A DNA stretch of 64,000 bases from an uncultured Gemmatimonadales bacterium (GCA_963695555.1 CAVOGR010000005.1:32001-96000), one strand, 5' to 3'. Shown: positions 1 through 64,000, numbered from the stretch's first letter. Notes: generated from the letters alone by a model not told the origin. Numbers and translations: made by a program.

Positions 1-274
1 GGATTTCACCGTGCCGACGCCCTATGGCGACGAAACGGTCTCCGTGCCGCCAGGTACCCAGGCCGAGACCGTGTTGCGGCTCCGCGGCAGCGGCCTCCCG
101 CATCTGGGTCGTGCCGGGAAAGGCGACTTGAACATCCGCGTCCATGTCTGGACTCCGGAGAAGCTCACCGCGGAACAGGAGGAGGTGTTCCAACGGCTGG
201 CGGCCCTCGAGGGCGAGCCTCCGAAGCGCGAGCCGGGCTTCTGGTCCAGACTCAAGGAGGCCCTCGGCGCATGA
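1..274 (+). CDS. dnaJ: Chaperone DnaJ, C-terminal part (runs off left edge)
   Basis: VPPGTQ..LRLRGSGLP..GDLNIRVHVWTPEKLT is typical DnaJ C-terminus; dnaJ-prmA-rsmE synteny. Confidence 0.9.
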   Translation, partial: DFTVPTPYGDETVSVPPGTQAETVLRLRGSGLPHLGRAGKGDLNIRVHVWTPEKLTAEQEEVFQRLAALEGEPPKREPGFWSRLKEALGA

Positions 275-1104
275 GCGGCTGGGCCATCGAGATCCGGGTC
301 CCGCCCGGATCGCGAGCGGCGACGGTAGTGCGACTGGTTGGGTGGACGGACTTGGCGGTCGAAGAGCGGCCCGACGGGACCCTCGTATCCTTCGCGCCGA
401 CGGCGGCGGAGACTGAGGCGCTGCTTGCCCGCCTCGAGGAATACGTTCCCAGCGGTCTCCAAACCACCTGCACGCACATCGAGACTACGGACTGGTCGCT
501 CCGCTGGCGTGACGGGCTGGCCCCGCGCCGAATCGGCCGCCTCATGATTGTTCCGTCGTGGTTGCATTCGGACAGCACGCCGGCCGACTTCACCGTCATC
601 CTCGATCCGGGTGGCGCCTTCGGGAGCGGCGAGCATGGCTCCACGCGCGGGGCAATCGGATTGTTGGAGCATCTGGTCCGGCCTGGTGCCGTGGTCTTAG
701 ATCTCGGTTCCGGAAGCGGCATCCTGGCGATTGCCGCACTCGCAATCGGGGCTCGCCGGGCAATCGGGATCGAGCTGGATGCCCAGGCCGTGGAGGTGGC
801 CGAAGCCAACGCCCGAATGAATGGCGTCGGGCACGCCGTGTCCTTCCTGACAGGGGACGCCCGAATGCTGGTCCCGTTGCTCGGCCCGGTCGATTGTGTG
901 GTCGCCAATATCCTCCGCACGGTGAACACTGCGCTCCTGCCAATCATTCACGGGTCCCTTCGGGCTGATGGAGTGGCAATTTTCTCGGGCATGGAAGTGG
1001 AGGAGGCGGACGAGTTCATGGCCGCGCTCGCTCATGCCCGGTTCGATGTGGTGGAACAGCGTACCGACGACGGCTGGTGGGCCGTGGCGGCCAAGCTCTT
1101 GTGA
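271..1104 (+). CDS. prmA: Ribosomal protein L11 methyltransferase
   Basis: LDPGGAFGSGEHGST, VLDLGSGSGILAIAA, VVANIL motifs. Confidence 0.93.
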   Translation: MSGWAIEIRVPPGSRAATVVRLVGWTDLAVEERPDGTLVSFAPTAAETEALLARLEEYVPSGLQTTCTHIETTDWSLRWRDGLAPRRIGRLMIVPSWLHSDSTPADFTVILDPGGAFGSGEHGSTRGAIGLLEHLVRPGAVVLDLGSGSGILAIAALAIGARRAIGIELDAQAVEVAEANARMNGVGHAVSFLTGDARMLVPLLGPVDCVVANILRTVNTALLPIIHGSLRADGVAIFSGMEVEEADEFMAALAHARFDVVEQRTDDGWWAVAAKLL

Positions 1105-1814
1105 AGACCGTCTTGGTTCCCGCCGACTCGCTGGTGGCCAACGGCACCGTGGTCCTTCAGGCGGAGGAACGCCAGCATCTTCGTGTGAGGCGGGCCGTGC
1201 ACGGGGAAGCGGTCCGAGTGTGTGACGGTCACGGCGTGGTGGCCGAAGGGCGATTCGAACTCGAAGGCCGTCGCGCGATCGTGGTGGTCGGGGCCGTGGA
1301 GCGCGTGCCGCCGCCGCCGCCGCTGGTACTGGCCGTGGCCGGCGGTGATCGGGAGCGCTTCGGCTGGCTGGTGGAGAAGTGCGTGGAGCTCGGCGCGACC
1401 GCGATCATCCCGCTCGATACGGAGCGCGGGCGCCACGTGGCCAATCGGCTCCGCCCGAGTCACATCGCCCGGCTGGCCCGCCGCGCCCGAGAGACCCTCA
1501 AGCAATGCCAGAGAGCGTGGGTACTGGAGATCGACCGAGTGACCCCGCTCGAAGAATTTTTGGCGACGCCGCGGCTGGGTAGCCGGTTCGTGGCAGATCG
1601 CGCCGGATCGTTACCCGCCGATATTCTGCTCGCGGACGCCGTCACGGTGGCTGTGGGGCCGGAAGGCGGGTTCACTGCCGAGGAGCTGGCCGGGTTCTCC
1701 GCCGCCGGGTTCCGGCCGGTGTGCTTCGGGACGGCGGTGCTCCGTTTTGAGACCGCGGCGATGGCAGCGGCCGCCTACGTCAGCATTGAGAGGAGAAGGG
1801 GGCACGATGAGTGA
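1101..1814 (+). CDS. rsmE: 16S rRNA m3U1498 methyltransferase
   Basis: HLRVRR, EKCVELG, VGPEGGF, VLRFETAA motifs; GTG start overlaps prmA stop. Confidence 0.93.
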   Translation: MKTVLVPADSLVANGTVVLQAEERQHLRVRRAVHGEAVRVCDGHGVVAEGRFELEGRRAIVVVGAVERVPPPPPLVLAVAGGDRERFGWLVEKCVELGATAIIPLDTERGRHVANRLRPSHIARLARRARETLKQCQRAWVLEIDRVTPLEEFLATPRLGSRFVADRAGSLPADILLADAVTVAVGPEGGFTAEELAGFSAAGFRPVCFGTAVLRFETAAMAAAAYVSIERRRGHDE

Positions 1815-2154
1815 CTGCGTCTTCTGTAAGATCGCCGACGGATCGATCCCCGCCGACATCGTCGCACGTGGCGATGACGCGGTGGCATTCCGGGACTTGG
1901 ATCCCAAGGCGCCGGTCCATGTGTTGGCCATTCCTACCCGCCACATCAGCGCGGTGCGCGACGTCTCCGGGGCTGATGGCGAGCGGATGCTTGGCTCCTT
2001 GCTCCGGTTTGCGGCCACCGTGGCCAGCGACCTCGGGCTCGACGACCGCGGCTACCGGTTGGTGGCCAACACGGGTCCGGACGGCGGCCAGAGCGTCCTT
2101 CATCTTCACGTGCACATCCTCGGGGGACGCCCAATGAGGTGGCCTCCCGGGTAG
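1807..2154 (+). CDS. Histidine triad (HIT) nucleotide-binding protein
   Basis: DCVFCKI N-terminus; [18 protein letters not shown] motif. Confidence 0.93.
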
Positions 2155-2258
2155 GCTCCGGCCCCGGATGGCCGTCCTTGCCCTGTGCGTTTGGCGGGCA
2201 TAAATTGCATGGCTACAACCATTTGCCCGTCAAGGGCATGAGAGGGGTGATAGGTCGC

Positions 2259-2465
2259 ATGGCTGAAGTCATCATTCACGATGACGAGAACTTCGAGCGG
2301 GCGCTCAAACGCTTCAAGAAGAAATGCGAAAAGGCCGGAATCCTCTCCGATCTTCGCAAGCACCGGCACTATGAGAAGCCGAGCGAGAAGCGGAAGCGCA
2401 AACTCAATGCCGCAATCCGGAAAAACCGCCGCGGGCCACGGGCACCACGTGCCGCCAGATCGTAG
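2259..2465 (+). CDS. rpsU: 30S ribosomal protein S21
   Basis: [12 protein letters not shown]...[12 protein letters not shown]. Confidence 0.96.
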
Positions 2466-2898
2466 TCTCGCGGAAACGCTCCAGGCCGCCCTCGCTACAT
2501 CTCGCAAAGCGCAGGAGAAGGATCGTACACTCCTCTTGGGTACGCTCCTAGCCGAGGTCAAGAACCGGCGCATCGAATTGCGCCGGGATCTCACCGAGGA
2601 TGAGGTCATCGATGTATTCCGCAAGGCCATCAAGATCCGGGATGATGCCGCCGGGCAGTATGAACAGGGCCGCCGCCCCGAGTTGGCCGAGAAGGAGCGG
2701 GCCGAGATCAAAATCATCGAGAGCTTCCTGCCACCGCCGCCCGACCCGGAGGAAATCCGAGCGGTCGTGCGGCAGGTCGTGGCAGCCGGGGCGACAGATC
2801 TCGGACGCGTCATGGGGCAAGTGATGCCGCAGTTCAAGGGACGGGTTGACGGGAGGGTCATCAACCGGATTGTGCGCGAGGAACTCGAGGCACGATGA
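2449..2898 (+). CDS. GatB/YqeY domain protein
   Basis: Follows rps[35 protein letters not shown]; start inferred at GTG 2449. Confidence 0.88.
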
Positions 2899-5360
2899 TA
2901 CGGTCCGATGACGGTGGCGCATCACACGGGGTGCTGAGGTACGCGAATACCGGCACCCCGTTTCCTATTCCAGGGCCGGGAGTCGCCGCGGCTCTCGAGA
3001 CGCTCGAATTGCCTGAGGCGCTCGATCGGGTTGCGGAACATGCGGCTGGACCCATGGGACGCGCCGCCATACGGCGCCTCGTGCCGACCGCAGATGTCGA
3101 CTGGATCACCCGGGAACTCGGTTTGGTGGCGGAGCTCGCCGCGCTGCTCGAGCGCGGCGACGCACTTGCCGCCGACGCCGTTCCCGACCCCACCGATACG
3201 ATCGCGCGCGTGCGTGTCGATGGCAGCGTGCTCGATGGCAGCGAAGTAGCCCTCCTCCGGCGGCTTCTCTCCGCCGCACGAACGACCAGTGCAACCATCC
3301 AGCGCATCGCGCCCGATGCGCCGGGCGTCGCCGGGTTGCTCCGGCCGTTGCCGGCGACGGAACTCGATCGGACGCTCGACCGGGCCATCGACGAGCGCGG
3401 CGAAGTGCTGGACACCGCGAGTCGGGCCCTTGCCGCTGCACGTCGCGCCGTCCGCTCCGCGAGGAGCCGTCTGTTGCAGAAGCTCGAGCAGATGCTCAAC
3501 GGACTGGAAGGCGACACTGCGGAACGCGGGACCGTGACCATCCGCGCCGGCCGCTACGTCATTCCCGTGCGGCGCGACACGCGTCACCGACCTCCGGGCA
3601 TCATTCATGACGAATCCGCGAGCCAGGAAACACTGTTCGTCGAGCCTAGCGCAACAATCGAGTTGGGCAATGCCTTCCGAGAAGCTGAAGCAGCGGAGGA
3701 ACGCGAAGTCCTCCGGGTCCTGCGCGACCTGAGCCGCCTGCTCCGGGACGACGCCGACGGCCTCCAGAACGCCCTCGACATGGGAGTGGCCTTCGACGCG
3801 CTGGTGGCGCGGGCCAGGTACGCCGTGGCGGTCGGCGGACATCGCCCCGACCTGACGGCCGCCCCCGCCCCATTGACCGTCATCGACGCGCGTCATCCCC
3901 TCCTTCTCGATGGCACCATCGAAGTGGTACCCTGCTCGCTGTGCCTCGACGCGGGTGAGCGCACGGTGGTGGTGAGCGGGCCGAACGCCGGCGGGAAGAC
4001 CGTCGCTCTCAAGACGGTAGGATTGGTGGCCGCGATGACGCAGGCCGGCATCATCCCCCCGATCGGACCGGAGTCGCGCCTGCCGGTGTTTGGTGGGTTC
4101 TTCGTCGACATTGGCGACCATCAATCCATCGCCGCCAACCTGTCGACGTTCTCCGCCCACGTGCGCGCACTCAGGGACACTCTCGAACATGCCAATGATG
4201 CCTCACTCGTCCTGATCGATGAAATCGGGAGCGGCACGGATCCGGCGGAAGGCGCAGCGCTCGCTGAGGCTGCGCTTGGGGCGCTCACCCGGGCCGGCGC
4301 AACCACCCTCGCCAGCACGCACCTGGGCGCCCTCAAGCGGCTGGCCGAGACACTTCCCGGGGTGGTGAACGCGTCCCTCCAATTCGATCCGGAAACCGTC
4401 AGCCCGACCTATCGACTCGAGAAAGGAGTGCCCGGACGTTCCTACGGCATCGCCATCGCTCGGCGTCTGGGCTTGCCGGAAGCGCTGCTCCAGGAAGCGG
4501 AGAGCCACGTGCCCGCCGGGGAACGGGCGCTCGATGCCCTCTTGGCCGATCTCGAGTGGCGTGAGAAGAAACTTCGGGAGGCGGAGGAGGAAGTCTCGGC
4601 CCGGGCGGAGCGAATTGCGACCGATGAGCGGCGGCTGGCCGATCAGGCAGGTCGCCAAGACGAGCGCGAATCCGAGCTCGAGCGCCGGATGCGCGACGCC
4701 GAGCGTGAGGGTCGCTCACAGGCGCGGAGCTACTTGCTGGAGGCTCGCCGCCGGGTGGAGGAAGCGTTGGCGCTCGCACGAGCTGCTGTCGGCGAAGCGA
4801 CCGCACGCGAGGCGCGCCGGTTGGTTGAAGAAGGTGTCCGCCAGGAATCGCAGGCCGTGAAGCAATCCGAAGCGATCGCGCGATCGGGCGGCGGAGTGGC
4901 TCATCCGGACGCACTCGATATCGGCACCCGAGTGGAGCTGGTCGATGGCACGGTGGGCGAGGTCGTGGGGAGCCGGTCGGATGGCCGCCTGGAACTCCGG
5001 GTGGGCGCAATGCGCCTCGTCGTGGACACAACTCAGGTGGCGGGCGCGGTCGAGGAGAAGCGAGTGGCGGCCCCGCGAACGTCCACGACTTTCTCACGCC
5101 AGGCCGAGACTGGCGCCGTGCTGGACCTCGATCTTCGGGGCATGACGGGAGACGAGGCCGAGGCGGCGACGCTTGCCGCCATCGATCGGGCCATCCTGGC
5201 GGACCAGCCGTATCTTCGGATCATTCACGGCAAGGGCACCGGCGTGGTGCGAGACCGCGTGCTCCACGTCGTCTCCGCAGACAGACGCGTTGCCCGCCAG
5301 CAGTTTGCCACGCGAGAGGCCGGCGGGACCGGGGTGACGATCGTGGAGTTCACACCGTGA
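2895..5360 (+). CDS. mutS2: Endonuclease MutS2 (MutS ATPase + Smr domain)
   Basis: SGPNAGGKT Walker A, DIGDHQSI..LSTFSAH, LIDEIGSGTDP, C-terminal LDLRG..IIHGKGTG Smr domain. Confidence 0.94.
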   Translation: MIRSDDGGASHGVLRYANTGTPFPIPGPGVAAALETLELPEALDRVAEHAAGPMGRAAIRRLVPTADVDWITRELGLVAELAALLERGDALAADAVPDPTDTIARVRVDGSVLDGSEVALLRRLLSAARTTSATIQRIAPDAPGVAGLLRPLPATELDRTLDRAIDERGEVLDTASRALAAARRAVRSARSRLLQKLEQMLNGLEGDTAERGTVTIRAGRYVIPVRRDTRHRPPGIIHDESASQETLFVEPSATIELGNAFREAEAAEEREVLRVLRDLSRLLRDDADGLQNALDMGVAFDALVARARYAVAVGGHRPDLTAAPAPLTVIDARHPLLLDGTIEVVPCSLCLDAGERTVVVSGPNAGGKTVALKTVGLVAAMTQAGIIPPIGPESRLPVFGGFFVDIGDHQSIAANLSTFSAHVRALRDTLEHANDASLVLIDEIGSGTDPAEGAALAEAALGALTRAGATTLASTHLGALKRLAETLPGVVNASLQFDPETVSPTYRLEKGVPGRSYGIAIARRLGLPEALLQEAESHVPAGERALDALLADLEWREKKLREAEEEVSARAERIATDERRLADQAGRQDERESELERRMRDAEREGRSQARSYLLEARRRVEEALALARAAVGEATAREARRLVEEGVRQESQAVKQSEAIARSGGGVAHPDALDIGTRVELVDGTVGEVVGSRSDGRLELRVGAMRLVVDTTQVAGAVEEKRVAAPRTSTTFSRQAETGAVLDLDLRGMTGDEAEAATLAAIDRAILADQPYLRIIHGKGTGVVRDRVLHVVSADRRVARQQFATREAGGTGVTIVEFTP

Positions 5361-7177
5361 GCATGATCCCCGATGAAGTGGTCGAGCAGGTCCGCGACAG
5401 CGCCGATCTCGTGGCGATCATCGGTGAGTCGGTTACGCTCAAGCGAACCGGATCAGACTATCGGGGCCCGTGTCCGTTCCATGGCGGGACGCACCGCAAC
5501 TTTGCCGTCATCCCAAAGAAGGGCCTGTTCTACTGTTACGTCTGTCACGCCGGCGGCGATGTCTTCTCCTACTTGATGAAACGCTTCGGCCTGGACTATC
5601 CCACCGCCATCCGAGACGTCGCGCGTCGGGTGGGCGTGGTCATTCCCGAAAGCTCCGGCCCGGCCGCGCCCGACCCGCGCGAGCCGCTCTTCAGCGCTCT
5701 CACGGTAGCCCAGGAGTGGTACACCGGTCAGCTGATCGAGTCTGCGGACGGCAAGGTCGCGCGGAGCTATCTCGAGCGGCGGGAGCTGTCCCTCGATGGG
5801 CTGGCGCCGTACGGATTGGGATATGCGCCACGCGGCAACGCCTTTGTGCGTGCCATGACGGAGTTGGGTATTGCGGAATCGGTGCTGATCGAGGCCGGCC
5901 TACTGGTGCGTCGGGACGACGGGAGGATCGTGGCGCGGTTTCGCGACCGCCTGTTGTTTCCCATCGCGGATGGCCGTGGCCGGGTGGTCGGGTTCGGTGG
6001 GCGGATCCTAGGCCGCGGAGAGCCGAAGTATCTCAACTCTCCCGATACCGATGTGTTCCACAAGGGCCGGCTGCTGTACAACCTGCATTTCGCTAAGAAC
6101 GCCATCCGCAAAGCGGATGAGGTCCTGCTGGTGGAAGGGTATTTCGACGTACTCCGCCTCGTCCTGGCGGGATTCGAGCACGTGGTCGCACCACTCGGCA
6201 CGGCGCTCACGGCCGATCAGGCAACGATCCTCAAGCGCTATGCACCCAAAGCGATTCTGCTGTACGACAGCGACAGCGCGGGCCTTCGCGCCACGTTCCG
6301 CGCGGCGGACGAGTTGTTACGGCACAAGATGCGGGTCCACGTGGCCACCCTACCAACCGGCCAGGACCCCGATTCACTGGTCCAGGTGGGGGGCAAAGAC
6401 GCCCTCGAAGACGTGTTGCGCGATGCCACGGATGTGCTCGAACGGAAGATCCAGTTGCTCGAGCGCAAGGGCTGGTTCGAGAACGTGGCGCACCGCCGTG
6501 CCGCGATCGACCGGTTGTTACCGACCCTCCGCGCCACGGCCGACCCGATCGAGCGGGAACTCTACCTGACGCGGGTGGCGGAAAAGAGCGGCATCAGCAA
6601 GGATGTCCTGGCGCAGGAAGTTGCCCGGACCCCGGCCGTCGGCGCGCCGCCGCGATCCGAAACGGTCGCGCCGGGGCGGCGCGCCCCGCAAGCGGCCGGA
6701 CGGCGCGATGGCGAGTCGGCCGAGCGTGCCTTGCTCCGGGTCATTCTGCATGATCCAACGTGGTTGGAGCGGGCTCGACAAGACGTGCGACCGGAGTGGT
6801 TTGAGGGCACCGCGCTGCGTGAACTGTTCGAGAGTCTCAGCGGTGCGGGAGGGGAGCGGGGGCAGGGCGAGGTGCCACCGGGGCTATCTGAGGGCGCGGC
6901 CCGGCTCTGGGCCGAGCTCAAGGCGCTCGAGTCCGAACTTGCCCAGCAAGACGTCGACGACCTATTCGTGCGCAGTTGCCAGGTCTTGGAGGCGCGTCCG
7001 CTCTTCCGAGAGTTCGAGCGGCTCACAAGTCAAATCCGGAATGCGCCGGAAGAGGAAAAAGGCGCGTTGCTGACCCAGCATCAGACCCGGAAGCAGGAAC
7101 TCGAAGCGCGCTTCCCCGGCGAGTGGTATCGGCGCCACTTCCGCCGCACCGTGTCGCGGCGGCGGACCACGCCCTGA
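5357..7177 (+). CDS. dnaG: DNA primase
   Basis: CPFH..CYVC zinc finger, PKYLNSPDT, VEGYFDV, YDSDSAG Toprim motifs. Confidence 0.96.
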   Translation: MSMIPDEVVEQVRDSADLVAIIGESVTLKRTGSDYRGPCPFHGGTHRNFAVIPKKGLFYCYVCHAGGDVFSYLMKRFGLDYPTAIRDVARRVGVVIPESSGPAAPDPREPLFSALTVAQEWYTGQLIESADGKVARSYLERRELSLDGLAPYGLGYAPRGNAFVRAMTELGIAESVLIEAGLLVRRDDGRIVARFRDRLLFPIADGRGRVVGFGGRILGRGEPKYLNSPDTDVFHKGRLLYNLHFAKNAIRKADEVLLVEGYFDVLRLVLAGFEHVVAPLGTALTADQATILKRYAPKAILLYDSDSAGLRATFRAADELLRHKMRVHVATLPTGQDPDSLVQVGGKDALEDVLRDATDVLERKIQLLERKGWFENVAHRRAAIDRLLPTLRATADPIERELYLTRVAEKSGISKDVLAQEVARTPAVGAPPRSETVAPGRRAPQAAGRRDGESAERALLRVILHDPTWLERARQDVRPEWFEGTALRELFESLSGAGGERGQGEVPPGLSEGAARLWAELKALESELAQQDVDDLFVRSCQVLEARPLFREFERLTSQIRNAPEEEKGALLTQHQTRKQELEARFPGEWYRRHFRRTVSRRRTTP

Positions 7178-7225
7178 ATGTGTACGTCGTTGGAATGATT
7201 GTCTGTGCAGTGAAAAGGAGTACTC

Positions 7226-7939
7226 ATGCATCCTGATCTCGTGAAATTGTTGGATCTGCAGTCCAAGGACTTGGCCTTATTGGAAATCGACACCCGGCTG
7301 GCGGATGTGGCCGAGATGACCGCCACGTTGGATCGGGCCGTGGAGGTGGCGGAGCACGGGGTCTCCGCGGCGGCACGCGCGGTTGCCGATGCCATTCAGC
7401 GTCGGGCCGAGTTGGAAGCCAAGATCGAAACCTACCGCGTCCAGCAGGAGCGTCGCCGGCAAGCCATCGAGATGACGCACCCCGGCAAACGGGCCGCCAC
7501 CCTCATGGCCGAACTGGATCTTGCCCGTTCCGTGCTGGCACAGGAGGAGAGCGAGTGGGTGAGGCTGTCCGACCAGGTCACGAGCCTGGAGGCGAAGGTC
7601 ACCGAGGGGGAAGCCGGTCTCGATGCCTTGCGCGAGGAACAGGTTCCCGAGCGGGCCAGCCTGGGAGCGCAGGAGGACGACATCCATGCCGAGCGCAACG
7701 CCGCCCTCAAGGTACGGGCCGAGTGCGCGGCACAAGTCGATAAGCGCTTGCTCACCCGATATGATCGTTTGCGCCAGAATCGGTCGCCGCAAGTGGTGGT
7801 GCAGATGAGCGGCGCTGCGTGCGGATCCTGTTTCACTGCGGTGCCGCTCCACCGTCGCTCGCTCATCAAGAGCGGCGCGGTGGTGGAAGGATGCGAGGTG
7901 TGCGGCGTCATTCTCTACATTCCGGAGGACGAGCAGTAG
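7226..7939 (+). CDS. Coiled-coil protein with C-terminal C4 zinc ribbon (DUF164-like)
   Basis: Long coiled coil, then CGSC..CEVCGVIL; AAGGAG RBS upstream. Confidence 0.85.
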   Translation: MHPDLVKLLDLQSKDLALLEIDTRLADVAEMTATLDRAVEVAEHGVSAAARAVADAIQRRAELEAKIETYRVQQERRRQAIEMTHPGKRAATLMAELDLARSVLAQEESEWVRLSDQVTSLEAKVTEGEAGLDALREEQVPERASLGAQEDDIHAERNAALKVRAECAAQVDKRLLTRYDRLRQNRSPQVVVQMSGAACGSCFTAVPLHRRSLIKSGAVVEGCEVCGVILYIPEDEQ

Positions 7940-7970
7940 GCGGGCGGGGCGCGTCTATTTATCCTCCAGT

Positions 7971-9733
7971 ATGACGGACTTGTTCGCTCCGCCGCCGGTC
8001 GAGTGGATGGTGGCACCGGCCCCAGATTGGGCAGAGGCAGAGGCCCTTGCCAAGGGGCTCGGCATTCCGTCGCCGCTCGCCGCGCTCCTACTGCAGCGCG
8101 GGTTTGACACTCCGGAATCCGCCCGAACCTTTCTCAAGCCGTCACTCGACCAACTCACCAACCCGCTGGCTCTCGCCGGTATGGCGGAAGCCGTGGACGT
8201 GATCGCGGACACCGTCGCCGCCGGCCACCCCATCATGGTGCACGGCGACTACGACGTCGACGGCCAGTGTGGGGCGGCGCTCCTGACCCGAGCACTCGGG
8301 GCCGCCGGTGCTCAGGTTGTGCCGTTCGTTCCCCATCGCACCCGCGACGGCTACGACTTTGGACCGGCCGGCGTAGCGGCGGCGGCGGAAGCGGGTGTTG
8401 CGCTCATCGTGACATGCGACTGCGGAATCACGGCCGGTGCGGCCGTCGAGCAGGCCCGATCTCAAGGCATCGGTGTGGTCATCACCGACCACCATCTTCC
8501 CGGACCTGAGTTGCCGGACGCGGCAGCCGTGGTCGATCCTCAGCGGCCGGACGACCGATCCGACACCGGCTATCTCTGTGGCTCCGGGGTGGCCTTCAAG
8601 CTGGTGCAGGCCCTGGTGCCACGGCTCGGTCTCCCGGCCAACTTGCCGTTTCATCTGCTCGATTACGTGGCACTGGCCACCGTCGCCGACATCGTCCCCC
8701 TGGTGGGGGAAAACCGGGCGCTGGTGCGCGCATGGCCTCAAAGTCCTGGCCGACAGCCGGTGGCCCGGACTTCGAGCCCTGGTCGCCTCGGCGGGTCTCG
8801 CCGGTGGGGACATTCGGGCCGGTCATCTGGGGTTCATCCTCGGACCGCGACTCAATGCGGTGGGCCGAATCGGAGAGGCCAAGGACGGGCTCCAGCTGCT
8901 GGTGACGGATGACGAGGCGGAAGCCGAGCGCCTTGCCCGGCGCCTCGAGGCAATCAACCTGGAGCGGCAAGCCATGGATCAGCGGATCCTCGGTGAAGCT
9001 CTCGACATGGTTGAGCGCGAGGTCGACCCGGATCGGGATTACGGCCTGGTCCTGGCGGCGGAGGGGTGGCACGCCGGCGTCGTCGGGATCGTGGCGTCCC
9101 GCGTGGTGGAGCGCTATGGCGGCCCGCCTTTCTGGTGGCGCTGGACGGGCGAAACCGGGAAGGGCTCCGGCCGGAGCATCGCCAGGTTCGACTTGCACGC
9201 GGCGCTTCAGGATTGCGGTGATCTGCTCGATCGGTTCGGGGGCCATCGCATGGCAGCCGGGCTGACGATTCAGCGCGCCCGCCTGGCCGAGTTCCGCGAG
9301 CGGTTTGCGGCGGTGGCGCGCGAGCGATTGACGGCGGCCGATCTCGGACCCAGGCAGCGCGTCGATCTCGTCATCGAGCTTTCCGACGTCGACCGACGCC
9401 CTCGAGCGGTTATGCCGCCACCTCGAGCCGTGCGGTATGGGCAATCCGGGGCCCGTGTTTGCCGCCCGCAACGTTCGACTCGAAGAGGCGCGGATGGTGG
9501 GCAACGGTCATCTGAAGGCGATCCTCCGAGCCCCTGGTGGGCGGCTCGATGCGATCGGTTTCAGATGGGCCGACGGCCTGCCTGAGGCTGGCTCCACGAC
9601 CGTGGATGTTGCGTTCAAGCTCGATCGGAACGAGTATCGGGGGCGAAGCACGCTTCAAGCCCGCCTCGTCGCCATGGGCCCGACCTCTGCCGAGAGTTCC
9701 AAAGTGACGACTTCCCCTCAACGACATGGCTAG
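7971..9733 (+). CDS. recJ: ssDNA exonuclease RecJ (split across three frames by apparent indels)
   Basis: HGDYDVDG, TDHH, ATVADIVPL in first frame; GPRLNAVGR, GSGRS, GGHRMAAG in second; GNPGPVF..HLK in third; shifts near 8725 and 9395. Confidence 0.9.
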
Positions 9734-9736
9734 ACG

Positions 9737-10252
9737 GTGCGCATCATTGCCGGGACGTTTCGGGGGCGTCGCCTCGCCGCACCGCGCGGCCGGCGAGTCC
9801 GGCCCACCAGCGGCCGCGTTCGGGAAGCGTGGATGAGCATTCTCGGCGAGCACCTGGTGGGAGCGAGGGTGCTCGACCTCTTCGCGGGGAGCGGTGCGCT
9901 GGGGCTCGAGGCGCTGTCGCGCGGCGCGGCCTCCGTCACCTTCGTGGAATGTGAGGGCGCGGCGGTGCGCGCGCTTCGCACCAACATCGCCAGCCTCGGC
10001 GTGGAGGAGCGTGCTACCATCCACCGCGGAGACTCCATGAGCGTTGCCCGACGGCTCGGCCCGGGGTCGTATGATGTGGTCTTGGCCGATCCACCATATG
10101 GCGAAAAAGCCGCGACGGAACTCGTGCGCCTCTTCCGCCGAGCCCCATTTGCGCGCATTCTTTCCGTCGAACATGCTGCGGACGAGAGCGTCGAGGGTGA
10201 TGCCACGCGGCGCTATGGATCGACTGCCATCACATTCTGCTACGCGCCATGA
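9737..10252 (+). CDS. rsmD: 16S rRNA m2G966 methyltransferase
   Basis: MRIIAG..RPT, LDLFAGSGALGLEALSRGA, ADPPY. Confidence 0.95.
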   Translation: MRIIAGTFRGRRLAAPRGRRVRPTSGRVREAWMSILGEHLVGARVLDLFAGSGALGLEALSRGAASVTFVECEGAAVRALRTNIASLGVEERATIHRGDSMSVARRLGPGSYDVVLADPPYGEKAATELVRLFRRAPFARILSVEHAADESVEGDATRRYGSTAITFCYAP

Positions 10253-10731
10253 AACGCATTGGACTATACCCCGGGTCGTTTGACCCGCCCACCAAAGGCC
10301 ATGAGGATCTGATTCGTCGGAGCCTCACGCTGTGCGACCGGCTGGTCGTGGCCGTGGCCGCGAACGGGTCAAAGGACGCGCTGTTTACCCCGGACGAGCG
10401 ATTGGCCATGCTGCGTGGCGCCGTGGGGGAGCAGCCGAATGTGTCTTTCCGCGCCTTCGACGGGCTGCTTGCCGATCTGGCCCGTGAGATCGATGCCTCG
10501 ATCATCATTCGCGGACTGCGGGCCGTGAGTGATTTCGAGTATGAATTCCAAATGGCCCTGATGAACCGGCAGCTGCACCCAGGCCTAGAAACGGTCTTCC
10601 TGGTCGCGGCGCTCGACCTGACCTACCTCAGTTCCAGCCTCGTCCGCGAGATCGCGCGGCTCAACGGCGACGTGAGTACCTTCGTGCACCCGGTGGTCGC
10701 GGATGCGCTCACGCGGCGATTTGCCCGATGA
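10249..10731 (+). CDS. coaD: Phosphopantetheine adenylyltransferase
   Basis: [32 protein letters not shown]. Confidence 0.97.
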
Positions 10732-11666
10732 GTTTCCGCGCCGCACTCCGATCCCGGGCCACGCGCGCGGGGGTGCGACTGGTCTTCGCCGAGGGGGGCG
10801 ATCCTCGGATTCAGGCAGCCGCCAAGGCCGTTGAGGACCTTGGGATCGCGCATCCCATCATCATTGGCGGACCGGCTGGCATCGACCCGGTTTCCGATTC
10901 CCGGGCGAGCAGCGTGGCGGAGCATCTCAGGGCCAGCCGACCGGACGCGGTGCGTGACGCAGTCCATGCCCTCGATCTCGCGGCGGAACCGGTGCTCTTC
11001 GCGGCAAGCCTCGTTGCGTTGGGGGAGGCCGATGGCTGTGTCGCCGGGGCGGTGCATACCACGGGAGATGTGGTGCGTGCCGCCCTGTGGGGGATTGGCG
11101 TCGCTCCCGATCATGGCCTGGTGAGTTCAGCGTTCTATATGGTCTTTCCGGACGACACCGTGCTGACCTTTACCGACTGCGCCGTGGTGCCCAACCCCAG
11201 CGCGGAGGAACTGGCTCACATTGCCCTTGCCGCCGCGCGGGATAGGCCGAGGCTGGTCGGTGATTCGCCACGGGTCGCATTTCTTTCGTTCAGCACCAAG
11301 GGCAGCGCTGACACGCCACAGGTGGAGCGGGTCCGGGAGGCGGTGAGCCTGTTCCGCGATCTTGCACCCGGCATCCCCTGCGACGGGGAGTTGCAAGGTG
11401 ACGCGGCGCTCGTGCCCGATGTTGCGGCGCGCAAGGCGCCGCAGTCGGCCGTGGCGGGGCGCGCCAACGTGCTCGTCTTTCCGAACCTGGATGCCGGCAA
11501 CATCGCGTACAAATTGGTCCAGCGACTGGGCCACGCCACAGCCCTCGGTCCTCTCTTGCAAGGCTTGGCCCGGCCCATGGCGGATCTGTCGCGAGGAGCA
11601 ACCGTGGATGATATTGTGGAGATTGCGGCGTTGGTCTCGCTCCAGACCGGTCCTACGAGCACCTGA
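10728..11666 (+). CDS. pta: Phosphate acetyltransferase
   Basis: [38 protein letters not shown]. Confidence 0.92.
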
Positions 11667-11677
11667 GGGAGGATGTG

Positions 11678-12013
11678 ATGGAGTTCAGCGCGACGAATCA
11701 TGAGTCCGGAGTGGTCGTTGTCCGCGTGGAGGGACAGCTCATCGTCGGCAATCGTCAGGAGCTGAAGGCTCTCATCCAGGATGCGCTCGACGAAGGGAAG
11801 CGCCGGTTCCTCATTGATTTTGCGAACACCGGCTATATCGATTCCTCCGGGCTTGGCGCCCTGGTCTCCATCTCGAAGAAGATCCGCGACCAGAGCGGGA
11901 CGCTGCGGCTCGCCGGTTTGAACGAGGATCTTCGTTCGCTGTTCGAACTGACCAAGCTCGACACGCTCTTCGCGATCGACGCCTCCGCCACCCAGGCGCT
12001 CGCCAAGTTTTGA
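11678..12013 (+). CDS. STAS-domain anti-sigma factor antagonist (RsbV/SpoIIAA-like)
   Basis: YIDSSGLGALV phosphoserine motif; GGAGG RBS. Confidence 0.92.
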   Translation: MEFSATNHESGVVVVRVEGQLIVGNRQELKALIQDALDEGKRRFLIDFANTGYIDSSGLGALVSISKKIRDQSGTLRLAGLNEDLRSLFELTKLDTLFAIDASATQALAKF

Positions 12014-12029
12014 CGGGCGGGTAACGCCC

Positions 12030-12497
12030 ATGACGGCTCCGCTCAAACTCTGCGTACGTCGAACGGACGTGGTCACGTCCGCGGGCCCCGCCGTCGAGGT
12101 GTCGGTGGTCCTGCCGAGCGATGTGCGGTTCATCGAGGAAGCCGTCGAGCTCATGGCGCGCCATTGTTTCGCCGGGTACCGGGTATCCAGTCGCCTCCGA
12201 TTTCGCCTCCAGGTGACACTCTCCGAAGCGTTGGCGAACGCCATCATTTGCGGAAACGGGCAGAATCCGGAGAAGCAGGTCATCATTCGCGCCCACAGCG
12301 CCGCTGACCACATCGAGCTGGTGGTGACCGACGAAGGAAGCGGCTTCGACCCGGACCGTGTCGTCACGTCGGGTGCGGCGACGGTAATCGATAGCCAATG
12401 TGGGCGTGGGCTGTTTCTCATCCGGCAACTCGCGGACCGGATCGCCTACAACGCGGAAGGAAACTCCATCTGTATCACGCTGGGCCGCCACCTCTAG
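12030..12497 (+). CDS. Anti-sigma factor Ser kinase (RsbW-like HATPase)
   Basis: LSEALANAI, VTDEGSGFD, GRGLFLI. Confidence 0.88.
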   Translation: MTAPLKLCVRRTDVVTSAGPAVEVSVVLPSDVRFIEEAVELMARHCFAGYRVSSRLRFRLQVTLSEALANAIICGNGQNPEKQVIIRAHSAADHIELVVTDEGSGFDPDRVVTSGAATVIDSQCGRGLFLIRQLADRIAYNAEGNSICITLGRHL

Positions 12498-14074
12498 GAC
12501 GCGTCGACGCTGCCCTGCGAGCCGTGGGCGAACTGGGTGGGTGTTCGCTGCGCCTCTGGCACGTGGATGGCGAGCGGCTGTGGCTCCTTGCCGGGCCGGA
12601 TCCGGGCTGGGTGCCTGCCGTTCCGCGGACCGCCGGACTACTCGAGACGCCCGGAGGGACGCACTGGTTCGCCCAGGTTCCGGGCCTCGAAGACTTCTGG
12701 CTCGAGTTGGCATCCCAGGCAGATGGGACAGCGGCCCTGGCTGTTGGCGAACGGGCCGGGCAGGTCGTCGGCGCACTCCTCACCGCCGAGCGGGAACTGG
12801 GGCAGATGACCGAGGAGCTCGTGGGCCGGTATGAAGAAATCGATCTGCTCTACGCCATCAGCGAAATTCTCGGCCAGACCGTGCGTTTGGATGTGGCTAC
12901 CGGGACCATCTTGCGGGAAGTGAGCACCGTGGTCGGGGCACGGCGCGCATCGATCATGGTGTTTGACGAACCGGGAGATACCCTCCGGGTGGTGGCCTCA
13001 CGCGGAGCCGTGCCAGGCTCGGCGGCCCCGGTGCCCGTCACCCACCCGACATCCGTCGCTGCGCGCGCATTCCGCGAGCGGAGCGTGGTGTCGAGCGACG
13101 ATCACAAGCAGGCTTCCTCCCCGAGCGTCCCAAGCGGGGACCGAGGCTACCTGGGCACCTCATACCTCAGCATCCCCATTTGCTACGCCGCGCCAGGCAT
13201 GGGGACGCGCTGCGTGGGTGTTATCAACCTCACCGATCGAATTGGCGGAGACAGCTTCACGGCTGGTGACCGGAAGCTGCTCGCTGCGGTCGCCAATCAG
13301 ATCGGCGCCGCAATCGAGAACTCACGGCTGGTTATCCGGGATCTGCGGCAGCAGCGCCTGCACCACGAGCTCGAGTTGGCCCACGATCTTCAACTCCGGC
13401 TGCTTCCCGATCCCTCCGTGCTGCTGCCCGAAGCGGAGGTCGCAGCCCGCTGCCGGCCGGCCGAGTCGGTCGGCGGCGACTTCTATACTTTTACGCGGCT
13501 CGGCCGGGGGCGGGTCGGCGTCATGCTGGGGGACGTGTCGTCGCACGGATTCTCCGCCGCGCTGGTCATGGCGCTGGTCATGTCGGCCGCCGGCATCCAT
13601 TCCTCCGCGGGGAGTGCGCCCGATGAGACACTCACGGCCATGCTCGAAAGCCTCTCGGGAGACCTGACCTCGACCGAGATGTACCTAACGGTCTTCTACG
13701 GCGTCTTCAACTCGCGCTCGCGCCGGCTGATCTATGCAAACGCCGGGCACCAACACGCCTTCAGAATCCCGGCCGTCGGTCCGCCCCAACGGCTGGAGAC
13801 CACCGCGCCGCCCCTGGGACTGGCCGCCGGCAAATCGATCAAGCGGAGCCGGACGGCATGGCAAAGCTCCGACCTCCTGTGTCTCTGGACCGACGGCCTG
13901 ATCGATGCAACGAATGCGGCGGGCGAGGTCTTCGGTGAGGATCGGCTCCTGGCCGAGCTGTGCGCAGAGCGGACCCGGCCCGTGGCGGAGATCGTGGATG
14001 CCGTCTTCTCCAAGGCCGATGCATTCGCGCCGACACCCCGCGACGATCGCTCGCTCTTGGTTCTCCGGATCTGA
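12398..14074 (+). CDS. GAF + PP2C/SpoIIE phosphatase (RsbU-like); true start uncertain, possibly GTG 12524
   Basis: GAF domain, then ELELAHDLQLRLLP, VGGDFY, GDVSSHG, TDGL, DDRSLL. Confidence 0.88.
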   Translation: MWAWAVSHPATRGPDRLQRGRKLHLYHAGPPPLGRVDAALRAVGELGGCSLRLWHVDGERLWLLAGPDPGWVPAVPRTAGLLETPGGTHWFAQVPGLEDFWLELASQADGTAALAVGERAGQVVGALLTAERELGQMTEELVGRYEEIDLLYAISEILGQTVRLDVATGTILREVSTVVGARRASIMVFDEPGDTLRVVASRGAVPGSAAPVPVTHPTSVAARAFRERSVVSSDDHKQASSPSVPSGDRGYLGTSYLSIPICYAAPGMGTRCVGVINLTDRIGGDSFTAGDRKLLAAVANQIGAAIENSRLVIRDLRQQRLHHELELAHDLQLRLLPDPSVLLPEAEVAARCRPAESVGGDFYTFTRLGRGRVGVMLGDVSSHGFSAALVMALVMSAAGIHSSAGSAPDETLTAMLESLSGDLTSTEMYLTVFYGVFNSRSRRLIYANAGHQHAFRIPAVGPPQRLETTAPPLGLAAGKSIKRSRTAWQSSDLLCLWTDGLIDATNAAGEVFGEDRLLAELCAERTRPVAEIVDAVFSKADAFAPTPRDDRSLLVLRI

Positions 14075-14098
14075 GTAGGACAGCCTAGTTTTCCTGCC

Positions 14099-14896
14099 AT
14101 GCCCCGAGCAAAGCGCGAACTCGGCCAGCACTTCCTGTCCGATCCGAGCATCCTGCGGCGAATTGTCGCCGCACTAGATCCAGATCGGGGTGACGTTGTC
14201 TTGGAAATCGGGCCGGGGCGGGGATCCCTCACCTCGGTGCTGCTGGAACGGGTCGACCATGTCATCGCCGTCGAGCGTGACAGGGATCTGATTCCAGGGC
14301 TCAGGCAGGACTTTCCGTCGGCCACCATTATCCACGGCGACGCGCTCGATCTCGACTGGCATGCCCTTGCGAAAGACCGGCCGTTCCTTGTTGTCGGCAA
14401 CATTCCCTACCAAATCACCACTCCGCTCATCGACAAGGCGCTGACCCCGCCGCGGCCGGCCCGGATCGTCTTCTTGATCCAGCGCGAAGTTGCGGAACGA
14501 CTGACGGCGTCCCCGGGGACGAAGGCCTACGGAGCGCTCACGATTGGCGTGCAGGCGCTGGCTCAGGTGGAACGCCTGTTCCGAGTCCCCGCCGGCGCAT
14601 TCCACCCGCCGCCTCAGGTCCAGTCGGCGGTGGTCCGGCTCACCCCGCGGCGAGAGCCGTTGGTCGCGGACCGCGAGAGCAGGGAATTCCGGCGCCTGGT
14701 GGTCGGGCTGTTCGGGTTCCGCCGCAAGCAGCTGCTCCGCGCGGTGCGGGGTCTGACCGGGCTGCCTCCGGGAACCGCATCGGAGGTGTTGGAGCGGGCG
14801 GGCGTGGCCGGGAGCATCCGACCCGAAGGGCTGGCCCCTCCTGATTGCGTCAGGCTGTTCAGGAGTCTCGTTGACGGAGGATGGTGGCCGCGCTAG
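14099..14896 (+). CDS. rsmA: 16S rRNA dimethyladenosine transferase
   Basis: LGQHFL, LEIGPGRG, VGNIPYQIT. Confidence 0.95.
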   Translation: MPRAKRELGQHFLSDPSILRRIVAALDPDRGDVVLEIGPGRGSLTSVLLERVDHVIAVERDRDLIPGLRQDFPSATIIHGDALDLDWHALAKDRPFLVVGNIPYQITTPLIDKALTPPRPARIVFLIQREVAERLTASPGTKAYGALTIGVQALAQVERLFRVPAGAFHPPPQVQSAVVRLTPRREPLVADRESREFRRLVVGLFGFRRKQLLRAVRGLTGLPPGTASEVLERAGVAGSIRPEGLAPPDCVRLFRSLVDGGWWPR

Positions 14897-14898
14897 CT

Positions 14899-14916
14899 TT
14901 GTGAAACATTTCACAT
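14899..14916. promoter_or_regulatory. Rex operator overlapping the rex start codon
   Basis: TTGTGAA-ACAT-TTCACAT versus Rex consensus TTGTGAA-N4-TTCACAA. Confidence 0.85.
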
Positions 14917-15535
14917 GCCAAAAGTCGCCGACTCCACCATCCGCCGCCTCTCCCTCTATTTGCGGTTCCTCGAGGAATTCGAGGAGCGCGGTACCGCGAC
15001 TGTCAGCTCTGATGCCTTGGCCGCGCGTGGCGGCACGACCTCGGCCCAGGTCCGGAAGGACCTCTCGTTCTTCGGTTCGTTCGGCAAACGGGGCCTCGGG
15101 TACCGTGTGCCGGAGCTGGCCAGTCGGTTGCGTCAGATCCTCGGGCTGGGCGGCCGCTACCGGGTCGCGCTCATCGGGGCCGGAAAGATCGGCAGCGCAC
15201 TCTATCAGCATCACGGGTTCCGCGATCGCGGATTCGATATCGTGGCTGTCTTCGATCGCGATCCCCAGAAGATCGGGCACGTCTGGAACGGAGTTCCGGT
15301 GGCCGATGTGGCTCAGCTCGAGACCATCCTCGGCGCTCAATCGGTCGACATCGCAATTCTGGTGACGCCCGCCGAGGCCGCCCAAGAAACAGCGGACCGC
15401 TTGGTGCGCTTAGGCATCAAGGCCATCCTGAACTTCGCCCCTGTGCAGCTCAGCGTCCCCCACGAGGTGGCCGTCAAGACGGTCAACCTCGTCCTCGAAC
15501 TCGAAGCGCTCTCCTACTCCCTCACCAATCGGTGA
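14915..15535 (+). CDS. rex: Redox-sensing transcriptional repressor Rex
   Basis: TIRRLSLYLR, QVRKDLSFFG, IGAGKIG, ILNFAP. Confidence 0.96.
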   Translation: MPKVADSTIRRLSLYLRFLEEFEERGTATVSSDALAARGGTTSAQVRKDLSFFGSFGKRGLGYRVPELASRLRQILGLGGRYRVALIGAGKIGSALYQHHGFRDRGFDIVAVFDRDPQKIGHVWNGVPVADVAQLETILGAQSVDIAILVTPAEAAQETADRLVRLGIKAILNFAPVQLSVPHEVAVKTVNLVLELEALSYSLTNR

Positions 15536-15581
15536 CGCGCGGCCGGGCGCCAGGCCCGGGACCCGGTTAGGTTTCCCGTCC

Positions 15582-16814
15582 ATGTCTCGTGCTTGTATCA
15601 ACTCCGAGATCGGGGCGCTCGAGGCCGTGATCGTCCACACTCCGGGCGAGGAGCTGCGGGGCGTCACGCCGGCCAACCGCGAGGCCTATCTCTACTCGGA
15701 TATCGTCGATCTCACGCTGGCCCAGGCTGAGCACCGCCAGTTTATCGATGTGCTGCAGCGCTTTGCCACCGTGTACTCCGTCGAGCAACTCCTCACTGAT
15801 GTGCTGGCCATTCCCGAGGCGCGGTCGTTTCTCCAAGAAACTACGACGAACCTGGTTCCTGCCGAGAGCTTGGCCGTCGGCTTACATCAGCTCTCTGCGG
15901 AGCAGATGGTTCGTACCCTGATCGAGGGGGCCCGACTCGAGCGCGGGCCGGTCGCGAAGGCGCTCAACGGGTTCGGCTTTGCATTTCCACCGTTGCCGAA
16001 CCTGTTCTTCCCTCGTGACGCGGGCGTCATCATCGGCGAGTACGCGTTGGTCGGAGCGATGCGGTACGATGTCCGGTGGACGGAAGAACTCCTGATCAAA
16101 GCACTGCTGCTCTACCACCCCGACCTGGACAATCGCGGAGTGATTTACGATGGCTCCCGGGAGAAGCGCGATCATTACACGCTCGAGGGAGGGGACATCC
16201 ATCGTCTGCGGGAGGACGTGATTCTGGTCGGTCTGAGCGACCGGACGTCGCCGGCAGCGATCGATATGCTGTGTGAATTGGTCTTCGCGCATGGCCTCGC
16301 TACGGATGTCCTGGTCGTGGTGATGCCGGGAGCTCCGACGGCCATCCATCTCGACATGGTGTTCAGCCAGGTCGACACCGATCTGTGCGTGGTGTTCCCG
16401 CCGTTTTTCATTGGACCGGAGCGGCGTACGGTGCTGCATCGCCGCAAGGGCACGGACTCGGTTCGGGAGGTGCCCGATTTCTTCGCGGGCCTCAAAGACC
16501 TGGACATCGATTTACAGCCCATCCTCGCGGGTGGGGACAACCGCTCGACTCAGGAGCGCGAGCAATGGAGCTCCGCCTGTAATTTTTTGGCGCTCCGTCC
16601 CGGACTCGTCGTCGGCTATGGCAGGAACCGGGGCACGCTGCGGCAGTTGGAAGCGGCGGGCTTCCAGCTACGCTCAGCCGAGGAGTTCTTGGCGCAGTCC
16701 GAGGCCTCCGCCGTGGCGCAGCGCGCGGTGATCACGATTTCAGGTAGCGAGCTGGTGCGTGGTGGCGGGGGACCCCGGTGCATGACGCTTCCGGTCCGCC
16801 GAGCCGCCTTGTGA
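15582..16814 (+). CDS. arcA: Arginine deiminase family protein
   Basis: SEIGAL..VIVHTPG, PNLFFPRD, LEGGD, HLDMV, ELVRGGGGPRCMT with catalytic Cys. Confidence 0.88.
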   Translation: MSRACINSEIGALEAVIVHTPGEELRGVTPANREAYLYSDIVDLTLAQAEHRQFIDVLQRFATVYSVEQLLTDVLAIPEARSFLQETTTNLVPAESLAVGLHQLSAEQMVRTLIEGARLERGPVAKALNGFGFAFPPLPNLFFPRDAGVIIGEYALVGAMRYDVRWTEELLIKALLLYHPDLDNRGVIYDGSREKRDHYTLEGGDIHRLREDVILVGLSDRTSPAAIDMLCELVFAHGLATDVLVVVMPGAPTAIHLDMVFSQVDTDLCVVFPPFFIGPERRTVLHRRKGTDSVREVPDFFAGLKDLDIDLQPILAGGDNRSTQEREQWSSACNFLALRPGLVVGYGRNRGTLRQLEAAGFQLRSAEEFLAQSEASAVAQRAVITISGSELVRGGGGPRCMTLPVRRAAL

Positions 16815-17647
16815 CCGGGTTGGCCGCCCACCCGAGTTCGACCTTGCTGGAGCGCGCCCTCGGACTCATGGCCGAAGGACCGTTGTCCGCATTGACGGTG
16901 GCCAACGAGGTCATGGGCCTTGGGCGGGCGTCGGAGAGTGTCGCGTCGCGTCTCACGGCGGCACTGCTGGGCGCCGACCCCCGGGTCGGGCAGCTGCCCG
17001 ATGGACGCTGGGCGCTGGTCGCGGCGGCGGCCGGGTCTCCGATGGTGGATGACTGCGCGTATGCAGTGGTAGACGTCGAGACTACCGGGGGGCAGTCCGG
17101 GGCCAGGGATCGGTTGACGGAGATCGCCGTGGTGGTGGTGCAGGGGAGCCGGACCGAACTCGTGCTCGATTCCCTGGTGAATCCCCAACGGCCCGTCCCG
17201 CGGATTGCGACTTCGCTCACCGGAATTACCAATGCCATGGTCCGTGACGCGCCAACCTTCGAGGAGCTGGCTGACCAGATCGTGGCCGCTTTGGCGGGCC
17301 GGGTCTTCGTGGCGCACAACGCCCGGTTCGACTGGGGGTTTCTCGATCGCGAGCTCAAGAGAAGCCGCGACGTCGTACTGAGCGGACCCCGTCTCTGCAC
17401 CGTCCGACTGGCCCGGCGACTGCTACGCGGTCAAGCGTCGTGCGGATTGGACAGTCTCACCGACCGCTTTGGGTTGGTCAACCACGCCCGCCATCGCGCG
17501 GCGGGCGACGCGATGGTCACGGCGGAGCTACTCCGTCGCCTCCTCCGACTTGCCAAATCGGAAGGGTTTGCCACCCTCACAGATCTCGAGCGCCTCTGCG
17601 CCAAACGGGTCGCCACGTCGCGTCGCCGACCGCGCGGGCGTTCCTGA
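16811..17647 (+). CDS. DEDDh 3'-5' exonuclease (DNA Pol III epsilon-like)
   Basis: VVDVETTG, VAHNARFD, HRAAGDA. Confidence 0.88.
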   Translation: MTGLAAHPSSTLLERALGLMAEGPLSALTVANEVMGLGRASESVASRLTAALLGADPRVGQLPDGRWALVAAAAGSPMVDDCAYAVVDVETTGGQSGARDRLTEIAVVVVQGSRTELVLDSLVNPQRPVPRIATSLTGITNAMVRDAPTFEELADQIVAALAGRVFVAHNARFDWGFLDRELKRSRDVVLSGPRLCTVRLARRLLRGQASCGLDSLTDRFGLVNHARHRAAGDAMVTAELLRRLLRLAKSEGFATLTDLERLCAKRVATSRRRPRGRS

Positions 17648-17655
17648 GGGAACCC

Positions 17656-18573
17656 ATGTCGCTTACCCGAACCTTTGAGATCGGCTCCCTCCGCTGTCAC
17701 ACGCTCGAGGCCGGGCGCCAGCGCCTGGACGGCGGTGCCATGTTCGGTGTGGTTCCCAAGCCGCTCTGGAGCCGCCGCATCCCTGCCGACGACCGGAATC
17801 GGATTCCGCTCGCCTTGCGCTGTCTGCTCGTGGAGCATCCCGACGGATTGGTGTTGATCGATACCGGGGTCGGTAACAAAGAAGACGAGAAATTCCGGGA
17901 CATGTACGGCATCGAGAACGACGGCGCGGCCGGGCCGACCCAGCTGGAGGACGCGTTGGCGGAACTCGGATTCGGCTCCGACGACGTGGCCTGGGTCATC
18001 AACACCCACCTCCACTTCGATCACGCCGGTGGGAACACGTACCGAGCACCTGGCTCCGATCAACCGCTCCTCGCCTTTCCCCGGGCCACACACATTGTGC
18101 AGCGGGGTGAGCTCGACTTTGCCCGACACACCAACGAGCGGACCCGGGGCAGCTACTTCTCCCACAACTTCGAGCCAATCGATCAGGCGGGGCGGTGGCA
18201 GCTAGTGGACCAGGCGGCGGACATCCTTCCCGGCATCCGTGTGCGGCTCACGCCCGGGCATGTGCCGTTCCACCAATCGGTCCTGGTGACGGATGGGGGC
18301 GATGCGAGCCTCTTCCTGGCCGACCTGATCCCCACCTCGGCCCACCTCCCGCTCCCCTGGATCATGGGATACGACGTCGAGCCGCTGCGAACCCTCGAGA
18401 CGAAGCGAGCCATCCTGGCGGAGGCCGCCAAGCAGGGGTGGCGACTCGTGTTCGAGCACGATCCCGAGGTGCTCTGGGGCCGTGCCCGGGCCGATGGAGC
18501 GCGGGTGGTCCTCGACGAGGTCGCATCCGTGGCGGATGGGTCGCCGGGGCCAGGGGGGCCACGGGCAAGTTGA
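17656..18573 (+). CDS. Metallo-beta-lactamase-fold hydrolase (YtnP-like)
   Basis: LDGGAMFGVVPK, THLHFDHAGG, TPGH, FEHD. Confidence 0.9.
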   Translation: MSLTRTFEIGSLRCHTLEAGRQRLDGGAMFGVVPKPLWSRRIPADDRNRIPLALRCLLVEHPDGLVLIDTGVGNKEDEKFRDMYGIENDGAAGPTQLEDALAELGFGSDDVAWVINTHLHFDHAGGNTYRAPGSDQPLLAFPRATHIVQRGELDFARHTNERTRGSYFSHNFEPIDQAGRWQLVDQAADILPGIRVRLTPGHVPFHQSVLVTDGGDASLFLADLIPTSAHLPLPWIMGYDVEPLRTLETKRAILAEAAKQGWRLVFEHDPEVLWGRARADGARVVLDEVASVADGSPGPGGPRAS

Positions 18574-18598
18574 CACTAGGTCCCTCAGGGCCTACTAT
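18570..18598 (+). promoter_or_regulatory. Sigma70 promoter of the infC-rpmI-rplT operon
   Basis: TTGACA (18570-75), 17-bp spacer, TACTAT (18593-98). Confidence 0.75.
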
Positions 18599-18604
18599 AC
18601 GGCC

Positions 18605-18745
18605 CGAAGCGGGGTTAGCCCCCCACCCTCAGCCCGGCCGTGGAGCCGGCGCGACCGGGTCCGATTTTGCTCCCAGAGTATGCGGCAGGTGGCCGGCACG
18701 GGGGGCAGCATGGACATCCGGGAGGCAACGGATGTCTTTTTTTGT
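18605..18745 (+). ncRNA. Putative structured ribosomal-protein leader (L20-leader-like)
   Basis: GGGGT/ACCCT stem with loop GCCCCCC complementary to GGGGGGC at 18700-06, followed by a terminator; lies upstream of infC-rpmI-rplT. Confidence 0.45.
18713..18743 (+). terminator. Intrinsic terminator/attenuator hairpin upstream of infC
   Basis: GACATCCG-8 nt-CGGATGTC perfect stem followed by T7. Confidence 0.7.
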
Positions 18746-18771
18746 CGACTTCGACATGGAGGTTCACCACC

Positions 18772-19290
18772 CTGGCTGCTGACAAAGAGAAACGAGCCCG
18801 CGTCAATCGCCAAATCCGTATCAGCCCCGTGCGCGTCATCACAGCAGCGGGCGAGCAACTGGGGGTACTCCCCATCGAAGAGGCACTGGCCGCGGCCGAC
18901 GCGCGTGGGCTCGATTTGGTGGAGGTAGCTCCCACCGCGCGTCCTCCCGTCGTCAAGATCATGGATTACGGGAAGTACAAGTTCGAAGAGGCCAAGGCGG
19001 CCAAAGCAGCCAAGAAGAAGCAGCACATCATCCATCTCAAGGAAGTGAAATTCCGACCTGGGATCGATGACCACGACTTCGACTTCAAGACGCGCCATGC
19101 CAGGGAGTTCCTGATGGAAGGCAACAAGGTGAAGGTGACCATGATGTTCCGGGGCCGGCAATTGGCGCATGTCGAAATTGGGCGGGCGGTGCTGGACCGG
19201 GTGGCGGAGGTGCTGGCGGACGTTGGAAAGATCGAGGCGTACCCGAAGCTCGAGGGGCGCAACATGACGATGGTCATCGGCCCGAAGTAG
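18772..19290 (+). CDS. infC: Translation initiation factor IF-3 (probable CTG start)
   Basis: [42 protein letters not shown] 8 nt before in-frame CTG. Confidence 0.95.
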
Positions 19291-19355
19291 ACATACACAG
19301 GGAGCAGCACCACCCGTTGCGATCTCGGTCGCTCGGCGGGGAGGTGGGAGGATAT

Positions 19356-19550
19356 ATGCCAAAAATGAAAACCAAGCGTGCAGCCGCGAAGCGATTTCGC
19401 GCCACCGGGACGGGGAAGCTCCGTCGCTTTCACGCCAACCACTCGCATATCCTGACGAAGAAGTCGCGCAAGCGGAAGAATCGGCTGAAGAAGGGAGACC
19501 TGGTCAGCTCCGCCGATTTCCCGCGTGTCAGCCGGCTTCTCCAGGCGTAA
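19356..19550 (+). CDS. rpmI: 50S ribosomal protein L35
   Basis: [21 protein letters not shown]. Confidence 0.97.
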
Positions 19551-19559
19551 GGAGGTCGT

Positions 19560-19934
19560 ATGCCCCGAGTCAAGAACGGCGTCGCCCACCACGCCCGGAA
19601 GCGCAAGATCATGCAGGGCGCCAAGGGCGCCCGCGGTGGCCGAAGCAAGCTCTACAAGTCCGCCAAGGAGACGGTGGAACGCGGCCTGGCCTATGCCTAC
19701 CGCGACCGCCGCAAGAAGAAATCCGACTTTCGGCGGCTCTGGATCACCCGGATCAACGCCGCGGCGCGGCTGCACGGGCTGAGCTACAACCGCCTCATGA
19801 ACGGGCTCAAGCGCTCCGGTGTGGAAATCAATCGAAAGATCCTCGCCGACCTCGCCGTGCGGGATGCAGCGGCATTCGCCGAGCTTGCGGCGGTGGCCAA
19901 GAGCGCCGACGCCGCCGCGAGAGGCGGGTCGTAA
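19560..19934 (+). CDS. rplT: 50S ribosomal protein L20
   Basis: [24 protein letters not shown]. Confidence 0.97.
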
Positions 19935-20054
19935 CGACGCGGGGCCGGTTCCATTCGGCGGCCCGCTCCGCCCAGCAGGAGATCAGGTTGCGTGGGGTCG
20001 CTCGCGATGGCGGACGGCCCCACGCGCGTATCCACCTTGGCCCACCATGATGCC

Positions 20055-21113
20055 ATGACCAAAGCAACCGGATATGCGGTCCTCGACGCGACGCTGCCAC
20101 GCCTCGAGCGCATCCCCACCCTGGACACCGCCGCGCTCGACGAGGAGCAGGTTGCCCTCTTGGGTCGCAAGCAGGGTGTGTTGACGACGGCGCTCCGGTC
20201 GCTCGGCTCGCTGCCGCTCGAGGAGCGGAAGCGGTTTGGCGCCGCGGTCAACCGAATCAAGTCGGAAGTCGAGCAGGCCATCCGGGCCCGCCGCGAGCAG
20301 CTCGAGGTCGCAGAGCGGCGCACGGCCGAGTTCGCCGATGGGACGATGCCGGGCCGCCGGAGCTGGGTTGGGGCCAAACATCCCGTGACCCGCGTGGTGG
20401 ATGAGATCACCGAGATCTTCCGCGCGCTCGGATTCACCCGGGCCATCGGGCCGGAGGCGGAGACCGAGTGGTACAATTTCGGCGCGCTCAACTTTCCGCC
20501 CGACCACCCGGCCATGGACATGCACGACACCCTGTATCTGGACGTCGGCGACCCGCCGCCCGACGACCCGGGCGGGCGCGTGCTGTTGCGGACCCACACG
20601 TCGCCCGTGCAGATCCGGACGATGCTCGCGTATCCGCCGCCCATCCGATCCATCATGCCCGGCATGGTCTACCGCAAGGATACCTTCGACGCCTCCCATG
20701 CACCGGCCTTTTCCCAAATCGAGGGCCTGGCCGTGGACGAAGGCGTGAGCTTCGTGGATCTCAAGGCCACCTTGCTCCACTTCGCGCACGAGTTCTTCTC
20801 ACCCACGACCCGGGTCCGGTTCCGGCCGTCGTTCTTCCCGTTCACCGAGCCGTCGGCGGAAATGGACATCGGGTGCCTGTTGTGCGGGGCCACCGGGTGC
20901 CCGGCCTGCAAGGGCAGCGGGTGGATGGAGATCCTGGGATGCGGCATGGTGCACCCCACCGTGCTCGAGAACTGTAACATCGATTCGGAGCGCTACACCG
21001 GCTACGCGTTCGGCATGGGGCCCCATCGCATCGCCATGCTGCGCTACGGCATTCCGGACATCCGCCTGCTGTTCGACGGCGATATGCGCTTCCTCACCCA
21101 GTTCGGGATCTGA
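20055..21113 (+). CDS. pheS: Phenylalanine--tRNA ligase alpha subunit
   Basis: HPAMDMHDT, LRTHTSPVQ, FPFTEPS, WMEILGCGMVHP; start approximate. Confidence 0.96.
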   Translation: MTKATGYAVLDATLPRLERIPTLDTAALDEEQVALLGRKQGVLTTALRSLGSLPLEERKRFGAAVNRIKSEVEQAIRARREQLEVAERRTAEFADGTMPGRRSWVGAKHPVTRVVDEITEIFRALGFTRAIGPEAETEWYNFGALNFPPDHPAMDMHDTLYLDVGDPPPDDPGGRVLLRTHTSPVQIRTMLAYPPPIRSIMPGMVYRKDTFDASHAPAFSQIEGLAVDEGVSFVDLKATLLHFAHEFFSPTTRVRFRPSFFPFTEPSAEMDIGCLLCGATGCPACKGSGWMEILGCGMVHPTVLENCNIDSERYTGYAFGMGPHRIAMLRYGIPDIRLLFDGDMRFLTQFGI

Positions 21114-21116
21114 GTC

Positions 21117-23492
21117 ATGCTCGTCTCTCGGAGATGGCTCGAAGAGTTCCTCCGGCGCCCGCTGGCGCTCGACGATCTCAGCGAACGACTGACGATGCTG
21201 GGCGCGGCGGTGGAAGGGGTGGAGCCCTTGTTCGCCGAATTGTCCGAGCTCGTCGTCAGCCAGGTCGAGGCCGTCGAGCCGCATCCCAACGCCGACCGGT
21301 TGCGGCTCTGCGTCGTGAATGACGGCGGCTCCGAACGAGTCGCCGTCGTCTGCGGCGCGCCCAACGTGCGGGCCGGGGCCAAGTATCCGTTCGCCCGAGT
21401 CGGCGCCGTCCTCCCGGGCGGGCTCGCCATCGCCAAACGGAAGATCCGGGGCGAAGTCTCCCATGGCATGCTGTGCTCCGCCCGCGAGCTGGGGCTCGGC
21501 GACGATCACGAAGGCATCTGGAGCTCGACACGCCGAAGCCGCCAGGCACACCGCTGCTCGACGTCCTCGCCGTCGCGCGACGACCGCATCGAAATCGAGG
21601 TCAATCCCAATCGCCCGGATCTATTGGGTCACAAGGGCGTTGCTCGCGAACTCGCCGCCTCCTACCGGACCCAGCTTCGGTTGCCGGCCATCCCGGGCTC
21701 GAGCGGACCGCCGTCCTATACCGCGCGACGTGAAGGAGCGGCTGCCACCGTCGACGGTGTACATGTCGCTATCGAGGATCCGGCGGGGTGTGCCCGGTTC
21801 CTTGGCGCGGTCATCCGTGGTGTCGCGATCGCGCCGTCGCCCGACTGGCTCCAGCGGCGGATCCACGCCATCGGCATGCGGCCGGTCAACAATGTCGTCG
21901 ACGCCACGAATTATGTCATGGTCGAGTTGGGCCAGCCCATGCACCCCTATGACCTCGCGCGGCTTCGCGGCCCCAGTGTGGCCGCACGGCCGGGCCTGCC
22001 CGGCGAGAGGTTGGTGACGCTCGACGGGAAGGAGCGACGGCTCGGCCCCGAGATGACGGCCATCGCCGACGGCGGCGGGGCCATCGGCGTCGCCGGCGTC
22101 ATGGGTGGTGGAGAAAGCGAAGTGTCCGACACAACCACCGACATCTTCCTGGAATGCGCGTGGTTCACGCCCTCCCGGGTGCGGCACGCCCGGAAGGTGC
22201 TGGATATGAGTAGCGAGGCCAGCTACCGGTTCGAGCGCGGCGTCGACCTGTGGGCGGCGCCCGACGCCTTGCGCCGGTGTTTGGAGATCATCCTCGCGAC
22301 GGCCGGCGGGCGACTGGACGAGGCGCCGGTCGACCTCTGGCCCAAGCCGTCCAACCCGCCGCGCATCTTCCTGCGTCCGACCCGCGTGGCCCAGGTTCTC
22401 GGCGTCGAGATTCCCTGGCATGAGATAGAAGAACACCTGGTGGCCATCGGTGCCACCGTCGTGGCAAAGCCCGAGGATGGCCGCTTGGCGGTAGACGTTC
22501 CCGGCTGGCGGCCGGATCTGACCAGTGAAATCGACCTGGTCGAAGAGATCGCACGGCTTCATGGGTACGATGCGTTCCCCGGCGACCTGCGTCCCTTCCG
22601 AGTTGGGACGGTTCCCGATGCATCGGCCGAGATCGTGGCTGGTTGGCTCCGGGACAACCTGACGGCGCTGGGCCTGTTCGAGGTCGTGTCGCTGCCGATG
22701 GGCCGGGGGGCGGAGAACAGCGTCGGGGTGAAGAATCCCCTCTCCAAGGAAGAAGGGTATCTGCGCCACCGGCTCCTGCCCGGCCTGCTGCAGCACGTCG
22801 AGCGCAACTGGGCGGCCGGCACCCGCGACGTACGGCTCTTCGAGATCGGGAATGTCTTCGCCATGGCAGCTCGTGGAACGCCGCCGAACGAGGCGCTGCA
22901 CGTGGCCGGTGTGGTTACGGGCGCACGCGAGCCGCGGCATTGGTCGACCGAGACGCCCGAAGCGGACCTCTGGGATCTCAAGGGTCTCTTCGCGCGCGCC
23001 GTGGCCCTAGCGTATCCCTCCTCGACCGTACAAGTTGATGGGGCAGCATGGATTGCGCGCACTGCGGAGGGCCAGGTCGTCGGCCGGGGAGAGCGGTTGT
23101 TTGGCGATGCGCCACCCTGGGCAGCTCCGGTGTTCGGATTCGAGATCCAGGTCGATCCGGCGCCGCGGCAGGATCATCGATTCTCGCCCTTGCCGGCGAC
23201 ACCATCCGCCACACGTGATCTGTCGCTCGTGGTGCCTACGAGCATCCTCGTGGGGCGGGTTGAGGAAGCGATCGAGGAGGCAGGCGCCCCGCTGCTCGAA
23301 TCCGTTGAGGTATTGAGCGAATATCGGGGCCCTGACCTACCGGAAGGTGCGCGTGGCGTCGCATTTCACTTGTCGTTCCGCTCGCCGGAGCGGACTCTGC
23401 GCGATGCCGAGGTGGACCAAGCAGTCGAGCGGATTCGCCTGGCGGTGAAGGACAGCTTGGGGATCGTCCGGCGGGGAGAAGACCATGGGTGA
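21117..23492 (+). CDS. pheT: Phenylalanine--tRNA ligase beta subunit
   Basis: HPNADRL, VCGAPN, PNRPDLLG, NNVVDATNY, RFERG; short out-of-frame patch about 21520-21575. Confidence 0.95.
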   Translation: MLVSRRWLEEFLRRPLALDDLSERLTMLGAAVEGVEPLFAELSELVVSQVEAVEPHPNADRLRLCVVNDGGSERVAVVCGAPNVRAGAKYPFARVGAVLPGGLAIAKRKIRGEVSHGMLCSARELGLGDDHEGIWSSTRRSRQAHRCSTSSPSRDDRIEIEVNPNRPDLLGHKGVARELAASYRTQLRLPAIPGSSGPPSYTARREGAAATVDGVHVAIEDPAGCARFLGAVIRGVAIAPSPDWLQRRIHAIGMRPVNNVVDATNYVMVELGQPMHPYDLARLRGPSVAARPGLPGERLVTLDGKERRLGPEMTAIADGGGAIGVAGVMGGGESEVSDTTTDIFLECAWFTPSRVRHARKVLDMSSEASYRFERGVDLWAAPDALRRCLEIILATAGGRLDEAPVDLWPKPSNPPRIFLRPTRVAQVLGVEIPWHEIEEHLVAIGATVVAKPEDGRLAVDVPGWRPDLTSEIDLVEEIARLHGYDAFPGDLRPFRVGTVPDASAEIVAGWLRDNLTALGLFEVVSLPMGRGAENSVGVKNPLSKEEGYLRHRLLPGLLQHVERNWAAGTRDVRLFEIGNVFAMAARGTPPNEALHVAGVVTGAREPRHWSTETPEADLWDLKGLFARAVALAYPSSTVQVDGAAWIARTAEGQVVGRGERLFGDAPPWAAPVFGFEIQVDPAPRQDHRFSPLPATPSATRDLSLVVPTSILVGRVEEAIEEAGAPLLESVEVLSEYRGPDLPEGARGVAFHLSFRSPERTLRDAEVDQAVERIRLAVKDSLGIVRRGEDHG

Positions 23493-23802
23493 GTTGGATA
23501 CGTACGAACGGCCGGACGCCGTCGTTCTGGCCAAAGTGGAGGCGCTGGTGGAGCGGCTGGCGGACGAGGTGTCGCAGTGGCGGCATCGCGCCCTGAAGGC
23601 AGAAGCCGATCTCAAAGCGGCGAAAGGAAAGAGCAAGGGGGCCTCGGGTCCCGAGGTGCTCGAAGCGCACCAGCGAGTGGTGAATCTCGAAGTCGAGAAC
23701 CAAGCGCTGCGCCACCGGATCGAAGCGGCGAAAGTGAAGCTCCAGGGCATATCTGGCCGACTGGCATTCCTCGAGCGTGCGACGGAGGACGGTCGAGCGT
23801 GA
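23485..23802 (+). CDS. Coiled-coil protein (ZapB-like by position)
   Basis: Heptad-rich ORF between pheT and zapA. Confidence 0.65.
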   Translation: MGELDTYERPDAVVLAKVEALVERLADEVSQWRHRALKAEADLKAAKGKSKGASGPEVLEAHQRVVNLEVENQALRHRIEAAKVKLQGISGRLAFLERATEDGRA

Positions 23803-24092
23803 CGGAAACCAAACATGCGGTGCAGGTCACGATCGGCGGGGAGACCTACACGGTTCGCTCGGAGTTACCGCCGGCGTACACCAAGGAGGTTGCGTTGTAC
23901 GTGGACGCGGCGCTTGCCCGGGTCCGCACCAGCGCTCCCTTGGTGGAGTCCCACAAGGCGGCCATCTTGGCTGCGTTGTCGATTACCGACGAATTGTTTC
24001 GCGCGCGGCGCGGCGACCGGGAAATCGCCGCTCGGTTGACTGTGCTCGCGGACGAAATCGGCCGGCTGATCCCGCCGGCAAAGCGGGCCTGA
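23799..24092 (+). CDS. zapA: Cell division protein ZapA
   Basis: VQVTIGGETYTV..VALYVD..AILAALSITDEL. Confidence 0.88.
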   Translation: MTETKHAVQVTIGGETYTVRSELPPAYTKEVALYVDAALARVRTSAPLVESHKAAILAALSITDELFRARRGDREIAARLTVLADEIGRLIPPAKRA

Positions 24093-24145
24093 CGATCGGC
24101 ACACCAACCGCCTGAACCCGGACCAAAACCCACGGCCTCGGGGCC

Positions 24146-25744
24146 GTGTTGGAGATAGATATCATGCCTCAGTCGTTCCTGCTGTCCCTGCTCGGGGGCG
24201 CGCTCGCAGGATTCGCAATCTTTGCGATAAGCTTCTTCTTCTATACCCGCCACCAACGCCGTCAGGCCAGTGGCCTGGTGCACTCGGCCACGGTCGAAGC
24301 CCAGCGGCTCATAACCGACGCCGAGAAGAGTGCCGAGTCGGCCCGATCTCAGGCCGTCCTGAGCGGCAAGGTGGAGGTGATGCAGCTCCGCCAGGAATTG
24401 GAGCAGGAAACCGAGGCCATTCGGAAGGAAGTGCGGGAGGCCACCCGGCGGGCGGAAGACCAAAGTCGCGACATCAAGCAGCGAGTGCAGTCCATCGAGG
24501 CACGCGAAGGCGGCCTCGTCGCGCGAGAGAAATCGGTGGACAAACGCCTGCGGCAGCTCGAAGGTCGTGAGGCGGAAATCGAGCACCTGGTGCTCGAGCA
24601 CCGGCGGAAGGTGGAGGAGGTCGCCGGGCTCAGCGCGGAAGACGCCCGACGCGAGCTCTTGCGGCAGGTCGAGGATGAGGCGCGGAGCCAGGCGGCGGCC
24701 CTCGTGCGGGACATCAAAGAGCAGGCCCGCCGGTCGGCGGAGCGGGACGCGAAGCGCATCGTCGCCATGTCGATTCAGCGCATCGCGGCCGAATACACCG
24801 CCGAATCCACCGTGTCGGCGGTGACGCTGCCCAACGATGAGATGAAAGGGCGCATTATCGGGCGAGAAGGGCGGAACATCCGCGCCTTCGAGACCACGGC
24901 GGGCGTCGACGTCATCATCGACGATACGCCGGATACCGTGGTCATCTCGTGTTTCAATCCTGTCCGGCGCGAGATCGCCCGCCGGAGCCTCGAGGCGTTG
25001 ATCGCCGATGGGCGGATTCACCCGGGCCGCATCGAGGAAATCGTGGCCCGCGTCAAGGGGGAACTCGATACGGAGTTCGTCGAGCTGGGTGAGCAGGCAG
25101 CCTATGAAACCGGGATCCATGGTCTGCATCCGGAGCTCATCAAGCTGATCGGCCGAATGCGATATCGGACCTCATACGGGCAGAATATTCTGGAACATTC
25201 GAAGGAGGTGGCCTGGCTCGCCGGGATGATGGGGGCGGAGTTGCACTGCGATGTCCAATTGGCCAAGCGGGGCGCGCTCCTGCATGACATCGGGAAGGTG
25301 CTTACCCACGACAGCGAAGGCACCCACGTGGAACTCGGTGTCGAGGTCGCCCGGAAATACGGCGAGAGCGATGCGGTCATCAACTGCATCCAGGCGCACC
25401 ACGACGACGTCCCACATGAATCGACCGAGTCGGTACTGGTGCAAGCCGCCGACGCCATCAGCGGGTCACGGCCAGGAGCGCGCCGGGAGGCTTTCGAAAC
25501 GTACGTCAAGCGGCTGACCCGACTGGAGGAGATCGCCACCGGCTTCGATGGCGTGGAGAAATGCAACGCTATCCAGGCGGGCCGGGAAATTCGGGTGGTG
25601 GTGCACCCGGAAAAGATCGATGACACGCGTGCGGCCGAGCTGTCGGACGCGATCGCACGAAAGGTGGAAAATGAACTCCAATACCCTGGACAGATCCGAG
25701 TGGTCGTTATTCGAGAAACCCGAGCCGTGGATTTTGCGCGATGA
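24146..25744 (+). CDS. rny: Ribonuclease Y
   Basis: N-terminal TM helix, [15 protein letters not shown] domain, LLHDIGK HD domain, [12 protein letters not shown]. Confidence 0.96.
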
Positions 25745-26631
25745 CTGCTAGACTCATTGACGGCAACGCCATTGGCCAAGACATCCGGACCGAAGTTGCG
25801 GCGGAGGTGCAACGGCTCGCCGCCGCCGGTGTCGTGCCCGGTCTCACGGTAGTGCTGGTCGGCGAAGATCCGGCGAGCCAGGTCTACGTCAAGATGAAAG
25901 GCCGGCGCTGCGAAGAAGCCGGCATGCGCTCGACGACGATCCGCCTTCCGGCTGAAACTCCGGAGGCGGACTTGCTCGCGACCATCGACCGCCTCAACGC
26001 CGATCCGGATACCCATGGCATCCTGGTTCAGTTGCCGCTGCCCGAGCACATGAACAGCGATCATGTGATCCAGCGCATCGACCCGGCCAAGGACGTGGAC
26101 GGGTTTCATCCGGTCAATGTCGGGAAGGTGGTGATCGGAGACCCGACGGGATTCCGGCCGGCCACGCCGTACGGCGTCCAGGAAATGCTGCGTCGCTCCG
26201 GCATCGAGACGGCCGGCGCCCACTGCGTCATCGTGGGTCGGTCGCTGATCGTCGGGCGGCCGCTGGCCAACCTCCTGATCCAAAAGGCACCCGGCGCCAA
26301 CGCCACCGTCACCGTGTGCCACTCCCGCACCCGGGACATCGCGTCCATTACGCGCACCGCGGACATCCTCGTCGTCGCGATTGGATCGCCGGAGTACGCG
26401 ACGGCGGACATGGTTCGCCGGGGAGCCGCCGTGATCGATGTGGGCGTCAATCGCGTCGACGATCCCTCGACCAAGAAGGGGTATCGCCTCGTCGGCGATG
26501 TCGCGTTCGACGAGGTCTCCAAGGTGGCCTCGGCCATTACCCCGGTGCCTGGCGGAGTCGGGCCGATGACGATCGCCATGCTGCTCAAGAACACCCTGCA
26601 GGCGGCCCTCGTCCACCACGCGGTATCGTAG
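25741..26631 (+). CDS. folD: Methylene-THF dehydrogenase/cyclohydrolase
   Basis: [28 protein letters not shown]. Confidence 0.97.
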
Positions 26632-26637
26632 ACGGCC

Positions 26638-27810
26638 GTGGCCCGCCTCCCTCCCTCGATTGCGCCGTCGCTGTTCGACTCCACGTCCGCCGACGCCGCC
26701 TGGACGGTGACCAAGCTGACGCGCGCCGCCAAGCGGGTTGTGGAAGGGGAGTTCGGCGCGCTCTGGATCCGCGGGGAGCTCACCGGACTCAAGGCCTACC
26801 AGAGCGGGCATTGGTACTTCACCCTCCGAGATGCAGAAAGCCAGGTGCGGTGCGTGATGTGGCGGACCCACACGCGGCGGGTCCGCACACCCCCGCTGGA
26901 GGGCGCGCAGGTGTACCTGTTCGGGACGCCGAGCGTGTGGGAGGAGCGCGGAGAGTTTCGATTCGCTGCGAGCGAGCTCTTGGCGACGGATGCCGTCGGC
27001 AAGCAGCAGCTGGCATTCGAGCGCGCCAAGGCGGCGCTGGCGCGGGATGGGCTGTTCGATCTCGAACGCAAGCGTCGGTTGCCGGCCATGCCCACCCGCA
27101 TCGCGGTGGTCACCAGCCTCGAGGGCGCCGCACTCCGCGACATCATCAGCGTCGTTCGCTTGCGCTGGCCACCCGCAGAGCTCTTGGTGTGCGGCGGAGC
27201 GGTGCAGGGAACGGAGGCCGAGCATGAGCTGTGCCGCGCGCTCGGCATGGTGAACCGCCTGCCCGATATCGAGCTGTGCATCCTTGGCCGCGGCGGTGGC
27301 TCACGCGAGGATCTGGCGGCGTTCGATTCGGAGCGCGTGTGTCGCGCCCTTGCGGCCGTACGGGTTCCCACGATTTCCGCCGTGGGGCATGAGGTCGATG
27401 TGTGCCTCACCGACCTCGTGGCCGACCAGCGCGCCGCGACACCGTCGGCCGCGGCCGAGCTCGCCGTGCCTCATCGAGACGATGTGCTGCGCCACGTGGG
27501 CATGGTCGCCGGCCGCTTGGCCTCGGGCCTGAGTCAACGCGCCCGGCTCGGTCACGAGCGACTGGCCCGCACCTCCGATCGCCTGAGCAGCGCCATGGAA
27601 CAGCTGGTCACCGCGTGGCGGCGGCACGCCGACCGGCTCGGCGCCGAGCTGGAGGCCCTGAGCCCGCTGCGTGTGCTCGGCCGTGGCTACAGCATGGCAC
27701 TCGCCGCCGACGGTGCAGTCCTCAAACACCGCCGACAATTCCGTCCCGGCGATCGATTCACGCTCCGGGTCGTGGACGGCCAGGTGCCGGCCCGGGTGGA
27801 GGACTCGTGA
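26638..27810 (+). CDS. xseA: Exodeoxyribonuclease VII large subunit
   Basis: SGHWYFTLRD, GRGGGSREDL, SAVGHEVD, TPSAAAE. Confidence 0.95.
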   Translation: MARLPPSIAPSLFDSTSADAAWTVTKLTRAAKRVVEGEFGALWIRGELTGLKAYQSGHWYFTLRDAESQVRCVMWRTHTRRVRTPPLEGAQVYLFGTPSVWEERGEFRFAASELLATDAVGKQQLAFERAKAALARDGLFDLERKRRLPAMPTRIAVVTSLEGAALRDIISVVRLRWPPAELLVCGGAVQGTEAEHELCRALGMVNRLPDIELCILGRGGGSREDLAAFDSERVCRALAAVRVPTISAVGHEVDVCLTDLVADQRAATPSAAAELAVPHRDDVLRHVGMVAGRLASGLSQRARLGHERLARTSDRLSSAMEQLVTAWRRHADRLGAELEALSPLRVLGRGYSMALAADGAVLKHRRQFRPGDRFTLRVVDGQVPARVEDS

Positions 27811-28046
27811 AGCGCAAGCACCAGGCGGCTCCCGAGTCGCTCGTCTCTGATTTGCGGCGGTTGGAAGAAATCGTCCGCCAGATGGAGGCCGAGGACATCG
27901 ACCTCGATCAGGCGCTTGTGCTGTTCGAGGAGGGTGTCGGTCTGCTCCGGTCGGCGCGTGAGCGTCTGAGTCAAGCGGAGGCGACGGTGGCCAAGGTGCT
28001 GGAGAACGCCGACGGAACGCTGCGTGTCGTCGAGCTCGACGAGTAG
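27807..28046 (+). CDS. xseB: Exodeoxyribonuclease VII small subunit
   Basis: LEEIVRQME..LDQALVLFEEGV. Confidence 0.92.
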   Translation: MKRKHQAAPESLVSDLRRLEEIVRQMEAEDIDLDQALVLFEEGVGLLRSARERLSQAEATVAKVLENADGTLRVVELDE

Positions 28047-28941
28047 TCCCACCGCGAACGCCCTACTCGGGGAGGCGCGCCGGCTGACCGACGCCATCCT
28101 CAACGAATGGGCCGACCGGCTCGAGCGTGAGATCCCCGGCACAAACGGCGCGGCGTTGGGATATGCCTTGCGTGGTCCAGGCAAACGGGTGCGCCCCGCG
28201 CTCTTGATCTCGGCCTATCGCGCGGTCGGCGGGAACGACGACGCGATTGCGGGAGTGGCTGCCGCGGTGGAGGCGGTGCACACGTACTCGCTGGTGCACG
28301 ACGACCTGCCGTGCATGGACGACGACGACTTCCGCCGCGGCAGGCCGACCACCCACCGTCAATTCGGCGTGGCCACGGCCACGCGCGCTGGTTTCCTGTT
28401 GGTTCCCGTGGCTGCCCGGATGCTGGTGGGTGGCGTCGAGGCTTTAGGGCTGGACGATCGGACGCTGGGGCAGATGGCGCGCATCTTGTTCCACGCCGGC
28501 GGGGCCGAAGGCATGGTCGGCGGACAGTGGCTCGATCTCGCCGCGGAGCAGCGCGCCGTGGAGCTACCCGAACTCACCGCCATCCACCGCGGAAAGACCG
28601 GGGCGCTGATCCGGGCCGCGTGCGAGCTGGGCGCCATTGCGGGCCAGGCCCGACCGGAGGCCCTGACGGCGTTGGCGGCATACGGCGACGATATCGGGGT
28701 CGCCTTCCAGATTGCCGACGACGTGCTCGACTGTACGGGCACGAGCGCCCAGCTCGGTAAGACGGCCGGGCGGGACGAAGCCTTGGCCAAGTCGACCTAT
28801 GTACGACTCTTGGGCATCGATCGCGCGCGTGAAGAGGCGCTCGTCCTGGCCCGCCGTGCGGTGGCGCACCTCGAGGCCGCTGGACTGCCCCCATCGGCGC
28901 TCGGCGCTCTGGCGGACTATATTGTCACCAGAAATTCGTAG
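28024..28941 (+). CDS. ispA: Polyprenyl (farnesyl) diphosphate synthase
   Basis: GKRVRP, SLVHDDLPCMDDDDFRRGRPT, FQIADD. Confidence 0.92.
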   Translation: MSSSSTSSPTANALLGEARRLTDAILNEWADRLEREIPGTNGAALGYALRGPGKRVRPALLISAYRAVGGNDDAIAGVAAAVEAVHTYSLVHDDLPCMDDDDFRRGRPTTHRQFGVATATRAGFLLVPVAARMLVGGVEALGLDDRTLGQMARILFHAGGAEGMVGGQWLDLAAEQRAVELPELTAIHRGKTGALIRAACELGAIAGQARPEALTALAAYGDDIGVAFQIADDVLDCTGTSAQLGKTAGRDEALAKSTYVRLLGIDRAREEALVLARRAVAHLEAAGLPPSALGALADYIVTRNS

Positions 28942-28956
28942 CTCCGAGTACCCACA

Positions 28957-30868
28957 ATGGACGCTTCCATGAGCCTACTCGAGACAATCCAAGGCCCCGA
29001 CGATCTCAAACGGCTGACGCGCGAGCAACTTCCGCTTCTGGCCGAGGAGGTTCGGCAGCGGCTGATCGATGTCGTCTCGCAGACCGGCGGACATATCGGC
29101 GCCGGGCTGGGCGTGGTGGAGCTCACGATCGCCTTGCTCTACACGTTCGAGTCGCCCCGCGACAAGGTCATCTGGGACGTTGGGCACCAGGGGTATCCGT
29201 GGAAGGTGCTCACCGGCCGCAACGATCGCCTCGAAACGCTGCGGCAGGAGGGGGGGCTGAGCGGTTTTCTCAGACGCTCGGAGAGCGAGCACGACGCCTT
29301 CGGCGCCGGGCATGCCGGCACGGCCATCTCCGCGGCGCTCGGCATGGCGGCCGCCCGCGATCTCAAGGGTGAAGACTTCGAAGTTGTCGCGGTGGTCGGC
29401 GACGGCGCTATGACCTGCGGACTTCCGTATGAGGGGATGAACAACGCAGGTCACTCCGACCGGAACGTCATTCTCGTCCTGAACGACAACGGGATGTCGA
29501 TCGCTCCCAATGTCGGCGCCATCAACAAGTACCTCGGGTCGATTCTGGCCAGTCCCATGACCAATCGGCTGCGGGAGCGCATCAAGGGGGCCATCGAAAA
29601 GGCCTCGCACGTCTTCGGCGGTCCAAAAATGGTCGACATGGCCAAGACCATCGAAGAGAGCGTGAAGAATCTCTGGTCGCCCGGTATGCTGTTCGAAGAA
29701 CTGGGCTTCCGGTATTTCGGCCCGATCAACGGGCACGACATCCCGGCGTTGCTCAAGACATTCGACTTGGTCAGACATCTCCACGGGCCACGCCTCATTC
29801 ATGTGATTACCGAAAAGGGCAAGGGCTTCCCGCTGGAAGAACCCGATGGCGAGAAATTCCATGCCCGGTCGCCCTACGACCCGGCCACCGGCGTGCTCAG
29901 GCCCAACAAGAACGGGCCGCCGGCATGGACCAAGGTGTTCGGCACGGCAATCACGGAACTCGCCGCGGAACACCCGAACATGGCGGTCATTACCGCGGCG
30001 ATGCCGTCCGGCACGGGGACCAACATCTTCCAGAAGAAGTGGCCGGATCGCTTCTTCGACGTCGGAATCGCCGAGAGCCACGCCACCACGTTCGCGGCCG
30101 GCCTGGCCACGCAGGGGATTCGCCCGATCGTCGCCATCTACTCGACGTTCCTGCAGCGGGCCTACGACAACATCATTCACGATGTCGCCATTCAGAACCT
30201 GCCGGTGGTGTTCTGCATGGATCGCGCAGGCATGGTCGGGGCCGACGGTCAGACCCACATCGGGCTGTACGACATCGCCTACATGCAGGCCGTGCCGAAC
30301 ATGACCGTGACAGCGCCACGGGATGGGAAGGAACTGATCGGGCTACTGCGCGCGGCGCTGGCGCATGACGGGCCGTTTTGCCTCCGCTATCCGAGGGACA
30401 CCGCTCCCGGCGAGACACCGCCGGCAGCGGAGGTGGCCCCGGTTCCGTACGGCAAGTGGGAGATTCTCCGCCAGGGCGGGGACTGCGCCATCCTTGCCGT
30501 GGGTGTCATGTGCGCGCCGGCCATGGAGGCGGCCGAAGCTCTCGCGCCGGGAAGGCTTGGACGTCACCGTGGTGAACTGCCGGTTCATCAAGCCCATGGA
30601 TCACACCATGCTCGCCGAGCTGACGCGGGATCACCGGGTGTTCATCACGGTTGAGGACGGCACGGAAGTCAACGGCTTCGGCGCCGCCGCATCGGCACGG
30701 CTCGAGGTGCTGGCGCCTGAAGCGCGCGTGGCCGTGATGGGCGCCCCGGACCGTACCTACGAGCACGCCGCCCGCTCGTCGCAGCTGGCGCAAGCCGGCC
30801 TCACCGCGGAGCACATCGCCAACCGTGTGCGGGCCCTGGCCGGCGAGGCGAGCCTGTCTGCCCGATGA
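28957..30868 (+). CDS. dxs: 1-deoxy-D-xylulose-5-phosphate synthase (one apparent frameshift near 30548)
   Basis: WDVGHQ, GDGAMTCG, DVGIAE, YSTFLQRAYD; C-terminal RFIKPMD continues in ORF 30365-30868. Confidence 0.94.
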
Positions 30869-31731
30869 AGGTCGGCGTCGTCGGCAACACCAACTATCCC
30901 GATCTCCATACGATCCTCCGGCGGCTCGCCGATCTTGCGCCGGCGCACGGCCTGTCGCTCTCGGCCGAGCCGGCCCTCCGGGCGGAGTGGGATGCTCCGC
31001 CGCCCGCGCTCGACCCAGCCACGCTCGACGCGCTCCTGACCTTCGGCGGCGACGGAACACTCCTTCGCGGAGCCCGGCTGCTGGCTGGCCGGCCCGTTCC
31101 CATCCTCGGCGTAAACCTTGGGCGGGTAGGCTTTCTGACTGCGGCCGATCCCGACGAACTTCCCGAGGCCCTCGACGCGCTCGCCTCGCGGACCTTCGTC
31201 GCCGAGCCGCGCCAGGCGCTCGACACGTCCATCGTGTGGTCGGGCGGCGCGCGACAGTTGGAGCGGGGGCTCAACGATGTCGTCCTGCACAAGGGGGGCC
31301 TGGCGCGCGTCATTCGCGCCAACGTGTTCATCGACGGCGAGAACGTCGGGCCGTTGATTGTCGACGGCATGATCGTGGCCACGCCGACCGGATCCACCGC
31401 ATACTCGCTGAGCGCGGGCGGGCCCATCATCGTGCCGGGGGTCGAGGCCATGGTGCTGACGCCCATCTGCGCCCACACGCTCGCGGTGCGCCCCATCGTC
31501 ATTCCGTCCGACCGCCACATCGTTATCGAACCGATCGGGCCGGAGCTGAGCGATCTGAACCTGTCGGTTGACGGACAGATCGCCACCATTTTGGCGCCGG
31601 GAGAGCGCGTGGAGATCCGGCGCTCCGAGGAGCGCGTGATCCTCGCCCGATTGCCTGGGGAGCAGTACTTCAGCCGCGTCCGCGAGAAGCTCCACTGGGG
31701 GAACCTCGCAGGCGGGGACTCCGGTTCGTGA
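30865..31731 (+). CDS. nadK: NAD kinase
   Basis: GGDGTLL, GVNLGRVGFL, TPTGSTAYSLSAGGP. Confidence 0.95.
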   Translation: MKVGVVGNTNYPDLHTILRRLADLAPAHGLSLSAEPALRAEWDAPPPALDPATLDALLTFGGDGTLLRGARLLAGRPVPILGVNLGRVGFLTAADPDELPEALDALASRTFVAEPRQALDTSIVWSGGARQLERGLNDVVLHKGGLARVIRANVFIDGENVGPLIVDGMIVATPTGSTAYSLSAGGPIIVPGVEAMVLTPICAHTLAVRPIVIPSDRHIVIEPIGPELSDLNLSVDGQIATILAPGERVEIRRSEERVILARLPGEQYFSRVREKLHWGNLAGGDSGS

Positions 31732-33393
31732 TCCGTGAGTTGCGGGTGCGCCACCTGGCGACCATCGAGGACGTTACCCTCCCGCTCGGCACCGGACTCA
31801 ACGTGCTCACCGGAGAGACCGGGGCGGGGAAGTCGATGTTGGTGGACGCGCTGGCCCTGCTGCTCGGCGAGCGGGCGACATCGGACGCGGTGCGTCCAAC
31901 GGCACCCCGGGCCATCATCGAGGGGGCCTTCGAGCTCACCGATCGCGGACTCAGGGGTGCGGTGGAAGCGCTGGGGCTGGACGTGGTCGAGGACGCGCTG
32001 GTCATCCGGCGGGAGATCCCCGCCGAGGGCAGCTCACGGGCCTGGGTCAACGGCAGCCCTACCACGGTGGGCGTGCTGGCGAAACTCGGCCGTCTGCTGG
32101 TCGACCTCCACGGACAGCATGAGACGCAATCGCTGCTGCATGCGGACGAGCAGCGGGACATTCTCGATGCCTTCGCCCAGGCCGAGGCAGACCGGAGTGC
32201 CGTGGCCGAAGCGTTCGAGGCGGTGGTGGCGTTGCGGGAGGAGGAACGCTCACTCAGCGCGCGGCGTGAAGAAGTGGAACGGCGCGCGGATTATCTCCGC
32301 CACGTCGTGGGCGAGATCGACGCGGCCCGGGTCGTGCCCGGTGAAGACGAGCAGCTCGCGGCCGAGGCGCGGAAGCTGAGCCAAGCGACCGATCTCGAGA
32401 CCCACGCCCGAACCATCGCGGATGCGTTGGTTGATGCCGACGGCAATGCTCTGGACATGCTGCATCGGGCGGAGCGGGCTCTTCAGTCGCTCGAGCAGCT
32501 CGATCCCGAGGTCGCGCCCTGGCGAGAAATGTTAGACACCGCCCATGCCAACCTGAGCGAGCTGGGCCGGCTTGCCGACCACTACGCAGCGGAGATCGAT
32601 CGCGATCCGAGCCGCTTGGGCGAGATCGAGGCACGGCGGGACGTGCTGTTCGATCTCAAGCGAAAGCACGGCGGGACTCTCGAGGCCGCGCTGGCCACCC
32701 GTGACGAGGCACTCCGCGAGCTCGAGCTGCTGGACACGGCAGAACTCGATCTCAGGACCCTCGGCGCTCGGCGCCATGCCGCCGAGGCGGCGCTGGCTGC
32801 CGCCTGCGATGCGCTGAGCGCCAAGCGCGGTGACGCCGCCGCACGACTCGCCCGGGCGGTGAATCGGCTCCTGCCAAAGCTCGGGCTCAAGGGCGGGAAG
32901 CTCCTGCCGGAGTTGTCGTCCGCGTGCGGAGCCGACGCGTACCGGTCGAGAGTCGGTCTCGTTCGGCGTGCAGCTCAACGTGGGGCTCGATCCGAGGCCG
33001 CTCAACCGGGTGGCATCGGGCGGCGAGCTGTCGCGCATCATGCTCGCCTTGAAGGTCGTGCTGGCTCGGCACGACCGAATACCGACGCTGGTGTTCGACG
33101 AGGTGGATCAGGGCATCGGTGGTGACGTGGGTGCCCGGGTTGGCGAGGCACTGGCCGAAGTGGCGGCCGGCCGGCAGGTCCTGGTCATCACCCACCTGGC
33201 GCCGATTGCGGCCAAGGCCGACCGGCATCTGGTGGTGGCAAAGCGGTCGCGCCAAGGCCTGGCCACGAGCGACGTGCAGGTGATCCACGGCGAGGACCGG
33301 GTACTCGAACTGGCGCGGATGCTGGGCGATGCGGAAGGCCTGACGGCGCGGCGGCACGCGCAGGAACTGCTGGCGGGAAGGCGGAAGTCGTAG
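31728..33393 (+). CDS. recN: DNA repair protein RecN (apparent frameshift near 32930)
   Basis: TGETGAGKS, LHGQH; ASGGELSRIMLALK and FDEVDQG in ORF 32968-33393. Confidence 0.94.
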
Positions 33394-33419
33394 GTCTCAG
33401 GGGCCCGCCGTTTCTCTCG

Positions 33420-33926
33420 TTGGTCCATCTTGCGGTCATCTACGGAGCCGTGGCTCGGACGAAGGGATTCGCCGAGCCACCGCCCGAGCGTATCGTCATT
33501 CAGATAGACGATTTCCCAGCGCCGACGATAAGGACGGCCGCCGCCACACCAGGACCCGCCAGTAGCGCTTCAGTCCTCGCGGCTCCCATCATCATGCCAT
33601 CGAGTCCGGTCGCTGCGGTTCCTTCGGCGCTGCCTCCGATTGACCTGCGCCGCCAATTCGAGCCCGGGGAGTCTGCCTTGTTAGCAATGAGCAAAGGGGC
33701 GGCTGCTGGCGGGTCGGCAGGTCGCTGGCTTCCAGGCAACCGGGACAGCGTGTTCGCTGAGACGGAGCTCGGTATATCGCCGCCTGCGAGCGCATGGGTT
33801 GGCTCAGGAGGGAGTGAGGGAGTGAGGAGTGAGGAGGGTGGTCGCAACGGCGTGTTGGTCTTCCGCAAGCGTCGCGCCGAAGGACCGATAGCCGATAGCG
33901 GGGGGTGGGGAGCGGGGCAGGGATAG
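33420..33926 (+). pseudogene. Truncated TonB-like energy transducer fragment
   Basis: S-x-x-x-H TM segment (SLV/VHLAVIYGA), Pro/Ala linker, LPPIDL..VFAETEL; no TonB C-domain; runs into simple repeats. Confidence 0.45.
33810..33898 (+). repeat. Short tandem repeats (G)GGAGTGA x3 and CCGATAG x2
   Basis: Seen directly at 33810-33832 and 33885-33898. Confidence 0.6.
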
Positions 33927-33985
33927 ACCGATAACTCATCGCCGGTCTCCTTGCCGGGATTCGTGGCCCCCCGCATATTGCCGTC

Positions 33986-34183
33986 ATGAGTGCGGTTGCC
34001 CGCGAGGTTCAAGTGGCGCTGCTCCGGCGCATGACGGCCGCGCGGAAGCTCGACCTGGCTGCGCAGCTGCGGCAGGCGGCCTGGGACCTGAAGGCCGGCG
34101 CCATCCGGCGCGCACACCCCGAGTTGTCCGGCCACGAGGTTCAGGATCGGGTCCGCCGAGTCTTTCGGGATGCCGGTTCCTGA
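33986..34183 (+). CDS. Small helical protein, putative antitoxin (MenA1-like)
   Basis: 65 aa, AARKLDLA..IRRAHPE; overlaps the downstream nucleotidyltransferase start. Confidence 0.6.
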   Translation: MSAVAREVQVALLRRMTAARKLDLAAQLRQAAWDLKAGAIRRAHPELSGHEVQDRVRRVFRDAGS

Positions 34184-34858
34184 CCTGTTTGCAGCGTTCC
34201 TCCGCCCGCTCAACCAGCTGGACCTCCCCTACATGGTCACCGGAGCGGTGGCGGCCATCGTCTATGGCGAGCCTCGGCTGACTCATGATCTCGACATCGT
34301 GCTCGAGCTCGAGCCGGGCGACAGCCAGCCGACTGATAGCGGCCTTTCCCGAGACCGAGTTCTACTGCCCCCCCCGGGAAGTCATAGAGGAAGAAGCTCG
34401 GCGCGAAGTCGGACGGGCACTTCAACCTGGTCCATCTCGAATCCGCCTTGAGGGCGGATGTGTACCTTGCCGGCCGCGATCCCTTCCTGCACTGGGGGCT
34501 GGCCCGCCGGCGGCGAGAGGAGATGGGAACCGAGAGCATCACGGTCGCTCCCATGGAGTACGTGATCGTCATGAAGCTTCGCTATTTCCGCGATGGCGGG
34601 GCGGAGCGCCACCTGCGTGATATCGAACGCATGCTCGAGATCAGCGGGTCGCGGCTGGACCACAGGGCCCTGCAGCCCTGGATCGAGACGTATCAGCTGG
34701 AGTCCGAATGGGCCGCGGGTCGCCGGAGGGTACGGAAATGCGTGACTGCTGAGGGGCATTCGCGGGGAGCACAGCCAGGATCTGAGCTGGAGACTCGGAG
34801 CGGATCAAAGGTACGGTGGGCTTCGAGGGCACGAAAGGGGGGCCGGGACCCTGCCTAG
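34170..34858 (+). CDS. Nucleotidyltransferase (AbiEii/MenT-like), broken by two apparent frameshifts; true end uncertain
   Basis: YMVTGAVAAIVYGEPRLTHDLDIV; later EYVIVMKL..RHLRDI in another frame. Confidence 0.7.
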
Positions 34859-34889
34859 AGGTCGGCGCTCTTGACGCCTGGTGGTGTCT

Positions 34890-34953
34890 AGTGTACCAAT
34901 ATAGGTAACAATTGTCACCACAAAGGGTGCTGTTGTCACAATAATGGGTACGA
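34890..34953 (+). promoter_or_regulatory. Three ~21-22 bp imperfect palindromic repeats, putative operators of the HTH-MNT gene
   Basis: agtgtaccaatataggtaaca / ttgtcaccacaaagggtgctg / ttgtcacaataatgggtacga; the third overlaps ATG 34944. Confidence 0.55.
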
Positions 34954-35558
34954 CAAGGTCAGATAACGCCGCAAAGGCTCTCTTCGGGCGGACAAGGCGT
35001 AACATCCTGGCTCTTCTGTTCGGGCGGCCAGGTGAGTCGTTCTACCTGAGAGAGATCGTACGTCTTGCAGGGACAGGGACGGGCGCAGTCCAACGGGAAC
35101 TGACCAGGCTCACCGCTGCTGGTTTGCTCCGCCGATCCGCTAACGGCAACCAGGTCTACTTCGAGGCCAATCCCGACTCCCCCATCTACCAAGAGCTGCG
35201 AAGTCTCATTGTGAAAACGGCTGGCATAGCGGATGTCCTGCGCGCAGCCCTGCTACAACTCGCTGACAAGGAACGCATAAGCCTTGCGTTCATCTATGGC
35301 TCCGTTGCCTCGGCAACACAGGACCCGGGAAGTGACGTGGACCTGATAATCGTCGGCGATCTCCAGCTCTCAGCCTTGCTCCCACGTCTTCGCCAGGTGC
35401 AGGAACAGATTGGACGTGAGGTCAACCCGACCATCATTAGCGTGCCGGAGTTCACACACAAGCTCAAGATGCGAGAGCACTTTCTGCATCGAGTAATGGC
35501 GGGCGACAGGATCTTCCTGGTAGGAAACGCCGATGAGCTTGAGCAGCTGGCTCGCTAA
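34944..35558 (+). CDS. HTH + minimal nucleotidyltransferase (MNT) antitoxin
   Basis: wHTH (FYLREIVRL..AVQREL..L); GS-X10-DVD motif (YGSVASATQDPGSDVDL). Confidence 0.85.
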   Translation: MGTTRSDNAAKALFGRTRRNILALLFGRPGESFYLREIVRLAGTGTGAVQRELTRLTAAGLLRRSANGNQVYFEANPDSPIYQELRSLIVKTAGIADVLRAALLQLADKERISLAFIYGSVASATQDPGSDVDLIIVGDLQLSALLPRLRQVQEQIGREVNPTIISVPEFTHKLKMREHFLHRVMAGDRIFLVGNADELEQLAR

Positions 35559-35976
35559 CGGTTGGCTGGTTGACCACGAAGCGAGTCCCGAGGAGATCGC
35601 TGACCTGTTGGCCATTGTCGATCGAGACCTCACCGACGCCGCCATTGAGGCGCTCAGCCCAGATTGGCGCCTCGGCATAGCGTACAACGCAGCACTGCAA
35701 CTTGCGACCCTGGCGCTCGCGGCCGAGGGGTTCCGTCCCGGCCGGCAACGCGGCCATGAATACGCGCTCCGATCGCTCGCCTATACGATCGAGGCAGAGT
35801 CCGCGTTGGTGGATGTCCTTGATGGTGTACGCCGCAAGCGCAATCTGAGTCACTACGAGCGCACAGGAACGACATCTTCCGGTGAAGCACTGGAGATATA
35901 CACTCTCGCCGCACAACTTCGCGCACGAGTTGTGAGTTGGCTGCGGGACAGCCATCCCGATCTCTATCAAGCCTGA
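35533..35976 (+). CDS. HEPN-domain protein (putative toxin)
   Basis: AYNAAL, RRKRNLSHY (R-X-H/Y HEPN motif); overlaps the MNT gene. Confidence 0.75.
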   Translation: MSLSSWLANGWLVDHEASPEEIADLLAIVDRDLTDAAIEALSPDWRLGIAYNAALQLATLALAAEGFRPGRQRGHEYALRSLAYTIEAESALVDVLDGVRRKRNLSHYERTGTTSSGEALEIYTLAAQLRARVVSWLRDSHPDLYQA

Positions 35977-36165
35977 CCCAATTGCGGTGGCGGGGCCCTG
36001 GTCAATCTGAATGGGCGTGTCCACGCCCTGCGGATAGTCTGGCGTAGCATTGGGGGTGGACGCGACTTCGGGCGATTAGACCATAGCATGTCGCGTCGAT
36101 CGATGTCCCGCGTCGGCGGCTCGCGGGACCGCAAGCGGCACTAGAGCGTGTCACGTTCGCGGATC

Positions 36166-37342
36166 TTACGGTTGTCGACTCTCCTTCCGCCTGCTCATCA
36201 CCAACACCCGACCGACCTGTTTCTGCTTGCGATACCCCAACAAGTGAAACATCTGAAGCGCAACGAACCGGGCCACGCGCACGTCGATCACCAGCGTGTC
36301 GGCGAGGGTCGGGTGCCGGCGTACGCCGGGCAGCACGCGGAGCAGCTGTTCAGCGCGGGTATGACGCAGGATCCGCGACACGGTCAGCCAGAAGGGACTG
36401 AATTCCCGGATGACGAAGAAGCCATCGTCGCCCTGGGTCTGATAGAGCGGCATCAGAATCCGCCCGCCGGCGGGGGCATGGATGTCTCCCGACCGGTCCT
36501 CCGCCACCCACTCGCCTTGGGTCAGGGGTTGGAAGCTCTCGTATCCGGGCCGCATGCGAAACCGATCCTCCGGCTGGACAGGGTGGCGATACCGCACCTC
36601 GAACACCCGTGGCAGTCCTCGCCGGTTCTCTTCCAGCAAGCGTTGCGCTCGTTCGACTTCGGCCAACCGGTCGGCATTGGGCAACACGCCGCCGGCGGCC
36701 AGCGCAACCCAGACGCCGGCCTCCAGGAGATCGACTGAAGCGGGGTCTTCGTGGCGGCCGCCTTCGAACCCCATGGTGATGTAGCCGAGGCCGTTCAAGT
36801 ACTCGAGCAGGGTACCCTCGATGTGCTCTTCCAAGCCGAGGATGATCGGGGAGCGAAAGCGGAGGGCAAATGCGCGGTTTCGGAGCGTGTCGCCGACGGT
36901 GGCAAAGGCCGCACTCTTCCCCGAGGTCGTGTGGAGGTCGATGAAGAACGCACCGTGTTGCGCCCGGTCGAGTGCGGTTTCGATGGCTTCGAGCACGTCG
37001 ACCAGTTCCTGGTCTTCACTGATCGCCGGATCGGGCGGGTGACCGTTTCGGAGCGCTACGATGCGTTCGGGCTTGAAGTGTCGGTTGAGGTCGCGGTCGA
37101 TGGCCCGCTCGCCCCGGGCCAGCGCGGCCAAGTTGCCGGCCAACCCTAAGAATTCGCCCCAGATCGGAATGCGCCGGTCGTGGATCGTCTGGAAGATGCG
37201 CTCGAGCGCAGCCACACCCGCGGGCTCGTTGCCGTGCAGACCTGCCGTCGCCACCAACAGCGGGCCCGTGCGCGCGCCAACGATCCGGCCGATCAGCCGA
37301 TCGCGAAGCTGAAGGCCGGACCACAGCGGGTTCGGACGTCAC
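36166..37342 (-). CDS. Succinylglutamate desuccinylase/aspartoacylase (M14-like) hydrolase; frameshift near 5' end
   Basis: GLHGNEPAG, DRDLNR, IDLHTTS, FEGG; N-terminus LIGRIVGARTGP joins GTG 37342 via an indel. Confidence 0.85.
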
Positions 37343-39258
37343 GAGTCTTCGTGGAGCTTGTCGTGCAGCAGGCGCTCGACCATGGGCATGAAGTCGCCGA
37401 CACTGACGATGCCGACGAGTTTACCGTCCTTTACGACGGGAAGGCTTGGAATCCGGTGCCGGCGCATGAGTTCGATGGCCTCAAGGGTGGAGGTTTCCGG
37501 ATCGACCGTTGCCGGGTTGGTGTCCATGATGTCCCTGACGGGAATGGTCAGCTTCCCTTCGCGGCGGTTGCCGCTCGCCAATAAACGTAACACCGATCCG
37601 AATGACACCAGCCCGATCAGGTGATGCTCGTCGTCCTCCACCGGGACCTGCCGGATATGCTTCCAATCCATGAGCAGGGCGGCCAGGTCAACCAGCTCGT
37701 CCTCCTTCACGGTAAAAAGGTCGGTCGTCATGTACTGCTCGACCTTCAAGTAGTGGTGCTTCCAGCCGCCGCCCTCGTCGATCGACGCGAGTTTCCACTC
37801 GTGACATGGCTTGCCGCTCTGCTGGCGGTGAGCGGTTGCGGCGGTGAGCGCAGCCAGCCGCTCGCTCCGGGTGCCCTGCGAGCCCATCTGTAAGAGTGAG
37901 CGCTCGAGCCAGTGGGCCCCGGTCCGGCCGGATGCGACGCGGCTTTCGATTGCGGTGAGATATCGGTCGGTGTCGCGCCGGGCGACACCCGCGCCCCTGA
38001 GCCCCGAGTAGGCCAGGGGAATCAGATCCTTCAGGATCAATTCCCGCGCACCCACCGTTTTCCCGTCCAGCCAGGTAAAGCCGACATTGAGGCCGCGGCG
38101 GGCCGCCGCCAGCACGTTGGCCCGAGCGTCATCGAACTGGATACGCTCGGTGATGTCGGGATACCGCTCCACACCCCCGAGAACGAGCCCGACCCAGAAG
38201 GCCGCGTTGGCCACCTCGTCGAACACGCTGGGGCCGGACGGAAGTACCCGGCACTCGATTCGGAGGTGAGGCACGCCCTGGCACACGCCATAACACGGGC
38301 GGTTCCAACGGTAGACTGTGCCGTTGTACAGCTGCAGGGCCGCGAGGGTCGGCACACCGCCCGCCCGGAGCACCTCGAACGGGTCCTCCGGGTTCTTCGT
38401 CGCCATCAGCGCCGGAATCCGGGCGATGTCCTCACGGAACACCTCGAGCACGGACTGCTTGATCCACTGCTCGCCAAATCGGACCCGTGGCGTGAGTTCC
38501 CTCAGGTGGGGCGTGGTGCGACGGGTGTCGATCGATTGTTGAAAGAGTGCGATGCGGGTCTCGGCCCAGAGCCGCCGGCCGAACAAGAGCGGGGAATTGA
38601 CGCTCGCCGCGAGCACGGGCGCGGTCATCACCTGTGCCACGTTGTAGGTGTGGGCGAAGGCGTCTGGATCGACCTGGAGGTGCACCTGGAAACTGGTATT
38701 GCCGCCCTCCAGCATCACCGAGTCGTGCTCCAGGTTGAGCTCGTCCGCTCCTTGGATGTTGATGCGATAGGTGCCGCCGCGAATCCGAGTGAGTACGTCA
38801 TTGAGGACGTGGTAGCGTTCGCGCGGCGTCATGTTGTCGAGCGACAGATCGGACTTGGCCAGGGTGGGGAGAATGCCCGTGAGCACCACGTCCGCCTGGT
38901 GCTGGTGGGCCTGTGCCCGAACGGCTTCGATGTGGGCGTTGAGCCGCTGTTCCAGTTCGTGGAAACAGCGGTCCGTGAGGTCGAGCGGGTCCAGATTGAT
39001 TTCGAGGTTGAAGGCCGCGAGCTCGGTGGTGTACTCCGGCCCGGCCAGCCCTTCCAAGACCCGGAGCGCCGTCGGCGCAGGCCGCCAGCCCCGGTCGACC
39101 AGAAACAATTCCTGTTCCGCGCCGATCCGGCGCCGGCCCGACTCGATCTGGCCCTGAGCCAGCATCTGCTCCAACGCGCGCAGGTCGTTGAGCAGCGCCT
39201 TGGTGAAAATGCGAAACTCGTCCGGGCCGAGTTTCGGCGCGACCTCTAGAGTTCCCAT
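37339..39258 (-). CDS. Glutamate--cysteine ligase family 2 (GCS2) domain fused to a CBS pair
   Basis: IGAEQELFLV, TELAAFNLE, SFQVHLQV, NSPLL, RIECRVLPSGP; C-terminal MTTDLFTV..IRQVPV..LPVVKDGKLVGIVS. Confidence 0.85.
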   Translation of the reverse strand: MGTLEVAPKLGPDEFRIFTKALLNDLRALEQMLAQGQIESGRRRIGAEQELFLVDRGWRPAPTALRVLEGLAGPEYTTELAAFNLEINLDPLDLTDRCFHELEQRLNAHIEAVRAQAHQHQADVVLTGILPTLAKSDLSLDNMTPRERYHVLNDVLTRIRGGTYRINIQGADELNLEHDSVMLEGGNTSFQVHLQVDPDAFAHTYNVAQVMTAPVLAASVNSPLLFGRRLWAETRIALFQQSIDTRRTTPHLRELTPRVRFGEQWIKQSVLEVFREDIARIPALMATKNPEDPFEVLRAGGVPTLAALQLYNGTVYRWNRPCYGVCQGVPHLRIECRVLPSGPSVFDEVANAAFWVGLVLGGVERYPDITERIQFDDARANVLAAARRGLNVGFTWLDGKTVGARELILKDLIPLAYSGLRGAGVARRDTDRYLTAIESRVASGRTGAHWLERSLLQMGSQGTRSERLAALTAATAHRQQSGKPCHEWKLASIDEGGGWKHHYLKVEQYMTTDLFTVKEDELVDLAALLMDWKHIRQVPVEDDEHHLIGLVSFGSVLRLLASGNRREGKLTIPVRDIMDTNPATVDPETSTLEAIELMRRHRIPSLPVVKDGKLVGIVSVGDFMPMVERLLHDKLHEDS

Positions 39259-39369
39259 GGGCCGTTCAGTTGGAGGAATGGCGGATCCGTCCGCCGGGCT
39301 CCTGGTGTGCCAAGGTGGGAGCCGAGTCGTGGGATCTTCATTAAGTGAAGATGAAGTGTCTGCTGGGCT

Positions 39370-40953
39370 TCAGCCACCCCACAAGCGGAAGTAGAGCCTG
39401 AGGCCCATTCGCGCCGTCTTCGCCTTGGGCACTCGGCTGCCGCCGGCCCGGACGACACCCTCGTAACTCCAGTACGCCTCGACCGGGAGGCCGGGCCTCA
39501 GTTCATTGGTAGCGCTTGGACTCCGGTAGGTAATGCCGCCGCCCACTACGGTGGCGTTGACGCTACCGTCCAGGCCCAAATCGCTGGCGCTGACACCGGC
39601 AAGGGCGTCTCCCGCGGCCGCGTACGCATAGCTGTCCTCGCCGCGCGACCAGTGGCTCGCCCTTGCTTGGATGGCAAGCGTCGGGGTGATCGCGATGTAC
39701 GGCTGAATGCTCACTCGAACGATGTCGCCCGGGTCCCAGCGGACGGTGGCCAGGCGGTTGGAGAACGGGACGGGCCGCTCCGGCGCGGTGACCCGTCGTT
39801 CCAGCGTCGACGCAAACTGTCGAGTGTAACTCCCCTCGATCCGGGCACCGATCCGCCCGCGCCCGACGTCGGTAATTATGCCTAAGGCCACGTCCAGTTG
39901 CCGGTCGCCGGTGCCGAGCCCGATCAAATCGTTCGAGAGCGGGCGGTACCCGGTCGGCAGCCGGGCCATCACTTGGGCGTAGGTCCTGAACCCGCCTGGC
40001 TTCCCGGGCCGGTCCCAGCGGTCGACAAAAGCGTAGCTGGCCCCGACCTCGATGTCGCCAAGGAGAAACTCGAGCGACTCCGCGAGCGGCAACGCCGCGA
40101 TCGGTCCGGCCGGATTCTCCACGAAGTTGAGGTAGTCGGTTTCAGTGAGTGGGGTTGTAGGCAGTGGTAGTGCGCTGGAGAAGCCGGGCACGCCGAGCGT
40201 CGCGTCGAGCGTGCCCTGCAGAGCCTCGATGTCTCCGAGGATGACGGCGCCTTCCGCGCTCGACGAAAGCGGCAAGAACGGCGTTGCCGTGCCGGGTACC
40301 AACATGAGTCCGTTGAGGTCGTCCCTGAGGAGCGTGGCGTCACTCAAGGTCTGCTCCGCGAGTGCCCGGAGCGTGGGATCGCCGTCGTATTGGCCGGCGA
40401 GCAGATTGGTGTTCAGGGTAACCAGCGCGTTGTCGAGTTCGCTGAAGAACGCCGCCGCCTCGGCGGCACCGGTCTGGGTGCCGAACACCGGATCGGCGGG
40501 ATTGAACCCCGCGTTGGCACCACCGGCGTCGAACCGTTGGGCGGTCTGCACCCGTTGCCGCACGATGGGCACCGTGCCGAACAGCGTCAGCCGCTTGGTC
40601 AGGCCGAGGGCGAGGCCAATGCCCAGGGTACCGACGTTGGCATCGCCCTGGGTCGCGGTGCGCCCGATGCTCAGCCGATAGCTCGACGCGCCCGCAATCC
40701 GTCCAATCGTGGCCTCGGCCGGCAGCAAGTCAGGAAAGAACTCGGCACCGAGTGCGGCGCGCTGGAAGTCGGCAGTATAGACTTCGGTTGCGCCCCGGTT
40801 GAAGCGGCTGTCGAAGTTCCGGAAGGCACCGGTGATCTCGAACCTGACGGCGCCCCGCGGCACACCGATCGCCGGGAGCTGGGCGTGGGCGGCGGAGGGC
40901 ACGGCGGAGGTCAACGCCAGACCGAGGAGTAGTGAAGCGAGGGATTGGCGCAC
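39370..40953 (-). CDS. Secreted/outer-membrane protein of unknown function
   Basis: Signal peptide VRQSLASLLLGLALTSAVPSAAHA|Q; amphipathic beta strands; C-terminal MGLRLYFRLW. Confidence 0.65.
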   Translation of the reverse strand: MRQSLASLLLGLALTSAVPSAAHAQLPAIGVPRGAVRFEITGAFRNFDSRFNRGATEVYTADFQRAALGAEFFPDLLPAEATIGRIAGASSYRLSIGRTATQGDANVGTLGIGLALGLTKRLTLFGTVPIVRQRVQTAQRFDAGGANAGFNPADPVFGTQTGAAEAAAFFSELDNALVTLNTNLLAGQYDGDPTLRALAEQTLSDATLLRDDLNGLMLVPGTATPFLPLSSSAEGAVILGDIEALQGTLDATLGVPGFSSALPLPTTPLTETDYLNFVENPAGPIAALPLAESLEFLLGDIEVGASYAFVDRWDRPGKPGGFRTYAQVMARLPTGYRPLSNDLIGLGTGDRQLDVALGIITDVGRGRIGARIEGSYTRQFASTLERRVTAPERPVPFSNRLATVRWDPGDIVRVSIQPYIAITPTLAIQARASHWSRGEDSYAYAAAGDALAGVSASDLGLDGSVNATVVGGGITYRSPSATNELRPGLPVEAYWSYEGVVRAGGSRVPKAKTARMGLRLYFRLWGG

Positions 40954-40966
40954 GCTGAAAGTTACT

Positions 40967-40994
40967 GGGAGTAGGGAGTAGGGAGTAGGGAGTA
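40967..40994 (+). repeat. Heptamer tandem repeat (GGGAGTA)x4
   Basis: Seen directly. Confidence 0.9.
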
Positions 40995-41080
40995 GGGCTC
41001 GGCGGTTGGGCGCGGTACGGAAATGAAATGCGCAGACGATCCGCCGAACCGCCGAGCCGTCCACCCGCCGATGGCCGATG

Positions 41081-41115
41081 CCGATAGCTGATAGCCGATA
41101 GCTGATAGCTGATAG
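41081..41115 (+). repeat. Heptamer tandem repeat (CYGATAG)x5
   Basis: Seen directly. Confidence 0.9.
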
Positions 41116-41160
41116 CTTCCAAGTTGCGACCCATCCAGCGTCCCCCCATGTTACCCCACG

Positions 41161-41243
41161 GCCCGGGTGGCGAAATGGCAGACGCAAGGGACTTAAAATC
41201 CCTTGGGGGCAACCCCGTGCGGGTTCGAGTCCCGCCCCGGGCA
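41161..41243 (+). tRNA. tRNA-Leu (anticodon TAA), CCA not encoded
   Basis: GCCCGGG/CCCGGGC acceptor stem, AGGGA-CTTAAAA-TCCCT anticodon arm, long variable arm, GGTTCGAGTCC T arm, A discriminator. Confidence 0.96.
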
Positions 41244-41649
41244 TTGGTTGAGGGACGGCGACTTTACGGCCGCGCCGCAGGTTCCTTATTCGCAGTGATA
41301 TTTCCTCGGATGCGGTCCACCTCTGTGGGCCCCATGTGACCACGGACCACGACTCAAAGCGTCGTGCTCATCCCTCCGGGAACTGCCGCCGCAACCAGTC
41401 GCGGCTGCCGGGCTTCCTCCCACCTGCGCCACTGGAGAGATACTCCCCACTGGGGTAGAATCGGCCGGTCGAGAACCGGCCCCTGGACGTCCTACCAGCT
41501 CTTCTGCTCGTCCCCACCGCACATCCTAAGTTCATACCCGATCTTGGTTTATCAGCACGAAGTGCATTTCCTTCCTTTGCGTTGGGCCCTGGAGTCCGAC
41601 TCGCACGGCGATTGCTCTACCAGGGAGGAGACCAACATGACCGGAGGAT

Positions 41650-41952
41650 ATGGTGCCACCGAACAGCGGGGTAAAAGGCGGTCTCTGTTCGACCTGCGAC
41701 AACGCTCCCACCTGCAGTTATCTGCGCTCGCGCAGATACCCGGTGCTTCAGTGCGAAGAATTTACGGCTTTCACGCCGCCTGACGTCAGGACGCGGCAGC
41801 CCAGTCGGCGCAGGCCCGAAGCGGACAATCCCCACATGTCGCCGGTGAGGCCGAACCACCTCCTCGGCCTCTGCGGCACCTGTGAGGAGTGGGAGACCTG
41901 CACGTACCCACGTTTCGAGGGAGGCGTCTGGCAATGTGAGGAGTATCACTAG
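41650..41952 (+). CDS. Small protein with two Cys4 repeats (putative metal/Fe-S binding)
   Basis: GLCSTCDNAPTCSY..VLQCEEF and GLCGTCEEWETCTY..VWQCEEY. Confidence 0.75.
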   Translation: MVPPNSGVKGGLCSTCDNAPTCSYLRSRRYPVLQCEEFTAFTPPDVRTRQPSRRRPEADNPHMSPVRPNHLLGLCGTCEEWETCTYPRFEGGVWQCEEYH

Positions 41953-41994
41953 CTCGACGGCGGCTCGGATCGGAGGACTGAAGGGCGTGACCCG

Positions 41995-42847
41995 ATGACA
42001 ATGCGGATGAACCCGGAAGACGTATTTCAGATCGTCGACCGGCACAACGGGAGTCAGGGCGCACTCATCTCGATTCTCGAAGACGTGCAAGCGTCGTACA
42101 ACTACCTGCCCGAAGCGGCGCTCAGAATCGTTGCGGGGCGAACCGGGCGCTCGCTGGTCGACGTGTATGGGGTCGCGACGTTCTATCGGGGCTTCAGCCT
42201 GCAGCCCAGGGGCAAGCATCTGGTGACCGTATGCATGGGGACCGCGTGCCACGTGCGCGGTGCACGGGGCGCACTCAAGGGGTTCCAACGGCGACTCGGG
42301 GTGGACGCCGGCGGCACCACGAAGGACAGCGAGTTCTCCCTTGCCACGGTCAACTGTCTTGGGGCGTGCGCGCTCGCACCGGTGGCGGTTGTCGACGGGG
42401 AATATTTCCGAAACGTCAAGGAACGGGACGTCCCGGGCGTGCTCGACCGGGCCTCGCGGATCGATAGCGACCTTGCGTTGAGCAGCGACGAGCGGGTCTT
42501 CGGCGTGAGCGTGTCATGTCCCAACTGCAATCGAAGCCTGATGACTCATGAGCACTTGCTCGATGGACATCCGATGGTTCGGGTGACGGCCTCGTTCGGC
42601 CGAAAACACGGCTGGATTCGACTGAGCAGTCTGTACGGCGACTATCGGATCCGGAGTGAGTACGAAATTCCGCAAGGGTGCCATTGTTCACTTCTTCTGT
42701 CCCCGGTGCCACGCGGAGCTAAAGTCGGGGCGGCTCTGCCCTGACTGTGACGCACCCACGATCCTCCTGCTGGTCAGGGGTGGTGGGACGGTCCAGATAT
42801 GCTCGCGCCGCGGCTGCAAGCAACACCTGTTGGATTTGGGCTCGTGA
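41995..42847 (+). CDS. NuoE/HydC-like [2Fe-2S] subunit with Cys-rich C-terminal extension (frameshift near 42678)
   Basis: VATFY, VCMGTACHVRG, CLGACALAP; tail CPNC..FFCPRC..CPDC..CSRRGC. Confidence 0.85.
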
Positions 42848-42911
42848 CGTCGCCGCGTTGGCGAAGAGTGGCGGGTGGGACAACCCGGCAACCGACGAGA
42901 CACACCGACTA

Positions 42912-45900
42912 ATGGCCAGACTCAGCACGATCGACGAACTGGAGGAACTGCGGCAGACCATCCGAGACGGTGAGGAGCGGCTTGGGCCGCGCATCACTGT
43001 CTGCGCGGGAACAGCGTGCCAAGCGAGCGGTGCGAACGACGTTCAACGCATCATCAAACGACACCTCATCGAGCACGATCTCGTTGATCGGGTTGCCCTG
43101 CGCATCACAGGGTGTCATGGGTTCTGCGAAATGGGCCCCTTCGTCGTGGCAGAGCCTCGGGCAGCCTTCTATCCCAAGATCCACACGGGCGATGTCGCCG
43201 CCATCGTCGATGCAGCACTCGCCGGCGAATGTGTCGAATCTTTGCTTTACCGAAACCCCTCGACGGGTGAACGCCTGCCGGTGTCTCGACGAGATCCCGT
43301 TCTTCGCCAAGCAGAAGCGCGTGCTCTTGGCGAGAAACCAAGCGGTCGATCCCATCCGGTTGTTCGACTACATCGCCCGTGGCGGCTATGAGGCGCTGGT
43401 CAAAGCCCTGACGGAGTACACCCCTGAGGGCATCATCGACCAAGTCCGGCGCTCCGGTCTGCGGGGCCGGGGGGGGCGGGGTTCCCCACGGCCGAGAAGT
43501 GGGAGGCAGCCCGCCAACGAGACGGTACCGACGGCAAGTATGTGGTGTGCAATGCGGACGAGGGCGATCCCGGTGCCTACATGGATCGCAGCATTCTCGA
43601 GGGCAATCCCCACTCCGTGATCGAAGGCATGATCATCGGCGGCCTGGCCATGGGCGCGACCGAGGGATTCGTCTTCGTGCGACACGAGTACCCCCTGGCC
43701 ATCAAGCACCTGCTCATCGCGCTCAGGTTGGCACGGGAATTCGGATTACTCGGTGAGCACATCCTGGGCACCGGGCTCGACTTCGACATCAACATCGTCA
43801 AGAGCGCCGGTGCATTCGTGTGTGGTGAAGAGACTGCCCTCATCCGCACCATCGAAGGTGCCGTGGGCGAGCCACGGCAGCGACCGCCGTTCCCAACCGA
43901 TAAAGGCATCAACGGCAGACCCACCTGCATCAACAACGTGGAGACATGGGCCAACGTGCCCATCATCATGACCCAGGGCGGCGACGCCTACGCGCGGGTC
44001 GGAACCCCGACCAGCACCGGCACGAAGGTCTTCTCGGTCGTCGGGAAGATCAGAAACACGGGCCTGGTCGAGGTACCGATGGGAACCTCGATACGGGAGA
44101 TCGTCTACGACATCGGCGGCGGACCGCCGGACGGTGGCCGGATCAAGGCGGTCCAGATCGGTGGACCGTCCGGCGGATGCATTCCGCATTGGCGCTTCGA
44201 TCTCCCGATCGACTACGACAGCCTGAAGCAGGTCGGCGCCATCATGGGGTCGGGTGGCATGATCGTGATGGACGAGAGCACCTGCATGGTGGACGTGGCC
44301 AAGTACTTCATGGGCTTTCTCAAGGACGAGTCGTGCGGCAAGTGCTACCCGTGCCGCAAGGGCACCCAGCGGATGTGGGAAATCCTCGATGACATCACAC
44401 AAGGGAAGGGTACAGTCGCGCACCTGGACCTCCTCGAGGAGCTCGGCCAGACCGTGGCCGATGCGAGCATGTGCGGGCTGGGCCAATCGGCCGCCAACCC
44501 GGTCCGCAGCACGCTGCGGTACTTCCGGGGCGAGTACGAGCGGCACGTGATCGACGGCGTGTGCGACGCCCATGTCTGCAAAGGGCTCACGGGCGCACCA
44601 TGCCAATCGGCCTGTCCAGTCGGCACGGAGGCGTGGCGCTACGCGGCGCTCATCGCGCAGGGCGAGTACGAGGAGGCGTATCGAGTCATTCGGAAGTCGA
44701 ATCCGTTCCCCTCCGTGTGCGCCCGGGTGTGTGACCACAAGTGCGAGCAGCATTGCCGGCTCGGGACCACGGGACAGGATCCCGTCGCGCTCCGGGCCCT
44801 CAAGCGGTTCATTACCGATCGCGTCGATCCGACCACGTACCAGCCCGAGCGGCACACCGCCGCCGCCGTGCCGGGCAAGAAGATCGCGATCGTTGGGGCC
44901 GGCCCCGCGGGCCTGACTGCGGCGCACAACCTCTCGCTCAGAGGCTACCGGTCAACCGTCTTCGAGGCTGCGGACCATCCGGGAGGCATGCTCGTGCAGG
45001 GCATCCCCAGCTTCCGCCTGCCGCGGGAGGTCGTGCAACAGGAAATCGACGCGCTGATCGATGAGAACATTACGCTGCGTTGCGGCATGGCGTTGGGCCG
45101 GGGCTTCACGGTCGACAGTCTGTTCGAGGATGGCTACGACGCGGTATTCCTGGCCCTGGGTGCCCACGAGAGTTGGCGCATGAATATCCCGGGCGAGGAT
45201 CTGGCCGGCGTCCACGCCTCCATGGAGTTCCTGAAAGCCTGGAATATGCGCGGCGAATCCGTCGCGCACGGCAGGGTCGGAGTCATCGGTGGGGGCAACT
45301 CGGCTATCGATGCCGCTCGCGTGGCTCGGCGTCAGGAAGCAGTATCCGAGGTCACCATCTTCTACCGCCGCACCCGCATGGAAATGCCCGCCTTCGCCGA
45401 GGAAATCGATGGAGCCCTCGAGGAAGGCGTCCAGCTGGAGTTGTTGGTGTCGCCCGTGGCCCTGGTCGGCGAGGACGGACACCTGACAGCGGCCGAGTTC
45501 GTCGTCAACGAGCTGGGTGAGATAGACAAGAGCGGGCGGCGCACGCCGACCGCCAAGCCTGGATCCGAATACCGCGTGCCGCTGGACACCCTGATCGTCG
45601 CCATCAGTGAAGCGGCGAGCGATGTCGGAGCCGGGCACATCTCCGGCCTCGAGTTGAGAGATGGCATGGTGGCGGTCGATCGACGCACCCTTTGCACCGG
45701 ACGGCCCGGGCTCTTCGCCGGTGGTGATGTAGCCTCGGGGCCAAACACAGTCATTGATGCCATCGCGGCCGGAAGACGGGCCGCCGACGTCATCGAGCGG
45801 TATCTCCAGGGACGAGACCTGGTGGCGCCCGCCGAGCCCCGCCTGCCGACGGTCTACGTCGCACCGATGGTCGACCAGCCGGAAGACAGCGGCGCGCGCG

Positions 45901-46084
45901 AAGGGTTCTTGTGCCGGTTCGATCCCCGGAACAGCGTCGGCACTCGTTCGTCGAAGTCGAGGAAACGCTGACACCCGAGGATGCCATCCGGGAGGCCAGG
46001 CGGTGCCTGCGGTGCGACCTGGAGTTCACGAGCTGCCCGGAGGCTGAAGAGGCCTTCCGAGGGCCTGGCAGAAGCCATCGATGA
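42912..46084 (+). CDS. NuoF/HydB-like FMN/NADH subunit fused to a GltD-like FAD/NADPH domain (frameshifts near 43278, 43490, 45905)
   Basis: [83 protein letters not shown]. Confidence 0.87.
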
Positions 46085-46812
46085 TTACGCTGACCATCAA
46101 CGCGGTGACCGCGCACGTGGAGGGCGGGACGACGCTGCTCGAGGCGGCGCAGTTCCTGGGGTTCCCGATCCCGACGCTGTGCCACATGGAAGGGCTGTCG
46201 CCCTACGGGGCGTGTCGCCTGTGCGTCGTGGAGATTGGCGAGGGAGCCAAGTCGAGATTGGTCAGCGCCTGCACCTACCCCGCCGAGGAGGGACTCGCGG
46301 TTCGCACCGCCTCGTCACGGGTGGTGAGAACCAGGAAGATGATTCTCGAGCTGTTGCTGGCATCCTGCCCGCAGTCGAAAACGATTCAGGATCTTGCGGC
46401 AGCTCACGATGTGCGACAGCAGCGGTTCCGACAGGAATACGAAGACTGCATCCTGTGCGGGCGCTGCGTCCGGATGTGCGAGGAGCAGATGATGGCCAAG
46501 GCCATCGGTTTTCGCGGACGGGGCGAGCAGCGCAGCATTGGCACCCCGTTTGACGCCAAGTCCGACGTCTGCCGGTTGTGCGGCGGCTGCCTCTACGTGT
46601 GCCCGGTTTGTGAACTGCGGTGTACCTACGCGGAGCCGGAGAAGGCGATCTGTGGCGGCTGCGCCAATCTGAGTCCTCCGTGCCTCGATGGGCACGAGTT
46701 TGATGACATGATGTGCTATATGAATCCCTGCGCCGCCTGTGAGATCGTGCACCGCCAAGGGGCGGACAAAACGTCTAAGGAGACCGGCGATGTCGCTGTC
46801 CAGAGTGAATAG
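46081..46812 (+). CDS. NuoG/HydA N-terminal-like Fe-S protein without a catalytic domain
   Basis: IPTLC..GACRLCVVE..SAC [2Fe-2S]; CILCGRCVRMC and CRLCGGCLYVCP [4Fe-4S]; Cys-rich tail. Confidence 0.85.
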   Translation: MITLTINAVTAHVEGGTTLLEAAQFLGFPIPTLCHMEGLSPYGACRLCVVEIGEGAKSRLVSACTYPAEEGLAVRTASSRVVRTRKMILELLLASCPQSKTIQDLAAAHDVRQQRFRQEYEDCILCGRCVRMCEEQMMAKAIGFRGRGEQRSIGTPFDAKSDVCRLCGGCLYVCPVCELRCTYAEPEKAICGGCANLSPPCLDGHEFDDMMCYMNPCAACEIVHRQGADKTSKETGDVAVQSE

Positions 46813-48373
46813 GTCAGCAGCAACCCTCACCAAGAACCGAACGGACGGTTCGGTGTCCCCCATCTCGGGGATGTGCGTCACTTGCGTCGATGGTTGCATC
46901 GGTATGTGCGAGATCGGCAAGTCTGCCTTCCGCGGCCACGAAGTGATCTACCCGCAACCGTTCGGCGTCATTACCACCGCGTCCGAGAAGGACTACCCCG
47001 TCGATTACTCGCACATCAACATCATGGGCGGTGTGGTGGGAGCGCAGGGCATCGAGGCCGACAGTGACCTGGCCGTGTTTCCCAATGTGAATCTCGAGGT
47101 GCGGTTCGGCCACGACCAGGGGCTCAAGTTTCGGTATCCCTGGATCATCCCGGGCATCGGATCTACCGACGTGGCCAAGAACAACTGGGAGGGTCTGGCT
47201 ATCGGCTCGGCCCTGGCCGGAACGGGACTGACGATTGGTGAGAACGTCACAGGGATGGACCCTGCCTCGGTGATCGAGGGCGGACACGTCGTCGACACCG
47301 CGGACCTCAAGCGGCGCGTCAAGCTGTACCAGGAGCATCAGCGGGACGGCTACGGCGCCATCGTGGTGCAGACCAATGTCGAGGGCACGCGTCTGGGTGA
47401 GCACGAGTACGCGATCAACACCCTCGGGGTCGAATGCGTCGAGATCAAGTGGGGGCAGGGTGCCAAGAATATCGGCGGGGAAGTCAAAATCAAGGATCTC
47501 AAGAAGGCCCAGATGCTGCATGAGCGCGGCTACATCGTCCTTCCCAATCCCACGGACCCCGCGATCATCAAGGCGTTCAAGGCCGGCGCGTTCAAGGAAT
47601 TCGAGCGGCACTCTCGCGTCGGCATGGTAACCGAAGAGGCATTTGCGGAGCGAGTCGCATACCTGCGCCGCTTGGGCGCCAAGTACGTCTTCCTCAAGAC
47701 CGGTGCCTATCGGCCCGCGGCGCTGGCGCAGGCCCTGGCGTACGGGTCCAGGTACGGAATCGACCTCGTGACGGTGGACGGAGCCGGCGGTGGCACGGGC
47801 ATGAGTCCCTGGCGGATGATGAACGAATGGGGTGTCCCGGTGGTCGAACTCCACTCACTGCTCCACCAGTATGCTGCGCGCCTGGCCGCCAAGGGCCAAC
47901 CAGTCCCGGCACTGGCGCTGGCCGGCGGTTTCACCTTCGAGGACCAGATCTTCAAGGGCCTGGCTCTCGGGGCACCGTTCGTGAAGCTGATCGGCATGGC
48001 GAGGAGCCCTCTGGCGGCGGCCATGGTGGGGAAGACCATCGGGAAGGCCATCGATGCGGGGCAGATCCCCGTATACGTAGAGCGTTTTGGCCGCACCACT
48101 GATGAGATCTTTGTCACCGCTCACACGCTACGCGACGAGTTGGGTGACGATGAATTCGAGAGGCTCCCGACCGGCGCCATCGGTCTCTACACCTACTATG
48201 AGAGACTGGCCCAGGGCCTCCGGCAGCTCCTGGCGGGCAGCCGGAAGTTCTCGCTCGACCACATGTCCCGGGACGATCTGGCCGCGCTCACGCCGTTGGC
48301 CGCACAGGTCACCGGTCTGCCTTATGTCATGGATGTGGACATGGGGCAGGTCGACGCCATCCTGGGCGTGTAG
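46790..48373 (+). CDS. Stand-alone FMN-binding glutamate synthase family protein
   Basis: EIKWGQGAKNIGGE, TVDGAGGGTG, LAGG..KGLALGA glutamate-synthase FMN-barrel motifs. Confidence 0.85.
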   Translation: MSLSRVNRSAATLTKNRTDGSVSPISGMCVTCVDGCIGMCEIGKSAFRGHEVIYPQPFGVITTASEKDYPVDYSHINIMGGVVGAQGIEADSDLAVFPNVNLEVRFGHDQGLKFRYPWIIPGIGSTDVAKNNWEGLAIGSALAGTGLTIGENVTGMDPASVIEGGHVVDTADLKRRVKLYQEHQRDGYGAIVVQTNVEGTRLGEHEYAINTLGVECVEIKWGQGAKNIGGEVKIKDLKKAQMLHERGYIVLPNPTDPAIIKAFKAGAFKEFERHSRVGMVTEEAFAERVAYLRRLGAKYVFLKTGAYRPAALAQALAYGSRYGIDLVTVDGAGGGTGMSPWRMMNEWGVPVVELHSLLHQYAARLAAKGQPVPALALAGGFTFEDQIFKGLALGAPFVKLIGMARSPLAAAMVGKTIGKAIDAGQIPVYVERFGRTTDEIFVTAHTLRDELGDDEFERLPTGAIGLYTYYERLAQGLRQLLAGSRKFSLDHMSRDDLAALTPLAAQVTGLPYVMDVDMGQVDAILGV

Positions 48374-48556
48374 CCGGCAGGCGTCTCGTGTTGGAGCCGT
48401 TCCTCGGTGCCCAAGGATCGACTACGTTTGTCGTCAGCCGAGCGACGGTGGGCCGGCCAGAGTGCAGGTGCGGACAGCGAGACTCCGTGATCCCTGGCCG
48501 ACATCCATCGATTAACGCCCAGGCTGGGCACCGAGCCGAGATGGAGCAGGGGGGAC

Positions 48557-50267
48557 ATGCAGACGACCGGGCGGCCTTTGAGGAGTTTCGAACTCTCGCG
48601 CCGGATAGTGAATCTGGCGAATCAGGCGATCCCGCGAGTCGAGTTCTTGAAGGGTCTGTCGGACCTCCTGCTGCAGTACTCGGATTGCGACGGGCTCGAG
48701 ATCCGGGTCCACGGCCAGGTGGAGTATCGGGCGCGGGCGACCGCCAGGCCCGAGCGATCATTTCGCTTCGAACCCTCCAGCGCTGACGGACCGAGGGATG
48801 ACCCAGAGCCGCTCGTCGAGATCGACCGATCCGACCTCGGGCGGCTCGTGCGGGACGAACTCGAAGGGAAGCTGGCTCTCCCGTCGCAGTGCTTTACGCC
48901 GTACGGCAGTTTCTGGACCGGGGATATGGCTGAGACGGTGGGACCGTACTCGTCTCGGCAATCCGCCGAATCAGGCAGCTCCCGCATCGCCTCAATGGCG
49001 CTCGTTCCCTTCGTCATCGATGACAACAACTTCGGCATCCTGCAGCTTGAATGTGCGCAGCGGCATGCGTTTGCCCACGACACGATTGAGCTGTACGAGG
49101 CCCTGGTGGAGACAGTCGGGTTCGCGATCGCTGAGCGGCGGGCACGAGCCGGCACTGAGGGAGCGCGTCAAGGAGCTGACGTGCCTCTACCGCATCGCGC
49201 GGGTGATCGAGGAAAGCGGAGACAGTCCGGAGGCAGCCCTCAGTCGGATCGTCGAGGCGCTGCCGGCCGCGTGGCAGTATCCCGAGTTGGCGGTGGCTCG
49301 AATTGTCCTCGACGAATCGGAGCACGTGACGGGCGACATCGAGGCGACCTACGTGCGGCAGGTTGCGAACATCGTCGTGAACGGAGCCTGTCGTGGGACG
49401 ATCGAGGTCGGATACGTCCAGGAGGTACCATACGGCGTGAGCGAGCCCTTCCTGCAAGAAGAAGAGCACCTGATCAACGCCGTCGCGAGGGAGATCGAGG
49501 AGTTCGTCAAGCGCCGCCAAGCCTCCGCGGAACGATTACTGTTGGAGCAGCAACTTCGTCACGCCGACCGATTGGCCACCATCGGCCACTTGGCCGCGGG
49601 CGTCGCGCACGAAATCAACGAGCCGCTCGGCGGCATTCTGGGATTTGCACAGCTAGCCCGAAAGGGCTCCGCGGTGACGGAGAGCACCGCGAACGACCTG
49701 GATAGGATCATTGCCTCCTGTCTCCAGGCTCGGGAGATCGTCAACAAGTTGAAGCTCTTTGCCCGACAAGCGCCCATCCAAAAGACGAGGGTGTCGCTCG
49801 CCGACATCGTCCAGGATGCCTGCTCGTTGGTGAGGGGTCGGTGTGCGACTCAGGGCATCGATATCGTGACCGACTTCGATGCTGAGTTACCCACCGTGCC
49901 CGCGGATCCACTTCAACTCAAGCAAGTACTCGTTAACCTGGCTGTAAACGCGGTGCAGGCGATGCCGGGCGGGGGCGTGCTGACGGTCGCAACGCGCCTG
50001 GACGGCCACACAGCCGTCATCGGGGTCCAGGATACCGGCGTCGGGATGGCCGAGGACATCCTGGCGAAGATCTTCAGTCCGTTCTTCACGACCAAGGACG
50101 TTGGCGAAGGGACCGGCCTGGGTCTGTCTGTGGTACATGGAATCGTCACGGCACATGGCGGCACAATCGACGTTGTGAGTAAGAGTGGCAACGGTGCCAA
50201 GTTCGTTGTGCGACTGCCACTCTCGGCCACACCGGGGGGCCGGGTGGGTCAGGAGACCAAGCCGTGA
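48557..50267 (+). CDS. Cytoplasmic GAF-type sensor histidine kinase (frameshift near 49148)
   Basis: LAAGVAHEINEPL H-box, NLAVNA, DTGVG, FFTTK..GTGLGL. Confidence 0.88.
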
Positions 50268-51604
50268 GCGGCCAGAAGGAACGGATCCTGGTCGTCGATG
50301 ATTCACCCGACGCACGGGAGGTGCTCAGCCGCAACCTGATAGCGGAAGGCTATCACGTGATGACCGCGCCCGGCGTGGCGGAAGCCACCGGGATTCTCGA
50401 GGCGACACCCGTGGACCTCGTCATCACCGATCTCAAGATGCCCAAGGTCGGCGGGATTGACCTGATCCGGCACGTGCGGGCACGGTTCAAAGAAGTTGGG
50501 GTCATCATGATCACCGGCTATGCCTCCATCGAAACGGCCGTGACGGCGGTAAAGGAGGGAGCCGAGGACTATCTCGCCAAGCCGTTCACCGACTCCGAAC
50601 TCCTTGCCGCGGTGCGCGATGCTCTTCAGAAGGCACGCTTTCGACGCGCAGCGAACTCCTACGGCGGAACGGCACCAATCCATGCTGTTGGGCTGGTCGG
50701 CGAATCCGAGGCGATGCAACGGGTCTATGATGCACTGGTGAAGGCCGCGTCTACGCCATCGACTGTGCTCATCACCGGCGAGAGTGGCACCGGGAAGGAG
50801 CTGGTGGCCAGAGGGATTCACTACCACGGATCACGGGCTCGGGCGCCCTTTGTGCCCATCAACTGCGGCGGTATACCGGAAGGTTTGGTGGAGAGCGAGC
50901 TGTTTGGTCACGTCAGAGGCGCGTTTACCGGGGCCACAACCTCGCGGGCCGGCTTCTTCCAGGCGGCGGACGGCGGCACAGTCTTCCTGGACGAGATCAG
51001 TGAGACCAGCCTGGCCATGCAAGTCAAGCTCCTTCGAGTGCTTCAGGACAAGGAGATCCGTATGGTCGGTGGCACTCAGCAACTGAAGGTCGACGTGCGC
51101 GTCATCGCCGCCACCAACAAGAACCTGCTCGACCTGGTTCGCAGACAGTTGTTCCGTGAGGACCTGTATTTCCGAGTCAACGTGATCCCGATCGACGTTC
51201 CGCCCCTGAGGGACCGGGACGACGACGCCATCCTCCTCGCGCGACACTTCGTCCTCAAGTACTCCGACGAGTTGGGCAGGGCACCACCGCAGTTCTCTGA
51301 CGGCGTCCTGGATGCGTTCCGTCACTATCACTGGCCGGGAAACGTGCGCGAATTGGAAAACGTGATTCACCGGCTCCTGGTCTTGAGCGAAGGCGGTGTC
51401 GTAGATATCCCCGACTTGCCGGCAGTGATGCGCTACTCGGTCGGGAGCGGCGTCGGCCGGAACTGCACGCTGGCCGAAATCGAGGCCGAGCACGTGCGTA
51501 ATGTCCTGGCAAGCGTGGACGGCAACAAGACGCGAGCCGCTGAGATTCTCGGCATTGATCGCAAGACATTGCGAGAGAAGCTGAAGCGCACTTCGATGGG
51601 CTGA
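50264..51604 (+). CDS. Sigma54-dependent response regulator (NtrC/AtoC family)
   Basis: Receiver (VVDD, DLKMP), [24 protein letters not shown], Fis-type HTH. Confidence 0.94.
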
Positions 51605-51926
51605 AGAGCCCTGCCCCGGGATAGAGCCGAACCGTCCATTCTTCGGTCGCACGTTGGTAGGCCGGCCAGATGGGTCCCGATCCCGTCCGGCAGGCTCGGA
51701 GCGAGAACACGATGCTGTCCCCGACGAGCAGGCCCTCGCCCCGCGGCACGACACCGACGCGCACGCGCTCGAGGCGGAAGTGTGCACGCTCCTTGGGATC
51801 AGCGGCGCTATCGGATTCGGGCTCGACAGGCTCATGGTCTCGCGCAATCAAGACCAACACCGGGGAGGAAGTCCGCCGTGGATGATGTGGAGGTCCTGAG
51901 CTGACCCCCACAAAGCCGCGTCCCGC

Positions 51927-51948
51927 CCCGCCCCGGGCATTGGTTGAG
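51927..51948 (+). repeat. attR-like copy of the tRNA-Leu 3' end
   Basis: Identical to 41231-41252. Confidence 0.85.
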
Positions 51949-52188
51949 CTCTGGCGCGTTCCGGAGTGCAACGGTAGCAACGGCCCTGCTTCAGACACAG
52001 CATTCTGTCGCGTGTTGCAGCGCGGGAAACTTCCACGCTGCGTCAAGGCGGGCTGGGACCAGCCGGGACCGTTCCCCGCAGTGTCGTAACTCCTGGCGAG
52101 GGCGGCTCGTATGGATAAGGTGAGAGGATCTTTCGAGTTGCCCTGCAATACGCCGTGAGACAGAGCCCGGGAAAGGAGTGTCGGCGGA

Positions 52189-52659
52189 ATGCCTCCATAC
52201 TCTTTGATCATCAACGGCCGGCAGCTGGACGTTGACGCCCCCGCGGAAAAGCCCCTCCTTTGGGTGCTCAGGGAGGATTTCGGACTGAAGGGCACCAAGT
52301 ACGGTTGCGGAGTAGGGATCTGCGGAGCATGCACGGTTCACCTCGACGACGAGCCGATTCGATCCTGCGTGACCCAGATTGCCAGCGTTGCGAATCGCTC
52401 CGTTATTTCAATCGAGGGCCTCTCCCCGGACGGAACGAACCCCTTGCAACTCGCGTGGGTTGAACGGGACGTGTCCCAGTGCGGCTACTGTCAGGCCGGT
52501 CAAATCATGTCTGCCGCAGCGCTGCTCGCCCGCACCCCATCGCCAACGGATGAGGATGTCGACAGGGCCATGTCCGGAAACCTGTGCCGGTGTGGGACCT
52601 ATCGCCGCATTCGGGCGGCCATCCACCAGGCCGCCGAGCTGAAGAGAGAGGAGGGATGA
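52189..52659 (+). CDS. Xanthine-oxidase-family [2Fe-2S] small subunit (IorA-like)
   Basis: [34 protein letters not shown]. Confidence 0.92.
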
Positions 52660-54857
52660 CAATGGTGACTCGGCGCGAGTTCATCCGCGTGACGGCGGTG
52701 GCAGGAGGTGGTTTCCAGCTGGCCGTGGCACTCCCCGCCCGGCTTTGGCGGATGGCAGGAGCCCTCCCCACTGCCGAGCTCACAGTTTTCGTCCACATCG
52801 GCACCGACGACATCGTCACGATCACCGTGCCCCGACCCGATATGGGCCAAGGTGTTCGGACCTCGCTGCCCATGCTCATCGCCGAAGAGCTGGATGCTGA
52901 CTGGTCCCTAGTCCGTATCGAGCAAGCCGACCTGAACGAAAGCAGGTACGGGAGCCAGTACTCGGGAGGAAGTCACAGCATCTGGGCGAGCTGGGTGCCT
53001 CTGCGGCGGGCTGGTGGCACGGCACGGTGGATGCTGGTCGAGGCGGCTGCGCGCCGGTGGGGCGTGGGAGCCTCGCAGTGCGAGACCGGGCCGGGCGTCG
53101 TGCGCCATCCCCCCAGCGGCCGCACCGCCCGCTACGGCAGTCTCGCGGCTGAAGCAGCGAACCTCCCGGTTCCCGACGATCCACCGCTCAAGGATCCAGC
53201 CGAGTTTCGCATCATCGGTCACGCTACCGGCAACGTAGACGCCCCCGACATAGTGGTCGGGTCGGCCGTCTTCGGGTTGGACGTGGAGCGCCCCGGCATG
53301 CTGCGAGCGGTAGTCGCGCGGTCGCCGGTATTCGGCGGAAGGCTAGTATCGGTCGATCCGTCAGCAGCGCTGGCTGTTCCAGGGGTACGGGACGTTATCG
53401 AGGTGCCCGGAAGTACATTTCGAAGGCCACGCAACGAGCCCCTCGTCCCAGACGGCGTCGCCGTTGTGGCGGACAGCGTATGGGCGGCGCTACAGGGACG
53501 AAAGGCGCTGCGCGCGGAGTGGGAATCCGGCTCAGGATCCGCCGAGAGCACCGAGGCGTTCTGGGCGCGCTGCGAGGAGGCTGCCTCGAGGCCGGACCCA
53601 ACGGTGGTACGACAGGACGGCGACGTCGCAGCTGCCCTGAATGACGCAGCCCGGAGAGTGAAGGCCGTATACCGGCTCCCCTTCCTGGCGCACGCACAGA
53701 TGGAACCGTTGAACTGCGTCGCCGAGGTCTCACGGGCTGGGTGCGAGATCTGGGCGCCAACGCAGAATCCAGCTGGCGCCCGCGAAGTTGCGGCTGCTGT
53801 CACAGGGCTCCCCCCCGACATGATCCAGGTGCACGTGATCCGATCGGGAGGCGGTTTTGGCCGGCGCTTCTACGGCGACTACGTCGCGGAGGCCGTGTTC
53901 TTGTCGAGCGCCGTAGGTGCCCCGGTCCAAGTCGTCTGGACCCGGGAAGACGACATGCGCCATGGCGCCTATCGTCCGGCCGGCTTCTATGCGATTGAGG
54001 GTGGGCTCGACGAGGCGGGGAACATCGTCGCATGGCACGATCATCTGGTGAACGCGAGCCGGGACAGATCTCTAGGGATGTCCCGACCAGAACGATACGC
54101 AGGTCAAATGTATGAGTACGCGTTCCCGATGGGCTTCATCCCAAACGTTCGCCTCGAATACACGGAAGTAGACAGCGTGATACCCCGCGGTCAGTGGCGC
54201 GCGATAGAGGACTCGTCGAATGTCTTCGTCCTCCAGAGCTTCCTTGACGAGCTCGCTCGCGCCGCGGGTCGCGACCCGGTCGAGATGCGCCTGTCCATGC
54301 TGGGCGAGCCGCGCGGCGTACCCTACTGGGGCGGGACCTACGACACGGGCCGCTTGCGTGGCGTGTTGGAGACCGCGGCGGCCGCCGCGGAATGGGGAAG
54401 GCGACCCCCGGAAGGAGTCGGGCGCGGCATTGCCGCGAGCTACGCGAATAACGCGTATGTCGCCCACGTGGTGGACGTCGCGCTCGATGACGTGGGGGAG
54501 GCGCGTGTGCTGCGGGTAGTGTCGGCCGTGGATTGTGGACGAGTCGTCAATCCCAGCGGAGCCGAGGCTCAGGTCGAGGGGTCGATCGTCTTCGGGCTCA
54601 CGGCTGCCCTGTACGGCCGAATTACCGTGGATGGGGGCAGCGTTACGGAGAGCAACTATCACGACTACCCTCTGATGCGGCTCAACGAGACCCCACAATT
54701 CGATATCCACTTTATCGAGTCGCAGGCCGCGCCGTCAGGGATCGGGGAGGGAGCCCTGCCACCCATCGCTCCGGCCCTTACGAACGCCATCTACAATCTG
54801 AGCGGAGTCCGCATCCGTACCCTGCCACTGGCGGGACAGCAGCTCCGCAGAGCGTGA
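52656..54857 (+). CDS. Molybdopterin-binding large subunit (IorB-like), Tat signal
   Basis: TRREFI Tat motif; MGQG..AEEL; HAQMEP; GGGFGRR; AQVEGS; GIGE. Confidence 0.9.
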
Positions 54858-55082
54858 GCGGTTGCAGGCGACCATTTGCCCGGAACAGCGACCGAACGGT
54901 GCGACGACATCCTCATTGGCCCGACAGGAGCACGTCATGCGAATTCCCAGGTGCCCGTTCGTGTCCAATCTCCTCGCACCGATGTTCTCGAGCCGCTCTC
55001 CCCGATCAATCGTGATGTCGTGGCGACGGTGCGGAAGCAACGCGCGCCTCATGGCGACGAGTAATCAGAGATGGAGCCCGAT

Positions 55083-56234
55083 ATGAAACTCCTGCTGTTC
55101 ATCATTGTCACTATGTGGGCGGCCGTTCACACGACATCGAGCTTTCAAAGAGTCATTGGAGGCCCTGATTTCGACCGGGGAGTCTTTGTCAGCCCTACCA
55201 GCGACGGAGGCTACGTCGCGGTTGGCGTAACCAGAAGTTTCGGCGCGGGTGGCGAAGACATCTACCTGGTCAAGACTGATGCCACAGGGAATGTGCTGTG
55301 GACCCAAGCGTACGGTGGCCCTAAGGAGGACAATGGCTGGTCGGTCCACGAAAGCGCCGGGAGTTTGGTCCTCGCAGGCTTCACCGAGAGCTTTGGCGCG
55401 GGCGGATTCGATTGCTACCTGGTCAAGACGAACGGCGAAGGGGCCATGCAGTGGTCGAAGACGTACGGCGGCGTAGGCAAGGACCGGTGCTGGGGCCTCC
55501 TGCCTACGAGTGACGGAGGCTTTGTCCTCGTCGGGGAGACCACCAGCTCTGGCAGCGGGGCAGAGGACTGCTACTTGATCAAGACCGACGCATCAGGCAC
55601 CGAAGTGTGGTGGAAGACCTACGGTGGTGACAAGAGCGATCGGTGCTTTTCGATCGCCCAGGCGGACGATGGGGGTTTCCTCCTAGCGGGACAGACGTAC
55701 AGTGAGGGCGCCGGAGATCGAGACGTCTATCTCATCAAGACCGACGCATCAGGGATGCAAGAATGGTCGAAGACGTTCGGCGGGGCAGCCTCTGATGTAG
55801 GACACTCGGTGACCCGAACTACCGAGGGCGACTTCGTCGTGACCGGCTACACCACGAGCTTCGCCATCGCTGAGGACGATCCCTACCTCATCAAGATTGA
55901 CGCCACGGGCCACACTCTATGGACGCGTGTGATTCCGATGGAAGGAGTCAACCATACCTTGACAGGAGAGCAGACAACCGACGGTGGGTTCATCCTCGGT
56001 GGATTGGCCGAGTTTCGAGCGACAGGGGGAAGCGGAGCGCTCCTGGTCAAGACCGATGCAGAGGGCAATCTCGAGTGGTCGAGGGACATTTTTCAAACGA
56101 CGACCGGCGGGAGTGTGGGCTATACCGTCCGGGCCACGCCCGATGGGGGCGGCATCCTGACGGGCCACACGACCGAAGGGAGCGCGGGAGATGTGGACCT
56201 CTTCATGGTCAAGGTGGACGGCGAAGGCCAGTGA
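55083..56234 (+). CDS. Secreted repeat protein (probable beta-propeller)
   Basis: About seven ~50-aa repeats TxDGGF..G.T.S.G.G..D.YL.KTD..G...W..T.GG; N-terminal hydrophobic signal. Confidence 0.8.
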   Translation: MKLLLFIIVTMWAAVHTTSSFQRVIGGPDFDRGVFVSPTSDGGYVAVGVTRSFGAGGEDIYLVKTDATGNVLWTQAYGGPKEDNGWSVHESAGSLVLAGFTESFGAGGFDCYLVKTNGEGAMQWSKTYGGVGKDRCWGLLPTSDGGFVLVGETTSSGSGAEDCYLIKTDASGTEVWWKTYGGDKSDRCFSIAQADDGGFLLAGQTYSEGAGDRDVYLIKTDASGMQEWSKTFGGAASDVGHSVTRTTEGDFVVTGYTTSFAIAEDDPYLIKIDATGHTLWTRVIPMEGVNHTLTGEQTTDGGFILGGLAEFRATGGSGALLVKTDAEGNLEWSRDIFQTTTGGSVGYTVRATPDGGGILTGHTTEGSAGDVDLFMVKVDGEGQ

Positions 56235-56247
56235 TGAGTAGGCGCCC

Positions 56248-56670
56248 GTGAGAATAGGTGCTGGTCCCGCGGTTCTCCTCGTTGCCTCGACTGCTTGCAG
56301 CAACGCGGCACCTCACGATCCGTGCAACCCCATCGATCCGGTGCTGGCCAAGTCGTCATTTGTCGCCGTCATCGGACCGACGGCAGGTCAGCGGTCCGCG
56401 AGTCCCCTCCAGGTGCGCGGGTGCTCGCGGACCTTCGAATCCAACGTCGTCTGGGAACTCCGATCGCGGGATGGGAGCGTCCTCGCCTCAGGCCACACCT
56501 CTGGCGGCGGAGCCGAGGGAGCGGCGGAGTTCAGGTTCACTGTTTCGTTCACCGTCTCCGCACCGGAGCTTGGTCATCTGGAGGTGTTCGAACCCGACGA
56601 GTCGGACGGTGAGGGCTATCCCGGGGGGCGTTCCACCATTCCCGTCATTCTTCTGCCGAACCCCGAGTAG
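56248..56670 (+). CDS. Lipoprotein with Gmad2-like Ig domain
   Basis: Lipobox STA|C; SPLQVRG..RTFESNV..G.LEVFE. Confidence 0.7.
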   Translation: MRIGAGPAVLLVASTACSNAAPHDPCNPIDPVLAKSSFVAVIGPTAGQRSASPLQVRGCSRTFESNVVWELRSRDGSVLASGHTSGGGAEGAAEFRFTVSFTVSAPELGHLEVFEPDESDGEGYPGGRSTIPVILLPNPE

Positions 56671-56825
56671 ACCGCCGCCAGGCATTGGCAGTACGCGCGC
56701 GTGACGGCGGTTCGGCGGGGGCGGTCGACTTGGCTAGGTTGGGCCGCCCTTGCGTAACCCCAGCCACTTCTCACATTCCCCCTCGAAGGCTATTCACCCC
56801 ACTCCCAACTCCCGGTCACGATCCC

Positions 56826-57644
56826 ATGATGCTCCGAGCAGTCAGACCCGGCCAGGCCCCCGCGCTGGATGACGCCGACGCCCAACGGCCCAAAGCCCTG
56901 CCCGATAAGCCGGAGCGGCAGGCCCAGCTCCAGGCGATCCACCAGCGCATGATCGAGCTGCAGCGCCGGCTCTTCGCGGAGCGCAAGCAGGCCCTGCTCG
57001 TGGTGCTCCAGGCCCGCGACGCCGGCGGCAAGGACGGCACCATCCGCCGGGTGTTCGGCACGCTCAACCCGCAGGGATGCCGGGTCACCGGCTACGGCAA
57101 GCCGACCACCCGCGAGCTCCAGCAGGACTACTTGTGGCGAATCCATAGCGAGGTCCCGGGACGCGGCATGATCGGGATCTTCAACCGCTCGCACTACGAG
57201 GACGTGCTGGTGGTTCGGGTGCTGGGCTTGGTGCCCGAGAAGGTCTGGCGGAAGCGCTACGACCAGATCAACGAGTTCGAGCGGATGCTGAGCGAGAACG
57301 ACGTGACCATCCTCAAATTTTTCCTGCACGTCTCCAAGGACGAGCAGCGCCAGCGGCTGCTTCGGCGGCTCAAGGATCCGAAACGGAACTGGAAGTTCAA
57401 TCCCGACGACCTCACCGCGCGGGACGATTGGGACGATTACACCGAGGCCTATCGCGAGGCGTTGGCCACGTGCAGTACCGACTGGGCGCCGTGGTACGTG
57501 GTGCCGGCCGACAGCAAATCCGCCCGCGACCTGCTCGTGGCCGAGGTGGTGGTGGACGCCCTCGAAGGAATGAATCCGGAGTTCCCGCCGGCCGCCGCCG
57601 AGGTGCAGCGCTACGCGTCCGCGCTCGATTCCGCGAAGGGCTAG
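56826..57644 (+). CDS. ppk2: Polyphosphate kinase 2 family protein
   Basis: LQARDAGGKDGTI, FNRSHYEDVL, WKFNPDD, APWYVVPAD. Confidence 0.92.
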   Translation: MMLRAVRPGQAPALDDADAQRPKALPDKPERQAQLQAIHQRMIELQRRLFAERKQALLVVLQARDAGGKDGTIRRVFGTLNPQGCRVTGYGKPTTRELQQDYLWRIHSEVPGRGMIGIFNRSHYEDVLVVRVLGLVPEKVWRKRYDQINEFERMLSENDVTILKFFLHVSKDEQRQRLLRRLKDPKRNWKFNPDDLTARDDWDDYTEAYREALATCSTDWAPWYVVPADSKSARDLLVAEVVVDALEGMNPEFPPAAAEVQRYASALDSAKG

Positions 57645-58093
57645 AACACCCCGCTCGGGCCGACGATGATGTAGGTCAGGGAATTGCCGTTCAGGTACCA
57701 CGGGTTGGTGGTACCCAGGTTTCGCTTGACCGAAGCGAGCAACTTGGGGTCGGCCGTCGACATGGTGATCCCGACGAGGAATGCGACTCCGCCCCCACCG
57801 GTCAAATTGTCCCAGTCGAGGGTGTAATCCGGGCCCGCAAAGGTGAAGCCGGGGAGGTAGGGCACGAGCGCCGGTGGCGCCACGCCGGGGCCCACATCCG
57901 GCGGCCACATCTGGTAGTCCGCCCAATAGTTGAACGCCCCAACCCTGACCGCGTGGATTTCGCTCGCGACCTTCACGGCATAGGCCTGGCGCTTCAGGTC
58001 GATGTACTTGAGGATTGCCATACTGCTCAGCAACCCGATGATGATCATCACCATCAGGATTTCGATGAACGTAAAGCCCCGACGTCGCTTCAC
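57641..58093 (-). CDS. Type IV pilin/pseudopilin-like protein
   Basis: KRRRG|FTFIEILMVMIIIGLL prepilin cleavage/methylation motif. Confidence 0.85.
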   Translation of the reverse strand: MKRRRGFTFIEILMVMIIIGLLSSMAILKYIDLKRQAYAVKVASEIHAVRVGAFNYWADYQMWPPDVGPGVAPPALVPYLPGFTFAGPDYTLDWDNLTGGGGVAFLVGITMSTADPKLLASVKRNLGTTNPWYLNGNSLTYIIVGPSGVF

Positions 58094-58566
58094 GACCTAC
58101 CTCGCGCGGCCAGGACCTCGAAACTGTCACCCAGAAAGTCGCGGAAGACGTCGGTCGAGCCCAACGTGAGTTCCACCGAGCCAGTGGTCCCGTGGAGTGC
58201 AAATGCGTTGCCATCGAGCGGCTCGAGCCAGGTGCCCTCAGCCGCGGCGTGTGCCTCACTCAACGTTGCTGGCAATCGTCCGTATTGCGCCACGAATGAC
58301 TCGACTCGCATCGCCTGGGTGTACATGACGACCCGCAGATTGGCTTCCTGAACTGCCGGAGTGTCCGGCGGCAAGGGAGGAGCCTGGAGCCAAGCGGGGC
58401 GCGTGAGAACGGCATAGAGCGAGAAGGCCACCGTCAGCGCAAAGACCCCGGGCAAGAGTCGCTGGCGGCGACGATGCTTCGGTTCGCGGTTGCGGCTCCG
58501 CTGCAGCTCGGCTTCTGAAGCGAGCGCGTTCTGGGCAGCATCGAGCAAAGCCTGCTTGGTGTCCAT
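58090..58566 (-). CDS. Hypothetical membrane-anchored protein
   Basis: One TM segment; YGRLPATL; overlaps the pilin start. Confidence 0.6.
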   Translation of the reverse strand: MDTKQALLDAAQNALASEAELQRSRNREPKHRRRQRLLPGVFALTVAFSLYAVLTRPAWLQAPPLPPDTPAVQEANLRVVMYTQAMRVESFVAQYGRLPATLSEAHAAAEGTWLEPLDGNAFALHGTTGSVELTLGSTDVFRDFLGDSFEVLAARGRS

Positions 58567-58787
58567 GGCGCGTCGGCCGTATCCGTTTCGCCGTTCATCA
58601 GACATGCAGGGGCGTCTCCCTTGCGGTTCACCGGCCCAATGTAGGGCCCAAGGGGTCGGCGGGGGCAGGAGGTATGCCAGGCCTCCGTGGACCGAATGCC
58701 TGAGTATGGGGCTCCCCGGTGGCCGGTCCAGGTCTCCTGGCGCCCAATACCTGGCAATCTGCCACAACCCCGGGCGCGGTACGCGCC

Positions 58788-59165
58788 CTAGGCGTCGAGC
58801 CGCTCGCCCGCGAGAACTCGGGCGACTTGCTCCGGGAACTCGCGGACGCTGATCGGCTTGGTAATGTAGCCGTCGAACCCAGCAGCCAGCGCCCGCTCGC
58901 GATCACCGGCCATGGCGTGCGCGGTGAGGGCGATGACCCGTGTGGCCGCATGGGCCGAGTTGCGGATATCCCCGAGAAGGGCGTAGCCATCGCGCTCGGG
59001 GAGCTGAATGTCCATGAGGACCAAGTCCGGACCCTCCCGCTCCAAGGCCTCCATGAGTCCCTCGCCGTTCTCGAGGCCCGTCAGCGCATGGCCCTTGAGC
59101 CGGAGCAGGGTCTGGATGAGCTTCATGTTGTCGGGGTTGTCTTCCACGATTACAATCGTCGCCAT
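58788..59165 (-). CDS. Single-domain response regulator (DivK/CheY-like)
   Basis: IVEDN, LMDIQLP..DG, ALTAHAM, GYITKP. Confidence 0.9.
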   Translation of the reverse strand: MATIVIVEDNPDNMKLIQTLLRLKGHALTGLENGEGLMEALEREGPDLVLMDIQLPERDGYALLGDIRNSAHAATRVIALTAHAMAGDRERALAAGFDGYITKPISVREFPEQVARVLAGERLDA

Positions 59166-59323
59166 CAGGAATGCTCCCTCGCTGTGTGCGCCTGAGCCCG
59201 TGCGCCAACAATATGCTAAAACCGCGCCAAACGCATCTCCCTGCCCGCGTTGAGAAAGCATTGTCCACCACGTAGAATTCGCTGCTAACCGCCATCCTTC
59301 CGTCCCGACCGGCGAGTCCTCTG

Positions 59324-60154
59324 GTGCGTCCAGCTACGTTGGCAGTCATCGGCCTCGAGGCGATCGGCGTTTCGCTCGCCCGGCAGGCCCGCCGCGCGGG
59401 GGTTCCCCGGGTAATAGGGTATTCACCGATACCGGCGACGGCGGTGCGCGCGCTCAAAGCCGAGGCCATTTCAGATATGGCCCTCTCGCCGGAACAGGTG
59501 GTCCGCGACGCCAATCTCATCGTGATTGCAGCCCGATCGAGCGACACGATTCGCCTCGTCGCGTCACTCGCGGCCCACGCTCCGTCCGACGCCTTTCTGA
59601 CCGATGTCGCGAGCGTCAAGGCCCCCGTCTGCCGAGCGGCGACCGGCCACGGGCTCACCGAGCGGTTTGCCGGGTCGCATCCGCTGCCGCGAGCCGGTGA
59701 GCACGCGACCGATCTCTTTCGCCACGCCGTGGTGTACGTGTGCCCCACGGATCCAGTGCGGGGAGAGCCGGCGGCTCGGCAGATCATGCACTTCTGGTCC
59801 GAGGTGATGGAGGCGGCGCCAGTCTTGATCGAGGCCGAACGCCATGACCAGCAGATCGCCTGGACCCGCCACCTGCCGCAGGCCGTCTCCAGCGTCCTCG
59901 CCAAGACGCTGGCGGAGCGTTGCCTGGGTGGTATCTCGTTCGGGTCCGGCGCGCGGGACGCGACGCGCCTTGCCGCGAGCAGCCCGGAGGAATGGGCCGA
60001 TCTCCTCATGGAGAACGCCGAGCCGGTGCTGGAAGCGCTGGCCGAGACCGAACACGAGCTTGCCGGTCTCAAGGCGCTGCTCGAGGCGCGCGATGCGGGA
60101 AAGCTTCGGGACTATCTCCAACGCGCGGCCGATTTCCGGCGCGGTCTCGCCTGA
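59324..60154 (+). CDS. tyrA: Prephenate/arogenate dehydrogenase
   Basis: TDVASVK, GSHP, HD..IAW..HLP, RDATRLA; upstream of aroA. Confidence 0.85.
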   Translation: MRPATLAVIGLEAIGVSLARQARRAGVPRVIGYSPIPATAVRALKAEAISDMALSPEQVVRDANLIVIAARSSDTIRLVASLAAHAPSDAFLTDVASVKAPVCRAATGHGLTERFAGSHPLPRAGEHATDLFRHAVVYVCPTDPVRGEPAARQIMHFWSEVMEAAPVLIEAERHDQQIAWTRHLPQAVSSVLAKTLAERCLGGISFGSGARDATRLAASSPEEWADLLMENAEPVLEALAETEHELAGLKALLEARDAGKLRDYLQRAADFRRGLA

Positions 60155-61428
60155 TGAGAGTCTGTGGACGGGTGCAGGTCCCAGGTGACAAGAGTATCAC
60201 CCACCGGGCGCTGCTCTTGGCCGCCCTCGCGCGCGGAACGAGCAGCATTACCGGCGCCCTCACCTCGCATGACGCGCGCTCGACCGCGGCCGTGCTCCGG
60301 AGGCTCGGCGTCGGCGTCTCGCCGCTCAGGGCCGGCGCCCGGACCCTGGTCCACGGATGGGGACGATTACGCGAGGCCGATCGCCCGCTCGACTGTGGCA
60401 ACTCGGGCACCACGGCGCGCCTCCTGCTCGGCGTCCTTGCGGCGCACGCGTTTCGAGCAACCCTGACCGGCGACCGCTCGCTCCGAGCCCGGCCGATGCG
60501 CCGGGTGACGGCCCCCCTCACGCAAATGGGGGCCAGGTTCAGCGAGCAGAACGGCGACGGATTGCCGCTCACGGTCGAAGGCGGCCCACTGGCCCCTCTT
60601 ACCTATCGATTACCGGTGTCCAGCGCGCAGGTCAAAGGGGCGTTACTCTTGGCCGGCCTGGCGGGAGGCGTGGCGGTCGAACTGGTCGAGCCCAACGGGC
60701 GCTCGCGCGACCATACCGAGCGCCTGCTCCGCGGGCTCGGCTTTGCCGTCGGCCACGACGGCGACGCGATCCGGTTCGATCCGGCGGGCCGTGTCGAGCC
60801 ATTCGACCTGTTCGTTCCCGGAGACTTCTCCTCCGCAGCCTTTCTCATGGGGGCGGCACTCCTGGCGGAAAGTGGCGAGCTGACGCTCGATGGGGTGGGT
60901 CTCAACCCGACGCGGACCGGCTTTTTGGACGTGGTCCGTCGGATGGGAGGGAGGATGGAGTCGCTCGGTGCGACCGAGGCGCTCGGCGAGCCGCTCGGAA
61001 CACTCGTGGTGCACCCATCTCGGTTGCGCGCGACCGAGGTCGTCGCGACAGAGATCCCAGGCTTGATCGACGAAGTGCCCATGCTGGCGGTCTTGGCCGT
61101 GCGGGCGGAAGGGACGTCGGTATTTCGTGAAGTCGGAGAGCTCAGAGTCAAGGAGAGCAATCGCTTGGAACTGGTGGCGGAGAATCTGAGGGCGGTCGGC
61201 ATGGAGGCCGAGGTGTCGGGCGACGACCTCCACGTGACCGGGCGAGATGCACCGCCCGTGGGGCGGGTCCGGACCGCCGGCGACCACCGGCTCGCGATGG
61301 CCTTTGCCGTGCTTCGGACCCTCCCGGGCGCGCGCGTGGACATCGACGATCTCCGATCGGCCGACGTCAGCTTCCCGCACTTCGCAGATGTGCTCGCTTC
61401 CATTACCGGGGACGGCGCACATGGGTAG
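60154..61428 (+). CDS. aroA: EPSP synthase
   Basis: PGDKSITHR, CGNSGTT, SAQVK, RDHTE, RVKESNR, DHRLAM. Confidence 0.96.
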   Translation: MRVCGRVQVPGDKSITHRALLLAALARGTSSITGALTSHDARSTAAVLRRLGVGVSPLRAGARTLVHGWGRLREADRPLDCGNSGTTARLLLGVLAAHAFRATLTGDRSLRARPMRRVTAPLTQMGARFSEQNGDGLPLTVEGGPLAPLTYRLPVSSAQVKGALLLAGLAGGVAVELVEPNGRSRDHTERLLRGLGFAVGHDGDAIRFDPAGRVEPFDLFVPGDFSSAAFLMGAALLAESGELTLDGVGLNPTRTGFLDVVRRMGGRMESLGATEALGEPLGTLVVHPSRLRATEVVATEIPGLIDEVPMLAVLAVRAEGTSVFREVGELRVKESNRLELVAENLRAVGMEAEVSGDDLHVTGRDAPPVGRVRTAGDHRLAMAFAVLRTLPGARVDIDDLRSADVSFPHFADVLASITGDGAHG

Positions 61429-62143
61429 CCGCATCGTCGCAATCGACGGCCCGTCGGCCGCCGGCAAGTCGAGTACGGCACGCGCGGTGGCCGAAGCGCT
61501 GGGGTTCCTCCACCTGGACTCCGGGGCACTCTATCGCGGGGTCACGCTGGTGGCGATTGGCCCCGAGTCCGGAGGCACGCGGCCGCCGCGTGATATCGAT
61601 CCGACGGAGCTGGTGCAGGAGCTGGAGCGGCGTCGGCTCACCATGCGAGTTAACGGACCCAAGTTCAGCGTATACCTGGACGGCCGTTTGGTGGATGGCC
61701 CGATCCGGAGCCACGAGGTCACGCAATCGGTGTCGGAGGTGGCGGCGATCCCGCCGGTCAGAACCTGGGTCACGGCCCGGGTTCGAGAGCTCGCGGCTGA
61801 CCAGTCGGTCGTGGTGGACGGCCGGGACATCGGCTCCGTGGTGTTTCCCGATGCCGGCCTCAAGATCTTCCTCACTGCCTCTCCGACGACCCGGGCCAGG
61901 CGCCGCCTGCTTCAGCGTGGAGAGGGGGTATCGCGCGAGGGGGTGGAGCGGGAGGCCGACGCGCTGGTGGCCCGCGATTCGGCCGACGCGAGCCGGGACG
62001 TCGCCCCGCTGGCCCAGCCGCCCGACGCGGTCCCCGTGGACGGCACCCGGCTGAGCTTCGACGAGCAGGTGGAGGCCATCGCCGGCCATGCCCGGCGCGT
62101 ATTCGGGCTCCCCCCGGACGGGACCGGTCCGGGTGCTTGCTAA
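61421..62143 (+). CDS. cmk: Cytidylate kinase
   Basis: AIDGPSAAGKS, LDSGALYR, DGRDIGSVVFPDA. Confidence 0.95.
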   Translation: MGSRIVAIDGPSAAGKSSTARAVAEALGFLHLDSGALYRGVTLVAIGPESGGTRPPRDIDPTELVQELERRRLTMRVNGPKFSVYLDGRLVDGPIRSHEVTQSVSEVAAIPPVRTWVTARVRELAADQSVVVDGRDIGSVVFPDAGLKIFLTASPTTRARRRLLQRGEGVSREGVEREADALVARDSADASRDVAPLAQPPDAVPVDGTRLSFDEQVEAIAGHARRVFGLPPDGTGPGAC

Positions 62144-62259
62144 GTCTCGATTTGCCCGTTAGTTATTCCGGCTACCTCGATGTCGGCACTCCGGTCGGCT
62201 CGAGCCTGTCACCTTTCCCCGAAGTCAGTCCGCTTCGGGACGAAGTCCGGGACACACCA

Positions 62260-64000
62260 ATGATGGTAAACCAAACCACCCCCCCCCCCGACACTGACGC
62301 GCCCGCAAAGACCGAGCGCATGCCCACCTCCGACGCCACGGCGCCGCTCACCCTCGTGCGGTCCGATCTGTACGATGAGGAGTACAGCGATCAGGACTAC
62401 GAGACGATGCTCGCCATGTATGAAGGAACCATGGCGTCCATCGCGGAAGGTGAGATCGTCAAGTCGAAGGTTTTGCGCGTAACGGACAACGCCGTCATCC
62501 TCGACCTGGGGTTCAAGTCGGAAGGATCGGTTGCCCTCGAGGAGTTCAAGGACGCCGGGTCCCTTCAAGAAGGCGATGAAGTCGAAGTCTTCCTCGAGAG
62601 CCTCGAGGATCAAGACGGTGCGGTCGTGCTGTCGAAGAAGAAGGCCGACTTCATGCGCGTCTGGGAGAAGATCCGAGAGGCCCATGAGGCGGATGAGCCG
62701 GTTGAGGGCACCTTGATGAAGAAGATCAAGGGCGGGGTGGTGGTCAACCTGATGGGGGTCGATGCCTTCCTGCCGGGCAGCCAGATCGCGCTTCGGCGGG
62801 TTCCCAACATCGACGAGCTGCTTGGCCAGTCCTATCAATTCAAAATCATCAAGCTCAACAAGCGGCGCCGCAATATCGTCGTCAGCCGTCGTGTGATTCT
62901 CGAGCACGAACGCGCCCACAAGCGCGAGTACCTCATGAAGGAGCTGGAGGTCGGCCAGGTCCGGAAGGGTGTCGTCAAGAACATCACGGACTTCGGTGCG
63001 TTCATCGACCTCGGTGGCGTCGACGGCCTGCTGCACATTACCGACATGTCGTACGGCCGCGTGGCCCACCCGAGCGAGTTGGTGCAGATCGGCTCGGAGG
63101 TCGACGTCAAGATCCTCGATATCGACTGGAACCGCGAGCGGATCAGTCTGGGCATGAAGCAGCTCCAGGACTACCCGTGGAAGGACGTCGCCCAGAAATA
63201 CCCGGTCGGCACGCGGGTCCAGGGCAAAGTGGTGTCGATCACCAACTACGGCGCCTTCGTCGAACTGGAGCCCGGGATCGAGGGCTTGGTTCACATTTCC
63301 GAAATGAGCTGGACCCGCAACGTCCGCCATCCTTCGAAGATCGTGAGCATTGGCGAAACGATCGAAGCCGTGGTGCTCAAGGTCGATGAGAGCGAGGAGA
63401 AGATCTCGCTCGGCATGAAGCAGACCGAGCAGGACCCCTGGATGGTCCTGCCGCTCAAGTATCCGGTCGGCACCAAGATCAGCGGTAAGGTGCGGAATCT
63501 GACCAGTTTCGGTGCCTTCGTGGAAATCGAACCCGGCATCGACGGACTGATCCACATTTCCGATATGTCCTGGACGAAGCGAGTCCAGCATCCGTCGGAG
63601 ATCGTCAAGAAGAACGACACGGTCGACGTCGTCGTCCTCAACATCGATCCCGATGCCAAGCGGATCTCGCTGGGGCTGAAGCAGGCGGAGGACGATCCGT
63701 GGCTCAAGATCGGCGAGACCATCCCGATCGGTACCGAGATGCGGGCCCGGGCAGTCCGGCTGATGGACAAGGGCGTCGTGGTGGATCTCGGCGACGACCT
63801 CGAAGGCTTCGTGCCGATGTCTCAGCTCGGTGTTCCGGACATCCAAGCCCCCGGGGACGCGGTGCAGGAGGGCCAGCCGGTCGACGTGAAGGTCCTCGAG
63901 GTCGATCCCATTCACCATCGGATCGTCGTCGCGGTGGTGGCATATCCGGATGAGCCGTTCGAGCCGTTGCCGCCTCGAGTGCCATACGTTGAGGACGAGG
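62260..64000 (+). CDS. rpsA: 30S ribosomal protein S1 (runs off right edge)
   Basis: Open + frame with DLGFKSEG, AFLPGSQ, VKNITDFGAFIDLGGVDGLLHITD, repeated S1 domains; cmk-rpsA synteny. Confidence 0.96.
   Translation, partial: MMVNQTTPPPDTDAPAKTERMPTSDATAPLTLVRSDLYDEEYSDQDYETMLAMYEGTMASIAEGEIVKSKVLRVTDNAVILDLGFKSEGSVALEEFKDAGSLQEGDEVEVFLESLEDQDGAVVLSKKKADFMRVWEKIREAHEADEPVEGTLMKKIKGGVVVNLMGVDAFLPGSQIALRRVPNIDELLGQSYQFKIIKLNKRRRNIVVSRRVILEHERAHKREYLMKELEVGQVRKGVVKNITDFGAFIDLGGVDGLLHITDMSYGRVAHPSELVQIGSEVDVKILDIDWNRERISLGMKQLQDYPWKDVAQKYPVGTRVQGKVVSITNYGAFVELEPGIEGLVHISEMSWTRNVRHPSKIVSIGETIEAVVLKVDESEEKISLGMKQTEQDPWMVLPLKYPVGTKISGKVRNLTSFGAFVEIEPGIDGLIHISDMSWTKRVQHPSEIVKKNDTVDVVVLNIDPDAKRISLGLKQAEDDPWLKIGETIPIGTEMRARAVRLMDKGVVVDLGDDLEGFVPMSQLGVPDIQAPGDAVQEGQPVDVKVLEVDPIHHRIVVAVVAYPDEPFEPLPPRVPYVEDE

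Follow-up and report, generated by a model that had tools for sequence, protein, structure and literature searches.

What kind of enzyme is encoded by an operon in which NuoE-, NuoF- and NuoG-like genes are followed by a gene for an FMN barrel? This question is raised by a window of 64,000 nucleotides (the whole stretch of DNA analyzed) from an uncultured Gemmatimonadales bacterium (GCA_963695555.1 CAVOGR010000005.1:32001-96000). The first-pass annotation had described NuoE-like, NuoF-GltD, NuoG-N-like and FMN-barrel genes with their motifs at 41650-48373, and all of them were recovered by Pfam searches and in the translations (Table 1). The gene content was correct but the end had been set too early, as the unit runs on through a kinase and a response regulator to 51604. 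H-cluster, NiFe and Mo/W domains were all absent from the Pfam matches across 41650-51604, in line with the earlier observation that the cluster has no such catalytic domain. As judged from the predicted proteins, the locus encodes a four-subunit Fe-S flavoenzyme, whose assembly is predicted, together with a small Cys-rich protein and its own kinase and sigma54 activator. The operon is predicted to join an NADH-oxidizing Fe-S flavoprotein core of the bifurcating-hydrogenase kind to a divergent glutamate-synthase-like enzyme. Our preferred reading, to which we assign a probability of roughly one half, is that it encodes a nitrogen-regulated, glutamine-independent, glutamate-synthase-like member of the Bfu family, for which we infer the substrate and the energy coupling.

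Table 1. Predicted features of the operon, with positions counted from the first nucleotide of the window.
Feature	Position	Strand	Basis or remark
Sigma54-like -24/-12 element TCGCACGGCGATTGC	41601..41615	+	non-canonical CG at -24
Small 8-Cys protein, 100 aa	41650..41952	+	two C-x2-C-x5-C-x12/13-C-E-E-[FY] motifs
BfuC / NuoE-like subunit, C-terminal Cys-rich (zinc-ribbon-like) extension	41995..42847	+	PF01257
BfuB-GltD fusion (NuoF-like + GltD-type module)	42912..46084	+	Pfam domains, PDB relatives
Short BfuA (NuoG-N-like), 7-Cys C-terminal tail	46081..46812	+	PF13510, Fer4 models
Divergent GltS-type FMN (beta/alpha)8 barrel, 527 aa	46790..48373	+	PF01645, hhalign, Foldseek
GAF-domain sensor histidine kinase	48557..50267	+	GAF_2, HisKA, HATPase_c
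NtrC-family sigma54-dependent response regulator	50264..51604	+	Response_reg, Sigma54_activat, AAA_lid_14, HTH_8

The reading frames of the operon are interrupted by single-base indels at 42674 (an extra A in the BfuC gene), at 43269, 43469 and 45895 (all three within the BfuB-GltD gene) and at 49151 (an extra G in the kinase gene). In a relative that is 97% identical (L003) every gene is intact, with BfuC at 283 aa and the kinase at 569 aa. The contigs of four public runs (two DNA and two RNA-library) were compared at the same positions, and a frame-restoring difference was found in 4/4, 4/4, 4/4, 3/3 and 3/3 of the covering runs, respectively. Because L003 and the contigs of the four runs restore the frames, all five frameshifts stem from errors in this assembly and not from pseudogenization; the genes are intact in nature. 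Five frameshifts in one window could point to a decaying pseudogene array in the source genome, but this is extremely improbable, as every one of the indels is contradicted by these data and the divergence from L003 is mainly synonymous (30 synonymous against 7 other substitutions in the barrel gene and 34 against 8 in the NuoF-GltD gene). The BfuB-GltD gene starts at ATG 42912 and shares an ATGA overlap with the BfuA gene at 46081-46084. The barrel most likely starts at ATG 46790, giving an overlap of 23 nt with the BfuA gene and a predicted length of 527 aa, which is common to most homologues among the matches listed.

The first-pass annotation had staked its reading on the barrel occurring together with the NuoE/F/G-like genes in other genomes. 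Eighty loci from many phyla were examined, in which the barrel is 74-99% identical and is the most conserved gene. Wherever the contig allowed, the NuoG-like gene (77/77), the NuoF gene (71/71) and the NuoE gene (61/61) were present alongside it, so that the genes for BfuC, BfuB, BfuA and the barrel always occur together in the eligible loci. A tblastn search placed the gene for the small protein before that of the NuoE-like subunit in 38 of the 59 eligible loci. This protein of 100 aa has no Pfam match and belongs to no known family, its Atlas clusters are all named 'hypothetical protein', and its AF2 model is poor (pLDDT 58); its eight cysteines are invariant in 24 sequences.

Family membership of the core was assessed with the features given for BfuABC/HydABC-type enzymes in the consulted excerpts of PMC9304861, a family whose members couple the oxidation and reduction of NAD, ferredoxin and a third substrate. 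The NuoE-like ORF matches PF01257 (150.9 bits over 12-152), and the closest PDB chains of BfuC are the HydC chains 8a6t_C (E 4.5e-38) and 7t2r_C. It has the thioredoxin-like [2Fe-2S] domain (C1) of the family with Cys motifs conserved in 53 sequences, and the CPxC/CxxC pairs of its tail are conserved in the same number of sequences. The pieces of the NuoF-GltD gene in the window match part of PF01257 as well as PF01512, PF10531, PF10589, PF14691 and PF07992, and the intact protein of L003 has the same domains in order (PF01257 at 82-156, PF01512, PF10531, PF10589 at 516-600, PF14691 at 606-693 and PF07992 at 712-1009). For the NuoF part, the best match is NiFe-HydB (7t2r_B, E 9e-199). An FMN/NADH site and the B1 (N3-type) [4Fe-4S] cluster are predicted from PF01512 and PF10589 and from CGKCxPC and CGLGQ, which align to 7t2r_B. 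The N-terminal [2Fe-2S] domain (B5) is indicated by the partial PF01257 match (25-28 bits) and by an alignment that begins at residue 7 of 7t2r_B with its cysteines conserved. At the B2 site, C, T, H, C and C stand opposite C438, C476, H525, C531 and C536 of 7t2r_B in the alignment. The H..C..C motif that had been noted after the N3 cluster is present in the translation as H-x5-C-x4-C, and the HydB-type signature proposed for the NuoF part was recovered; it comprises the B2 His/Cys site, the N-terminal [2Fe-2S] domain, the FMN site and the N3 cluster. According to the excerpts of PMC9304861, the B2-site histidine is absent from non-bifurcating HydB homologues. BfuB carries the sequence signature of an electron-bifurcating HydB/BfuB and may itself bifurcate electrons. 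The NuoG-like ORF, a short, type-2-like BfuA of 243 aa, matches PF13510 and Fer4 models and has motifs for one [2Fe-2S] and two [4Fe-4S] clusters but not the motif of the His-ligated cluster. Its closest PDB chain is WorA (9mqx_A, 247 aa; E 6.4e-35, aligned over 3-190). Across phyla BfuA is 69-84% identical, and C181, C191, C194, C201, C212, C217 and C220 of its tail are invariant in 30 sequences.

The C-terminal 2x[4Fe-4S] domain (B3/B4) that faces ferredoxin in BfuB was not found: Fer4 was detected neither in the window nor in L003, and PF14691 follows directly after PF10589. The GltD part is closest in the PDB to NfnA (9n5u_A, 105-503) and StnC (8oh5_C, 99-503). Twelve loci encode a short BfuB of 572-670 aa that lacks GltD, and the three that were tested all carry C-terminal Fer4 domains. 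Loci of the GltD and Fer4 forms are interspersed in the barrel tree, and at least three changes are required to account for this; L032 and L072 are sisters with 99% support. In the form found here, the GltD-type 2x[4Fe-4S]/FAD/NAD(P)H module replaces the ferredoxin-facing 2x[4Fe-4S] domain of BfuB, and the two are exchangeable across relatives. It had been suggested that GltD feeds NADPH electrons to a GltB partner; the module is indeed present, but it occupies the B3/B4 place of HydB-type subunits and is not simply a GltB reductase. The same arrangement bears on the idea that the operon encodes a domain-permuted Stn/Nfn-Bfu transhydrogenase acting on NADH, NADPH and perhaps ferredoxin, with the barrel as an unrelated neighbor. 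Every StnABC domain (NuoE, NuoF, NuoG-N and GltD) is present, and NfnA and StnC are the best matches of the GltD part, but we regard this as very unlikely: no gene of the set is better conserved than that of the barrel, which is found in every locus and overlaps the BfuA gene, whereas GltD is dispensable, being missing from 12 loci that retain the barrel. Moreover, the Fer4 form taken without the barrel would have no third substrate, and BfuB in the form found in the window has no ferredoxin-type domain.

The barrel is the presumed catalytic subunit. It matches PF01645 with 45.1 bits (cut-off 20.4) over profile positions 185-303 (119/369), and hhalign of the barrel family against a canonical GltS-FMN-domain protein from the same genome gave a probability of 97.7 (E 2e-12, 332 columns). 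The two share the motifs KxGQGAK, DGxGGGTGxxP and GG..LALGA. The 3Fe-4S motif C-x5-C-x4-CP, which is present in the canonical-type protein (L001:919-2529), has no counterpart at the aligned position of the barrel family; the barrel has a C-x2-C-x3-C-x3-C motif at its N-terminus. The best Foldseek match of its AF2 model (pLDDT 85) is Fd-GltS (1ofd, E 2.5e-10, 15% identity), its identity to solved GltS is 15-17%, and the barrel-family profile found no GltS match in the PDB at E<=0.01. The assignment as a glutamate-synthase FMN domain therefore holds insofar as the GltS motifs are kept, but the protein is only a distant relative, with no sequence match in the PDB and no 3Fe-4S motif. PF00310 and GXGXG (PF01493) were absent from the Pfam matches of the operon, which agrees with the reported lack of a glutamine amidotransferase partner, and neither was found in the source genome, which is 87% complete. 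The canonical GOGAT marker GXGXG was missing in 4/4 closed chromosomes of carriers, while a fifth carrier (a draft MAG) gave one match of 48 bits; it was likewise missing in 4/5 non-carrier relatives. There is no correspondence between the lack of canonical GOGAT and the presence of the cluster.

The structural comparison leaves room for another substrate, such as a different 2-oxo, 2-hydroxy or imino acid or an amine in place of 2-oxoglutarate and ammonia; examples would be a 2-hydroxyglutarate/lactate-type dehydrogenase working by confurcation, or N-methylglutamate-synthase-like chemistry. With VIA-align, the barrel reached Z of about 25 for GltS, tied with FMN 2-hydroxy-acid oxidases and IDI-2, which Foldseek also matched as well (E 1e-9), and the PF01645 match is weak and partial. 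KxGQGAK and DGxGGGTGxxP, which the barrel has in common with GltS, are not known from the His/Arg active site of 2-hydroxy-acid oxidases. Gene neighborhoods cut both ways: a glutamate dehydrogenase (GDH) gene adjoining the operon would also be compatible with a 2-oxoglutarate-consuming pathway, but the neighbors of the sister branch of the barrel are genes of ammonium assimilation, not of fermentation. Taken together we consider another substrate unlikely.

GDH adjoins the operon in 14/80 loci and is the only metabolic neighbor in the operon's own clade; three of these loci have it between the small gene and nuoE. In the sister branch (~48% identity), 35/80 loci have at least one of the following neighbors, the counts being GS 13, GltB 10, GAF-ANTAR 10, NrpR 7, GDH 7, Amt 5 and GltD 5; the stronger neighborhood signal thus belongs to the sister branch and not to the operon's own clade. 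The link to glutamate and ammonia chemistry that had been proposed is backed by GDH in the one clade and by GS, GltB, Amt, NrpR and GDH in the other, while the exact substrate is a deduction.

The conserved operon appears to be self-regulated, as it encodes its own sensor kinase and sigma54 activator. The consensus of sigma54 -24/-12 promoters is TGGCAC-N5-TTGC, from which the element TCGCACGGCGATTGC differs by one mismatch; xGCACG-N4-TTGC is kept in L003, L004 and L005 while the surrounding spacer has diverged. Of 54 related loci, 20 have a near-consensus site (at most one mismatch, with the GG/GC core) upstream of the operon, compared with 13 of 1080 random windows. Kinases of the same type, as defined by the HisKA/HATPase part, occur in 38/80 loci and the response-regulator gene cluster in 37/80. 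The top NCBIfam models of the regulator are ntrC (423.8 bits) and AtoC, both under the cut-off, and the N-terminal sensor region of the kinase is homologous to that of PPDK_N-domain proteins adjoining the barrel in 21/80 loci. A signal related to nitrogen or 2-oxoglutarate would probably switch expression on through the GAF kinase and the NtrC-type activator.

The operon probably forms an uncharacterized redox-driven route linking 2-oxoglutarate, ammonia and glutamate, in which the barrel would act as the 'third-substrate' module of an enzyme new to the Bfu family. The substrate assignment draws on distant homology and gene neighborhood. Electrons would pass from the BfuA clusters through the N-terminal 4-Cys cluster of the barrel to its FMN, where an imine formed from 2-oxoglutarate and free ammonia would be reduced to glutamate, or the reverse. 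NADH at the FMN of BfuB and a second, lower-potential donor would jointly feed or drain the core. In the GltD form found here NADPH would be this second donor, entering by the GltD module, and the less common Fer4 form would use ferredoxin. Such coupling could give reductive amination a lower effective potential than NADH alone provides, with no ATP spent. At high ammonium, the potential of the 2-oxoglutarate plus NH4+/glutamate couple is far more positive. As known third substrates of Bfu enzymes have potentials near or below that of NAD (examples in PMC9304861), the Bfu logic would fit only at low ammonium or with another mode of coupling.

We tentatively extend this proposal, while doubting that it holds in so specific a form, to an ATP-independent, high-affinity ammonium-assimilation enzyme that its own sensor and NtrC-type activator would induce when nitrogen is limiting. 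Here electrons of NADH and of the lower-potential donor (NADPH in the GltD form, otherwise ferredoxin) would be combined in the Bfu core. If this is true, free ammonia would be used for the reductive amination of 2-oxoglutarate even when ammonium is too low for NAD(P)H-dependent GDH, and redox energy would stand in for the ATP that is spent by GS-GOGAT. No description of such an operon was found in the literature searched.

NAD(P)H alone can reduce 2-oxoglutarate and NH4+ at ordinary ammonium levels, so a plain NADH- and/or NADPH-dependent GltS-like reductase of the same composition could operate with no energy coupling. Electrons would then enter by either NuoEF or GltD, with the B2 site and the N-terminal [2Fe-2S] domain as inherited baggage. 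Such a view gains from GltD being a simple NADPH input in ordinary GltBD (excerpt of PMC8097209) and from the GltD-like flavin of Stn being non-bifurcating (excerpt of PMC10482914). We nevertheless think it rather unlikely, because the B2 histidine is present here and, per the consulted part of PMC9304861, is lost from homologues that do not bifurcate, and because GltD sits exactly where the sister form has its ferredoxin-facing domain. That the two have been swapped repeatedly argues that they serve the same branch of a coupled enzyme.

The cluster matches no characterized enzyme; such a match had been named in the first-pass annotation as grounds for refuting its reading. The Stn/Nfn-Bfu enzymes (NfnABC), for which those of S. 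ovata (8oh5), C. saccharolyticus (9bov) and T. sibiricus (9n5u) were compared, are among the best PDB sequence matches of the NuoF and GltD parts. They carry GltD on the NuoG-like subunit, in the third-substrate branch, while their BfuB keeps the ferredoxin domain (consulted section of PMC10482914), and they have no barrel. In the operon GltD is found at the C-terminus of NuoF (BfuB) in place of the ferredoxin domain, the NuoG-like protein of 243 aa has no GltD, and a fourth gene, the FMN barrel, is added to the three in all 80 loci. Identity with Stn/Nfn-Bfu was rejected on the position of GltD and the presence of the barrel gene. WorABCSL, the tungsten aldehyde oxidoreductase of A. mobile with a BfuABC 'plug' (9mqx), likewise has a short BfuA of about 245 aa that lacks the His-cluster motif and a separate catalytic subunit feeding a minimal BfuABC core (consulted section of PMC12318220), an arrangement that is suggested here by the genes. 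Its catalytic partner is a W-pterin enzyme with a polyferredoxin, whereas that of the operon would be an FMN barrel with one Cys motif; in addition, BfuA of the operon has the extra 7-Cys tail, and most loci have GltD in place of Fer4 on BfuB. With glutamate synthases (NADPH-GltBD and Fd-GltS) the operon shares the homology of the barrel to the synthase (FMN) domain, a GltD-type module and, in the sister branch of the barrel, a nitrogen-assimilation gene context. The amidotransferase, central and GXGXG domains of these enzymes are missing from it, as is the C-x5-C-x4-CP motif, and it further differs in the N-terminal 4-Cys motif of the barrel and in the fusion of GltD to NuoF. BfuB and BfuC are closest in sequence to the subunits of the bifurcating hydrogenases HydABC and NiFe-HydABCSL, and at the B2 site the ligands C, T, H, C, C agree with those given for FeFe-type enzymes in the excerpts of PMC9304861; unlike the hydrogenases, the operon has no hydrogenase domain or subunit, and in its GltD form the C-terminal ferredoxin domain is replaced.

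The genome that holds the window measures 3.57 Mb in 14 contigs and is 87% complete, and the G+C content across the window is 62-69%. Between 41650 and 51604 every gene lies on one strand and points in the same direction (see the table of features). Domain searches recovered all of the elements described in the first-pass annotation, a co-directional cluster of NuoE-like, NuoF-GltD and NuoG-N-like genes and an overlapping gene for an FMN barrel. Its further claim that an H-cluster, NiFe or Mo/W catalytic domain is lacking holds for 41650-51604, where no hydrogenase, formate dehydrogenase or pterin domain was found. The MoCoBD gene past the regulator is not kept in related loci. The upstream GCS2-family ligase and AstE/AspA-like protein are glutamate-related by family name, and neither is conserved beside the operon elsewhere.

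Features of the operon, its surroundings and selected related loci (window coordinates unless a locus is named)
Feature	Position	Strand	Remarks
CBS-domain GCS2-family carboxylate-amine ligase and AstE/AspA-like (succinylglutamate desuccinylase family) protein	36166-39258	-	upstream
ORF, 657 aa	39370-41343	-	directly upstream, divergent from operon; no Pfam family at E<=1e-4
Small protein, 100 aa	first gene of 41650-51604		two 4-Cys motifs
NuoE-like gene	41995-42847	+	after indel correction
NuoF-GltD fusion	42912-46084	+	about 1057 aa after correction; three frames uncorrected
NuoG-N-like gene	46081-46812	+	243 aa
Barrel gene	46790-48373	+	527 aa; PF01645; overlaps NuoG-like gene
GAF histidine kinase	downstream of barrel, within 41650-51604	+	two frames uncorrected
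NtrC-family sigma54 activator	last gene of unit, to 51604	+	
MoCoBD gene	52584-54857		past regulator
Rieske-GltS fusion, 536 aa	L001 (G000:C1, own genome) 919-2529		
PPDK_N protein	L059 11828-14605		beside barrel gene
PPDK_N protein	L055 6554-9802		beside barrel gene
PPDK_N protein	L054 5657-8716		beside barrel gene

The broken reading frames were compared with the closest related locus (L003, 97% DNA identity), in which all genes of the cluster are intact. This comparison located five single-base indels, at 42674, 43269, 43469, 45895 and 49151. In contigs from two DNA and two RNA-library runs of other samples, a frame-restoring difference was present in 4/4, 4/4, 4/4, 3/3 and 3/3 covering runs, respectively. 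Most of the substitutions that separate L003 from the window are synonymous (30 vs 7 in the barrel, 34 vs 8 in NuoF-GltD and 34 vs 4 in the regulator). The five frameshifts are assembly errors, and a decaying pseudogene array is rejected on the evidence of the intact relative, the run contigs and the mostly synonymous divergence. Other genes in the window may be broken by similar indels. Three more indel differences from some runs (41645, 48440 and 51614) lie in or near intergenic DNA. The RNA-library contigs (X8, X9) span the whole operon, a coverage that gives a weak hint of transcription rather than proof of it. Across the AAA+ region of the sigma54 regulator (50669-51362) contig depth climbs steeply, to a summed word depth of up to 228 and with many loose ends, probably by cross-mapping of conserved regulators from other organisms.

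The NuoF-like subunit (BfuB) carries the signature of the Bfu family. The closest PDB match of its NuoF part is NiFe-HydB (7t2r_B, E 9e-199), and FeFe-HydB, WorB, NfnB and StnB were matched as well. It holds an N-terminal [2Fe-2S] domain, an FMN/NADH site and an N3-type cluster. The HydB-type features noted earlier, the N-terminal [2Fe-2S] domain and the H..C..C motif, were confirmed by alignment to 7t2r_B, in which the ligand positions C438/C476/H525/C531/C536 of the His/Cys site B2 are occupied by C, T, H, C and C. PMC9304861 describes the B2 His as present in almost all bifurcating BfuB and missing from homologues that do not bifurcate, and Thr as the commoner state at the second B2 position. 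Straight after the B2 motif, the HydB ferredoxin-type domain is absent and a GltD-type 2x[4Fe-4S] domain (PF14691) follows, and then FAD/NAD(P)H domains. Twelve related loci have a BfuB of 572-670 aa, and all three that were scanned end in a Fer4 dicluster domain, the canonical B3/B4 domain facing ferredoxin. Typing of the 70 rows of the barrel tree gave 42 with the GltD form, 11 with the Fer4 form and 17 untyped; the two forms are intermixed, and well-supported branches force at least three changes. The Fer4 domain in short BfuBs and the intermixing on the barrel tree indicate that either the NADPH/FAD module or the ferredoxin-facing domain can occupy one and the same position of BfuB. In the NuoE-like protein a C-terminal extension that carries CPxC/CxxC pairs is conserved, and the NuoG-like protein has an extra tail with seven invariant Cys. 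The small Cys protein was modelled by AF2 at a pLDDT of 58, too poor for a fold search.

The match of the barrel to PF01645 is weak, no NCBIfam model covers it or the small protein, and an Atlas search returned only unnamed or generically named clusters. Against the PDB, the single sequence gave only chance-level matches (E>0.6), and its profile picked up nothing but de novo TIM barrels, by way of a short repeated match. The AF2 model (pLDDT 85) is an FMN (beta/alpha)8 barrel, for which Foldseek ranked Fd-GltS first (E 2.5e-10, 15% identity), narrowly ahead of lactate monooxygenase, flavocytochrome b2 and IDI-2; VIA-align tied 2-hydroxy-acid oxidases and IDI-2 at a Z of about 25. Profile comparison with the tabulated Rieske-GltS fusion, whose GltS FMN domain is of canonical type, gave a probability of 97.7 over 332 columns, and the motifs KxGQGAK, DGxGGGTGxxP and GG..LALGA are common to both proteins. 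The C-x5-C-x4-CP cluster motif of canonical GltS is absent from the barrel, whose family has an N-terminal C-x2-C-x3-C-x3-C motif instead. The reported lack of an amidotransferase partner was borne out, as neither a GATase_2 nor a GXGXG domain was found in the operon or in the 87%-complete genome. A single further PF01645 protein was found in this genome, namely the Rieske-GltS fusion, which joins a Rieske-type [2Fe-2S] motif (CxH...CxxH) to a canonical GltS FMN domain in which C-x5-C-x4-CP is present. Complex prediction with the NuoG-like protein and the barrel gave an ipSAE of 0.00 in two runs performed without controls, a value that counts neither for nor against a complex.

Linkage of the barrel to the Bfu core is obligate. 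At least 596 of 601 candidate stretches (one-genome-per-species contigs) hold barrel relatives, as do all 8000 of the 8000 scored protein clusters at 90% identity. The best 80 of these at least 596 relatives are 74-99% identical, and their record titles name Gemmatimonadota, Zixibacteria, Ignavibacteria, Planctomycetota (including Scalindua), Acidobacteriota, Myxococcota, Thermodesulfobacteriota, Bacteroidota, Chlorobiaceae and others; no cultured strain is among the sources of the records listed for the module. Wherever the contig was long enough in these 80 loci, a NuoG-like (77/77), NuoF (71/71) and NuoE (61/61) gene lay upstream of the barrel, so that the proposed association extends across genomes. 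The small Cys protein was found by tblastn in 38/59 eligible loci. Clustering of all neighbouring ORFs in the 80 loci gave few further recurrent neighbours, namely the kinase (38/80, counted by its HisKA/HATPase part), the sigma54 regulator (37/80), glutamate dehydrogenase (GDH, 14/80) and a PPDK_N-domain protein of 600-1100 aa (21/80). The PPDK_N (PEP-utilising, ATP-grasp) proteins occur in the three tabulated loci and 18 others, in many cases directly after the barrel gene, and some begin in a receiver-like region or end in a nucleotidyltransferase domain. The N-terminal sensor regions (about 340 aa) of these proteins and of the operon's histidine kinase are homologous, which suggests that one sensor has two outputs. 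The barrel has a patchy distribution in Gemmatimonadota (4/149 high-quality genomes, 4/81 genera), and a quick tree of the barrel departs from taxonomy. The operon is an accessory, horizontally mobile module.

Several neighbours concern nitrogen. The 14 loci with GDH next to the operon differ in phylum and gene arrangement, and in three of them GDH separates nuoE from the small gene. A P0122-like sister branch, about 48% identical to the barrel, was followed through 80 metagenome loci. NuoEFG-like genes were near it in only 5-6 of these, and 35/80 had one or more neighbours from nitrogen assimilation (glutamine synthetase 13, full-length GltB 10, GAF-ANTAR regulators 10, NrpR 7, GDH 7, Amt 5, GltD 5). 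In three sister-branch loci (L121, L126, L130) an NrpR-type regulator gene is directly upstream of the barrel and a NuoG/F/E-like cluster is convergent downstream, showing that the barrel-Bfu partnership recurs in a second arrangement. Near-consensus sigma54 promoters were present upstream of the operon in 20/54 loci, compared to 13/1080 random windows; the window and three Gemmatimonadota relatives have a variant with CG/AG at -24. The cluster was also considered as a substitute for canonical GOGAT. GXGXG was absent from 4/4 closed chromosomes carrying the cluster, a fifth carrier (draft MAG) having one 48-bit match, and was not found in 3/4 further Gemmatimonadota carriers; it was equally absent in 4/5 non-carrier relatives and in genome G154, which makes the comparison uninformative.

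We infer that the barrel is a third-substrate module, with 2-oxoglutarate plus NH3 / glutamate as its putative substrate pair. At 1 M NH4+ the reductive-amination couple lies between about -0.12 and -0.14 V, and it is lowered by about 30 mV with each ten-fold drop in ammonium. E' is about -280 mV for NADH and -500 mV for ferredoxin (PMC9304861). Given these potentials, pooling NADH with a low-potential donor would make a difference only where ammonium is low, a role that, speculatively, could fit an NtrC-type, sigma54-controlled operon. If the barrel does perform glutamate chemistry, electron bifurcation would be tied to central nitrogen metabolism, a link so far undescribed.

Bfu/HydABC-type enzymes are a recently recognised energy-coupling class. 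The authors of PMC9304861 count 57 clades, 18 of them without a known function. The literature searched yielded no account of a HydBC/Bfu core combined with a GltB-like barrel. Glutamate synthase is unmentioned in the main text of PMC9304861; Fer4-type members may be hidden among its uncharacterised clades. The module is widespread, conserved to an unusual degree among phyla and, having its own sensor, self-contained, and the repeated exchange of ferredoxin and NADPH-FAD domains in BfuB is a natural experiment on rewiring the low-potential branch. We file the operon as a variant of the Bfu family in which both the catalytic module and the rewiring of BfuB are new. Its NuoG-like protein, a short BfuA, comes nearest to the 247-aa WorA (9mqx_A, E 6.4e-35) of the WorABCSL 'plug' enzyme, and like WorA it has no His-cluster motif (PMC12318220). 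In Stn/Nfn-Bfu the GltD-like domain is on the NuoG-like subunit (PMC10482914; 8oh5_C, 9n5u_A), whereas here it is on NuoF.
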